A stretch of DNA of 64,000 bases from Eledone cirrhosa (lineage: Eukaryota), in assembly GCA_964016885.1 (NCBI GenBank), contig OZ024743.1:140740001-140804000 (forward strand), given 5' to 3'. The notes under the pieces were generated by a model. That model searched no databases. It saw only the letters and a list, made by a program, of their open reading frames with translations, and was not told the DNA's origin. The position numbers were made by a program, and so were the translations under genes. Shown here one piece after another: positions 1 through 64,000 of this stretch (position 1 is its first letter; each line of letters opens with the position of its first letter).

Positions 1-2849
1 CAAGCACCAAGCACCAAGCACCAAACACCAATCACCAAGCACCAAGCACCAAACACCAAGCACCCAGCACCATACACCAAACACCAAGCACCAAGCACCC
101 AGAACAAAGCACCAAGCACCAAACACCAAACACCAAACACCAAACACCAAGCACCAAGCACCAGACACCAAGCACCAAGCACCAAGCACCAAGCACCAAA
201 GACCAAGCACCAAGCTCCAAGCACCAAACACCAAGCACCAAACACCAAACACCAAGCACCAAGCACCAAACACCAAGCACCAAGCGCCAAACACCAAACT
301 CCAAGCACCAAGCACCAAACACCAAGCACCAACCACCAAGCACCAAACACCAAGCACCAAACAGCAAACACCAAGCACCAAACACCAAACACCAAGCACC
401 AAGCAAGAAACACCAAACACCAAGCACCAAACACCAATCACCAAGCCCCAAGCACCAAACACCAAGCACCAAGCACCAAACACCAAGCACCAAGCACCAA
501 GCACCATGCACCAAACACCAAGCACCAAGCACCAAACAGCAAACACCAAACAGCAAACACCAAACAGCAAACACCAAACAGCAAACACCAAACACCACAC
601 ACCAAACAGCAAACGCCAAAAAGCAAACGCCAAACTCCAAACACCAAACACCAAGCGCCAAGCACCAAACACCAAACACCAAGCACCAAGCACCAAACAC
701 CAAACACCAAGCACCAAGTACCAAACACCAAACACCAAGCACCAAACACCAAACAGCAAACGCAAAAAAGCAAACGCCAAACCCCATACGCCAAACAGCA
801 AATGCCAAACCCCAAATGCCAAACAGCAAACGCCAAGCACCAAACACCAAACACCAAGCGCCAAGCGCCAAGCACCAAGCACCAAGCACCAAGCACCAAG
901 CACCAAACACCAAACACCAAGCACCAATCACCAAACACCAAACACCAAGCGCCAAACACCAAACACCAAACACCTAGCACCAATCACCAATCAGCAAACA
1001 GCAAGCACCAAACGCCAAGCACCAAGCACCAAGCACCAAGCACCAAGCACCAAACACCAATCACCAAGCCCCAAGCACCAAACACCAAGCACCCAGCACC
1101 AAACACCAAACACCAAGCACCAAGCACCCAGAACAAAGCACCAAGCACCAAACACCAAGCACCAAGCACCAAGCACCAAGCACCAAACACCAATCACCAA
1201 GCCCCAAACACCAAACACCAAGCACCAAGCACCCAGAACCAAGCACCAAGCACCAAACACCAAACACCAAGCACCAAGCACCAAACACCAAACACCAAGC
1301 ACCAAGCACCAAGCACCAAGCACCAAACACCATACACCAAGCACCAAGGACCAAACACCAAAAACCAATCACCAAGCACCAAAGAGCAAACACCAAGCCC
1401 CAAGCACCAAACACCAAACACCAAACACCAAATAGCAAACACTAAACACCAAACACCAAACAGCAAACACAAAACACCAAATAGCAAACACCAAACAGCA
1501 AACACCAAACACCAAACAGCAAACACCAAACACCAACCAGGAAACACCAACCAGGAAACACCAAACACCAAGCACCAAGCCCCAAGCACCAAACACCAAG
1601 CACCAAGCACCAAACACCAAGCACCATGCACCAAGCACCATGCACCAAACACCAAGCACCAAGCACCAAACAGCAAACACCAAACAGTAAACACCAAACA
1701 CCAAACACCAACCAGCGAACACCAAATACCAAACACCAAACAGCAAACACCAAACAGCAAACACCAAACAGCAAACACCAAACACCAAACACCAAACAGC
1801 AAACGCCAAAAAGCAAACGCCAAACTCCAAACGCCAAACAGCAAACGCCAAGGACCAAACACCAAACACCAAGCACCAAGTACCACACATCAAACACCGA
1901 GCACCAAACACCAAACACCAGGCCCAAACACCAAGCACCAATCACCAAGCACCAAGCACCAAGCAACAAACATAAAGCACCAATCACCAAGCACCGAGCA
2001 CCAAGCACCAAGCACCAAGCACCAAACACCAAGCACCAAACACTAAACACCAAGCACCAAGCACCAATCACCAAACACCAAGCACCAAGCACCAAGCACC
2101 AAACACCAAACAGCAAGCACCAAGCACCAAACACCAAACACCAAGTACCAAGCCCAAAGCACCAAACCCCAAGCACCTAGCAGCAAGCCCCAAACACCAA
2201 ACACCAAGCACCAAGCACCAAGCACCAAGCACCAAGCACCAAGCACCAAGCACCAAACACCAATCACCAAGCCCCAAGCACCAAACACCAAGCACCAAGC
2301 ACCAAACACCAAACACCAAGCACCAAGCACCCAGAACCAAGCACCAAGCACCAAACACCAAACACCAACCACCAAGCACCAAACACCAAACACCAAGCAC
2401 CAAGCACCTAGCACCAAGCACCAAACACCAAGCACCAAGCACCAAACACCAAACACCAAACACCTAGCACCAAGCACCAAGCACCAAACACCAAGCACCA
2501 AACACCAAGCACCAAGCACCAAGCACCAAGCACCAAACACCAATCACCAAGCCCCAAGCACCAAACACCAAGCACCCAGCACCATACACCAAACACCAAG
2601 CACCAAGCACCCAGAACAAAGCACCAAGCACCAAACACCAAACACCAAGCTCCAAGCACCAAACACCAAACACGAAGCACCATGCACCAAGCACCAAGCA
2701 CCAAACACCAAACACCAAGCACCAAGCACCAAACACCAAACACCAAGCACCAATCACCATACACCAAGCACCAAGCACCAAACACCAAACACCAAGCACC
2801 AATCACCATACACCTAGCACCAAGCACCAAGCACCAAACACCAAGCACC

Positions 2850-5800
2850 AAACACCAAGCACCATGCACCAAGCACCAAGCACCAAACACCAATCACCAA
2901 GCCCCAAGCACCAAACACCAAGCACCAAGCACCAAACACCAAACACCAAGCACCAAGCACCCAGAACCAAGCACCAAGCACCAAACACCAAACACAAAGC
3001 ACCAAGCACCAAACACCAAACACCAAGCACCAAGCACCAAGCACCAAGTACCAAACACCATACACCAAGCACCAAGCACCAAACACCAAAAACCAATCAC
3101 CAAGCACCAAAGAGCAAACACCAAGCCCCAAGCACCAAACAACAAACACCAAACACCAAAAAGCAAACACTAAACACAAAACACCAAACAGCAAACACAA
3201 AACACCAAATAGCAAACACCAAACACCAACCAGGAAACACCAAACAGCAAACACCAAACAGCAAACGCCAAACAGCAAACACAAACACCAAACACCAAAC
3301 ACCAAGCACCAAGCACCAAGCACAAAACACCAAGCACCAAGCGCCAAGCACCAAACACCAAACACCAAACACCAAACAGCAAACACCAATCACCAAACAC
3401 CAGACACCAAACACCAAACAGCAAACACCAAACACCAAACAGCAAACACCAAACAGCAAACACCAAACAGCAAACACGAAACAGCAAACACCAAACAGCA
3501 AACACCAAACAGCAAACACTCAAACAGCAAACAGCAAACACCAAACTCCAAACACCAAGCACCAAGCACCAAACACCAAGCACCAAGCAACAAGCACCAA
3601 TCACCAAGCACAAAGCACTAAACACCAAACACCTAGCACCAAGCACCAAGCACCAAACACCAAGCACCAAGCACCAAGCACAAAACACCAAGCACCAAAG
3701 ACCAAGCCCCAAATACCAAGCACCAAGCACCAAACACTAATCACCAGGGACCAAGCACCAAACACCAAGAACCAAGCACCAAGCACTAAACACCAAACAC
3801 CAAGCACCAAGCACCAAACACCAAACACCAAGCACCAAGTACCAAACTCCAAACACCAAACACCAAGCACCAAGCACCAAATCCCAAGCACCAAACACCA
3901 AGCACCAATCACCAAACACCAAACACCAAGCGCCAAGCACCAAACACCAAGCACCAAGCACGAAACACCAAGCACCAAGCACCGAGCACCAAAAACCAAG
4001 TACCAAGCACCAATCACCAAACACCAAGCACCAAGCACCAAACACCAAACAGCAAGCACCAAGCACCAAGCACCAAACATAAAACAACAAGTACCAAGCA
4101 CCAAACACCAAACACCAAACACCAAACACCAAGCACAAAGCACCAAACACCAAACACCAAGCACCAAGCACCAAGCACCAGACACCAAGCACCAAGCACC
4201 AAGCACCAAGCACCAAAAACCAAGCACCAAGCTCCAAGGACCAAACACCAAGCACCAAACACCAAACACAAAGCACCAAGCACCAAACACCAAACACCAA
4301 GCACCAAGCACCAAACACCATACACCAAGCACCAATCACCAAACACCAAGCACCAAGCGCCAAACACCAAACACCAAACACCTAGCACCAAGCACCAAGC
4401 ACCGAACACCAAGCACCAAACACCAAGCACCAAGCACCAAGCACCAAGCACCAAACACCAATCACCAAGCCCCAAGCACCAAACACCAAGCACCAAGACC
4501 CAAACACCAAACACCAAGCACCATGCACCCAGAACCAAGCACCAAGCACCAAACACCAAACACCAAGCACCAAGCACCAAACACCAAACACCAAATCCCA
4601 AGCACCAAACACTATACACCAAGCACCAAGCACCAAACACCAAAAACCAATCACCAAGCACCAAAGAGCAAACACCAAGCCCCAAGCACCAAACACCAAA
4701 CACCAAACACCAAAAAGCAAACACTAAACACAAAACACCAAACAGCAAACACCAAACACCAAATAGCAAACACCAAACACCAACCAGGAAACACCAAACA
4801 GCAAACACCAAGCAGCAAACGCCAAACAGCAAACACAAACACCAAACAACAAACACCAAGCACCAAGCACCAAGCACAAAACACCAAGCACCAAGCGCCA
4901 AGCACCAAACACCAAACACCAAACACCAAACAGCAAACACCAATCACCAAACACCAGACACCAAACACCAAACAGCAAACACCAAACACCAAACAGCAAA
5001 CACCAAACACCAAACACCAAACAGCAAACACGAAACAGCAAACACCAAACAGCAAACAGCAAACACCAAACTCCAAACACCAAGCACCAAGCACCAAACA
5101 CCAAGCACCAAGCAACAAGCACCAATCACCAAGCACCAAGCACTAAACACCAAGCACCAAGCACCAAGCACCAAACACCAAGCACCAAAGACCAAGCCCC
5201 AAATACCAAGCACCAAGCACCAAACACTAATCACCAGGGACCAAGCACCAAACACCAAGAACCAAGCACCAAACACTAAACACCAAACACCAAGCACCAA
5301 GCACCAAACACCAAACACCAAGCACCAAGTACCAAACTCCAAACACCAAACACCAAGCACCAAGCACCAAATCCCAAGCACCAAACACCAAGCACCAATC
5401 ACCAAACACCAAACACCAAGCGCCAAGCACCAAACACCAAGCACCAAGCACGAAACACCAAGCACCAAGCACTGAGCACCAAACACCAAGTACCAAGCAC
5501 CAATCACCAAACACCAAGCACCAAGCACCAAACACCAAACAGCAAGCACCAAGCACCAAGCACCAAACATAAAACAACAAGTACCAAGCACCAAACACCA
5601 AACACCAAACACCAAACACCAAGCACAAAGCACCAAACACCAAACACCAAGCACCAAGCACCAGACACCAAGCACCAAGCACCAAGCACCAAGCACCAAA
5701 AACCAAGCACCAAGCTCCAAGGACCAAACACCAAGCACAAAACACCAAACACAAAGCACCAAGCACCAAACACCAAACACCAAGCACCAAGCACCAAACA

Positions 5801-8800
5801 CCAAACACCAAGCACCAATCACCAAACACCAAGCACCAAGCGCCAAACACCAAACACCAAACACCTAGCACCAAGCACCAAGCACCGAACACCTAGCACC
5901 AAACACCAAGCACCAAGCACCAAGCACCAAGCACCAAGCACCAAGCACCAAACACCAATCACCAAGCCCCAAGCACCAAACACCAAGCACCAAGACCCAA
6001 ACACCAGAAACCAAGCACCATGCACCCAGAACCAAGCACCAAGCACCAAACACCAAACACCAAGCACCAAGCACCAAACACCAAACACCAAGCACCAAGC
6101 ACCAAGCACCAAGCACCAAACACCATACACCAAGCACCAAGCACCAAACACCAAAAACCAATCACCAAGCACCAAAGAGCAAACACCAAGCCCCAAGCAC
6201 CAAACACCAAACACCAAACACCAAACAACAAACACTAAACAACAAACACCAAACAGCAAACACCAAACACCAAATAGCAAACACCAAACACCAACCAGGA
6301 AACACCAAACAGCAAACACCAAACAGCAATCGCCAAACAGCAAACACAAACACCAAACACCAAACAGCAAGCACCAAGCACCAAGCACAAAACACCAAGC
6401 ACAAGGCGCCAAGTACCAAACACCAAACACCAAACACCAAACAGCAAACACCAATCACCAAACACCAGACACCAAACACCAAACAGCAAACACCAAACAC
6501 CAAACAGCAAACACCAAACACCAAACACCAAACAGCAAACACCAAACAGCAAACACCAAGCACCAAACACCATACACCAAGCACCAAGCACCAAACACCA
6601 AAAACCAATCACCAAGCACCAAAGAGCAAACACCAAGCCCCAAGCACCAAACACCAAACACCAAACACCAAACAACAAACACTAAACAACAAACACCAAA
6701 CAGCAAACACCAAACACCAAATAGCAAACACCAAACACCAACCAGGAAACACCAAACAGCAAACACCAAACAGCAATCGCCAAACAGCAAACACAAACAC
6801 CAAACACCAAACAGCAAGCACCAAGCACCAAGCACAAAACACCAAGCACCAAGCGCCAAGCACCAAACACCAAACACCAAACACCAAACAGCAAACACCA
6901 ATCACCAAACACCAGACACCAAACACGAAACAGCAAACACCAAACACCAAACAGCAAACACCAAACACCAAACACCAAACAGCAAACACGAAACAGCAAA
7001 CACCAAACAGCAAACACCAAACAGCAAACACTCAAACAGCAAACAGCAAACACCAAACTCCAAACACCAAGCACCAAGCACCAAACACCAAGCACCAAGC
7101 AACAAGCACCAATCACCAAGCACCAAGCACTAAACACCAAACACCTAGCACCAAGCACCAGGCACCAAACACCAAGCACCAAGCACCAAGCACCAAACAC
7201 CAAGCACCAAAGACCAAGCCCCAAATACCAAGCACCAAGCACCAAACACCAATCACCAGGCACCAAGCACCAAACACCAAGAACCAAGCACCAAGCACTA
7301 AACACCAAATACCAAGCACCAAGCACCAAACACCAAACACCAAGCACCAAGTACCAAACTCCAAACACCAAACACCAAGCACCAAGCACCAAATCCCAAG
7401 CACCAAACACCAAGCACCAATCACCAAACACCAAACACCAAGCGCCAAGCACCAAACACCAAGCACCAAGCACGAAACACCAAGCACCAAGCACCGAGCA
7501 CCAAAAACCAAGTACCAAGCACCAATCACCAAACACCAAGCACCAAGCACCAAACACCAAACAGCAAGCACCAAGCACCAAGCACCAAACATAAAACAAC
7601 AAGTACCAAGCACCAAACACCAAACACCAAACACCAAACACCAAGCACAAAGCACCAAACACCAAACACCAAGCACCAAGCACCAGACACCAAGCACCAA
7701 GCACCAAGCACCAAGCACCAAAAACCAAGCACCAAGCTCCAAGCACCAAACACCAAGCACCAAACACCAAACACAAAGCACCAAGCACCAAACACCAAAC
7801 ACCAAGCGCCAAGCACCAAACACCAAGCACCAAGCACGAAACACCAAGCACCAAGCACCGAGCACCAAACACCAAGTACCAAGCACCAATCACCAAACAC
7901 CAAGCACCAAGCACCAAACACCAAACAGCAAGCACCAAGCACCAAGCACCAAACATAAAACAACAAGTACCAAGCACCAAACACCAAACACCAAACACCA
8001 AACACCAAGCACAAAGCACCAAACACCAAACACCAAGCACCAAGCACCAGACACCAAGCACCAAGCACCAAGCACCAAGCACCAAAAACCAAGCACCAAG
8101 CTCCAAGGACCAAACACCAAGCACCAAACACCAAACACAAAGCACCAAGCACCAAACACCAAACACCAAGCACCAAGCACCAAACACCAAACACCAAGCA
8201 CCAATCATCAAACACCAAGCACCAAGCGCCAAACACCAAACACCAAACACCTAGCACCAAGCACCAAGCACCGAACACCAAGCACCAAACACCAAGCACC
8301 AAGCACCAAACACCAAGCACCAAGACCCAAACACCAAACACCAAGCACCATGCACCCAGAACCAAGCACCAAGCACCAAACACCAAACACCAAGCACCAA
8401 GCACCAAACACCAAACACCAAGCACCAAGCACCAAGCACCAAGCATCAAATACCATACACCAAGCACCAAGCACCAAACACCAAAAACCAATCACCAAGC
8501 ACCAAAGAGCAAACACCAAGCCCCAAGCACCAAACACCAAACACCAAACACCAAAAAGCAAACACTAAACACAAAACACCAAACAGCAAACACCAAACAC
8601 CAAATAGCAAACACCAAACACCAACCAGGAAACACCAAACAGCAAACACCAAACAGCAAACGCCAAACAGCAAACACAAACACCAAACAACAAACACCAA
8701 GCACCAAGCACCAAGCACAAAACACCAAGCACCAAGCGCCAAGCACCAAACAGCAAACACCAAACACCAAACAGCAAACACCAATCACCAAACACCAGAC

Positions 8801-11800
8801 ACCAAACACCAAACAGCAAACACCAAACACCAAACAGCAAACACCAAACACCAAACACCAAACAGCAAACACGAAACAGCAAACACCAAACAGCAAACAC
8901 CAAACAGCAAACACCAAACAGCAAACAGCAAACACCAAACTCCAAACACCAAGCACCAAGCACCAAACACCAAGCACCAAGCAACAAGCACCAATCACCA
9001 AGCACCAAGCACTAAACACCAAGCACCTAGCACCAAGCACCAAGCACCAAACACCAAGCACCAAGCACCAAGCACCAAACACCAAGCACCAAAGACCCAG
9101 CCCCAAATACCAAGCACCAAGCACCAAACACTAATCACCAGGGACCAAGCACCAAACACCAAGAACCAAGCACCAAACACTAAACACCAAACACCAAGCA
9201 CCAAGCACCAAACACCAAACACCAAGCACCAAGTACCAAACTCCAAACACCAAACACCAAGCACCAAGCACCAAATCCCAAGCACCAAACACCAAGCACC
9301 AATCACCAAACACCAAACACCAAGCGCCAAGCACCAAACACCAAGCACCAAGCACGAAACACCAAGCACCAAGCACTGAGCACCAAACACCAAGTACCAA
9401 GCACCAATCACCAAACACCAAGCACCAAGCACCAAACACCAAACAGCAAGCACCAAGCACCAAGCACCAAACATAAAACAACAAGTACCAAGCACCAAAC
9501 ACCAAACACCAAACACCAAACACCAAGCACAAAGCACCAAACACCAAACACCAAGCACCAAGCACCAGACACCAAGCACCAAGCACCAAGCACCAAGCAC
9601 CAAAAACCAAGCACCAAGCTCCAAGGACCAAACACCAAGCACCAAACACCAAACACAAAGCACCAAGCACCAAACACCAAACACCAAGCACCAAGCACCA
9701 AACACCATACACCAAGCACCAATCACCAAACACCAAGCACCAAGCGCCAAACACCAAACACCAAACACCTAGCACCAAGCACCAAGCACCGAACACCAAG
9801 CACCAAACACCAAGCACCAAGCACCAAGCACCAAGCACCAAACACCAATCACCAAGCCCCAAGCACCAAACACCAAGCACCAAGACCCAAACACCAAACA
9901 CCAAGCACCATGCACCCAGAACCAAGCACCAAGCACCAAACACCAAACACCAAGCACCAAGCACCAAACACCAAACACCAAGCACCAAGCACCAAACACT
10001 ATACACCAAGCACCAAGCACCAAACACCAAAAACCAATCACCAAGCACCAAAGAGCAAACACCAAGCCCCAAGCACCAAACACCAAACACCAAACACCAA
10101 AAAGCAAACACTAAACACAAAACACCAAACAGCAGACACCAAACACCAAATAGCAAACACCAAACACCAACCAGGAAACAGCAAACACCAAACAGCAAAC
10201 GCCAAACAGCAAACACAAACACCAAACACCAAACACCAAGCACCAAGCACCAAGCACAAAACACCAAGCACCAAGCGCCAAGCACCAAACACCAAACACC
10301 AAACACCAAACAGCAAACACCAATCACCAAACACCAGACACCAAACACCAAACAGCAAACACCAAACACCAAACAGCAAACACCAAACACCAAACACCAA
10401 ACAGCAAACACGAAACAGCAAACACTAAACAGCAAACACCAAACAGCAAACACCAAACAGCAAACAGCAAACACCAAACTCCAAACACAAAGCACCAAGC
10501 ACCAAACACCAAGCACCAAGCAACAAGCACCAATCACCAAGCACCAAGCACTAAACACCAAACACCTAGCACCAAGTAACAAGCACCAAACACCAAGCAC
10601 CAAGCACCAAGCACCAAACACCAAGCACCAAAGACCAAGCCCCAAATACCAAGCACCAAGCACCAAACACTAATCACCAGGGACCAAGCACCAAACACCA
10701 AGAACCAAGCACCAAGCACTAAACACCAAACACCAAGCACCAAACACCAAACACCAAGCACCAAGTACCAAACTCCAAACACCAAACACCAAGCACCAAG
10801 CACCAAATCCCAAGCACCAAACACCAAGCACCAATCACCAAACACCAAACACCAAGCGCCAAGCACCAAACACCAAGCACCAAGCACGAAACACCAAGCA
10901 CCAAGCACCGAGCACCAAACACCAAGTACCAAGCACCAATCACCAAACACCAAGCACCAAGCACCAAACACCAAACAGCAAGCACCAAGCACCAAGCACC
11001 AAACATAAAACAACAAGTACCAAGCACCAAACACCAAACACCAAACACCAAACACCAAGCACAAAGCACCAAACACCAAACACCAAGCACCAAGCACCAG
11101 ACACCAAGCACCAAGCACCAAGCACCAAGCACCAAAAACCAAGCACCAAGCTCCAAGGACCAAACACCAAGCACCAAACACCAAACACAAAGCACCAAGC
11201 ACCAAACACCAAACACCAAGCACCAAGCACCAAACACCAAACACCAAGCACCAATCACCAAACACCAAGCACCAAGCGCCAAACACCAAACACCTAGCAC
11301 CAAGCACCAAGCACCGAACACCAAGCACCAAACACCAAGCACCAAGCACCAAACACCAAGCACCAAGACCCAAACACCAAACACCAAGCACCATGCACCC
11401 AGAACCAAGCACCAAGCACCAAACACCAAACACCAAGCACCAAGCACCAAACACCAAACACCAAGCACCAAGCACCAAGCACCAAGCACCAAATACCATA
11501 CACCAAGCACCAAGCACCAAACACCAAAAACCAATCACCAAGCACCAAAGAGCAAACACCAAGCCCCAAGCACCAAACACCAAACACCAAACACCAAAAA
11601 GCAAACACTAAACACAAAACACCAAACAGCAAACACCAAACACCAAATAGCAAACACCAAACACCAACCAGGAAACACCAAACAGCAAACACCAAACAGC
11701 AAACGCCAAACAGCAAACACAAACACCAAACAACAAACACCAAGCACCAAGCACCAAGCACAAAACACCAAGCACCAAGCGCCAAGCACCAAACACCAAA

Positions 11801-14800
11801 CACCAAACACCAAACAGCAAACACCAATCACCAAACACCAGACACCAAACACCAAACAGCAAACACCAAACACCAAACAGCAAACACCAAACACCAAACA
11901 CCAAACAGCAAACACGAAACAGCAAACACCAAACAGCAAACACCAAACAGCAAACACCAAACAGCAAACAGCAAACACCAAACTCCAAACACCAAGCACC
12001 AAGCACCAAACACCAAGCACCAAGCAACAAGCACCAATCACCAAGCACCAAGCACTAAACACCAAGCACCTAGCACCAAGCACCAAGCACCAAACACCAA
12101 GCACCAAGCACCAAGCACCAAACACCAAGCACCAAAGACCAAGCCCCAAATACCAAGCACCAAGCACCAAACACTAATCACAAGGGACCAAGTACCAAAC
12201 ACCAAGAACCAAGCACCAAACACTAAACACCAAACACCAAGCACCAAGCACCAAACACCAAACACCAAGCACCAAGTACCAAACTCCAAACACCAAACAC
12301 CAAGCACCAAGCACCAAATCCCAAGCACCAAACACCAAGCACCAATCACCAAACACCAAACACCAAGCGCCAAGCACCAAACACCAAGCACCAAGCACGA
12401 AACACCAAGCACCAAGCACTGAGCACCAAACACCAAGTACCAAGCACCAATCACCAAACACCAAGCCCCAAGCACCAAACACCAAACAGCAAGCACCAAG
12501 CACCAAGCACCAAACATAAAACAACAAGTACCAAGCACCAAACACCAAACACCAAACAGCAAACACCAAGCACAAAGCACCAAACACCAAACACCAAGCA
12601 CCAAGCACCAGACACCAAGCACCAAGCACCAAGCACCAAGCACCAAAAACCAAGCACCAAGCTCCAAGGACCAAAGAACCAAGCACAAAACACCAAATAC
12701 AAAGCACCAAGCACCAAACACCAAACAGCAAACACCAAACACCAAACACCAAACAGCAAACACGAAACAGCAAACACTAAACAGCAAACACCAAACAGCA
12801 AACACCAAACAGCAAACAGCAAACACCAAACTCCAAACACAAAGCACCAAGCACCAAACACCAAGCACCAAGCAACAAGCACCAATCACCAAGCACCAAG
12901 CACTAAACACCAAACACCTAGCACCAAGCAACAAGCACCAAACACCAAGCACCAAGCACCAAGCACCAAACACCAAGCACCAAAGACCAAGCCCCAAATA
13001 CCAAGCACCAAGCACCAAACACTAATCACCAGGGACCAAGCACCAAACACCAAGAACCAAGCACCAAGCACTAAACACCAAACACCAAGCACCAAACACC
13101 AAACACCAAGCACCAAGTACCAAACTCCAAACACCAAACACCAAGCACCAAGCACCGAATCCCAAGCACCAAACACCAAGCACCAATCACCAAACACCAA
13201 ACACCAAGCGCCAAGCACCAAACACCAAGCACCAAGCACGAAACACCAAGCACCAAGCACCGAGCACCAAACACCAAGTACCAAGCACCAATCACCAAAC
13301 ACCAAGCACCAAGCACCAAACACCAAACAGCAAGCACCAAGCACCAAGCACCAAACATAAAACAACAAGTACCAAGCACCAAACACCAAACACCAAACAC
13401 CAAACACCAAGCACAAAGCACCAAACACCAAACACCAAGCACCAAGCACCAGACACCAAGCACCAAGCACCAAGCACCAAGCACCAAAAACCAAGCACCA
13501 AGCTCCAAGGACCAAACACCAAGCACCAAACACCAAACACAAAGCACCAAGCACCAAACACCAAACACCAAGCACCAAGCACCAAACACCAAACACCAAG
13601 CACCAATCACCAAACACCAAGCACCAAGCGCCAAACACCAAACACCAAACACCTAGCACCAAGCACCAAGCACCGAACACCAAGCACCAAACACCAAGCA
13701 CCAAGCACCAAACACCAAGCACCAAGACCCAAACACCAAACACCAAGCACCATGCACCCAGAACCAAGCACCAAGCACCAAACACCAAACACCAAGCACC
13801 AAGCACCAAACACCAAACACCAAGCACCAAGCACCAAGCACCAAGCACCAAATACCATACACCAAGCACCAAGCACCAAACACCAAAAACCAATCACCAA
13901 GCACCAAAGAGCAAACACCAAGCCCCAAGCACCAAACACCAAACACCAAACACCAAAAAGCAAACACTAAACACAAAACACCAAACAGCAAACACCAAAC
14001 ACCAAATAGCAAACACCAAACACCAACCAGGAAACACCAAACAGCAAACACCAAACAGCAAACGCCAAACAGCAAACACAAACACCAAACAACAAACACC
14101 AAGCACCAAGCACCAAGCACAAAACACCAAGCACCAAGCGCCAAGCACCAAACACCAAACACCAAACACCAAACAGCAAACACCAATCACCAAACACCAG
14201 ACACCAAACACCAAACAGCAAACACCAAACACCAAACAGCAAACACCAAACACCAAACACCAAACAGCAAACACGAAACAGCAAACACCAAACAGCAAAC
14301 ACCAAACAGCAAACACCAAACAGCAAACAGCAAACACCAAACTCCAAACACCAAGCACCAAGCACCAAACACCAAGCACCAAGCAACAAGCACCAATCAC
14401 CAAGCACCAAGCACTAAACACCAAGCACCTAGCACCAAGCACCAAGCACCAAACACCAAGCACCAAGCACCAAGCAGCAAACACCAAGCACCAAAGACCA
14501 AGCCCCAAATACCAAGCACCAAGCACCAAACACTAATCACAAGGGACCAAGCACCAAACACCAAGAACCAAGCACCAAACACTAAACACCAAACACCAAG
14601 CACCAAGCACCAAACACCAAACACCAAGCACCAAGTACCAAACTCCAAACACCAAACACCAAGCACCAAGCACCAAATCCCAAGCACCAAACACCAAGCA
14701 CCAATCACCAAACACCAAACACCAAGCGCCAAGCACCAAACACCAAGCACCAAGCACGAAACACCAAGCACCAAGCACTGAGCACCAAACACCAAGTACC

Positions 14801-16450
14801 AAGCACCAATCACCAAACACCAAGCACCAAGCACCAAACACCAAACAGCAAGCACCAAGCACCAAGCACCAAACATAAAACAACAAGTACCAAGCACCAA
14901 ACACCAAACACCAAACACCAAACACCAAGCACAAAGCACCAAACACCAAACACCAAGCACCAAGCACCAGACACCAAGCACCAAGCACCAAGCACCAAGC
15001 ACCAAAAACCAAGCACCAAGCTCCAAGGACCAAACACCAAGCACAAAACACCAAACACAAAGCACCAAGCACCAAACACCAAACACCAAGCACCAAGCAC
15101 CAAACACCAAACACCAAGCACCAATCACCAAACACCAAGCACCAAGCGCCAAACACCAAACACCAAACACCTAGCACCAAGCACCAAGCACCGAACACCA
15201 AGCACCAAACACCAAGCACCAAGCACCAAGCACCAAGCACCAAGCACCAAACACCAATCACCAAGCCCCAAGCACCAAACACCAAGCACCAAGACCCAAA
15301 CACCAGAAACCAAGCACCATGCACCCAGAACCAAGCACCAAGCACCAAACACCAAACACCAAGCACCAAGCACCAAACACCAAACACCAAGCACCAAGCA
15401 CCAAGCACCAAGCACCAAACACCATACACCAAGCACCAAGCACCAAACACCAAAAACCAATCACCAAGCACCAAAGAGCAAACACCAAGCCCCAAGCACC
15501 AAACACCAAACACCAAACACCAAACAACAAACACTAAACAACAAACACCAAACAGCAAACACCAAACACCAAATAGCAAACACCAAACACCAACCAGGAA
15601 ACACCAAACAGCAAACACCAAACAGCAATCGCTAAACAGCAAACACAAACACCAAACACCAAACAGCAAGCACCAAGCACCAAGCACAAAACACCAAGCA
15701 CCAGGCGCCAAGTACCAAACACCAAACACCAAACACCAAACAGCAAACACCAATCACCAAACACCAGACACCAAACACCAAACAGCAAACACCAAACACC
15801 AAACAGCAAACACCAAACACCAAACACCAAACAGCAAACACCAAACAGCAAACACCAAACACCAAGCACCAAGCACCAAACACCAAGCACCAAGCAACAA
15901 ACACCAATCACCAAGCACCAAGCACTAAAAACCAAACACCCAGCACCAAGCACCAAGCACCAAAGACCAAGCACCAAGCACCAAGCACCAAACACCAAGC
16001 ACCAAAGACCAAGCCCCAAATACCAAGCACCAAGCACCAAACACCAATCACCAGGTACCAAGCACCAAACACCAAGAACCAAGCACCAAGCACTAAACAC
16101 CAAATACCAAGCACCAAGCACCAAACTCCAAACACCAAGCACCAAGTACCAAACTCCAAACACCAAACACCAAGCACCAAGCACCAAATCCCAAGCACCA
16201 AACACCAAGCACCAATCACCAAACACCAAACACCAAGCACCAAGCACCAAACACCAAAAACCAAGCACCAAGCACCAAGCACCAAACACCAAACGCCAAA
16301 CACCGAACACCAAGTACCAAGCGCCAAACACCAAGCACCAAGCGCCAAAGACCAAACACCAGGCACCAAGCACGAAACACCAAGCACCAAGCACCAAACA
16401 CCAAGAACCAAGCACCAAACACCAGACAGCAAGCACCAAGCACCAAACAC
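2850..16450 (+). repeat. Higher-order repeat domain A, unit ~1.5 kb (~217 heptamers), with internal deletions and duplications
   Basis: The rare marker CATAAAACAACAAGTACC starts at 4078, 5568, 7590, 7954, 9472, 11004, 12515, 13356 and 14874. Full-unit spacings are 1490, 1518, 1532, 1511 and 1518 bp. The markers ATGCACCCAGAACC and AACCAGGAAAC recur in the same order. Boundaries are approximate. Confidence 0.9.
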
Positions 16451-19400
16451 CATGCACCCAGAACCAAGCACCAAGCACCAAACACCAAACACCAAGCACC
16501 AAGCACCAAACACCAAACACCAAGCACCAAGCACCAAGCACCAAGCACCAAACACCATACACCAAGCACCAAGCACCAAACACCAAAAACCAATCACCAA
16601 GCACCAAAGAGCAAACACCAAGCCCCAAGCACCAAACACCAAACACCAAACACCAAACAACAAACACTAAACACCAAACAACAAACAGCAAACACCAAAC
16701 ACCAAATAGCAAACACCAAACACCAACCAGGAAACACCAAACAGCAAACACCAAACAGAATACGCCAGACAGCAAACACAAACACCAAACACCAAACACC
16801 AAGCACCAAGCACCAAGCACAAAGCACAAAGCACCAAGCGCCAAGCACCAAACACCAAACACCAAACACCAAACAGCAAACACCAATCACCAAATACCAG
16901 ACACCAAACACCAAACAGCAAACACCAAACACCAAACAGCAAACACCAAACACCAAACACCAAACAGCAAACACGAAACAGCAAACACCAAACAGCAGAC
17001 ACCAAACAGCAAACACCAAACAGCAAACACCAAACACCAAACACCAAACACCAAGCACCAACCACCAAACACCAAGCACCAAGCAACAAACACCAATCAC
17101 CAAGCACCAAGCACCAAACACCAAGCACCAAGCACCAAGCACCAAACACCAAGCACCAAAGACCAAGCCCCAAATACCAAGCACCAAGCACCAAACACCA
17201 ATCACCAGGCACCAAGCACCAAACACCAAGAACCAAGCACCAAGCACTAAACACCAAATACCAAGCACCAAGCACCAAACACCAAACACCAAGCACCAAG
17301 TACCAAACTCCAAACACCAAACACCAAGCACCAAGCACCAAATCCCAAGCACCAAACACCAAGCACCAATCACCAAACACCAAACACCAAGCACCAAGCA
17401 CCAAACACCAAAAACCAAGCACCAAGCACCAAGCACCAAACACCTAACGCCAAACACCGAAAACCAAGTACCAAGCACCAAACACCAAGCACCAAGCGTC
17501 AAAGACCAAACACCTAGCACCAAGCACGAAACACCAAGCACCAAGCACCGAGCACCAAACACCAAGAACCAAGCACCAAACACCAGACAGCAAGCACCAA
17601 GCACCAAACACCAAACTCCAAGCACCAAGTACCAAATACCAAGCACCAAGCGCCAAATACCAAGCACCAAGCGCCAAAGACCAAACACCAGGCACCAAGC
17701 ACGAAACACCAAGCACCAAGCACCAAACACCAAGAACCAAGCACCAAACACCAGACAGCAAGCACCAAGCACCAAACACCAAACACCAAGCACCAAGCAC
17801 CAAACACCAAGCACCAAGCGCCAAACACCAAACACCAAGCACCAAGCACCAAACACCAAGCACCAACCACCAAGCACCAAACACCAAGCACCAAGCACCA
17901 AACACCAAGCACCAATCACCAAACAGCAAGCACCAAGAACCAAACACCAAACACCAAGCACCAAGCACCAAACACCAAGCACCAAGCACCAAACACCAAG
18001 CACCAAGCACCAAACACCAAAAACCAATCACCAAGCACCAAAGAGCATACACCAAGCCCCAAGCACCAAACACCAAACACCAAACACCAAATAGCAAACA
18101 CTAAACACCAAACACCAAACAGCAAACACAAAACACCAAATAGCAAATACCAAACAGCAAACACCAAACACCAAACAGCAAACACCAAACACCAACCAGG
18201 AAACACCAAAGACCAAGCACCAAACACCAAGCACCAAGCCCCAAGCACCAAACACCAAGCACCAAGCACCAAACACCAAGCACCAAGCACCAAGCACCAT
18301 GCACCAAACACCAAGCACCAAGCACCAAACAGCAAACACCAAACAGCAAACACCAAACACCAAACACCAACCAGCAAACACCAAACACCAAACACCAAAC
18401 AGCAAACACCAAACAGCAAACACCAAACAGCAAACACCAAACACCAAACACGAAACACCAAACGCCAAAAAGCAAACGCCAAACCCCAAACGCCAAACAG
18501 CAAATGCCAAACCCCAAACGCCAAACAGCAAACGCCAAGCGCCAAACACCAAAGACCAAGCGCCAAGCAACAAACACCAAACACCAAGCACCAAGCACCA
18601 AACACCAAACACCAAGCACCAAGTACCAAACACCAAACACCAAGCACCAAACACCAAACAGCAAACGCCAAAAAGCAAACGCCAAACCCCAAACGCCAAA
18701 CAGCAAATGCCAGACCCCAAACGCCAAACAGCAAACGCCAAGCGCCAAACACCAAAGACCAAGCGCCAAGCAACAAACACCAAACACCAAGCACCAAGCA
18801 CCAAACACCAAACACCAAGCGCCAAGCACCAAATACCAAACACCAAGCACCAAGCACCAAACACCAAACACCAAGGACCAATCACCAAACACCAAGCACC
18901 AAGCGCCAAACACCAAACACCATACACCTAGCACCAAGCACCAAGCACCAAGCACCAAGCACCAAGCCCCAAGCACCAAATAGCAAGCACCCAGCACCAT
19001 ACACCAAACACCAAGCACCAAGCACCCAGAACAAAGCACCAACCACCAAACACCAAACACCAAGCTCCAAGCACCAAACACCAAACACCAAGCACCAAGC
19101 ACCAAGCACCAAGCACCAAACACCAAACACCAAGCACCAAGCACCAAACACCAAGCACCAAGCGCCAAACACCAAACACCAAACACCTAGCACCAAGCAC
19201 CAAGCACCGAACACCAAGCACCAAACACCAAGCACCAAGCACCAAGCACCAAGCACCAAGCACCAAACACCAATCACCAAGCCCCAAGCACCAAACACCA
19301 AGCACCAAGCACCCAGAACCAAGCACCAAGCACCAAACACCAAACACCAAGCACCAAGCACCAAACACCAAACACCAAGCACCAAGCACCAAGCACCAAG

Positions 19401-19839
19401 CACCAAACACCATACACCAAGCACCAAGCACCAAACACCAAAAACCAATCACCAAGCACCAAAGAGCAAACACCAAGCCCCAAGCACCAAACACCAAACA
19501 CCAAACCGCAAACACTAAACACCAAACACCAAACAGCAAACACCAAACAGCAAATAGCAAACACCAAACACCAACCAGGAAACACCAAACAGCAAACACC
19601 AAACAGCAAACGCCAAACAGCAAACACAAACACCAAACACCAAGCACCAAGCACCAAGCACAAAACACCAAGCACCAAGCGCCAAGGACCAAACACCAAA
19701 CACCAAACACCAAACACCAAACACCAATCACCAGACACCAGACACCAAACACCAAACAGCAAACACCAAACACCAAACAGCAAACACCAAACACCAAACA
19801 CCATGCACCCAGAACCAAGCACCAAGCACCAAACACCAA
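9859..19839 (+). repeat. ~10 kb tandem segmental duplication, copy 1
   Basis: Markers recur at offsets of 9963-10067 bp: 11004/20967, 12515/22485, 13356/23339, 14874/24857 and 19025/29008. Near-identical ORF translations occur at 9910/19873 and 19515/29526. Confidence 0.9.
10350..15050 (+). repeat. Tandem ~2.36 kb composite unit (one full plus one truncated 1.5 kb HOR), two copies; repeated at ~20.3-25.0 kb
   Basis: Offsets are 11004->13356 (2352), 12515->14874 (2359) and ORF 11535->13894 (2359). In the second block they are 20967->23339 and 21505->23877 (2372). Boundaries are approximate. Confidence 0.8.
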
Positions 19840-22800
19840 GCACCAAGACCCAAACACCAAACACCAAGCACCATGCACCCAGAACCAAGCACCAAGCACC
19901 AAACACCAAACACCAAGCACCAAGCACCAAACACCAAACACCAAGCACCAAGCACCAAACACTATACACCAAGCACCAAGCACCAAACACCAAAAACCAA
20001 TCACCAAGCACCAAAGAGCAAACACCAAGCCCCAAGCACCAAACACCAAACACCAAACACCAAAAAGCAAACACTAAACACAAAACACCAAACAGCAAAC
20101 ACCAAACACCAAATAGCAAACACCAAACACCAACCAGGAAACAGCAAACACCAAACAGCAAACGCCAAACAGCAAACACAAACACCAAACACCAAACACC
20201 AAGCACCAAGCACCAAGCACAAAACACCAAGCACCAAGCGCCAAGCACCAAACACCAAACACCAAACACCAAACAGCAAACACCAATCACCAAACACCAG
20301 ACACCAAACACCAAACAGCAAACACCAAACACCAAACAGCAAACACCAAACACCAAACACCAAACAGCAAACACGAAACAGCAAACACTAAACAGCAAAC
20401 ACCAAACAGCAAACACCAAACAGCAAACAGCAAACACCAAACTCCAAACACAAAGCACCAAGCACCAAACACCAAGCACCAAGCAACAAGCACCAATCAC
20501 CAAGCACCAAGCACTAAACACCAAACACCTAGCACCAAGCAACAAGCACCAAACACCAAGCACCAAGCACCAAGCACCAAACACCAAGCACCAAAGACCA
20601 AGCCCCAAATACCAAGCACCAAGCACCAAACACTAATCACCAGGGACCAAGCACCAAACACCAAGAACCAAGCACCAAGCACTAAACACCAAACACCAAG
20701 CACCAAACACCAAACACCAAGCACCAAGTACCAAACTCCAAACACCAAACACCAAGCACCAAGCACCAAATCCCAAGCACCAAACACCAAGCACCAATCA
20801 CCAAACACCAAACACCAAGCGCCAAGCACCAAACACCAAGCACCAAGCACGAAACACCAAGCACCAAGCACCGAGCACCAAACACCAAGTACCAAGCACC
20901 AATCACCAAACACCAAGCACCAAGCACCAAACACCAAACAGCAAGCACCAAGCACCAAGCACCAAACATAAAACAACAAGTACCAAGCACCAAACACCAA
21001 ACACCAAACACCAAACACCAAGCACAAAGCACCAAACACCAAACACCAAGCACCAAGCACCAGACACCAAGCACCAAGCACCAAGCACCAAGCACCAAAA
21101 ACCAAGCACCAAGCTCCAAGGACCAAACACCAAGCACCAAACACCAAACACAAAGCACCAAGCACCAAACACCAAACACCAAGCACCAAGCACCAAACAC
21201 CAAACACCAAGCACCAATCACCAAACACCAAGCACCAAGCGCCAAACACCAAACACCAAACACCTAGCACCAAGCACCAAGCACCGAACACCAAGCACCA
21301 AACACCAAGCACCAAGCACCAAACACCAAGCACCAAGACCCAAACACCAAACACCAAGCACCATGCACCCAGAACCAAGCACCAAGCACCAAACACCAAA
21401 CACCAAGCACCAAGCACCAAACACCAAACACCAAGCACCAAGCACCAAGCACCAAGCACCAAATACCATACACCAAGCACCAAGCACCAAACACCAAAAA
21501 CCAATCACCAAGCACCAAAGAGCAAACACCAAGCCCCAAGCACCAAACACCAAACACCAAACACCAAAAAGCAAACACTAAACACAAAACACCAAACAGC
21601 AAACACCAAACACCAAATAGCAAACACCAAACACCAACCAGGAAACACCAAACAGCAAACACCAAACAGCAAACGCCAAACAGCAAACACAAACACCAAA
21701 CAACAAACACCAAGCACCAAGCACCAAGCACAAAACACCAAGCACCAAGCGCCAAGCACCAAACACCAAACACCAAACACCAAACAGCAAACACCAATCA
21801 CCAAACACCAGACACCAAACACCAAACAGCAAACACCAAACACCAAACAGCAAACACCAAACACCAAACACCAAACAGCAAACACGAAACAGCAAACACC
21901 AAACAGCAAACACCAAACAGCAAACACCAAACAGCAAACAGCAAACACCAAACTCCAAACACCAAGCACCAAGCACCAAACACCAAGCACCAAGCAACAA
22001 GCACCAATCACCAAGCACCAAGCACTAAACACCAAGCACCTAGCACCAAGCACCAAGCACCAAACACCAAGCACCAAGCACCAAGCACCAAACACCAAGC
22101 ACCAAAGACCAAGCCCCAAATACCAAGCACCAAGCACCAAACACTAATCACAAGGGACCAAGCACCAAACACCAAGAACCAAGCACCAAACACTAAACAC
22201 CAAACACCAAGCACCAAGCACCAAACACCAAACACCAAGCACCAAGTACCAAACTCCAAACACCAAACACCAAGCACCAAGCACCAAATCCCAAGCACCA
22301 AACACCAAGCACCAATCACCAAACACCAAACACCAAGCGCCAAGCACCAAACACCAAGCACCAAGCACGAAACACCAAGCACCAAGCACTGAGCACCAAA
22401 CACCAAGTACCAAGCACCAATCACCAAACACCAAGCACCAAGCACCAAACACCAAACAGCAAGCACCAAGCACCAAGCACCAAACATAAAACAACAAGTA
22501 CCAAGCACCAAACACCAAACACCAAACACCAAACACCAAGCACAAAGCACCAAACACCAAACACCAAGCACCAAGCACCAGACACCAAGCACCAAGCACC
22601 AAGCACCAAGCACCAAGCACCAAGCACCAAAAACCAAGCACCAAGCTCCAAGGACCAAACACCAAGCACAAAACACCAAACACAAAGCACCAAGCACCAA
22701 ACACCAAACAGCAAACACCAAACACCAAACACCAAACAGCAAACACGAAACAGCAAACACTAAACAGCAAACACCAAACAGCAAACACCAAACAGCAAAC

Positions 22801-25800
22801 AGCAAACACCAAACTCCAAACACAAAGCACCAAGCACCAAACACCAAGCACCAAGCAACAAGCACCAATCACCAAGCACCAAGCACTAAACACCAAACAC
22901 CTAGCACCAAGCAACAAGCACCAAACACCAAGCACCAAGCACCAAGCACCAAACACCAAGCACCAAAGACCAAGCCCCAAATACCAAGCACCAAGCACCA
23001 AACACTAATCACCAGGGACCAAGCACCAAACACCAAGAACCAAGCACCAAGCACTAAACACCAAACACCAAGCACCAAACACCAAACACCAAGCACCAAG
23101 TACCAAACTCCAAACACCAAACACCATGCACCAAGCACCAAATCCCAAGCACGAAACACCAAGCACCAATCACCAAACACCAAACACCAAGCGCCAAGCA
23201 CCAAACACCAAGCACCAAGCACGAAACACCAAGCACCAAGCACCGAGCACCAAACACCAAGTACCAAGCACCAATCACCAAACACCAAGCACCAAGCACC
23301 AAACACCAAACAGCAAGCACCAAGCACCAAGCACCAAACATAAAACAACAAGTACCAAGCACCAAACACCAAACACCAAACACCAAACACCAAGCACAAA
23401 GCACCAAACACCAAACACCAAGCACCAAGCACCAGACACCAAGCACCAAGCACCAAGCACCAAGCACCAAAAACCAAGCACCAAGCTCCAAGGACCAAAC
23501 ACCAAGCACCAAACACCAAACACAAAGCACCAAGCACCAAACACCAAACACCAAGCACCAAGCACCAAACACCAAACACCAAGCACCAATCACCAAACAC
23601 CAAGCACCAAGCGCCAAACACCAAACACCAAACACCTAGCACCAAGCACCAAGCACCGAACACCAAGCACCAAACACCAAGCACCAAGCACCAAACACCA
23701 AGCACCAAGACCCAAACACCAAACACCAAGCACCATGCACCCAGAACCAAGCACCAAGCACCAAACACCAAACACCAAGCACCAAGCACCAAACACCAAA
23801 CACCAAGCACCAAGCACCAAGCACCAAGCACCAAATACCATACACCAAGCACCAAGCACCAAACACCAAAAACCAATCACCAAGCACCAAAGAGCAAACA
23901 CCAAGCCCCAAGCACCAAACACCAAACACCAAACACCAAAAAGCAAACACTAAACACAAAACACCAAACAGCAAACACCAAACACCAAATAGCAAACACC
24001 AAACACCAACCAGGAAACACCAAACAGCAAACACCAAACAGCAAACGCCAAACAGCAAACACAAACACCAAACAACAAACACCAAGCACCAAGCACCAAG
24101 CACAAAACACCAAGCACCAAGCGCCAAGCACCAAACACCAAACACCAAACACCAAACAGCAAACACCAATCACCAAACACCAGACACCAAACACCAAACA
24201 GCAAACACCAAACACCAAACAGCAAACACCAAACACCAAACACCAAACAGCAAACACGAAACAGCAAACACCAAACAGCAAACACCAAACAGCAAACACC
24301 AAACAGCAAACAGCAAACACCAAACTCCAAACACCAAGCACCAAGCACCAAACACCAAGCACCAAGCAACAAGCACCAATCACCAAGCACCAAGCACTAA
24401 ACACCAAGCACCTAGCACCAAGCACCAAGCACCAAACACCAAGCACCAAGCACCAAGCACCAAACACCAAGCACCAAAGACCAAGCCCCAAATACCAAGC
24501 ACCAAGCACCAAACACTAATCACAAGGGACCAAGCACCAAACACCAAGAACCAAGCACCAAACACTAAACACCAAACACCAAGCACCAAGCACCAAACAC
24601 CAAACACCAAGCACCAAGTACCAAACTCCAAACACCAAACACCAAGCACCAAGCACCAAATCCCAAGCACCAAACACCAAGCACCAATCACCAAACACCA
24701 AACACCAAGCGCCAAGCACCAAACACCAAGCACCAAGCACGAAACACCAAGCACCAAGCACTGAGCACCAAACACCAAGTACCAAGCACCAATCACCAAA
24801 CACCAAGCACCAAGCACCAAACACCAAACAGCAAGCACCAAGCACCAAGCACCAAACATAAAACAACAAGTACCAAGCACCAAACACCAAACACCAAACA
24901 CCAAACACCAAGCACAAAGCACCAAACACCAAACACCAAGCACCAAGCACCAGACACCAAGCACCAAGCACCAAGCACCAAGCACCAAAAACCAAGCACC
25001 AAGCTCCAAGGACCAAACACCAAGCACAAAACACCAAACACAAAGCACCAAGCACCAAACACCAAACACCAAGCACCAAGCACCAAACACCAAACACCAA
25101 GCACCAATCACCAAACACCAAGCACCAAGCGCCAAACACCAAACACCAAACACCTAGCACCAAGCACCAAGCACCGAACACCAAGCACCAAACACCAAGC
25201 ACCAAGCACCAAGCACCAAGCACCAAGCACCAAACACCAATCACCAAGCCCCAAGCACCAAACACCAAGCACCAAGACCCAAACACCAGAAACCAAGCAC
25301 CATGCACCCAGAACCAAGCACCAAGCACCAAACACCAAACACCAAGCACCAAGCACCAAACACCAAACACCAAGCACCAAGCACCAAGCACCAAGCACCA
25401 AACACCATACACCAAGCACCAAGCACCAAACACCAAAAACCAATCACCAAGCACCAAAGAGCAAACACCAAGCCCCAAGCACCAAACACCAAACACCAAA
25501 CACCAAACAACAAACACTAAACAACAAACACCAAACAGCAAACACCAAACACCAAATAGCAAACACCAAACACCAACCAGGAAACACCAAACAGCAAACA
25601 CCAAACAGCAATCGCCAAACAGCAAACACAAACACCAAACACCAAACAGCAAGCACCAAGCACCAAGCACAAAACACCAAGCACCAGGCGCCAAGTACCA
25701 AACACCAAACACCAAACACCAAACAGCAAACACCAATCACCAAACACCAGACACCTAACACCAAACAGCAAACACCAAACACCAAACAGCAAACACCAAA

Positions 25801-26450
25801 CACCAAACACCAAACAGCAAACACCAAACAGCAAACACCAAACACCAAACACCAAACACCAAGCACCAAGCACCAAACACCAAGCACCAAGCAACAAACA
25901 CCAATCACCAAGCACCAAGCACTAAAAACCAAACACCCAGCACCAAGCACCAAGCACCAAAGACCAAGCACCAAGCACCAAGCACCAAACACCAAGCACC
26001 AAAGACCAAGCCCCAAATACCAAGCACCAAGCACCAAACACCAATCACCAGGCACCAAGCACCAAACACCAAGAACCAAGCACCAAGCACTAAACACCAA
26101 ATACCAAGCACCAAGCACCAAACTCCAAACACCAAGCACCAAGTACCAAACTCCAAACACCAAACACCAAGCACCAAGCACCAAATCCCAAGCACCAAAC
26201 ACCAAGCACCAATCACCAAACACCAAACACCAAGCACCAAGCACCAAACACCAAAAACCAAGCACCAAGCACCAAGCACCAAACACCAAACGCCAAACAC
26301 CGAACACCAAGTACCAAGCGCCAAACACCAAGCACCAAGCGCCAAAGACCAAACACCAGGCACCAAGCACGAAACACCAAGCACCAAGCACCAAACACCA
26401 AGAACCAAGCACCAAACACCAGACAGCAAGCACCAAGCACCAAACACCAT
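19822..26450 (+). repeat. Higher-order repeat domain A, second block (inside the 10 kb duplication)
   Basis: The marker CATAAAACAACAAGTACC occurs at 20967, 22485, 23339 and 24857 (spacings 1518, 854, 1518). Confidence 0.88.
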
Positions 26451-29400
26451 GCACCCAGAACCAAGCACCAAGCACCAAACACCAAACACCAAGCACCAAG
26501 CACCAAACACCAAACACCAAGCACCAAGCACCAAGCACCAAGCACCAAACACCATACACCAAGCACCAAGCACCAAAGAGCAAACACCAAGCCCCAAGCA
26601 CCAAACACCAAACACCAAACACCAAACAACAAACACTAAACACCAAACAACAAACAGCAAACACCAAACACCAAATAGCAAACACCAAACACCAACCAGG
26701 AAACACCAAACAGCAAACACCAAACAGCATACGCCAGACAGCAAACACAAACACCAAACACCAAACACCAAGCACCAAGCACCAAGCACAAAACACAAAG
26801 CACCAAGCGCCAAGCACCAAACACCAAACACCAAACACCAAACAGCAAACACCAATCACCAAATACCAGACACCAAACACCAAACAGCAAACACCAAACA
26901 CCAAACAGCAAACACCAAACACCAAACACCAAACAGCAAACACGAAACAGCAAACACCAAACAGCAGACACCAAACAGCAAACACCAAACAGCAAACACC
27001 AAACACCAAACACCAAACACCAAGCACCAACCACCAAACACCAAGCACCAAGCAACAAACACCAATCACCAAGCACCAAGCACCAAACACCAAGCACCAA
27101 GCACCAAGCACCAAACACCAAGCACCAAAGACCAAGCCCCAAATACCAAGCACCAAGCACCAAACACCAATCACCAGGCACCAAGCACCAAACACCAAGA
27201 ACCAAGCACCAAGCACTAAACACCAAATACCAAGCACCAAGCACCAAATACCAAACACCAAGCACCAAGTACCAAACTCCAAACACCAAACACCAAGCAC
27301 CAAGCACCAAATCCCAAGCACCAAACACCAAGCACCAATCACCAAACACCAAACACCAAGCACCAAGCACCAAACACCAAACACCAAAAACCAAGCACCA
27401 AGCACCAAACACCAAACACCAAGCACCAAGTACCAAACTCCAAACACCAAACACCAAGCACCAAGCACCAAATCCCAAGCACCAAACACCAAGCACCAAT
27501 CACCAAACACCAAACACCAAGCACCAAGCACCAAACACCAAAAACCAAGCACCAAGTACCAAGCACCAAACACCAAGCACCAAGCGTCAAAGACCAAACA
27601 CCTAGCACCAAGCACGAAACACCAAGCACCAAGCACCGAGCACCAAACACCAAGAACCAAGCACCAAACACCAGACAGCAAGCACCAAACACCAAACACC
27701 AAACTCCAAGCACCAAGCACCAAATACCAAGCACCAAGCGCCAAAGACCAAACACCAGGCACCAAGCACGAAACACCAAGCACCAAGCACCAAACACCAA
27801 GAACCAAGCACCAAACACCAGACAGCAAGCACCAAGCACCAAACACCAAACACCAAGCACCAAGCACCAAACACCAAGCACCAAGCGCCAAACACCAAAC
27901 ACCAAGCACCAAGCACCAAACACCAAGCACCAACCACCAAGCACCAAACACCAAGCACCAAGCACCAAACACCAAGCACCAATCACCAAACAGCAAGCAC
28001 CAAGAACCAAACACCAAACACCAAGCACCAAGCACCAAACACCAAGCACCAAGCACCAAACACCAAGCACCAAGCACCAAACACCAAAAACCAATCACCA
28101 AGCACCAAAGAGCAAACACCAAGCCCCAAGCACCAAACACCAAACACCAAACACCAAATAGCAAACACTAAACACCAAACACCAAACAGCAAACACAAAA
28201 CACCAAATAGCAAATACCAAACAGCAAACACCAAACACCAAACAGCAAACACCAAACACCAACCAGGAAACACCAAAGACCAAGCACCAAACACCAAGCA
28301 CCAAGCCCCAAGCACCAAACACCAAGCACCAAGCACCAAACACCAAGCACCAAGCACCAAGCACGATGCACCAAACACCAAGCACCAAGCACCAAACAGC
28401 AAACACCAAACAGCAAACACCAAACACCAAACACCAACCAGCAAACACCAAACACCAAACACCAAACAGCAAACACCAAACAGCAAACACCAAACAGCAA
28501 ACACCAAACACCAAACACGAAACACCAAACGCCAAAAAGCAAACGCCAAACCCCAAACGCCAAACAGCAAATGCCAAACCCCAAACGCCAAACAGCAAAC
28601 GCCAAGCGCCAAACACCAAAGACCAAGCGCCAAGCAACAAACACCAAACACCAAGCACCAAGCACCAAACACCAAACACCAAGCACCAAGTACCAAACAC
28701 CAAACACCAAGCACCAAACACCAAACAGCAAACGCCAAAAAGCAAACGCCAAACCCCAAACGCCAAACAGCAAACGCCAAGGACCAAACACCAAACACCA
28801 AGCGCCAAGCACCAAATACCAAACACCAAGCACCAAGCACCAAACACCAAACACCAAGGACCAATCACCAAACACCAAGCACCAAGCGCCAAACACCAAA
28901 CACCATACACCTAGCACCAAGCACCAAGCACCAAACACCAAGCACCAAGCCCCAAGCACCAAATAGCAAGCACCCAGCACCATACACCAAACACCAAGCA
29001 CCAAGCACCCAGAACAAAGCACCAACCACCAAACACCAAACACCAAGCTCCAAGCACCAAACACCAAACACCAAGCACCAAGCACCAAGCACCAAGCACC
29101 AAACACCAAACACCAAGCACCAAGCACCAAACACCAAGCACCAAGCGCCAAACACCAAACACCAAACACCTAGCACCAAGCACCAAGCACCGAACACCAA
29201 GCACCAAACACCAAGCACCAAGCACCAAGCACCAAGCACCAAGCACCAAACACCAATCACCAAGCCCCAAGCACCAAACACCAAGCACCAAGCACCAAAC
29301 ACCAAACACCAAGCACCAAGCACCCAGAACCAAGCACCAAGCACCAAACACCAAACACCAAGCACCAAGCACCAAACACCAAACACCAAGCACCAAGCAC

Positions 29401-29850
29401 CAAGCACCAAGCACCAAACACCATACACCAAGCACCAAGCACCAAACACCAAAAACCAATCACCAAGCACCAAAGAGCAAACACCAAGCCCCAAGCACCA
29501 AACACCAAACACCAAACCGCAAACACTAAACACCAAACACCAAACAGCAAACACCAAACAGCAAATAGCAAACACCAAACACCAACCAGGAAACACCAAA
29601 CAGCAAACACCAAACAGCAAACGCCAAACAGCAAACACAAACACCAAACACCAAGCACCAAGCACCAAGCACAAAACACCAAGCACCAAGCGCCAAGGAC
29701 CAAACACCAAACACCAAACACCAAACACCAAACACCAATCACCAGACACCAGACACCAAACACCAAACAGCAAACACCAAACACCAAACAGCAAACACCA
29801 AACACCAAACACCATGCACCCAGAACCAAGCACCAAGCACCAAACACCAA
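19822..29850 (+). repeat. ~10 kb tandem segmental duplication, copy 2
   Basis: Same marker order as 9859-19839. The junction overlap 19822-19839 matches both the start of copy 1 and the end of copy 2. Confidence 0.9.
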
Positions 29851-32800
29851 ACACCAAGCACCAAGCACCAAACACCAAACACCAAGCACCAAGCACCAAG
29901 CACCAAGCACCAAACACCATACACCAAGCACCAAGCACCAAACACCAAAAACCAATCACCAAGCACCAAAGAGCAAACACCAAGCCCCAAGCACCAAACA
30001 CCAAACACCAAACACCAAACAACAAACACTAAACACCAAACACCAAACAGCAAACACCAAACACCAAATAGCAAACACCAAACACCAACCAGGAAACACC
30101 AAACAGCAAACACCAAACAGCAAACGCCAAACAGCAAACACAAACACCAAACACCAAACACGAAGCACCAAGCACCAAGCACAAAACACCAAGCACCAAG
30201 CGCCAAGCACCAAACACCAAACACCAAACACCAAACAGCAAACACCAATCACCAAATACCAGACACCAAACACCAAACAGCAAACACCAAACACCAAACA
30301 GCAAACACCAAACACCAAACACCAAACAGCAAACACGAAACAGCAAACACCAAACAGCAGACACCAAACAGCAAACACCAAACAGCAAACACCAAACACC
30401 AAACACCAAACACCAAGCACCAACCACCAAACACCAAGCACCAAGCAACAAACACCAATCACCAAGCACCGAGCACTAAAAACCAAACATCTAGCACCAA
30501 GCACCAAGCACCAAACACCAAGCACCAAGCACCAAGCACCAAACACCAAGCACCAAAGACCAAGCCCCAAATACCAAGCACCAAGCACCAAACACCAATC
30601 ACCAGGCACCAAGCACCAAACACCAAGAACCAAGCACCAAGCACTAAACACCAAATACCAAGCACCAAGCACCAAACACCAAACACCAAGCACCAAGTAC
30701 CAAACTCCAAACACCAAACACCAAGCACCAAGCACCAAATCCCAAGCACCAAACACCAAGCACCAATCACCAAACACCAAACACCAAGCACCAAGCACCA
30801 AACACCAAAAACCAAGCACCAAGCACCAAGCACCAAACACCTAACGCCAAACACCGAAAACCAAGTACCAAGCACCAAACACCAAGCACCAAGCGTCAAA
30901 GACCAAACACCTAGCACCAAGCACGAAACACCAAGCACCAAGCACCGAGCACCAAACACCAAGTACCAGGCACCAATCACCAAACACCAAGAACCAAGCA
31001 CCAAACACCAGACAGCAAGAACCAAGCACCAAACACCAAACTCCAAGCACCAAGCACCAAACACCAAGCACCAAGCGCCAAACACCAAACACCAAGCACC
31101 AAGCACCAAACACCAAGCACCAACCACCAAGCACCAAACACCAAGCACCAAGCACCAAACACCAAGCACCAATCACCAAACAGCAAACACCAAGCACCAA
31201 ACACCAAACACCAAGCACCAAGCACCAAACACCAAGCACCAAGCACCAAACACCAAGCACCAAGCACCAAACACCAAAAACCAATCACCAAGCACCAAAG
31301 AGCAAACACCAAGCCCCAAGCACCAAACACAAAACACCAAATACCAAATAGCAAACACTAAACACCAAACACCAAACAGCAAACACAAAACAACAAATAG
31401 CAAATACCAAACAGCGAACACCAAACACCAAACAGCAAACACCAAACACCAACCAGGAAACACCAAATACCAAGCACCAAACACCAAGCACCAAGCCCCA
31501 AGCACCAAACACCAAGCACCAAGCACCAAACACCAAGCACCAAGCACCAAGCACCATGCACCAAACACCAAGCACCAAGCACCAAACAGCAAACACCAAA
31601 CAGCAAACACCAAACACCAAACACCAACCAGCAAACACCAAACACCAAACACCAAACAGCAAACACCAAACAGCAAACACCAAACAGCAAACACCAAACA
31701 CCAAACACCAAACACCAAACGCCAAAAAGTAAACGCCAAACCCCAAACGCCAAACAGCAAATGCCAAACTCCAAGCGCCAAACACCAAAGACCAAGCGCC
31801 AAGCAACAAACACCAAACACCAAGCACCAAGCACCAAACACCAAACACCAAGCACCAAGTACCAAACACCAAACACCAAGCACCAAACACCAAACAACAA
31901 ACGCCAAAAAGCAAACGCCAAACCCCAAACGTCAAACAGCAAACGCCAAGGACCAAACACCAAACACCAAGCGCCAAGCACCAAATACCAAACACCAAGC
32001 ACCAAGCACCAAACACCAAACACCAAGGACCAATCACCTAACACCAAGCACCAAGCGCCAAACACCAAAAACCAAACACCTAGCACCAAGCACCAAGCAC
32101 CAAACACCAAGCACCAAGCCCCAAGCACCAAACAGCAAGCACCCAGCACCATACACCAAACACCAAGCACCAAGCACCCAGAACAAAGCACCAAGCACCA
32201 AACACCAAACACCAAGCTCCAAGCACCAATCACCAAACACCAAGCACCAAGCACCAAGCACCAAGCACCAAACACCAAACACCAAGCACCAAGCACCAAA
32301 CACCAAGCACCAAGCGCCAAACACCAAACACCAAACACCTAGCACCAAGCACCAAGCACCGAACACCAAGCACCATACACCAAGCACCAAGCACCAAGCA
32401 CCAAGCACCAAGCACCAAACACCAATCACCAAGCCCCAAGCACCAAACACCAAGCACCAAGCACCAAACACCAAACACCAAGCATCAAGCACCCAGAACC
32501 AAGCACCAAGCACCAAACACCAAACACCAAGCACCAAGCACCAAACACCAAACACCAAGCACCAAGCACCAAGCACCAAGCACTAAACACCATACACCAA
32601 GCACCAAGCACCAATCACTAAACACTAAACACCAAGCACCAAGCACCAAACACAAACACCAAGCACCAAGTACCAAACTCCAAACACCAAACACCAAGCA
32701 CCAAGCACCAAATCCCAAGCACCAAACACCATTCACCATAAAACAAACACCAAACACCAAGCATGAAGCACCAAGCACCAAATACCAATCACCAAGCACC

Positions 32801-35800
32801 AAAGAGCAAACACCAAGCCCCAAGCACCAAACACCAAACACCAAACACCAAACAGCAAACACTAAACACCAAACACCAAAGAGCAAACACCAAACACCAA
32901 ATAGCAAACACCAAACACCAACAAGGAAACACCAAACAGCAAACACCAAACAGCAAACGCCAAACAGCAAACACAAACACCAAACACCAAACACCAAACA
33001 CCAAACACCAAGCACCAAGCACAAAACACCAAGCACCAAGCGCCAAGCACCAAACACCAAACACCAAACACCAAACACCAAACACCAATCACCAAACACC
33101 AGACACCAAACACCAAACAGCAAACACCAAACACCAAACAGCAAACACCAAACACCAAACACCAAACACCAAACAGCAAACACCAAACAGCAAACACCAA
33201 ACAGCAAACACCAAACAGCAAACAGCAAACACCAAACACCAAACACCAAGCACCAAGCAGCAAACACCAACACCAAGCAACAAGCACCAATCACCAAGCA
33301 CCAAGCACTAAACACCAAACACCTAGCACCAAGCACCAAGCACCAAACACCAAGCACCAAGCACCAAGCACCAAACACCAAGCACCAAAGACCAAGCCCC
33401 AAATACCAAGCACCAAGCACCAAACACCAATCACCAGGCACCAAGCACCAAACACCAAGAACCAAGCACCAAGCACTAAACACCAAACACCAAGCACCAA
33501 GCACCAAACACCAAGAACCAAGCACCAAGCGCAAACACCGAACACCAAGCACCAAGCACCAAACACCAAGCACCAACCACCAAGCACCAAACACCAAGCA
33601 CCAAGCACCAATCACCAAACACCAAGCACCAAGCACCAAACACCAAACATCAAGCACCAAGCACCAAACACCAAACTACAAGCACCAAGCACCAAACACC
33701 AAATACCAAGCACCAACCACCAACCACCAAGCACCAAACACCAAGAACCAAGCACCAAGCACCAAACACCAAGCACCAAATACCAAGCACCAGACGCGAA
33801 GCACCAAGCACCAAGCACCAAAAACCAAGCACCAAGCTCCAAGCACCAAACACCAAGCACCAAACAACAAACACCAAGCACCAAGCACCAAACACCAAGC
33901 ACCAAGCGCCAAAAACCAAACAATAAGCACCAAGCACCTAATACCAAGCACCAAGCACCAAGCACCAAACACCAAACACCAAACACCAAACAGCAAACAG
34001 CAAACACCAAACACCAAACACCAAACAGCAAACGCCAAACATCAAACGCCAAACACCAAACGCCAAACAGCAAACGGCAAACACCAAACGCCAAACAGCA
34101 AGCGCCAAGCACGAAACGCCAAACACCAAGCACCAAGCACCAAACACCAAACACCTAGCACCAAGCACCAAACACCAAACACCAAGCACCAAGCACTAAA
34201 CGCCAAACACCAAGCGCCAAGCACCAAGCACCAAACACCAAGCACCAAGCACCGAGCACCAGACACCAAACACCGAGCACCAAGCACCAAGCACCAAACA
34301 CCAAGCCCCAAGCACCAAACACCAACCAGCAAACACCAAACACCAAACACTAAAAAGCAAACACCAAACAGCAAACACCAAACAGAAACACCAAACACCA
34401 AACACCAAACAGCAAACGCCAAGCACCAAACGCCAAAAAGCAAATGCCAAAACCCAAACGCCAAACAGCAAACGCCATACCCCAAACGCCAAGCACCAAA
34501 CACCGAACACCAAGCACCAAGCACCAAACACCAAACACCAAGCACCAATCACCAAGCACCAAACACCAATCACCAAGCCCCAAGCACCAAACACCAAGCG
34601 TCAAGCACCAAACACCAAACACCAAGCACCAAGCACCCAGAACCAAGCACCAAGCACGAAACACCAAACACCAAGCACCAAGCACCAAACACCAAATACC
34701 AAGCACCAAGCACCAAGCACCAAGCACCAAACAGCATACACCAAGCACCGAGCACCAAACACCAAAAACCAATCACCAAGCACCAAAGAGCAAACACCAA
34801 GCCCCAAGCACCAAACACCAAACACCAAACACCAAACACTAAACAGCAAACACCAACCAGCAAACACCAAACAGCAAACACCAAACAGCAAACGCCAAAC
34901 AGCAAACACAAACACCAAACACCAGGCACCAAGCACCAAGAACCAAGCAGCAAACACCAAACACCAAGCACCAAGCACCAAACACCAAACACCAAGCACC
35001 AAGCACCAAACACCAAATACCAAGCACCAAGCACTAAACACCAAACACCAAACACCAAGCACCAAGCACTAAACACCAAACACCAAGCACCAAGCACCAA
35101 ACACCAAACACCAAGCACCAAGTACCAAACTCCGAACACCAAACACCAGGCAACACGCACCAAGAACCAAGCAGCAAACACCAAACACCAAGCACCAAGC
35201 ACCAAGCACCAAACACCAAACACCAAACACCAAGCACCAAGCACCAAACACCAAGCACCAAGCGCCAAAGACCAAACACCAAGCACCAAGCATGAAACAC
35301 CAAGCACCAAGCACCGAGCACCAAACACCAAGTACCAAGCACCAATCACCAAACACCAAGAACCAAGCAGCAAACACCAAACACCAAGCACCAAGCACCA
35401 AACACCAAACACCAAGCACCAAGCACCAAACACCAAATACCAAGCACCAAGCACTAAACACCAAACACCAAGCACCAAGCACCAAGCATCATGCACCAAG
35501 CACCAAACACCAAGCACCAAGCACCAAGCACCAAGCACCAAACACAAAACACCAAGTACCAAGCACCTACCACAAAACACCAAACACCAAACACCAAGCA
35601 CCAGACACCAAGCACCAAGCACTAAGCACCAAGCACCAAAAACCAAGCACCAAGCTCCAAGCACCAAACACCAAGCACCAAACACCAAACACCAAGCACC
35701 AAGCACCAATCACCAAGCACCAAGCACCAAATACCAAGCACCAAACACCAAACACCAAACACCAAGCCCCAAGCACCAAACACAAAACACCAAGCACCAA

Positions 35801-38800
35801 GCACCAAACACCAAACACCAAGCACCAACCACCAAACACCAAATACCAAGCACCAAGCACCAGGCACCAAGCACCAAACACCAAGCACCAAGCACCAAGC
35901 ACCAAACACCAAGCACCAAACACCAAGCACCAGACACCAAGCACCAAGCACCAAACACCAAACAGCAAACACCAAACACCAAACAGCAAACACCAAACAG
36001 CAAACACCAAACACCAAACACCAACCAGCAAACACCAAGCACCAAGCACTAAACAGCAAACACCAAGCACCAAGCACCAAGCACCAAACACCAAGCACCA
36101 AGCACCAAGCACCAAACACCAAGCACCAAGCACCAACCACCAAGCAGCAAGCACCAAGCACCAAGCACCAAACACCAAGCACCAAGCACCAAACACCAAA
36201 CACCAAGCACCAATCACCAAACACCAAACACCAAGCACCAAGCACCAAACACCAAGCACCAAGCACCAAAGAGAAAAAAACCAAGCACCAAGCATCAAAC
36301 ACCAAACACCAAACACCACACAGCAAACAGCAAACAGCAAACACCAAACAGCAAACACCAAATAGCAAACACCAAACAGCAAACACCAAACACCAAACAG
36401 CAAACACTAAACACCAAACACCAAGCACCAAGCACAAGCACCAAACAACAAGCACCAAGCACCAAGCACCAAGCACCAAACACCAAACACCAATCGCCAA
36501 ACACCAAACACCAAGCATCAAGCACCAAACACCAAACACCAAGCACCAAGCACCAAGCACCAAGCACCAAACACCAAGCACCAAGCACCAATCACCAAAC
36601 ACCAAACACCAGGCACCAAACACCAAACAGCAAACACCAATCACCAAACACCAAACACCAAACAGCAAACACCAATCACCAAACAACAAACACCAAACAC
36701 CAAACAGTAAACACCAAACACCAAACAGCAAACACCAAACACCAAACACCAAACAGCAAACACCAAACACCAAACACCAAACACCAAACACCAAACAAAC
36801 AGCAAACAGCAAACACCAAACAGCAAACAGCAAACACCAAACACCAAACAACAAACGCCAAACAGCAAATGCCAGCCACCAGATGCCTAACAGCAAACGC
36901 CAAACACCAAATGCCAAACAGCAAACACCAAACACCAAACAGCAAACACCAAACACCAAACACCAAATAGCAAACACCAAACAGCAAACACCAAACAACA
37001 AACACCAAACAGCAAACACCAAACAGCAAACAGCAAACACCAAACACCAAACACCAAGCACCAAGCACCAAACACCAAGCACCAATCAACAAGCACCAAT
37101 CACCAAGCACCAAGCACTAAACACCAAACACCAAGCACCAAGCACCAAGCACCAAACACCAAGCACAAAGCACCAAGCACCAAACGCCAAGCAACAAGCA
37201 CCAAACACCAAGCACCAAGCACCAAGCACCAAACACCAAGCACCAAAGACCAAGCACCAAATACCAAGCACCAAGCACCAAACACCAATCACCAAGCACC
37301 AAGCACCAAACACCAAGAACCAAGCACCAATCACTAAACACTAAACACCAAGCACCAAGCACCAAACACAAACACCAAGCACCAAGTACCAAACTCCAAA
37401 CACCAAACACCAAGCACCAAGCACCAAATCCCAAGCACCAAACACCATGCACCATAAAACAAACACCAAACACCAAGCATGAAGCACCAAGCACCAAATA
37501 CCAAACACCAAACACCAAGCACCACATCAAACACCAAGCACCAAGCACCAATCGCCAAGCACCAAGCACCAAGCAACAAACACAAAGCACCAAACACCAA
37601 GCACCAAGCACCAAGCACCAAACACCAAGCACCAAGCACCCAACACCAAACACCAATCACCAAGCACCAAAGAGCAAACACCAAGCCCCAAGCACCAAAC
37701 ACCCAACACCAAACACCAAACATCAAACACCAATCACGAATCACCAAACAGCAAACAGCAAACACCAAACACCAAACACCAAGCACCAAGCACCAAACAC
37801 CAAACACCAAGCACTAAGCACCAAACACCAAATACCAAGCACCAAGCACTAAACACGAAACACCAAGCACCAAGCACCAAGCACCAAGCACCAAACACCA
37901 AGCACCAAGCACCAAGCACCAAACACCAAGCACTAAGCACCAAACACCAAACACCAAGCACCAAACACCAAGCACCAAGCACCAAGCACCAGACACCAAG
38001 CACCAAGCACCAAACACCAAGCACCAAACACCAAGCACCAAGCACCAAACACCAAACATCAAGCACCAAGCACCAAACACCAAACACCAAGCACCAAGCA
38101 CCAAGCACCAAGCACCAAGCACCAAACACAAAGCACCAAGCACCAAACAGCAAACACCAAGCACCAAACACCAAACACCAAGTACCAAGCACCAAACACC
38201 AAACACCAAGCACCAAACACCAAGCACCAAGCACCAAACACCAAACACCAAGCACCAAGCACCAAGCACCAAACACCAAACACCAAACACCAAACAGCAA
38301 ACACCAAACAGCAAACACCAAACAGCAAACACCAAATAGCAAACACCAAACAGCAAACAGCAAACACAAAACACCAAACACCAAGCACCAAGCACCAAAC
38401 ACGAAGCACCAAGCAACAAGCACCAATCACCAAGCACCAAGCACTAAACACCAAACACCTAGGACCAAGCACCAAGCACCAAACACCAAGCACCATGCAC
38501 CAAGCACCAAACACCAAGCACCAAAGACCAAGCACCAAATACCAAGCACCAAGCACCAAAGACCAATCACCAAGTACCAAGCACCAAGTCCCAAGCACCA
38601 AACACCAAGCACCAATCACCAAACACCAAACACCAAGCACCAAGCAGCAAACACCAAAAATCAAGCACCAAGCACCAAGCACCAAACACCAAACGCCAAA
38701 CACAAAATACCAAGCACCAAGCACCAAACACCAAGCACCAAGCGCCAAAGACCAAACACCAAAAACCAAGCACAAAACACCAAGCACCAAGCACCGAGCA

Positions 38801-40167
38801 CCAAACACCAAGTACCAAGCACCAATCACCAAACACCAAGCACCAAGCACCAAACACCAAACACCAAGCACCAAGCACCAAGCACCAAGCATCAAGCACC
38901 AAGCACCAAACACCAAGCACCAAGCACCAAGCACCAAACACAAAACAACAAGTACCAAGCACCAAACACTTAACACCAAACACCAAGCACCAAGCACCAA
39001 ACACCAAACACCAAGCACCAAGCACCAGACACCAAGCACCAAGCACCAAGCACCAGACACTAAGCACCAAGCACCAAACACCAAGCACCAAACACCAAGC
39101 ACCAAGCACCAAACACCAAACACCAAGCACCAAGCACTAAACACCAAACACCAAGCACTAAGCACCAAGCACCAAGCACCAAGCACCAAGCACCAAGCAC
39201 CAAGCACCAAACACAAAGCACCAAGCACCAAACAGCAAACACCAAGCACCAAGCACCCAACCCCAAGCACCAAGCACCAAGCACAAAACACCAAGCACCA
39301 AACACCAAGCACCAAGCCCCAAGCACCAAACACCAAGCACCAAGCACCAAACACAAAGCACCAAGCACCAAGCACCATACACCAAACACCAAGCACCAAG
39401 CACCAAACAGCAAACACCAAACAGCAAACACCAAACACCAAACACCAACCAGCAAACACCAAACACCAAACACCAAACAGCAAACACCAAACAGCAAACA
39501 CCAAACAGCAAACACCAAACAGCAAACGCCAAAAAGCAAACGCCAAACCCCAAACGCCAAACAGCAAATGCCAAAACCCAAACGCCAAACAGCAAACACC
39601 AAGCGCCAAGCACCAAACACCAAACACCAAGCACCAAACACCAAGTACCAAACACCAAACACCAAGCACCAAACACCAAACAGCAAACACCAAAAAGCAA
39701 ACACCAAGCCCCATACGCCAAACAGCAAATGCCAAACCCCAAACGCCAAACAGCAAACGCCAATCACCAAACACCAAACACCAAGCGACAAGCACCAAAC
39801 ACCAAACACCAAGCACCAAGCACCAAACACCAAACACCAAGCACCAATCACCAGACACCAAACACCAAGCACCAATCACCAAACACCAAGCACCAAGCGC
39901 CAAACACTAAACACCAAACACCTAGCACCAAGCACCAAGCACCAAACACCAAGCACCAAACACCAAGCACCAAGCACCAAGCACCAAACACCAAGCACCA
40001 AACACCAAGCACCAGACACCAAGCACCAAGCACCAAGCACCAAGCACCAAAAACCAAGCACCAAGCTCCAAGCACCAAACGCCAAGCACCAAACGCCAAG
40101 CAGCACCAAGCACCAAACACCAAGCACCAAGCGCCAAACACCAAACACCAAGCACCAAGCACCAAAT

Positions 40168-40207
40168 ACCAAGCACCAAGCACCAAGCTTGGTGCTTGGT
40201 GCTTGGT
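40168..40207. other. Inversion junction: perfect 40-bp spacer-less palindrome centred on AAGCTT (40185-40190)
   Basis: The sequence reads accaagcaccaagcaccaag|cttggtgcttggtgcttggt. Symmetry breaks at the 21st base (left arm reverse complement continues ATTTGG, right arm continues GCTTGG). Confidence 0.97.
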
Positions 40208-40529
40208 GCTTGGTGTTTGGTGCTTGGTGCTTGGTGCTTGGTGTTTGGTGCTTGGTGCTTGGTGCTTGCTCTTTGGTGGTTGCTGTTTGGTGCTTGGTGT
40301 TTGGTGCTTGGTGCTTGGTGCTGGGTGGTTGGTGTTTGGTGCTTGGTGCTTGGTGTTTGGTGCTTGGTGCTTGGTGCTTGTTGTTTGGTGCTTGGTGCTT
40401 GGTCTTTGGTGCTTGGTGTTTGGTGTTTGGTGATTGGTGCTTGGTGCTTGGTGCTTGGTGTTTGGTGCTTGGTGCTTGGTGATTAGTGTTTGGTGCTTGG
40501 TGCTTGGGGTTTGGTGTTTTGTGCTTAGT

Positions 40530-40990
40530 GCTTGGTGTTTGGTGTTTGGTGTTTGCTGTTTGGTGTCTGCTTTTTGGTATTTGATGTTTGCTGTATGGTG
40601 TTTGCTGTTTCGTATTTGGTGTTTGCTGTTTGGTGTTTGGTGTTTGGTGTTTGGTGCTTGGTGTTTGGTGCCTGGTGCTTGGTGTTTGGCGTTTGGTGTT
40701 TGGTGTTTGGTGCTTGGTGCCTGGTGCTTGTTGTTTGGTGTTTGGTACTTGGTGCTTGGTGTTTGGTGTTTGGTGTTTGCTGTTTGGTGTCTGCTTTTTG
40801 GTATTTGGTGTTTGCTGTATGGTGTTTGCTGTTTCGTATTTGGTGTTTGCTGTTTGGTGTTTGGTGTTTGGTGTTTGGTGCTTGGTGTTTGGTGCCTGGT
40901 GCTTGGTGCTTGGTGTTTGGTGTTTGGTGTTTGGTGCTTGGTGCCTGGTGCTTGTTGTTTGGTGTTTGGTACTTGGTGCTTGGTGTTTGG
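40530..40990 (-). repeat. Local 224-bp (32-monomer) tandem duplication near the inversion
   Basis: The marker GTCTGCTTTTTGGTAT occurs at 40565 and 40789, each followed by the same variants (GTATGG, TTTCGTAT, GCCTGG, GTACTT). Confidence 0.85.
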
Positions 40991-43900
40991 TGTTTGGTGC
41001 TTGGTGTCTGGTGTTTGGTGCTTGGTGTTTGGTGTTTGGTGCTTGGTGCTTGGTGTTGGTGTTTGGTGTTTGGTGCTTGGTGCTTGGTGTTTTGTGTTTG
41101 GTGCTTAGTGCTTGGTGTTTGGTGTTTGGTGCTTGGTGTTTGGTGTTTGGTGTTTGATGCTTGGTTTTTGCTGCTTGGTGCTTGGTGCTTGGTGCTTGGT
41201 GCTTGGTGTTCTGTGTTTGGTGCTTGATGCTTGGTGCCTGGTGCTTGGTGCTTGGTGCTTGTTGTTTGGTGCTTGGTGCTTGGTGATTAGTGTTTTGTGC
41301 TTGGTGCTTGGTGTTTGGTGTTTGGTGTTTCGTGCTTGGTGTCTAGTGTTTGGGTTTTGGTGTTTGGTGCTTGGTGCTTGGTGTTTAGTGTTTGGTGCTT
41401 GGTGCTTGGTGTTTGGTGATTGGTGCTTGGTGTTTGGTGCTTGGTGCTTTGTGCTTGGTGTTTGGTGCTGGGTGCTTGGTGTTTGGTGCTTGGTGCTTGG
41501 TGTTTGGTGTTTGGTGCTTGGTACTTGGTGTTTGGTGTGTGATGCTTGGTGTTTGATGCTTGTTGCTTGGTGCTTGGTGTTTTGTGTTTGGTGTTTGGTG
41601 CTTGGTGTATGTACTTGGTGCTTGGTGCTTGGTGTTTGGTGCTTGGTTCTTGGTATTTGGTGCTTGGTGCTTGGTGCTTGGTGTTTGGTGCTTGGTGCTT
41701 GGTGTTTGGTGCTTGGTGTTTGGTGTTTGGTGCTTGGTGTTTGGTGCTTGGTGCTTGCTGCTTGCTGCTTGGTGTTTGGTGCTTGGTGATTGGTGCTTGG
41801 TGTTTGGTGCTTGGTGCTTGGTGTTTGGTGTTTGGTGCTTGGTGTTTGGTGCTTGGTGCTTGCTGCTTGCTGCTTGGTGTTTGGTGCTTGGTGATTGGTG
41901 CTTGGTGTTTGGTGTTTGGTGCTAGGTGTTTGGTGCTTGGTGTTCGGTGCTTGGTGCTTGGTGCTTGGTGCTTGGTGTTAGGTGTTTGGTGCTTGGTGCT
42001 TGGTGTTTGATGTTTGGTCCTTGGTGCTTGGTGTTTGGTGTTTGGTGCTTGGTGCTTGGTGTTTCGTGTTTGGTGCTTGCTGCTTGCTGCTTGGTGTTTG
42101 GTGCTTGGTGATTGGTGCTTGGTGTTTGGTGCTTGGTGCTTGGTGTTTGGTGTTTGGTGCTTGGTGTTTGGTGTTTGGTGTTTGACGCTTGGTTTTTGCT
42201 GCTTGTTGCTAGGTGCTTGGTGCTTGGTGTTCTGTGTTTGGTGCTTGGTGCTTGGTGCCCGGTGCTTGGTGCTTGGTGCTTGTTGTTTGGTGCTTGGTGC
42301 TTGGTGATTAGTGTTTGGTGCTTGGTGCTTGGTGTTTGGTGTTTGGTGCTTGGTGTTTGGTGTTTGGTGATTGGTGCTTGGTGCTTGGTGCTTGGTGTTA
42401 AGTGTTTGGTGCTTGGTGCTTGGTGTTTGGTGCTTCGTGCTTGGTGCTTGGTGTTTGGTGCATGGTGCTTGATGTTTGGGGCTTGGTGCCTGGTGCTTGG
42501 TGTTTGGTGCTTGGTGCTTGGTGCTTGGTGTTTGGTGTTTGGTGCTTGGTGCTTGGTGTTTGGTGCTTGGTGCTTGGTGCTTGGTGTTCGGTGCTTGGTG
42601 CTAGGTGCTTGGTACTTGGTGTTAGGTTTTTGGTGCTTGGGGCTTGGTGTTTGATGTTTGGTCCTTGGTGCTTGGTGTTTGGTGTTTGGTGCTTGGTGCT
42701 TGGTGCTTGGTGTTTCGTGTTTGGTGCTTGCTGCTTGCTGCTTGGTGTTTGGTGCTTGGTGATTGGTGCTTGGTGTTTGGTGCTTGGTGGTTGGTGCTTG
42801 GTGTTTGGTGTTTGGTGCTAGGTGCTTGGTGCTTGGTGTTTGGTGCTTGGTGCTTGGTGTTTGGTGTTTGATGCTTGGTGCTTGGGGCTTGGTGTTTGGT
42901 GCTTGCTGCTTGGTGTTTGGTGCTTGCTGCTTGGTGTTTGTTGTTTGGTGTTTGGTGCTTGGTGTTTGGTGCTTGGTGCTTGGTGCTGGGTGGTTGATGT
43001 TTGGTGCTTGGTGCTTGGTGTTTGGTGCTTGGTGCTTGGTGCTTATTGTTTGGTACTTGGTGCTTGGTGCTTGGTGCTTGGTCTTTGGTGCTTGGTGTTT
43101 GGTGTTTGGTGTTTGGTGTTTGTGCTTGGTGCTTGGTGCTTGGTGTTTGGTGCTAGGTGCTTAACGCTTGGTATTTGGTGCTTGGTGCTTGGTGCTTGGT
43201 GATTAGTGTTTGGTGATTGGTGCTTGGGGTTTGGTGTTTTGTGTTTGCTGTTTGGTGTATGCGGTTTGGTGTCTGCTTTTTGGTGTTTGGTGTTTGCTGT
43301 ATGGTGTTTGCTGTTTTGTGTTTCGTGTTTGCTGTTTGGTGTTTGGTGCTTGGTGCTTGGTGCTTGGTGTTTGGTGCTTGGTGCTTGGTGCTTGGTGTTT
43401 GGCGTTTGCTGTTTGCTGTTTAGTGTTTGGTGTTTGCTGTTTGGTGTTTGCTGTTTGGTGTTTGGTGCTTGGTGCTTGGTGGCTGGTGTTCGGTGCTTGG
43501 TGTTTGGATTTTGGTCCTTGGTGCTTGGTGCCTGGTGTTTCGTGCTTGGTGCTTGGTGTTTGGTGTTTGGTATTTGGTGCTTGGTGCTTGGTGCTTGGTG
43601 TTTGGTGGTTGGTGCTTGGTGCTTGGTGTTTAATGCTGCGTGCTTGGTGTTTGGTGTTTGGTGCTTGGTGCTTGGTGTTTGGTGATTGGAGCTTGGTGCC
43701 TGGTGCTTGTTGTTTGGTGCCTGGTGCTTGTTGTTTGGAGTTTGGTGCTTGGTGCTTGGTGTTTGGTGCTTGGTGCTTGGTGCTTGATGTTTGGTGCTTG
43801 GTGCTTGGTGTTTGGTGCTTGGTGCTTGGTGCTTGGTGCTTGGTGTTAGGTGTTTGGTGCTTGGTGCTTGGTGTTTGATGTTTGGTCCTTGGTGCTTGGT

Positions 43901-46689
43901 GTTTGGTGTTTGGTGCTTGGTGCTTGGTGTTTGGTGTTTTGTGTTTGGAGTTTGGTGCTTGGTGTTTGGTGCTTCGGGCTTGGTGCTTGGTGTTTGGTGC
44001 TTGGTGCTTGGTGTTTGGTGCTTGGTGCCTGGTGCTTGGTGTTTGGTGCTTGGTGCTTGGTGTTTGGTGATTGGTGCTTGGTGTTTGGTGCTTGGTGCTT
44101 GGTGCCTGGTGCTTGGTGTTAGGTGTTTGGTGCTTGGTGCTTGGTGTTTGATGTTTGGTCCTTGGTGCTTGGTGTTTGGTGTTTGGTGCTTGGTGTTTGG
44201 TGTTTGGTGTTTGGTGCTTGGTGCTTGGTGTTTGGTGCTTGCTGCCTGCTGCATGGGTTTTGGTGCTTGGTGATTGGTGCTTGGTGTTTTGAGCTTGGTG
44301 CTTGGTGTTTGGTGTTTGGTGTTTGGTGCTTGGTGCTTGGTGCTTGGTGTTTGGTGCTGCGTGCTTGGTGTTTGGTGTCTGGAGTTTGGTGCTTGGTGCT
44401 TGGTGCCTGGTGTTTCGTGCTTGGTGCTTGGTGCTTGGTGTTTGGTGTTTGGTGCTTGGTGTTTGGTGCTTGGTGCCTGGTGCTTGGTGTTTGGTGCTTG
44501 GAGCTTGGTGTTTGGTGATTGGTGCTTGGTGTTTGGTGATTGGTGCTTGATGCTTGGTTCTTGGCGTTAGGTGTTTGGTGCTTGGTGCTTGGTGTTTGAT
44601 GTTTGGTCCTTGGTGCTTGGTGTTTGGTGTTTGGTGCTTGGTGCTTGTTGTTTGGTGTTTGGTGCTTGCTGCTTGCTGCTTGGTGTTTGGTGCTTGGTGT
44701 TTTGTGCTTGATGCTTGGTGTTTGTTGTTTGGTGCTAGGGGCTTAGTGCTTGGTGCTTGGTGTTTGGTGCTTGGTGCTTGCTGTTTGGTGTTTGGTGCTT
44801 GGTGCGTGGGACTTAGTGTTTGATGTTTGGTGCTTGGTGTTTGGTGCTTGGTGTTTGGGGCTTGGTGTTCGGTGCTTGGTGCCTGGTGCTTGGGGCTTGG
44901 TGTTTGGTGTTTGGTGCTTGGTGCTTGGTGTTTGATGTTGGGTCCTTGGTGCTTGGTGCTTGGTGTTTGGTGCTTGGTGTTTGGTGCTTGGTGCTTGATG
45001 TTTGGTGTTTGGTTCTTGGTGCTTGGTGTTTGGTGTTTGGTGTTTGGTGCTTGGTGCTTGGTGCTTGGTGTTTGGTGCTTGGTGCATGGTGCTTGGTGCT
45101 GCGTGCTTGGTGTTTGGTGTTTGGTGCTTGGTGCCTGGTGCTTGTTGTTTGGTGTTTGGTGCTTAATGCTTGGTGTTTGGTGTTTGGTGCTTGGTGCTTG
45201 GTGGCTGGTGTTTGGTGCTTGGTGTTTGGAGTTTGCTGCTTGGTGCTTGGTGCCTGGTGTTTCGTGCTTGGTGCTTGGTGCTTGGTGTTTCGTGTTTGGT
45301 GCTTGGTGTTTGGTGCTTGGTGCTTGGTGCTTGGTGCTTGGTGTTTGGTGCTTGGTGTTTGATGCTGCGTGCTTGGTGTTTGGTGTTTGGTGCTTGGTGC
45401 TTGGTGTTTGGTGTTTGGAGCTTGGTGCCTGGTGCTTGTTGTTTGGTGTTTGGTGCTTGGTGCTTGGTGATTGGTTTTTGGTGCTTGGTGCTTGGTGCTT
45501 GGTATCTGGTGTTTGGTGTTTGATGTTTGGTGTTTGGTGCTTGCTGCTTGGCGCTTGGTGTTTGGTGTTTGGTGCTTGGTGCTTGGTGTTTGGTGCTTGG
45601 TGTTTGTTGTTTTGTGTTTGGTGTTTGGTGCTTGGTACCTGGTGCTTGGTGCTTGGTGCTTGTTGTTTGGTGCTTGGTGCTTGGTGATTAGTGTTTGGTG
45701 CTTGGTGCTTGCGGTTTGGTGTTTGGTGCTTGGGGTTTGGTGTTTGCTGCTTGGTGCTTGGTGTTTGGTGCTTTGTGCTTGGTGCTTGGTGTTTGGTGCT
45801 TGGTGCTTGGAGTTTGGTGCTTGGTGCTTGGTGTTTGGTGTTTGGCATTTGCTGTTTGCTGTTTGCTTTTTGGTGTTTGCTGTTTGCTGTTTGCTGTTTA
45901 GTTTTCTGTTTGGTGCTTGATGTTTGGTGCTTGGTGCTTGGCGTTTGGTGTTTGGTGTTTGGTGCTTGGTGCTTGGTGTTTGGTGCTTGGTGCTTGGTGC
46001 TGGGTGTTTGGTGCTTGGTGCTTGGTGTTTGGTGCTTGGTGCGTGTTGCTTGGTGTTTGGTCCTTGGTGCTTGGTGCTTGGGTTTTGGTGTTTGGTGCTT
46101 GCTGTTTGGTGCTTGCTCTTTGGTGCTTGGTGCTTGGTGATTCGTGTTTGGTGATTGGTGCTTGGGGTTTGGTGTTTGGTGCTTGGTGTTTGGTGCTTGG
46201 TGCTTGCTGTTTGGTGTTTGGTGTTTGGTTTTGGTGCTTGGTGTTTGATGTTTGGTGTTTGGTGCTTGGTGCTTGGAGTTTGGTGCTGCGTGCTTGGTGT
46301 TTGGTGTTTGGTGCTTGGTGCCTGGTGCTTGTTGTTTGGTGTTTGGTGCTTAGTGCTTGGTGTTTGGTGTTTGGTGCTTGGTGGCTGGTGCTTGGTGCTG
46401 GGTGTTTCGTGCTTGGGGCTTGGTGCTTGGTGTTTGGTGTTTGGTGCTTGGTGTTTGGTGTTTGGTACTTGGTGCTTGGTGCTTGGTGCTTGGTGTTTGG
46501 TGCTTGGTGTTTGATGCTGCGTGCTTGATGTTTGGTGTTTGGTGCTTGGTACTTGGTGCTTGGTGTTTGGTGTTTGGTGCTTGGTGCTTGGTGTTTGGTG
46601 CTTGGTGTTTGGTGTTTGGTGTTTGATGCTTGGTGTTTGCTGCTTGGTGCTTGGTGCTTGGTGTTTTGTGTTTGGTGCTTGGTACTTGG

Positions 46690-49600
46690 TGATTAGTGTT
46701 TGGTGCTTGGTGCTTGCGGTTTGGTGTTTGGTGCTTGGGGTTTGGTGTTTGCTGCTTGGTGCTTGCTGCTTGGTGCTTGGTGTTTGGTGCTTGGTGCTTG
46801 GTGTTTGGTGTTTGGTGCTTGGGGTTTGGTGTTTGGTGCTTGGTGCTTGGAGTTTGGTGCTTGGTGCTTGGTGTTTGGAGTTTGGTGCTTGGTGCTTGGT
46901 GCCTGGTGCTTGTTGTTTGGTGTTTGGTGCTTAGTGGTTGGTGTTTGGTGTTTGGTGCTTGGTGCTTGGTGGCTGGTGTTTGGTGCTTGGTGTTTGGAGT
47001 TTGGTGTTTGGTGCTTGGTGCCTGGTGTTTCGTGCTTGGTGCTTGGTGCTTGGTGTCTGGTGTTTGGTGCTTGGTGTTTGGTGTTTGGTACTTGGTGCTT
47101 GGTGCTTGGTGCTTGGTGTTTGGTGCTTGGTGTTTGATGCTGCGTGCTTGGTGTTTGGTGTTTGGTACTTGGTGCTTGGTGTTTGGTAGTTGGAGCTTGG
47201 TGCCTGGTGCTTGTTGTTTGGTGTTTTGTGCTTGGTGCTTGGTGTTTGGTGTTTGGCGTTTGGTGCTTGGTGCTTGGTATCTGGTTTTTGGTGCTTGATG
47301 TTTGGTGTTTGGTGCTTGGTGCTTGGTGCTTGGTGTTTGGTGTTTCGTGTTTGATGCTTGGTGTTTGCTGCTTGGTGCTTGGTGCTAGGTGTTTTGTGTT
47401 TGGTGCTTGGTGCTTGGTGCCTGCTGCTTGGTGCTTGGTGCTTGTTGTTTGGTGCTTGGTGCTTGGTGATTAGTGTTTGGTGCTTGGTGCTTGCGGTTTG
47501 GTGTTTGGTGCTTGGGGTTTGGTATTTGGTGCTTGGTGCTTGGTGTTTGGTGCTTGGTGCCTGGTGCTTGGTGTTTGGTGCTTGGTGCTTGGTGTTTGGT
47601 GCTTGGTGCTTGGTGTTTGGTGTTTGGCGTTAGCTGTTTGCTGTTTGGTGTTTGGTGTTTGCTGTTTGGTGTTTGCTGTTTGGTGTTTGGTGTTTGGTGC
47701 TTGCTGTTTGGTGCTTGGTGCTTGGTGTTTGGTGTTTGGTGTTTGGTGCTTGGTGCTTGGTGTTTGGTGCTTGGTGCTTGGTGCTGGGTGTTTGGTGCTT
47801 GGTGCTTGGTGTTTGGTGCTTGGTGCTTGGTGCCTGGTGTTTGGTCCTTGGTGCTTGGTGCTTGGTGCTTGGTGCTTGCTGTTTGGTGTTTGGTGTTTGG
47901 TTCTTGGTGCTTGGTGTTTGGTGTTTGGTGTTTGGTGCTTGGTGCTTGGTGTTTGGTGCTTGGTGCTTGGTGCTTGGTGATTAGTGTTTGGTGATTGGTT
48001 CTTGGGGTTTGGTGTTTGGTGCTTGGTGTTTGGTGCTTGGTGCTTGCTGTTTGGTGTTTGGTGTTTGGTTCTTGGTGCTTGGTGTTTGGTGTTTGGTGTT
48101 TGGTGCTTGGTGCTTGGTGCTTGGTGTTTGGTGCTTGGTGCTTGGTGCTTGGTGTTTGGTGCTGCGTGCTTGGTGTTTGGTGTTTGGTGCTTGGTGCCTG
48201 GGGCTTGTTGTTTGGTGTTTGGTGCTTAGTGCTTGGTGTTTGGTGTTTGGTGCTTGGTGCTTGGTGGCTGGTGCTTGGTGCTTGGTGTTTGGAGTTTGGT
48301 GCTTGGTGCTTGGTGCCTGGTGTTTCGTGCTTGGTGCTTGGTGCTTGGTGTTTGTTGTTTGGTGTTTGGTGTTTGGTGTTTGGTACTTGGTGCTTGGTGC
48401 TTGGTGTTTGGTGCTTGGTGTTTGGTGATTGGTGCTTGGTGCTTGGTGCTTGGTGCTTGGTGTTAGGTGTTTGGTCCTTGGTGCTTGTTGTTTGGTGTTT
48501 TGTGCTTGGTGCTTGGCGTTTGGTGTTTGGCGCTAGGGGCTTGGTGCTTGATGCTTGGTGTTTGGTGCTTGGTGCTTGCTGTTTGGTGTTTGGTGCTTGG
48601 TGCGTGGGACTTAGTGTTTGGTGTTTGGTGTTTGGTGTTTGGTGCTTGGTGTTTGGTGCTTGGTGCTTGGTGTTTGGTGTTTGGTGCTTAGTGCTTGGGG
48701 CTTGGTGTTTGGTGCTTGGTGTTTGGTGTTTGGTGCTTGGTGCTTGGTGTTTGGCGCTTGGTGCTTGGTGCTTGGTGTTTGGTGCTTGGTGCTTGGTGCT
48801 TGGTGCTTGGTGATTAGTGTTTGGTGCTTGGTGCTTGGTGCCTGGTGCTTGGTGCTTGGTGCTTGTTGTTTGGTGCTTGGTGTTTGGTGCTTGGTGTTTG
48901 GTGCTTGGTGCTTGGTGTTTGGTGTTTGGTGCTTGGTGCTTGGGGCTTGGTCTTTGGTGCTTAGTGTTTGGTGCTTGGTGTTTGGTGCTTGGTGCTTGGT
49001 GCTTGGTGTTTGGTGTTTGGTGTTTGGTGCTTGGTGTTTGGTGCTTGGTGCTTGGTGCTGGGTGGTTGGTGTTTGGTGTTTGGTGCTTGGTGCTTCGTGC
49101 TTATTGTTTGGTGCTTGGTGCTTGGTGCTTGGTGCTTGGTCTTTGGTGCTTGGTGTTTGGTGTTTGGTACTTGGTGCCTGGTGTTTGGCGCTTGGTGCTT
49201 GGTGCTTGGTGTTTGGTGCTTGGTGTTTGGTGCTTGGTGATTAGTGTTTGGTGCTTGGTGCTTGGTGCCTGGTGCTTGGTGCTTGGTGCTTGATGTTTGG
49301 TGCTTGGTGCTTGGTGCTTGGTGCTTGGTTCTTGGTGTTAGGTGTTTGGTGCTTGGTGATTGGTGTTTGATGTTAGGTTCTTGGTGCTTGGTGTTTGGTG
49401 CTTGCTGCTTGGTGCTTGGTGTTTTGTGTTTGGAGTTTGGTGCTTGGTGTTTGGTGCTTCGGTCTTGGTGTTTGGTGTTTGGTGCTTGGTGCCTGGGGCT
49501 TGTTGTTTGGTGTTTGGTGCTTAGTGCTTGGTGTTTGGTGTTTGGTGCTTGGTGCTTGGTGGCTGGTGCTTGGTGCTTGGTGTTTGCAGTTTGGTGCTTG

Positions 49601-52600
49601 GTGCTTGGTGCCTGGTGTTTCGTGCTTGGTGCTTGGTGCTTGGTGTTTGGTGTTTGGTGCTTGGTGTTTGGTGTTTGGTACTTGGTGCTTGGTGCTTGGT
49701 GTTTGGTGCTTGGTGTTTGGTGCTTGGTGCTTGGTGCTTCGTGCTTGGTGTCAGGTGTTTGGTGCTTGGTGCTTGGTGTTTGGTGCTTGGTGCTTGGTGT
49801 TTGGTGCTTGGTGCTTTGTGTTTGGTGCTTGGTGTTTGGTGCTTGGTGCTTGGTGCTTGGTTCTTGGTGTTAGGTGTTTGGTGCTTGGTGATTGGTGTTT
49901 GATGTTAGGTTCTTGGTGCTTGGTGTTTGGTGCTTGCTGCTTGGTGCTTGGTGTTTTGTGTTTGGAGTTTGGTGCTTGGTGTTTGGTGCTTCGGTCTTGG
50001 TGTTTGGTGTTTGGTGCTTGGTGCCTGGGGCTTGTTGTTTGGTGTTTGGTGCTTAGTGCTTGGTGTTTGGTGTTTGGTGCTTGGTGCTTGGTGGCTGGTG
50101 CTTGGTGCTTGGTGTTTGCAGTTTGGTGCTTGGTGCTTGGTGCCTGGTGTTTCGTGCTTGGTGCTTGGTGCTTGGTGTTTGGTGTTTGGTGCTTGGTGTT
50201 TGGTGTTTGGTACTTGGTGCTTGGTGCTTGGTGTTTGGTGCTTGGTGTTTGGTGCTTGGTGCTTGGTGCTTCGTGCTTGGTGTCAGGTGTTTGGTGCTTG
50301 GTGCTTGGTGTTTGATGTTTGGTCCTTGGTGCTTGTTGTTTGGTGTTTGGTGCTTCGTGCTTGGTGTTTGGTGTTTGGTGCTTGCTGCTTGCTGCTTGGT
50401 GTTTGGTGCTTGGTGATTGGTGCTTGGTGTTTTGTGCTTGGTGCTTGGTGTTTGGTGTTTGCTGCTAGGGGCTTGGTGCTTGATGCTTGGTGTTTGGTGC
50501 TTGGTGCTTGCTGTTTGGTGTTTGGTGCTTGGTGCGTGGGACTTAGTGTTTGGTGTTCGGTGCTTGGTGTTTGGTGCTTGGTGTTTGGTGCTTGGTGCTT
50601 GGTGTTTGGTGTTTGGTGCTTGGTGCTTGGGGCTTGGTCTTTGGTGCTTAGTGTTTGGTGCTTGGTGTTTGGTGCTTGGTGCTTGGTGCTTGGTGTTTGG
50701 TGTTTGGTGTTTGGTGCTTGGTGTTTGGTGCTTGTTGCTTGGTGCTGGGTGGTTGGTGTTTGGTGTTTGGTGCTTGGTGCTTGGTGCTTATTGTTTGGTG
50801 CTTGGTGCTTGGTGCTTGGTGCTTGGTCTTTGGTGCTTGGTGTTTGGTGTTTGGTGCTTGGTGCCTGGTGTTTGGCGCTTGGTGCTTGGTGCTTGGTGTT
50901 TGGTGCTTGGTGTTTGGTGCTTGGTGATTAGTGTTTGGTGCTTGGTGCTTGGTGCCTGGTGCTTGGTGCTTGGTGCTTGATGTTTGGTGCTTGGTGCTTG
51001 GTGATTAGTGTTTGGTGCTTGGTGCTTTGGGTTTGGTGTTTGGTGCTTGGGGTTTGGTGTTTGGTGCTTGGTGCTTGGTGTTTGGTGCTTGGTGCTTGGT
51101 GTTTGGTGCTTCGTGCTTTGTGTTTGGTGCTTGGTGTTTGGTGCTTGGTGCTTGGTGCTTGGTGCTTGGTGTTAGGTGTTTGGTGCTTGATGATTGGTGT
51201 TTGATGTTAGGTTCTTGGTGCTTGGTGTTTGGTGCTTGGTGCTTGGTGCTTGGTGTTTGGTGTTTGGTGCTTGCTGCTTGGTGCTTGCTGTTTGGTGTTT
51301 GGTGCTTGGTGCGTGGGACTTAGTGTTTGGTGTTTGGTGTTTGGTGTTTGGTGCTTGGTGTTTGGTGCTTGGTGCTTGGTGTTTGGTGTTTGGTGCTTAG
51401 TGCTTGGGGCTTGGTGTTTGGTGCTTGGTGTTTGGTGTTTGGTGCTTGGTGCTTGGTGTTTGGCGCTTGGTGCTTGGTGCTTGGTGTTTGGTGCTTGGTG
51501 CTTGGTGCTTGGTGCTTGGTGATTAGTGTTTGGTGCTTGGTGCTTGGTGCCTGGTGCTTGGTGCTTGGTGCTTGTTGTTTGGTGCTTGGTGTTTGGTGCT
51601 TGGTGTTTGGTGCTTGGTGCTTGGTGTTTGGTGTTTGGTGCTTGGTGCTTGGGGCTTGGTCTTTGGTGCTTAGTGTTTGGTGCTTGGTGTTTGGTGCTTG
51701 GTGCTTGGTGCTTGGTGTTTGGTGTTTGGTGTTTGGTGCTTGGTGTTTGGTGCTTGGTGCTTGGTGCTGGGTGGTTGGTGTTTGGTGTTTGGTGCTTGGT
51801 GCTTCGTGCTTATTGTTTGGTGCTTGGTGCTTGGTGCTTGGTGCTTGGTCTTTGGTGCTTGGTGTTTGGTGTTTGGTACTTGGTGCCTGGTGTTTGGCGC
51901 TTGGTGCTTGGTGCTTGGTGTTTGGTGCTTGGTGTTTGGTGCTTGGTGATTAGTGTTTGGTGCTTGGTGCTTGGTGCCTGGTGCTTGGTGCTTGGTGCTT
52001 GATGTTTGGTGCTTGGTGCTTGGTGATTAGTGTTTGGTGCTTGGTGCTTTGGGTTTGGTGTTTGGTGCTTGGGGTTGGTGTTTGGTGCTTGGTGCTTGGT
52101 GTTTGGTGCTTGGTGCTTGGTGTTTGGTGCTTGGTGCTTTGTGTTTGGTGCTTGGTGTTTGGTGCTTGGTGCTTGGTGCTTGGTTCTTGGTGTTAGGTGT
52201 TTGGTGCTTGGTGATTGGTGTTTGATGTTAGGTTCTTGGTGCTTGGTGTTTGGTGCTTGCTGCTTGGTGCTTGGTGTTTTGTGTTTGGAGTTTGGTGCTT
52301 GGTGTTTGGTGCTTCGGTCTTGGTGTTTGGTGTTTGGTGCTTGGTGCCTGGGGCTTGTTGTTTGGTGTTTGGTGCTTAGTGCTTGGTGTTTGGTGTTTGG
52401 TGCTTGGTGCTTGGTGGCTGGTGCTTGGTGCTTGGTGTTTGCAGTTTGGTGCTTGGTGCTTGGTGCCTGGTGTTTCGTGCTTGGTGCTTGGTGCTTGGTG
52501 TTTGGTGTTTGGTGCTTGGTGTTTGGTGTTTGGTACTTGGTGCTTGGTGCTTGGTGTTTGGTGCTTGGTGTTTGGTGCTTGGTGCTTGGTGCTTCGTGCT

Positions 52601-55600
52601 TGGTGTCAGGTGTTTGGTGCTTGGTGCTTGGTGTTTGATGTTTGGTCCTTGGTGCTTGTTGTTTGGTGTTTGGTGCTTCGTGCTTGGTGTTTGGTGTTTG
52701 GTGCTTGCTGCTTGCTGCTTGGTGTTTGGTGCTTGGTGATTGGTGCTTGGTGTTTTGTGCTTGGTGCTTGGTGTTTGGTGTTTGCTGCTAGGGGCTTGGT
52801 GCTTGATGCTTGGTGTTTGGTGCTTGGTGCTTGCTGTTTGGTGTTTGGTGCTTGGTGCGTGGGACTTAGTGTTTGGTGTTCGGTGCTTGGTGTTTGGTGC
52901 TTGGTGTTTGGTGCTTGGTGCTTGGTGTTTGGTGTTTGGTGCTTGGTGCTTGGGGCTTGGTCTTTGGTGCTTAGTGTTTGGTGCTTGGTGTTTGGTGCTT
53001 GGTGCTTGGTGCTTGGTGTTTGGTGTTTGGTGTTTGGTGCTTGGTGTTTGGTGCTTGTTGCTTGGTGCTGGGTGGTTGGTGTTTGGTGTTTGGTGCTTGG
53101 TGCTTGGTGCTTATTGTTTGGTGCTTGGTGCTTGGTGCTTGGTGCTTGGTCTTTGGTGCTTGGTGTTTGGTGTTTGGTGCTTGGTGCCTGGTGTTTGGCG
53201 CTTGGTGCTTGGTGCTTGGTGTTTGGTGCTTGGTGTTTGGTGCTTGGTGATTAGTGTTTGGTGCTTGGTGCTTGGTGCCTGGTGCTTGGTGCTTGGTGCT
53301 TGATGTTTGGTGCTTGGTGCTTGGTGATTAGTGTTTGGTGCTTGGTGCTTTGGGTTTGGTGTTTGGTGCTTGGGGTTTGGTGTTTGGTGCTTGGTGCTTG
53401 GTGTTTGGTGCTTGGTGCTTGGTGTTTGGTGCTTGGTGCTTTGTGTTTGGTGCTTGGTGTTTGGTGCTTGGTGCTTGGTGCTTGGTGCTTGGTGTTAGGT
53501 GTTTGGTGCTTGATGATTGGTGTTTGATGTTAGGTTCTTGGTGCTTGGTGTTTGGTGCTTGGTGCTTGGTGCTTGGTGTTTGGTGTTTGGTGCTTGCTGC
53601 TTGGTGCTTGGTGTTTTGTGTTTGGATTTTGGTGCTTGGTGTTTGGTGCTTCGGTCTTGGTGTTTGGTGTTTGGTGCTTGGTGCTTGGTGTTTGGTGTTT
53701 GGTGCCTGGTGCTTGGTGTTCGGTGCTTGGTGTTTGGTGTTTGGTGATTGGTGCTTGGTGTTTGGTGCTTGGTGCTTGGTGCTTGGTGCTTGGTGTTAGG
53801 CGTTTGGTGCTTGGTGCTTGGTGTTTGATGTTTGGTCCATTGTGCTTGGTGTTTGGTATTTTGTGCTTGGTGCTTGGTGTTTGGTGTTTGGTGCTTGGTG
53901 CTTGGTATTTGGTGTTTGGTGCTTGCTGCTTGCTGCTTGGTGTTTGGTACTAGGGGCTTGGTGCTTGGTGTTTCGTGTTTGGTGCTTGGTGCTTGGTGTT
54001 TGGTGTTTGGTGCTTGGTGCGTGGGACTTGGTCTTTGGTGCTTGGTGTTTGGTGCTTGGTGTTTGGTGCTTGGTGCCGGGTGCTTGGTGCTTGGTGTTTG
54101 GTGTTTGGTGCTTGGTGATTGGTGTTTGATGTTTGGTCCTTGGTGCTTGGTGTTTGGTGTTGTGTGCTTGGTGATTGGTGCTTGGTGTTTGGTGCTTGGT
54201 TCTTGGTGCTTGGTGTTTGGCGTTTGCTGTTTGCTGTTTGGTGGTTGGTGTTTGCTGTTTGGTGTTTGCTGTTTGGTGTTTGGTGTTTGGTGCTTGCTGT
54301 TTGGTGCTTGGTGCTTGGTGTTTGGTGTTTGGTGCTTGGTGTTTGGTGCTTGGTGCTTGGTGCTGGGTGTTTGGTGCTTGGTGCTTGGTGTTTGGTGCTT
54401 GGTGCTTGGTGCTTGGTGTTTGGTCCTTGGTGCTTGGTGCTTGGTGTTTGGTGCTTGCTGCTTGGTGCTTGGTGTTTGGTGCTTGGTGCTTGGTGATTAG
54501 TGTTTGGTGATTGGTGCTTGGGGTTTGGTGTTTAGGGCTTTGTGTTTGGTGCTTGGTGCTTGCTGTTTGGTGTTTGGTGCTGGGTGTTAGGTGCTTGGTG
54601 CTTGGTGTTTGGTGCTTGGTGCTTGGTGCTTGGTGCTTGGTGTTTGGTGCTTGGTGCTTGGTGCTTGGTGCTTGCTGTTTGGTGTTTGGTGTTTGGTTCT
54701 TGGTGCTTGGTGTTTGGTGTTTGGTGTTTGGTGCTTGGTGCTTGGTGCTTGGTGTTTGGTGCTTGGGGTTTGGTGTTTGGTGCTTGGTGTTTGGTGCTTG
54801 GTGCTTGCTGTTTGGTGTTTGGTGTTTGGTTCTTGGTGTTTGGTGTTTGGTATTTGGTGTTTGGTGCTTGGTGCTTGGTGCTTGGTGTTTGGTGCTTGGT
54901 GCTTGGTGCTTGGTGTTTTGTGTTTGGTGCTTGGTACTTGGTGATTAGTGTTTGGTGCTTGGTGCTTGCGGTTTGGTGTTTGGTGCTTGGGGTTTGGTGT
55001 TTGGTGCTTGGTGCTTGCTGCTTGGTGCTTGGTGTTTGGTGCTTGGTGCTTGGTGTTTGGTGTTTGGTGCTTGGGGTTTGGTGTTTGGTGCTTGGTGCTT
55101 GGAGTTTGGTGCTTGGTGCTTGGTGTTTGGAGTTTGGTGCTTGGTGCTTGGTGCCTGGTGCTTGTTGTTTGGTGTTTGGTGCTTAGTGGTTGGTGTTTGG
55201 TGTTTGGTGCTTGGTGTTTGGTGGCTGGTGTTTGGTGCTTGGTGTTTGGAGTTTGGTGTTTGGTGCTTGGTGCCTGGTGTTTCGTGCTTGTTGCCTGGTG
55301 CTTTGGTGTCTGGTGTTTGGTGCTTGGTGCTTGGTGTTTGGTGTTTGGTGCTTGGGGTTTGGTGTTTGGTGCTTGGTGCTTGGAGTTTGGTGCTTGGTGC
55401 TTGGTGTTTGGAGTTTGGTGCTTGGTGCTTGCTGCCTGGTGCTTGTTGTTTGGTGTTTGGTGCTTAGTGGTTGGTGTTTGGTGTTTGGTGCTTGGTGCTT
55501 GGTGGCTGGTGTTTGGTGCTTGGTGTTTGGAGTTTGGTGTTTGGTGCTTGGTGCCTGGTGTTTCGTGCTTGGTGCTTGGTGCTTGGTGTCTGGTGTTTGG

Positions 55601-58600
55601 TGCTTGGTGTTTGGTGTTTGTTACTTGGTGCTTGGTGCTTGGTGCTTGGTGTTTGGTGCTTGGTGTTTGATGCTGCGTGCTTGGTGTTTGGTGTTTGGTG
55701 CTTGGTGCTTGGTGTTTGGTATTTGGAGCTTGGTGCCTGGTGCTTGTTGTTTGGTGTTTGGTGCTTGGTGCTTGGTGTTTGGTGTTTGGCGTTTGGTGCT
55801 TGGTGCTTGGTATCTGGTGTTTGGTGCTTGATGTTTGGTGTTTGGTGCTTGGTGCTTGGTGTTTGGTGTTTGGTGCTTGGTGCTTGGTGTTTGGTGCTTG
55901 GTGTTTGGTGTTTGGTGTTTGATGCTTGGTGTTTGCTGCTTGGTGCTTGGTGCTTGGTGTTTTGTGTTTGGTGCTTGGTGCTTGGTGCCTGCTGCTTGGT
56001 GCTTGGTGCTTGTTGTTTGGTGCTTGGTGCTTGGTGATTAGTGTTTGGTGCTTGGTGCTTGCGGTTTGGTGTTTGGTGCTTGGGGTTTGGTGTTTGGTGC
56101 TTGGTGCTTGGTGTTTGGTGCTTGGTGCTTGGTGCTTGGTGTTTGGTGCTTGGTGCTTGGTGTTTGGTGCTTGGTGCTTGGTGTTTGGTGTTTGGCGTTT
56201 GCTGTTTGCTGTTTGGTGTTTGGTGTTTGCTGTTTGGTGTTTGCTGTTTGGTGTTTGGTGTTTGGTGCTTGCTGTTTGGTGCTTGGTGCTTGGTGTTTGG
56301 TGTTTGGTGTTTGGTGCTTGGTGCTTGGTGTTTGGTGCTTGGTGCTTGGTGCTGGGTGTTTGGTGCTTGGTGCTTGGTGTTTGGTGCTTGGTGCTTGGTG
56401 CCTGGTGTTTGGTCCTTGGTGCTTGGTGCTTGGTGCTTGGTGCTTGCTGTTTGGTGTTTGGTGTTTGGTTCTTGGTGCTTGGTGTTTGGTGTTTGGTGTT
56501 TGGTGCCTGGTGCTTGGTGCTTGGTGTTTGGTGCTTGGTGCTTGGTGATTAGTGTTTGGTGATTGGTGCTTGGGGTTTGGTGTTTGGTGCTTGGTGTTTG
56601 GTGCTTGGTGCTTGCTGTTTGGTGTTTGGTTCTTGGTGCTTGGTGTTTGGTGTTTGGTGTTTGGTGCTTGGTGCTTGGTGCTTGGTGTTTGGTGCTTGGT
56701 GCTTGGTGCTTGGTGTTTGGTGCTGCGTGCTTGGTGTTTGGTGCTTGGTGTTTGGTGCTTGGTGCTTGGTGCTTGGTGCTTGGTGTTAGGTGTTTGGTCC
56801 TTGGTGCTTGTTGTTTGGTGTTTTGTGCTTGGTGCTTGGCGTTTGGTGTTTGGTGCTAGGGGCTTGGTGCTTGATGCTTGGTGTTTGGTGCTTGGTGCTT
56901 GCTGTTTGGTGTTTGGTGCTTGGTGCCTGGGGCTTGTTGTTTGGTGTTTGGTGCTTAGTGCTTGGTGTTTGGTGTTTGGTGCTTGGTGCTTGGTGGCTGG
57001 TGCTTGGTGCTTGGTGTTTGGAGTTTGGTGCTTGGTGCTTGGTGCCTGGTGTTTCGTGCTTGGTGATTGGTGCTTGGTCTTTGGTGTTTGGTGTTTGGTG
57101 TTTGGTGTTTGGTACTTGGTGCTTGGTGCTTGGTGTTTGGTGCTTGGTGTTTGGTGATTGGTGCTTGGTGCTTGGTGCTTGGTGCTTGGTGTTAGGTGTT
57201 TGGTCCTTGGTGCTTGTTGTTTGGTGTTTTGTGCTTGGTGCTTGGCGTTTGGTGTTTGGTGCTAGGGGCTTGGTGCTTGATGCTTGGTGTTTGGTGCTTG
57301 GTGCTTGGTGTTTGGTGTTTGGTGCTTGGTGCGTGGGACTTAGTGTTTGGTGTTTGGTGCTTGGTGTTTGGTGCTTGGTGTTTGGTGCTTGGTGCTTGGT
57401 GTTTGGTGTTTGGTGCTTAGTGCTTGGGGCTTGGTGTTTGGTGCTTGGTGTTTGGTGTTTGGTGCTTGGTGCTTGGTGTTTGGCGCTTGGTGCTTGGTGC
57501 TTGGTGCTTGGTGCTTGGTGATTAGTGTTTGGTGCTTGGTGCTTGGAGCCTGGTGCTTGGTGCTTGGTGCTTGTTGTTTGGGGCTTGGTGTTTGGTGCTT
57601 GGTGCTTGGTGCTGGGTGGTTGGTGTTTGGTGTTTGGTGCTTGGTGCTTGGTGCTTATTGTTTGGTGCTTGGTGCTTGGTGCTTGGTGCTTGGTCTTTGG
57701 TGCTTGGTGTTTGGTGTTTGGTACTTGGGGCCTGGTGTTTGGCGCTTGGTGCTTGGTGCTTGGTGTTTGGTGCTTGGTGTTTGGTGCTTGGTGATTAGTG
57801 TTTGGTGCTTGGTGCTTGGTGCCTGGTGCTTGGTGCTTGGTGCTTGATGTTTGGTGCTTGGTGCTTGGTGATTAGTGTTTGGTGCTTGGTGCATTGGGTT
57901 TGGTGTTTGGTGCTTGGGGTTTGGTGTTTGGTGCTTGGTGCTTGGTGTTTGGTGCTTGGTGCTTGGTGTTTGGTGCTTGGTGCTTTGTGTTTGGTGCTTG
58001 GTGTTTGGTGCTTGGTGCTTGGTGCTTGGTTCTTGGTGTTAGGTGTTTGGTGCTTGGTGATTGGTGTTTGATGTTAGGTTCTTGGTGCTTGGTGTTTGGT
58101 GCTTGGTGCTTGGTGCTTGGTGTTTGGTGTTTGGTGCTTGCTGCTTGGTGCTTGGTGTTTTGTGTTTGCAGTTTGGTGCTTGGTGTTTGGTGCTTCGGTC
58201 TTGGTGTTTGGTGTTTGGTGCTTGGTGCCTGGGGCTTGTTGTTTGGTGTTTGGTGCTTAGTGCTTGGTGTTTGGTGTTTGGTGCTTGGTGCTTGGTGGCT
58301 GGTGCTTGGTGCTTGGTGTTTGCAGTTTGGTGCTTGGTGCTTGGTGCCTGGTGTTTCGTGCTTGGTGCTTGGTGCTTGGTGTTTGGTGTTTGGTGCTTGG
58401 TGTTTGGTGTTTGGTACTTGGTGCTTGGTGCTTGGTGTTTGGTGCTTGGTGTTTGGTGCTTGGTGCTTGGTGCTTGGTGCTTGGTGTTTGATGTTTGGTC
58501 CTTGGTGCTTGTTGTTTGGTGTTTGGTGCTTCGTGCTTGGTGTTTGGTGTTTGGTGCTTGCTGCTTGCTGCTTGGTGTTTGGTGCTTGGTGATTGGTGCT

Positions 58601-61600
58601 TGGTGTTTTGTGCTTGGTGCTTGGTGTTTGGTGTTTGCTGCTAGGGGCTTGGTGCTTGATGCTTGGTGTGTGGTGCTTGGTGCTTGCTGTTTGGTGTTTG
58701 GTGCATGGTGCGTGGGACTTAGTGTTTGGTGTTTGGTGCTTGGTGTTTGGTGCTTGGTGTTTGGTGCTTGGTGCTTGGTGTTTGGTGTTTGGTGCTTGGT
58801 GCTTGGGGCTTGGTCTTTGGTGCTTAGTGTTTGGTGCTTGGTGTTTGGTGCTTGGTGCTTGGTGCCTGGTGTTTGGTGTTTGGTGTTTGGTGCTTGGTGT
58901 TTGGTGCTTGGTGCTTGGTGCTGGGTGGTTGGTGTTTGGTGTTTGGTGCTTGGTGCTTGGTGCTTATTGTTTGGTGCTTGGTGCTTGGTGCTTGGTGCTT
59001 GGTCTTTGGTGCTTGGTGTTTGGTGTTTGGTGCTTGGTGCCTGGTGTTTGGCGCTTGGTGCTTGGTGCTTGGTGTTTGGTGCTTGGTGTTTGGTGCTTGG
59101 TGATTAGTGTTTGGTGCTTGGTGCTTGGTGCCTGGTGCTTGGTGCTTGGTGCTTGATGTTTGGTGCTTGGTGCTTGGTGATTAGTGTTTGGTGCTTGGTG
59201 CTTGGTGTTTGGTGCTTGGTGCTTGGTGTTTGGTGCTTGGTGCTTTGTGTTTGGTGCTTGGTGTTTGGTGCTTGGTGCTTGGTGCTTGGTGCTTGGTGTT
59301 AGGTGTTTGGTGCTTGATGATTGGTGTTTGATGTTAGGTTCTTGGTGATTGGTGTTTGGTGTTTGGTGCTTGCTGCTTGGTGCTTGGTGTTTTGTGTTTG
59401 GATTTTGGTGCTTGGTGTTTGGTGCTTCGGTCTTGGTGTTTGGTGTTTGGTGCTTGGTGCTTGGTGTTTGGCGTTTGGTGCCTGGTGCTTGGTGTTCGGT
59501 GCTTGGTGTTTGGTGTTTGGTGATTGGTGCTTGTTGTTTGGTGCTTGGTGCTTGGTGCTTGGTGTTAGGCGTTTGGTCCTTGGTGCTTGGTGTTTGTTGT
59601 TTGGTCCATTGTGCTTGGTGTTTGGTATTTTGTGCTTGGTGTTTGGTGTTTGGTGTTTGGTGCTTGGTGCTTGGTGTTTGGTGTTTGGTGCTTGCTGCTT
59701 GCTGCTTGGTGTTTGGTGCTAGGGGCTTGGTGCTTGGTGTTTCGTGTTTGGTGCTTGGTGCTTGGTGTTTGGTGTTTGGTGCTTGGTGCGTGGGACTTGG
59801 TGTTTGGTGCTTGGTGTTTGGTGCTTGGTGTTTGGTGCTTGGTGCCTGGTGCTTGGTGTTTGGTGTTTGGTGCTTGGTGTTTGGTGCTTGTTGTTTGGTG
59901 CTTGGTGTTCGGTGCTTGGTGCTTGGTGCTTGGTGCTTGGTGTTTGGTGTTTGGTGCTTGGTGCTTGGTGTTTGATGTTTGGTCCTTGGTGCTTGGTGTT
60001 TGGTGTTGTGTGCTTGGTGCTTGGTGTTTGGCGTTTGCTGTTTGCTGTTTGGTGGTTGGTGTTTGCTGTTTGGTGTTTGCTGTTTGGTGTTTGGTGTTTG
60101 GTGCTTGCTGTTTGGTGCTTGGTGCTTGGTGTTTGGTGTTTGGTGCTTGGTGTTTGGTGCTTGGTGCTTGGTGCTGGGTGTTTGGTGCTTGGTGCTTGGT
60201 GTTTGGTGCTTGGTGCTTGGTGCTTGGTGTTTGGTCCTTGGTGCTTGGTGCTTGGTCTTTGGTGCTTGGGTTTTGGTGTTTGGTGCTTGGTGCTTGGTGT
60301 TTGGTGCTTGGTGCTTGGTGCTTGGTGTTTGGTGCTTGCTGCTTGGTGCTTGGTGTTTGGTGCTTGGTGCTTGGTGATTAGTGTTTGGTGATTGGTGCAT
60401 GGGGTTTGGTGTTTGGGGCTTGGTGTTTGGTGCTTGGTGCTTGCTGTTTGGTGTTTGGTGTTTGGTTCTTGGTGCTTGGTGTTTGGTATTTGGTGTTTGG
60501 TGCTTGGTGCTTGGTGCTTGGTGTTTGGTGCTTGGTGCTTGGTGCTTGGTGTTTGGTGCTGCGTGCTTGGTGTTTGGTGTTTGGTGCTTGGTGCCTGGGG
60601 CTTGTTGTTTGGTGTTTGGTGCTTAGTGCTTGGTGTTTGGTGTTTGGTGCTTGGTGCTTGGTGGCTGGTGCTTGCTGCTTGGTGTTTGGAGTTTGGTGCT
60701 TGGTGCTTGGTGTCTGGTGTTTCGTGCTTGGTGCTTGGTGCTTGGTGTTTGGTGTTTGGTGCTTGGTGTTTGGTGCTTGGTGTTTGGTGCTTGGTTCTTG
60801 GTGCTTGGTGTTAGGTGTTTGGTGCTTGGTGCTTGGTGTTTGATGTTTGGTCCTTGGTGCTTGTTGTTTGGTGTTTGGTGCTTGGTGCTTGGTGTTTGGT
60901 GTTTGGTGCTTGCTGCTTGCTGCTTGGTGTTTGGTGCTTGGTGATTGGTGCTTGGTGTTTTATGCTTGGTGCTTGGTGTTTGGTGTTTGGTGCTAGGGCT
61001 TGGTGCTTGATGCTTGATGTTTGGTGCTTGGTGCGTGCTGTTTGGTGTTTGGTGCTTGGTGCGTGGGACTTAGTGTTTGGTGTTTTGTGCTTGGTGTTTT
61101 GTGCTTGGTGTTTGGTGCTTGGTGCTTGGTGTTTGGTGTTTGGTGCTTGGTGCTTGGGGCTTGGTGTTTGGTGCTTAGTGTTTGGTGCTTGGTGTTTGGT
61201 GCTTGGTGCTTGGTGCTTGGTGTTTGGTGTATAGTGTTTGGTGCTTGTTGTTTGGTGCTTGGTGCTTGGTGATTAGTGTTTGGTGCTTGGTGCTTGCGGT
61301 TTGGTGTTTGGTGCTTGGGGTTTGGTGTTTGGTGCTTGGTGCTTGGTGCTTGGTCTTTGGTGCTTGGTGTTTGGTGTTTGGTGCTTGGTGCTTGGTGTTT
61401 GGTGTTTGGTGCTTGCTGCTTGCTGCTTGGTGTTTGGTGCTAGGGGCTTGGTGCTTGGTGTTTCGTGTTTGGTGCTTGGTGCTTGGTGTTTGGTGTTTGG
61501 TGCTTGGTGCGTGGGACTTGGTGTTTGGTGCTTAGTGTTTGGTGCTTGGTGTTTGGTGCTTGGTGCCTGGTGCTTGGTGTTTGCTGTTTGGTGCTTGGTG

Positions 61601-64000
61601 TTTGGTGCTTGTTGTTTGGTGCTTGGTGTTCGGTGCTTGGTGATTGGTGCTTGGTGCTTGGTGTTTGGTGTTTGGTGCTTGGTGCTTGGTGTTTGATGTT
61701 TGGTCCTTGGTGCTTGGTGTTTGGTGTTGTGTGCTTGGTGCTTGGTGCTTGGTGTTTGGTGCTTGGTACTTGGTGCTTGGTGTTTGGCGTTTGCTGTTTG
61801 CTGTTTGGTGGTTGGTGTTTGCTGTTTGGTGTTTGCTGTTTGGTGTTTGGTGTTTGGTGCTTGCTGTTTGGTGCTTGGTGCTTGGTGTTTGGTGTTTGGT
61901 GCTTGGTGTTTGGTGCTTGGTGCTTGGTGCTGGGTGTTTGGTGCTTGGTGCTTGGTGTTTGGTGCTTGGTGCTTGGTGCTTGGTGTTTGGTCCTTGGTGC
62001 TTGGTGCTTGGTCTTTGGTGCTTGGGTTTTGGTGTTTGGTGCTTGGCGCTTGGTGTTTGGTGCTTGGTGCTTGGTGCTTGGTGTTTGGTGCTTGGTGCTT
62101 GGTGATTAGTGTTTGGTGATTGGTGCTTGGGGTTTGGTGTTTGGGGCTTGGTGTTTGGTGCTTGGTGCTTGCTGTTTGGTGTTTGGTGTTTGGTTCTTGG
62201 TGCTTGGTGTTTGGTATTTGGTGTTTGGTGCTTGGTGCTTGGTGCTTGGTGTTTGGTGCTTGGTGCTTGGTGCTTGGTGTTTGGTGCTGCGTGCTTGGTG
62301 TTTGGTGTTTGGTGCTTGGTGCCTGGGGCTTGTTGTTTGGTGTTTGGTGCTTAGTGCTTGGTGTTTGGTGTTTGGTGCTTGGTGCTTAGTGGCTGGTGCT
62401 TGGTGCTTGGTGTTTGGAGTTTGGTGCTTGGTGCTTGGTGTCTGGTGTTTCGTGCTTGGTGCTTGGTGCTTGGTGTTTGGTGTTTGGTGCTTGGTGTTTG
62501 GTGCTTGGTGTTTGGTGCTTGGTTCTTGGTGCTTGGTGTTAGGTGTTTGGTGCTTGGTGCTTGGTGTTTGATGTTTGGTCCTTGGTGCTTGTTGTTTGGT
62601 GTTTGGTGCTTGGTGCTTGGTGTTTGGTGTTTGGTGCTTGCTGCTTGCTGCTTGGTGTTTGGTGCTTGGTGATTGGTGCTTGGTGTTTTATGCTTGGTGC
62701 TTGGTGTTTGGTGTTTGGTGCTAGGGACTTGGTGCTTGATGCTTGATGTTTGGTGCTTGGTGCTGGCTGTTTGGTGTTTGGTGCTTGGTGCGTGGGACTT
62801 AGTGTTTGGTGTTTGGTGCTTGGTGTTTTGTGCTTGGTGTTTGGTGCTTGGTGCTTGGTGTTTGGTGTTTGGTGCTTGGTGCTTGGGGCTTGGTGTTTGG
62901 TGCTTAGTGTTTGGTGCTTGGTGTTTGGTGCTTGGTGCTTGGTGCTTGGTGTTTGGTGTATGGTGTTTGGTGCTTGTTGTTTGGTGCTTGGTGCTTGGTG
63001 ATTAGTGTTTGGTGCTTGGTGCTTGCGGTTTGGTGTTTGGTGCTTGGGGTTTGGTGTTTGGTGCTTGGTGCTTGGTGCTTGGTCTTTGGTGCTTGGTGTT
63101 TGGTGTTTGGTGCTTGGTGCTTGGTGTTTGGCGCTTGGTGCTTGGTGCTTGGTGTTTGGTGCTTGGTGCTTGGTGCTTGGTGATTAGTGTTTGGTGCTTG
63201 GTGCTTGGTGCCTGGTGCTTGGTGCTTGGTGCTTGTTGTTTGGTGCTTGGTGCTTGGTGATTAGTGTTTGGTGCTTGGTTCTTGGGGTTTGGTGTTTGGT
63301 GCTTGGGGTTTGGTGTTTGGTGCTTGGTGCATGGTGTTTGGTGCTTGGTGCTTGGTGTTTGGTGCTTGGTGCTTTGTGTTTGGTGCTTGGTGTTTGGTGC
63401 TTGGTGCTTGGTGCTTGGTGCTTGGTGTTAGGTGTTTGGTGCTTGGTGATTGGTGTTTGATGTTAGGTTCTTGGTGCTTGGTGTTTGGTGTTTGGTGCTT
63501 GGTGCTTGGTGTTTGGTGTTTGGTGCTTGCTGCTTGGTGCTTGGTGTTTTGTGTTTGGAGTTTGGTGCTTGGTGTTTGGTGCTTGGTGCTTGGTGTTTGG
63601 TGTTTGGTGCCTGGTGCTTGGTGTTTGGTGCTTGGTGTTTGGTGTTTGGTGATTGGTGCTTGGTGTTTGGTGCTTGGTGCATGGTGCTTGGTGCTTGGTG
63701 TTTGATGTTTGGTCCTTGGTGCTTGGTGTTTGGTATTTGGTGCTTGGTGCTTGGTGTTTGGTGTTTGGTGCTTGCTGCTTGCTGCTTGGTGTTTGGTGCT
63801 AGGGGCTTGGTGTTTGGTGCTTGGTGTTTGGTGCTTGGTGTTTGGTGCTTGGTGCCTGGTGCTTGGTGTTTGGTGTTTGGTGCTTGGTGTTTGGTGCTTG
63901 GTGTTTGGTACTTGGTGTTCGGTGCTTGGTGCTTGGTGCTTGGTGTTTGGTGTTTGGTGCTTGGTGCTTGGTGCTTGGTGTTTGATGTTTGGTCCTTGGT
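46690..64000 (-). repeat. Right-arm patchwork of higher-order duplications
   Basis: Identical or near-identical ORF translations occur at offsets of 532 (49395/49927), 2323 (49927/52250), 2709 (48618/51327), 1728 (60381/62109), 8252 (46696/54948) and 8568 (47473/56041). The marker GCGTGGGACT occurs at 44804, 48602, 50534, 51311, 52857, 54019, 57331, 58710, 59788, 61061, 61509 and 62790. Confidence 0.85.

What the first reader, a model, noticed from the sequence alone, without database searches (positions are those of the whole stretch)
40168..40207. Spacer-less inversion turns the satellite into a giant (>47 kb) imperfect palindrome
Seen: the array flips strand once, exactly in monomer phase, with no inserted or unique base, and at least 23.8 kb of complementary repeat lies on each side. 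Known: polarity switches occur in centromeric satellite arrays, and Trypanosoma brucei minichromosomes are built around a central palindrome of tandem 177-bp repeats. Inference: this point may be a structural centre (cruciform, origin, centromere or minichromosome core) or the scar of a fold-back or template-switch event. It is the best candidate for a functional element in the window.
Basis: partly seen in the sequence, partly recalled or inferred. Interest (0 to 1): 0.75.

Follow-up and report, generated by a model that had tools for sequence, protein, structure and literature searches.

The report
One satellite flip, copied eleven times
A 7-letter repeat really does reverse direction at this spot, but the same joint occurs eleven times along one 14.6-million-base repeat array and its two sides are different repeat sub-families, so it is likely an old rearrangement scar carried along by duplications rather than a unique palindromic control centre.

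Summary
The strand switch at 40187/40188 is real, in phase and without inserted bases. It is not a giant palindrome: perfect symmetry is 20 bp per arm, which 6% of random in-phase joins reach, and only 1-3% of left-arm 56-mers recur in the right arm. It is not unique: the same joint (J) with the same flanks stands at 11 places in a 14.6-Mb array on contig C4, ten of them 105-256 kb from a copy of one opposite joint (K). Seven joint types explain 29 of 31 mapped switches. J sits on the monomer's only 2-bp inverted microhomology. A marker found only at block ends (64 of 64) suggests each K-J block grew from a small inverted island before megabase duplications multiplied it. Against neutrality: a weak substitution deficit around J (7 versus 14, P about 0.03). 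It matches the conserved inversion sites of Tribolium satellites and human HSat3 strand switches. This scan noted the same pattern before in other satellite arrays of this genome. No read, chromatin or replication data were tested.

The parts
1..40187 (+). C-rich arm, (CACCAAR)n; the last 40 kb of a 187-kb block that starts at joint K (C4 140.594 Mb) and is inverted relative to most of the array
40188..64000 (-). G-rich arm, same monomer on the other strand, a different higher-order family; runs 254 kb to the next K copy
40187..40188 (.). Joint J: the GC dinucleotide shared by both orientations (2-bp microhomology), centre of the HindIII site 40185-40190
40168..40207 (.). Perfect 40-bp palindrome (20-bp arms); kept in 9 of 11 copies of J
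40101..40103 (+). 3-bp phase shift that ends in-register mirror pairing; present once in each of the 10 intact J copies and nowhere else in the stretches fetched by then, so a lineage marker
40131..40188 (+). 58-bp variant marker; 64 exact matches in the genome, all within 15.6 kb of a K or 9.4 kb of a J
33900..46500 (.). Older, poorly homogenised zone of about 6 kb on each side of J, with few near-identical copies inside the window; shared by all J copies
1..30400 (+). Young higher-order repeats of the left arm (recurring periods near 1.5, 2.4, 3.0 and 10 kb)
46900..64000 (-). Young higher-order repeats of the right arm

Best explanation
The switch is one of eleven copies of a single joint in a 14.6-Mb 7-bp satellite array, and it is likely the passive scar of one old inversion or inverted insertion that later duplications multiplied. 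Step 1 (inferred): a break or stalled fork joined two opposite-strand satellite ends at the monomer's GC, the only place where the two consensus strands share two bases, which is why the join is in phase with nothing inserted. Step 2 (inferred from marker position): with its partner joint K it bounded a small inverted island, possibly as short as 0.4 kb, which then grew from within by tandem duplication to 105-256 kb while the edges stayed old. Step 3 (copies shown, route inferred): megabase-scale duplications, mostly head to tail and twice inverted, spread the K-J unit through the array in a short period. The joint can form a hairpin when single-stranded, but no role is needed to explain it.
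For: 9 exact copies, 1 one-base variant and 1 deletion derivative of J, all on C4 130.4-142.9 Mb. 10 copies of K, each 105-256 kb from a J and on the same side, also in the reversed unit. Private substitutions per copy 0.07-0.54% with few shared ones; the 130-Mb unit and the reversed 134.5-Mb unit share 5 derived sites at J and 5 at K. Of 49 ways to cut and join two CACCAAG strands, 3 give a 2-bp overlap and all 3 are this joint; the independent joint J2 uses the same overlap. Other joints show 0-2 bp overlap (possibly 4 at K3). 64 of 64 matches of a 58-bp marker lie at block ends; the last 250 bp before J align to 150-406 bp after K. Edges lack young repeats. 2 of 11 copies have a damaged centre. 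Same pattern in Tribolium and human HSat3, where switches are read as by-products of expansion.
Against: J and K are not exact reciprocal products: the rebuilt pre-inversion joins are not found, and the outer flanks do not align better than controls, so their origin in one event is inferred, not shown. The J and K trees agree for only one pair; units 136 and 138 share 6 sites at J and none as a pair at K. Substitutions within 350 bp of J are fewer than in the flanks: 8 against 23 expected (P 0.0003) unfiltered, 7 against 14 (P 0.03) after removing alignment edges and clusters, none at K (14 against 15) and none within 87 bp (3 against 5.3, P 0.22); the deleted copy was left out of these counts and the window size was chosen after looking. 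With a one-monomer slip the first 70 bp pair with only 3 mismatches (0.9% of random joins; 0.4% or 13% when one real end is fixed), which a short fold-back would explain. No reads were laid.
Confidence: 0.78

Rival explanations
1. J is a working landmark (hairpin or short cruciform for centromere chromatin, an origin or a loop anchor), repeated about once per megabase and kept by selection or by arm-to-arm correction.
For: Centre intact in 9 of 11 copies; substitution deficit within 350 bp of J and not of K; single-strand hairpin of -103 kcal/mol over 200 nt; a 14.6-Mb, nearly transposon-free array at about 36% of a 379-Mb contig could be (peri)centromeric; the same role is proposed, untested, for Tribolium.
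Against: One copy deleted across the centre and one mutated at it; copies are young, so similarity needs no selection; the deficit is weak after filtering; any strand switch gives such a hairpin; cruciform costs +12.6 kcal/mol at 20-bp arms and +43.8 at 70 bp before junction penalties; the satellite is almost confined to C4 (22,200 +/- 1,500 extrapolated matches against 20,391 in the genome), so it is not a shared centromere repeat.
Confidence: 0.08
2. J began as a short fold-back: a C-rich 3' end snapped back on the GC of the previous monomer (5-nt loop), copied about 70 bases, then switched to another template. The later history is as in the best explanation.
For: Minimum-energy fold has a 5-nt loop and a one-monomer slip; 3 mismatches in 70 bp at that slip, 0.9% of random joins; GC overlap fits.
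Against: The left 63 bp, with its rare variants, matches dozens of ordinary repeat copies exactly, so it was not copied from the right arm; the right 77 bp is plain consensus that pairs this well with 13% of left-arm positions; no mirror beyond 87 bp.
Confidence: 0.1
3. Assembly artefact (fold-back chimeric read or mis-oriented contig join).
For: No independent reads were laid; the best-holding runs may be the source sample. One other switch in the array does sit on a 200-N gap (137.411 Mb).
Against: No N in the window or in 12 flanking samples; arms are not mirror copies as a chimeric read would give; 11 copies each with private substitutions and indels but one breakpoint.
Confidence: 0.03

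Closest known systems
Conserved inversion sites / macro-dyad symmetries of Tribolium freemani TfSat01 and T. madens TmSat1/2 (PMC12581902: abstract, passages, section 5 seen; PMC13081366: abstract and passages seen)
   Same: Few joint types, each in many near-identical copies (95.0-99.9% there; mostly above 99% here); no foreign bases at the switch; unequal arms; predicted hairpins; function untested.
   Different: 7-bp monomer; oriented blocks of 14 kb to 1.3 Mb and about 2 switches per Mb rather than arrays of about 12 kb with thousands of sites; one chromosome rather than many; here the copy history and partner joint are traced.
Strand switches in human HSat3 (chr9) and beta satellite arrays (10.1101/2021.07.12.452052 and 10.64898/2026.07.22.740206: passages seen)
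   Same: Multi-megabase simple-sequence satellite with many switches; their number scales with array length and they are read as by-products of expansion.
   Different: Far fewer switches here (31 mapped against more than 200); the passages seen do not group human breakpoints into copied families.
Layered expansion of centromeric arrays (10.1101/2021.07.12.452052, passages seen)
   Same: Old, related sequence at both edges, young higher-order repeats inside.
   Different: Here it is seen inside a 0.1-0.25 Mb inverted block bounded by two joints, not across a whole centromere; no CENP-A data.
Trypanosoma brucei minichromosome 177-bp palindrome (PMC6152948 and PMC11739655: passages seen; Wickstead 2004 not held, title only)
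   Same: Tandem repeat that reverses orientation.
   Different: Not a small chromosome, not one central switch, no telomeres near, different repeat; origin activity there is ascribed to the repeats, not shown for a switch point.
Fold-back inverted duplication (breakage-fusion-bridge type; recalled, no paper read)
   Same: Strand switch on short microhomology.
   Different: Arms at J are not mirror copies; the joint K3 at C4 134.467 Mb does have related arms.

Membership tests
Amplified satellite inversion site (Tribolium type) | Orientation switch inside an uninterrupted satellite array, no foreign sequence | tested here: met
Amplified satellite inversion site (Tribolium type) | Few joint types, each in several near-identical copies | tested here: met
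   7 types give 29 joints; J 11, K 10, J2 3, K5 2
Amplified satellite inversion site (Tribolium type) | Same joint on non-homologous chromosomes | tested here: not met
   all joint matches on C4; the satellite itself is nearly confined to C4
Amplified satellite inversion site (Tribolium type) | (Peri)centromeric location | not testable with these tools
   no CENP-A, FISH or Hi-C; position and homogeneity only
Fold-back inverted duplication / true giant palindrome | Arms are mirror copies at the level of variants | tested here: not met
Fold-back inverted duplication / true giant palindrome | Microhomology or short loop at the centre | tested here: met
   2-bp GC overlap; 5-nt loop fold
T. brucei-type minichromosome core | Sub-megabase chromosome with one central switch and telomeres at both ends | tested here: not met
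   379-Mb contig, 31 switches, no telomere repeat in the fetched C4 stretches
T. brucei-type minichromosome core | Origin activity over the repeats | not testable with these tools
   no replication data
Simple reciprocal inversion or site-specific recombinase switch | Partner joint is the exact reciprocal product | tested here: not met
   no reciprocal GC join with consensus flanks; K does not restore J's parents
Telomere fusion site | G-rich then C-rich telomere repeats head to head | tested here: not met
   order is C-rich then G-rich; a separate (CCCTAA)n array exists in this genome
Functional centromere core | CENP-A occupancy | not testable with these tools
   no chromatin data

The most novel reading that the evidence does not exclude
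J is a self-correcting or selected hairpin landmark, set about once per megabase through a chromosome-specific centromeric array. Because it comes with a co-copied control (K, same age, no palindrome, no substitution deficit), the array would be a natural paired test of whether satellite macro-dyads have a function.
Probability: 0.1. Interest if true: 0.65.

Novelty: new member of a known kind. Interest (0 to 1): 0.25.

Why it matters
As it stands it is a clean worked example of how satellite strand switches multiply: 7 joining events give 29 joints, so conservation of inversion sites does not by itself imply function, which bears on the macro-dyad hypothesis for Tribolium centromeres. The joints also act as fixed landmarks that record growth of a small island into 0.1-0.25 Mb blocks and megabase duplications in an otherwise unalignable 7-bp array. 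If chromatin data picked out J over K, it would be a rare direct lead on non-B DNA at centromeres.

Tried and rejected
Giant fold-back at J: rejected. Exact reciprocal inversion J/K and a recombinase acting on the GC: rejected. Target-site duplication between the outer flanks of K and J: alignment score 289 against 279 and 284 for controls, no support. Congruent J and K trees: informative for one pair only. HindIII Southern as proposed would not single out this joint: 22 sites in 1.27 Mb of sampled satellite, 9 of them exact J copies chosen for sampling. Literature: no description of this satellite among the listed hits (20 of 780 listed; 11 of 13; 5 of 7); 0 papers; some searches gave the comparison papers. 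Only titles and abstract starts of the listings were seen. No supplements were read; those of the 325-genome centromere atlas (10.64898/2026.09.17.752431, passages seen; bioRxiv supplements closed) may list this repeat. Earlier notes near the window: none; by sequence: only unrelated bacterial heptamer repeats. The organism was not determined; 'octopus-like' rests on earlier AI notes and a recalled resemblance of flanking DNA. Notebook entry 2 and my reading overcount J by one; the count is 11.

Full report
Observation. The window is entirely a 7-bp satellite, CACCAAR, C-rich on the + strand to 40187 and G-rich from 40188. No base is inserted, and 40168-40207 is a perfect palindrome with 20-bp arms. 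That length is unremarkable: 6.4% of 20,000 random in-phase joins of the two arms reach it. Mirror pairing is 90% over 70 bp and is broken by a 3-bp phase shift 87 bp left of the axis. Beyond that the arms are different higher-order families: median best match 12-13 mismatches per 140 bp between arms, 1-2 within; 1-3% of left 56-mers are found in the right arm. The 'giant palindrome' is only what any strand switch in a tandem repeat gives.

Setting. The window is G000:C4:140740001-140804000 in a 3.0-Gb genome; C4 is 378.8 Mb. The array starts between 128.805 and 128.83 Mb and ends at 143.422 Mb. A 41-base repeat word has 20,391 matches in the genome; 38 spread 10-kb samples extrapolate to 22,200 +/- 1,500 on C4 alone, so the satellite is nearly confined to this array, with a small outpost on C2 near 250.9-251.1 Mb. 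The organism was not determined; earlier AI notes call it octopus-like, which I did not test.

The joint is one of eleven. The exact 28-bp joint (J) occurs at 9 places, all on C4; a one-base variant lies at 138.93 Mb and a derivative that lost about 87 bp on the left and 425 bp on the right at 131.69 Mb. Flanks are the same: most pairwise 2-kb comparisons differ by 0.1-0.9%, with outliers up to 9% where one flank is locally rearranged (141.21 left, 142.89 left, 136.17 and 137.89 right). Two copies are reversed. An opposite-type joint (K) occurs 10 times (9, 1), each 105-256 kb from a J, the window's own at 140.594 Mb, 187 kb upstream. Pattern searches and 160 fetched stretches gave 31 switches in 14.6 Mb, about 2 per Mb: J 11, K 10, J2 3, K5 2, K2, K3 and K4 once each, one on a 200-N gap and one across a 100-kb island of other satellites. 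This is a lower bound: short islands between samples with other joints would be missed.

How the joint was made (inferred). Of 49 ways to cut and join a CACCAAG strand to its complement, only 3 give a 2-base overlap, and all are this joint; joins with CACCAAA give at most 1. J2, whose parents are different repeat variants, uses the same overlap. K has 1 bp, K5 none, K3 2 or 4, the deletion 1; K2 and K4 are unclear. This is the pattern expected of end joining or template switching (established knowledge, recalled), and it explains 'in phase, no inserted base' without a special mechanism. K is not the exact reciprocal of J, no reciprocal GC join with consensus flanks was found, and the outer flanks do not align better than controls; a clean two-break inversion or a recombinase is therefore not supported.

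How the block grew (inferred). The 58 bases ending at J have 64 exact matches in the genome; 49 lie within 15.6 kb of a K, 15 within 9.4 kb of a J (8 abutting it), none elsewhere. The last 250 bp before J align, with a few percent difference, to 150-406 bp after K. About 6 kb on each side of J has few near-identical copies in the window, while sequence further out is young higher-order repeat. The simplest reading is a small inverted island, 0.4 kb at the least, whose interior expanded while the edges stayed put. The matches are copies of each other and not independent; a larger starting block with related ends is not excluded.

How it spread. Private substitutions per copy are 0.07-0.54% at J and 0.12-0.48% at K, with few shared ones, so the copies arose close together in time; no rate is available to date them. 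The unit at 130 Mb and the reversed unit at 134.5 Mb share 5 derived sites at J and 5 at K, so J and K travelled together there; the pair 136/138 shares 6 sites at J and none as a pair at K, so agreement is partial. The reversed unit is bounded by K3, where the two sides are related over 40 kb (62-93% shared 56-mers): the array does hold a true inverted duplication, but not at the window's joint.

Function. Single-stranded, 200 nt around J folds at -103 kcal/mol, as any switch would. Cruciform extrusion costs +12.6 kcal/mol for 20-bp arms, +43.8 for 70 and +89.8 for 100, before junction terms and without supercoiling, so only a short cruciform is plausible. Nine of 11 copies keep the perfect centre. 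Within 350 bp of J, the 10 intact copies show 8 substitutions against 23 expected, or 7 against 14 after filtering (P about 0.03); within 87 bp there is no deficit (P 0.22), and K shows none. The deleted copy was excluded and the window size was chosen after looking, so I weigh this as a weak lead. With a one-monomer slip the first 70 bp pair with 3 mismatches (0.9% of random joins; 0.4% or 13% with one real end fixed); a short fold-back start is possible, but the left end matches ordinary repeat copies with its rare variants.

Artefact. There is no N in the window or in 12 flanking 10-kb samples, which cover 70 of 146 kb on the left and 50 of 230 kb on the right. The arms are not mirror reads, and the copies carry private variants.

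Comparison. It works like the conserved inversion sites of Tribolium satellites: few types, no foreign bases, near-identical copies, function hypothesised but untested (PMC12581902; PMC13081366). It differs in being on one chromosome, sparse and with blocks of up to 1.3 Mb. Human HSat3 and beta satellite carry more than 200 switches, read as by-products of expansion. It is not a T. brucei-type minichromosome core. Searches found no description of this satellite (listings only, supplements unseen). Earlier notes of this scan report the same copy-of-one-inversion pattern in 16-, 20- and 30-bp satellites of this genome; they are unchecked and are not counted as support.

Verdict. Real switch, not a giant palindrome and not unique; likely a neutral scar multiplied by duplication (0.78). 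New member of a known kind; interest 0.25.

Noticed in passing
L021 (G000:C4:134,466,820), with L137-L144: A true inverted duplication: 62-93% of 56-mers on the left recur reversed on the right over 40 kb; the first 160 bp to the right mirror a stretch 291 bp to the left (7 mismatches). It is flanked by mirror J copies 35 and 59 kb away.
   Followed up: partly
L134, L107, L108, L135 (C4 about 140.036-140.14 Mb): Island of about 100 kb inside the array made of an AT-rich 11-12-bp repeat and a 25-bp satellite; the 7-bp array changes strand across it.
   Followed up: partly
L113-L115, L164, L170 (C2 250.0-251.2 Mb): The same 25-bp satellite alternates with short CACCAAR arrays and is followed by at least 7.5 kb of interstitial (CCCTAA)n in a 416-Mb contig; may mark an old chromosome end or fusion site.
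   Followed up: partly
L127 (C4 137.411 Mb): A 200-N gap with a strand change across it; orientation there depends on scaffolding. Another 200-N gap in L112.
   Followed up: no
L018 (C4 131.693 Mb): J copy with the palindrome centre deleted (about -87 to +425), which also lacks the 3-bp phase shift.
   Followed up: yes
L030 (C4 127.0 Mb) and L095:5312-6101: A separate homogeneous 28-bp satellite (92% matches, whole 10-kb sample) 1.8 Mb from the array, and a 112-bp tandem repeat of 7 copies.
   Followed up: no
L111:209-334 (C4 143.48 Mb): Short open exon-like stretch 60 kb from the array end that looks like part of an ATAD3-type ATPase (recalled; no Pfam hit), so genes may lie close to the array.
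   Followed up: partly
L035:1992-4352 (C4 146.5 Mb): 786-aa frame with a reverse transcriptase domain (Pfam RVT_1), likely a non-LTR retrotransposon.
   Followed up: partly
L119-L133 (C4 136.97 and 139.61 Mb): Joint K5 occurs twice, each followed by a C-rich block of about 430-440 kb that ends at the gap or the island; the second block passes from right-arm-type to left-arm-type repeats without a strand change.
   Followed up: no
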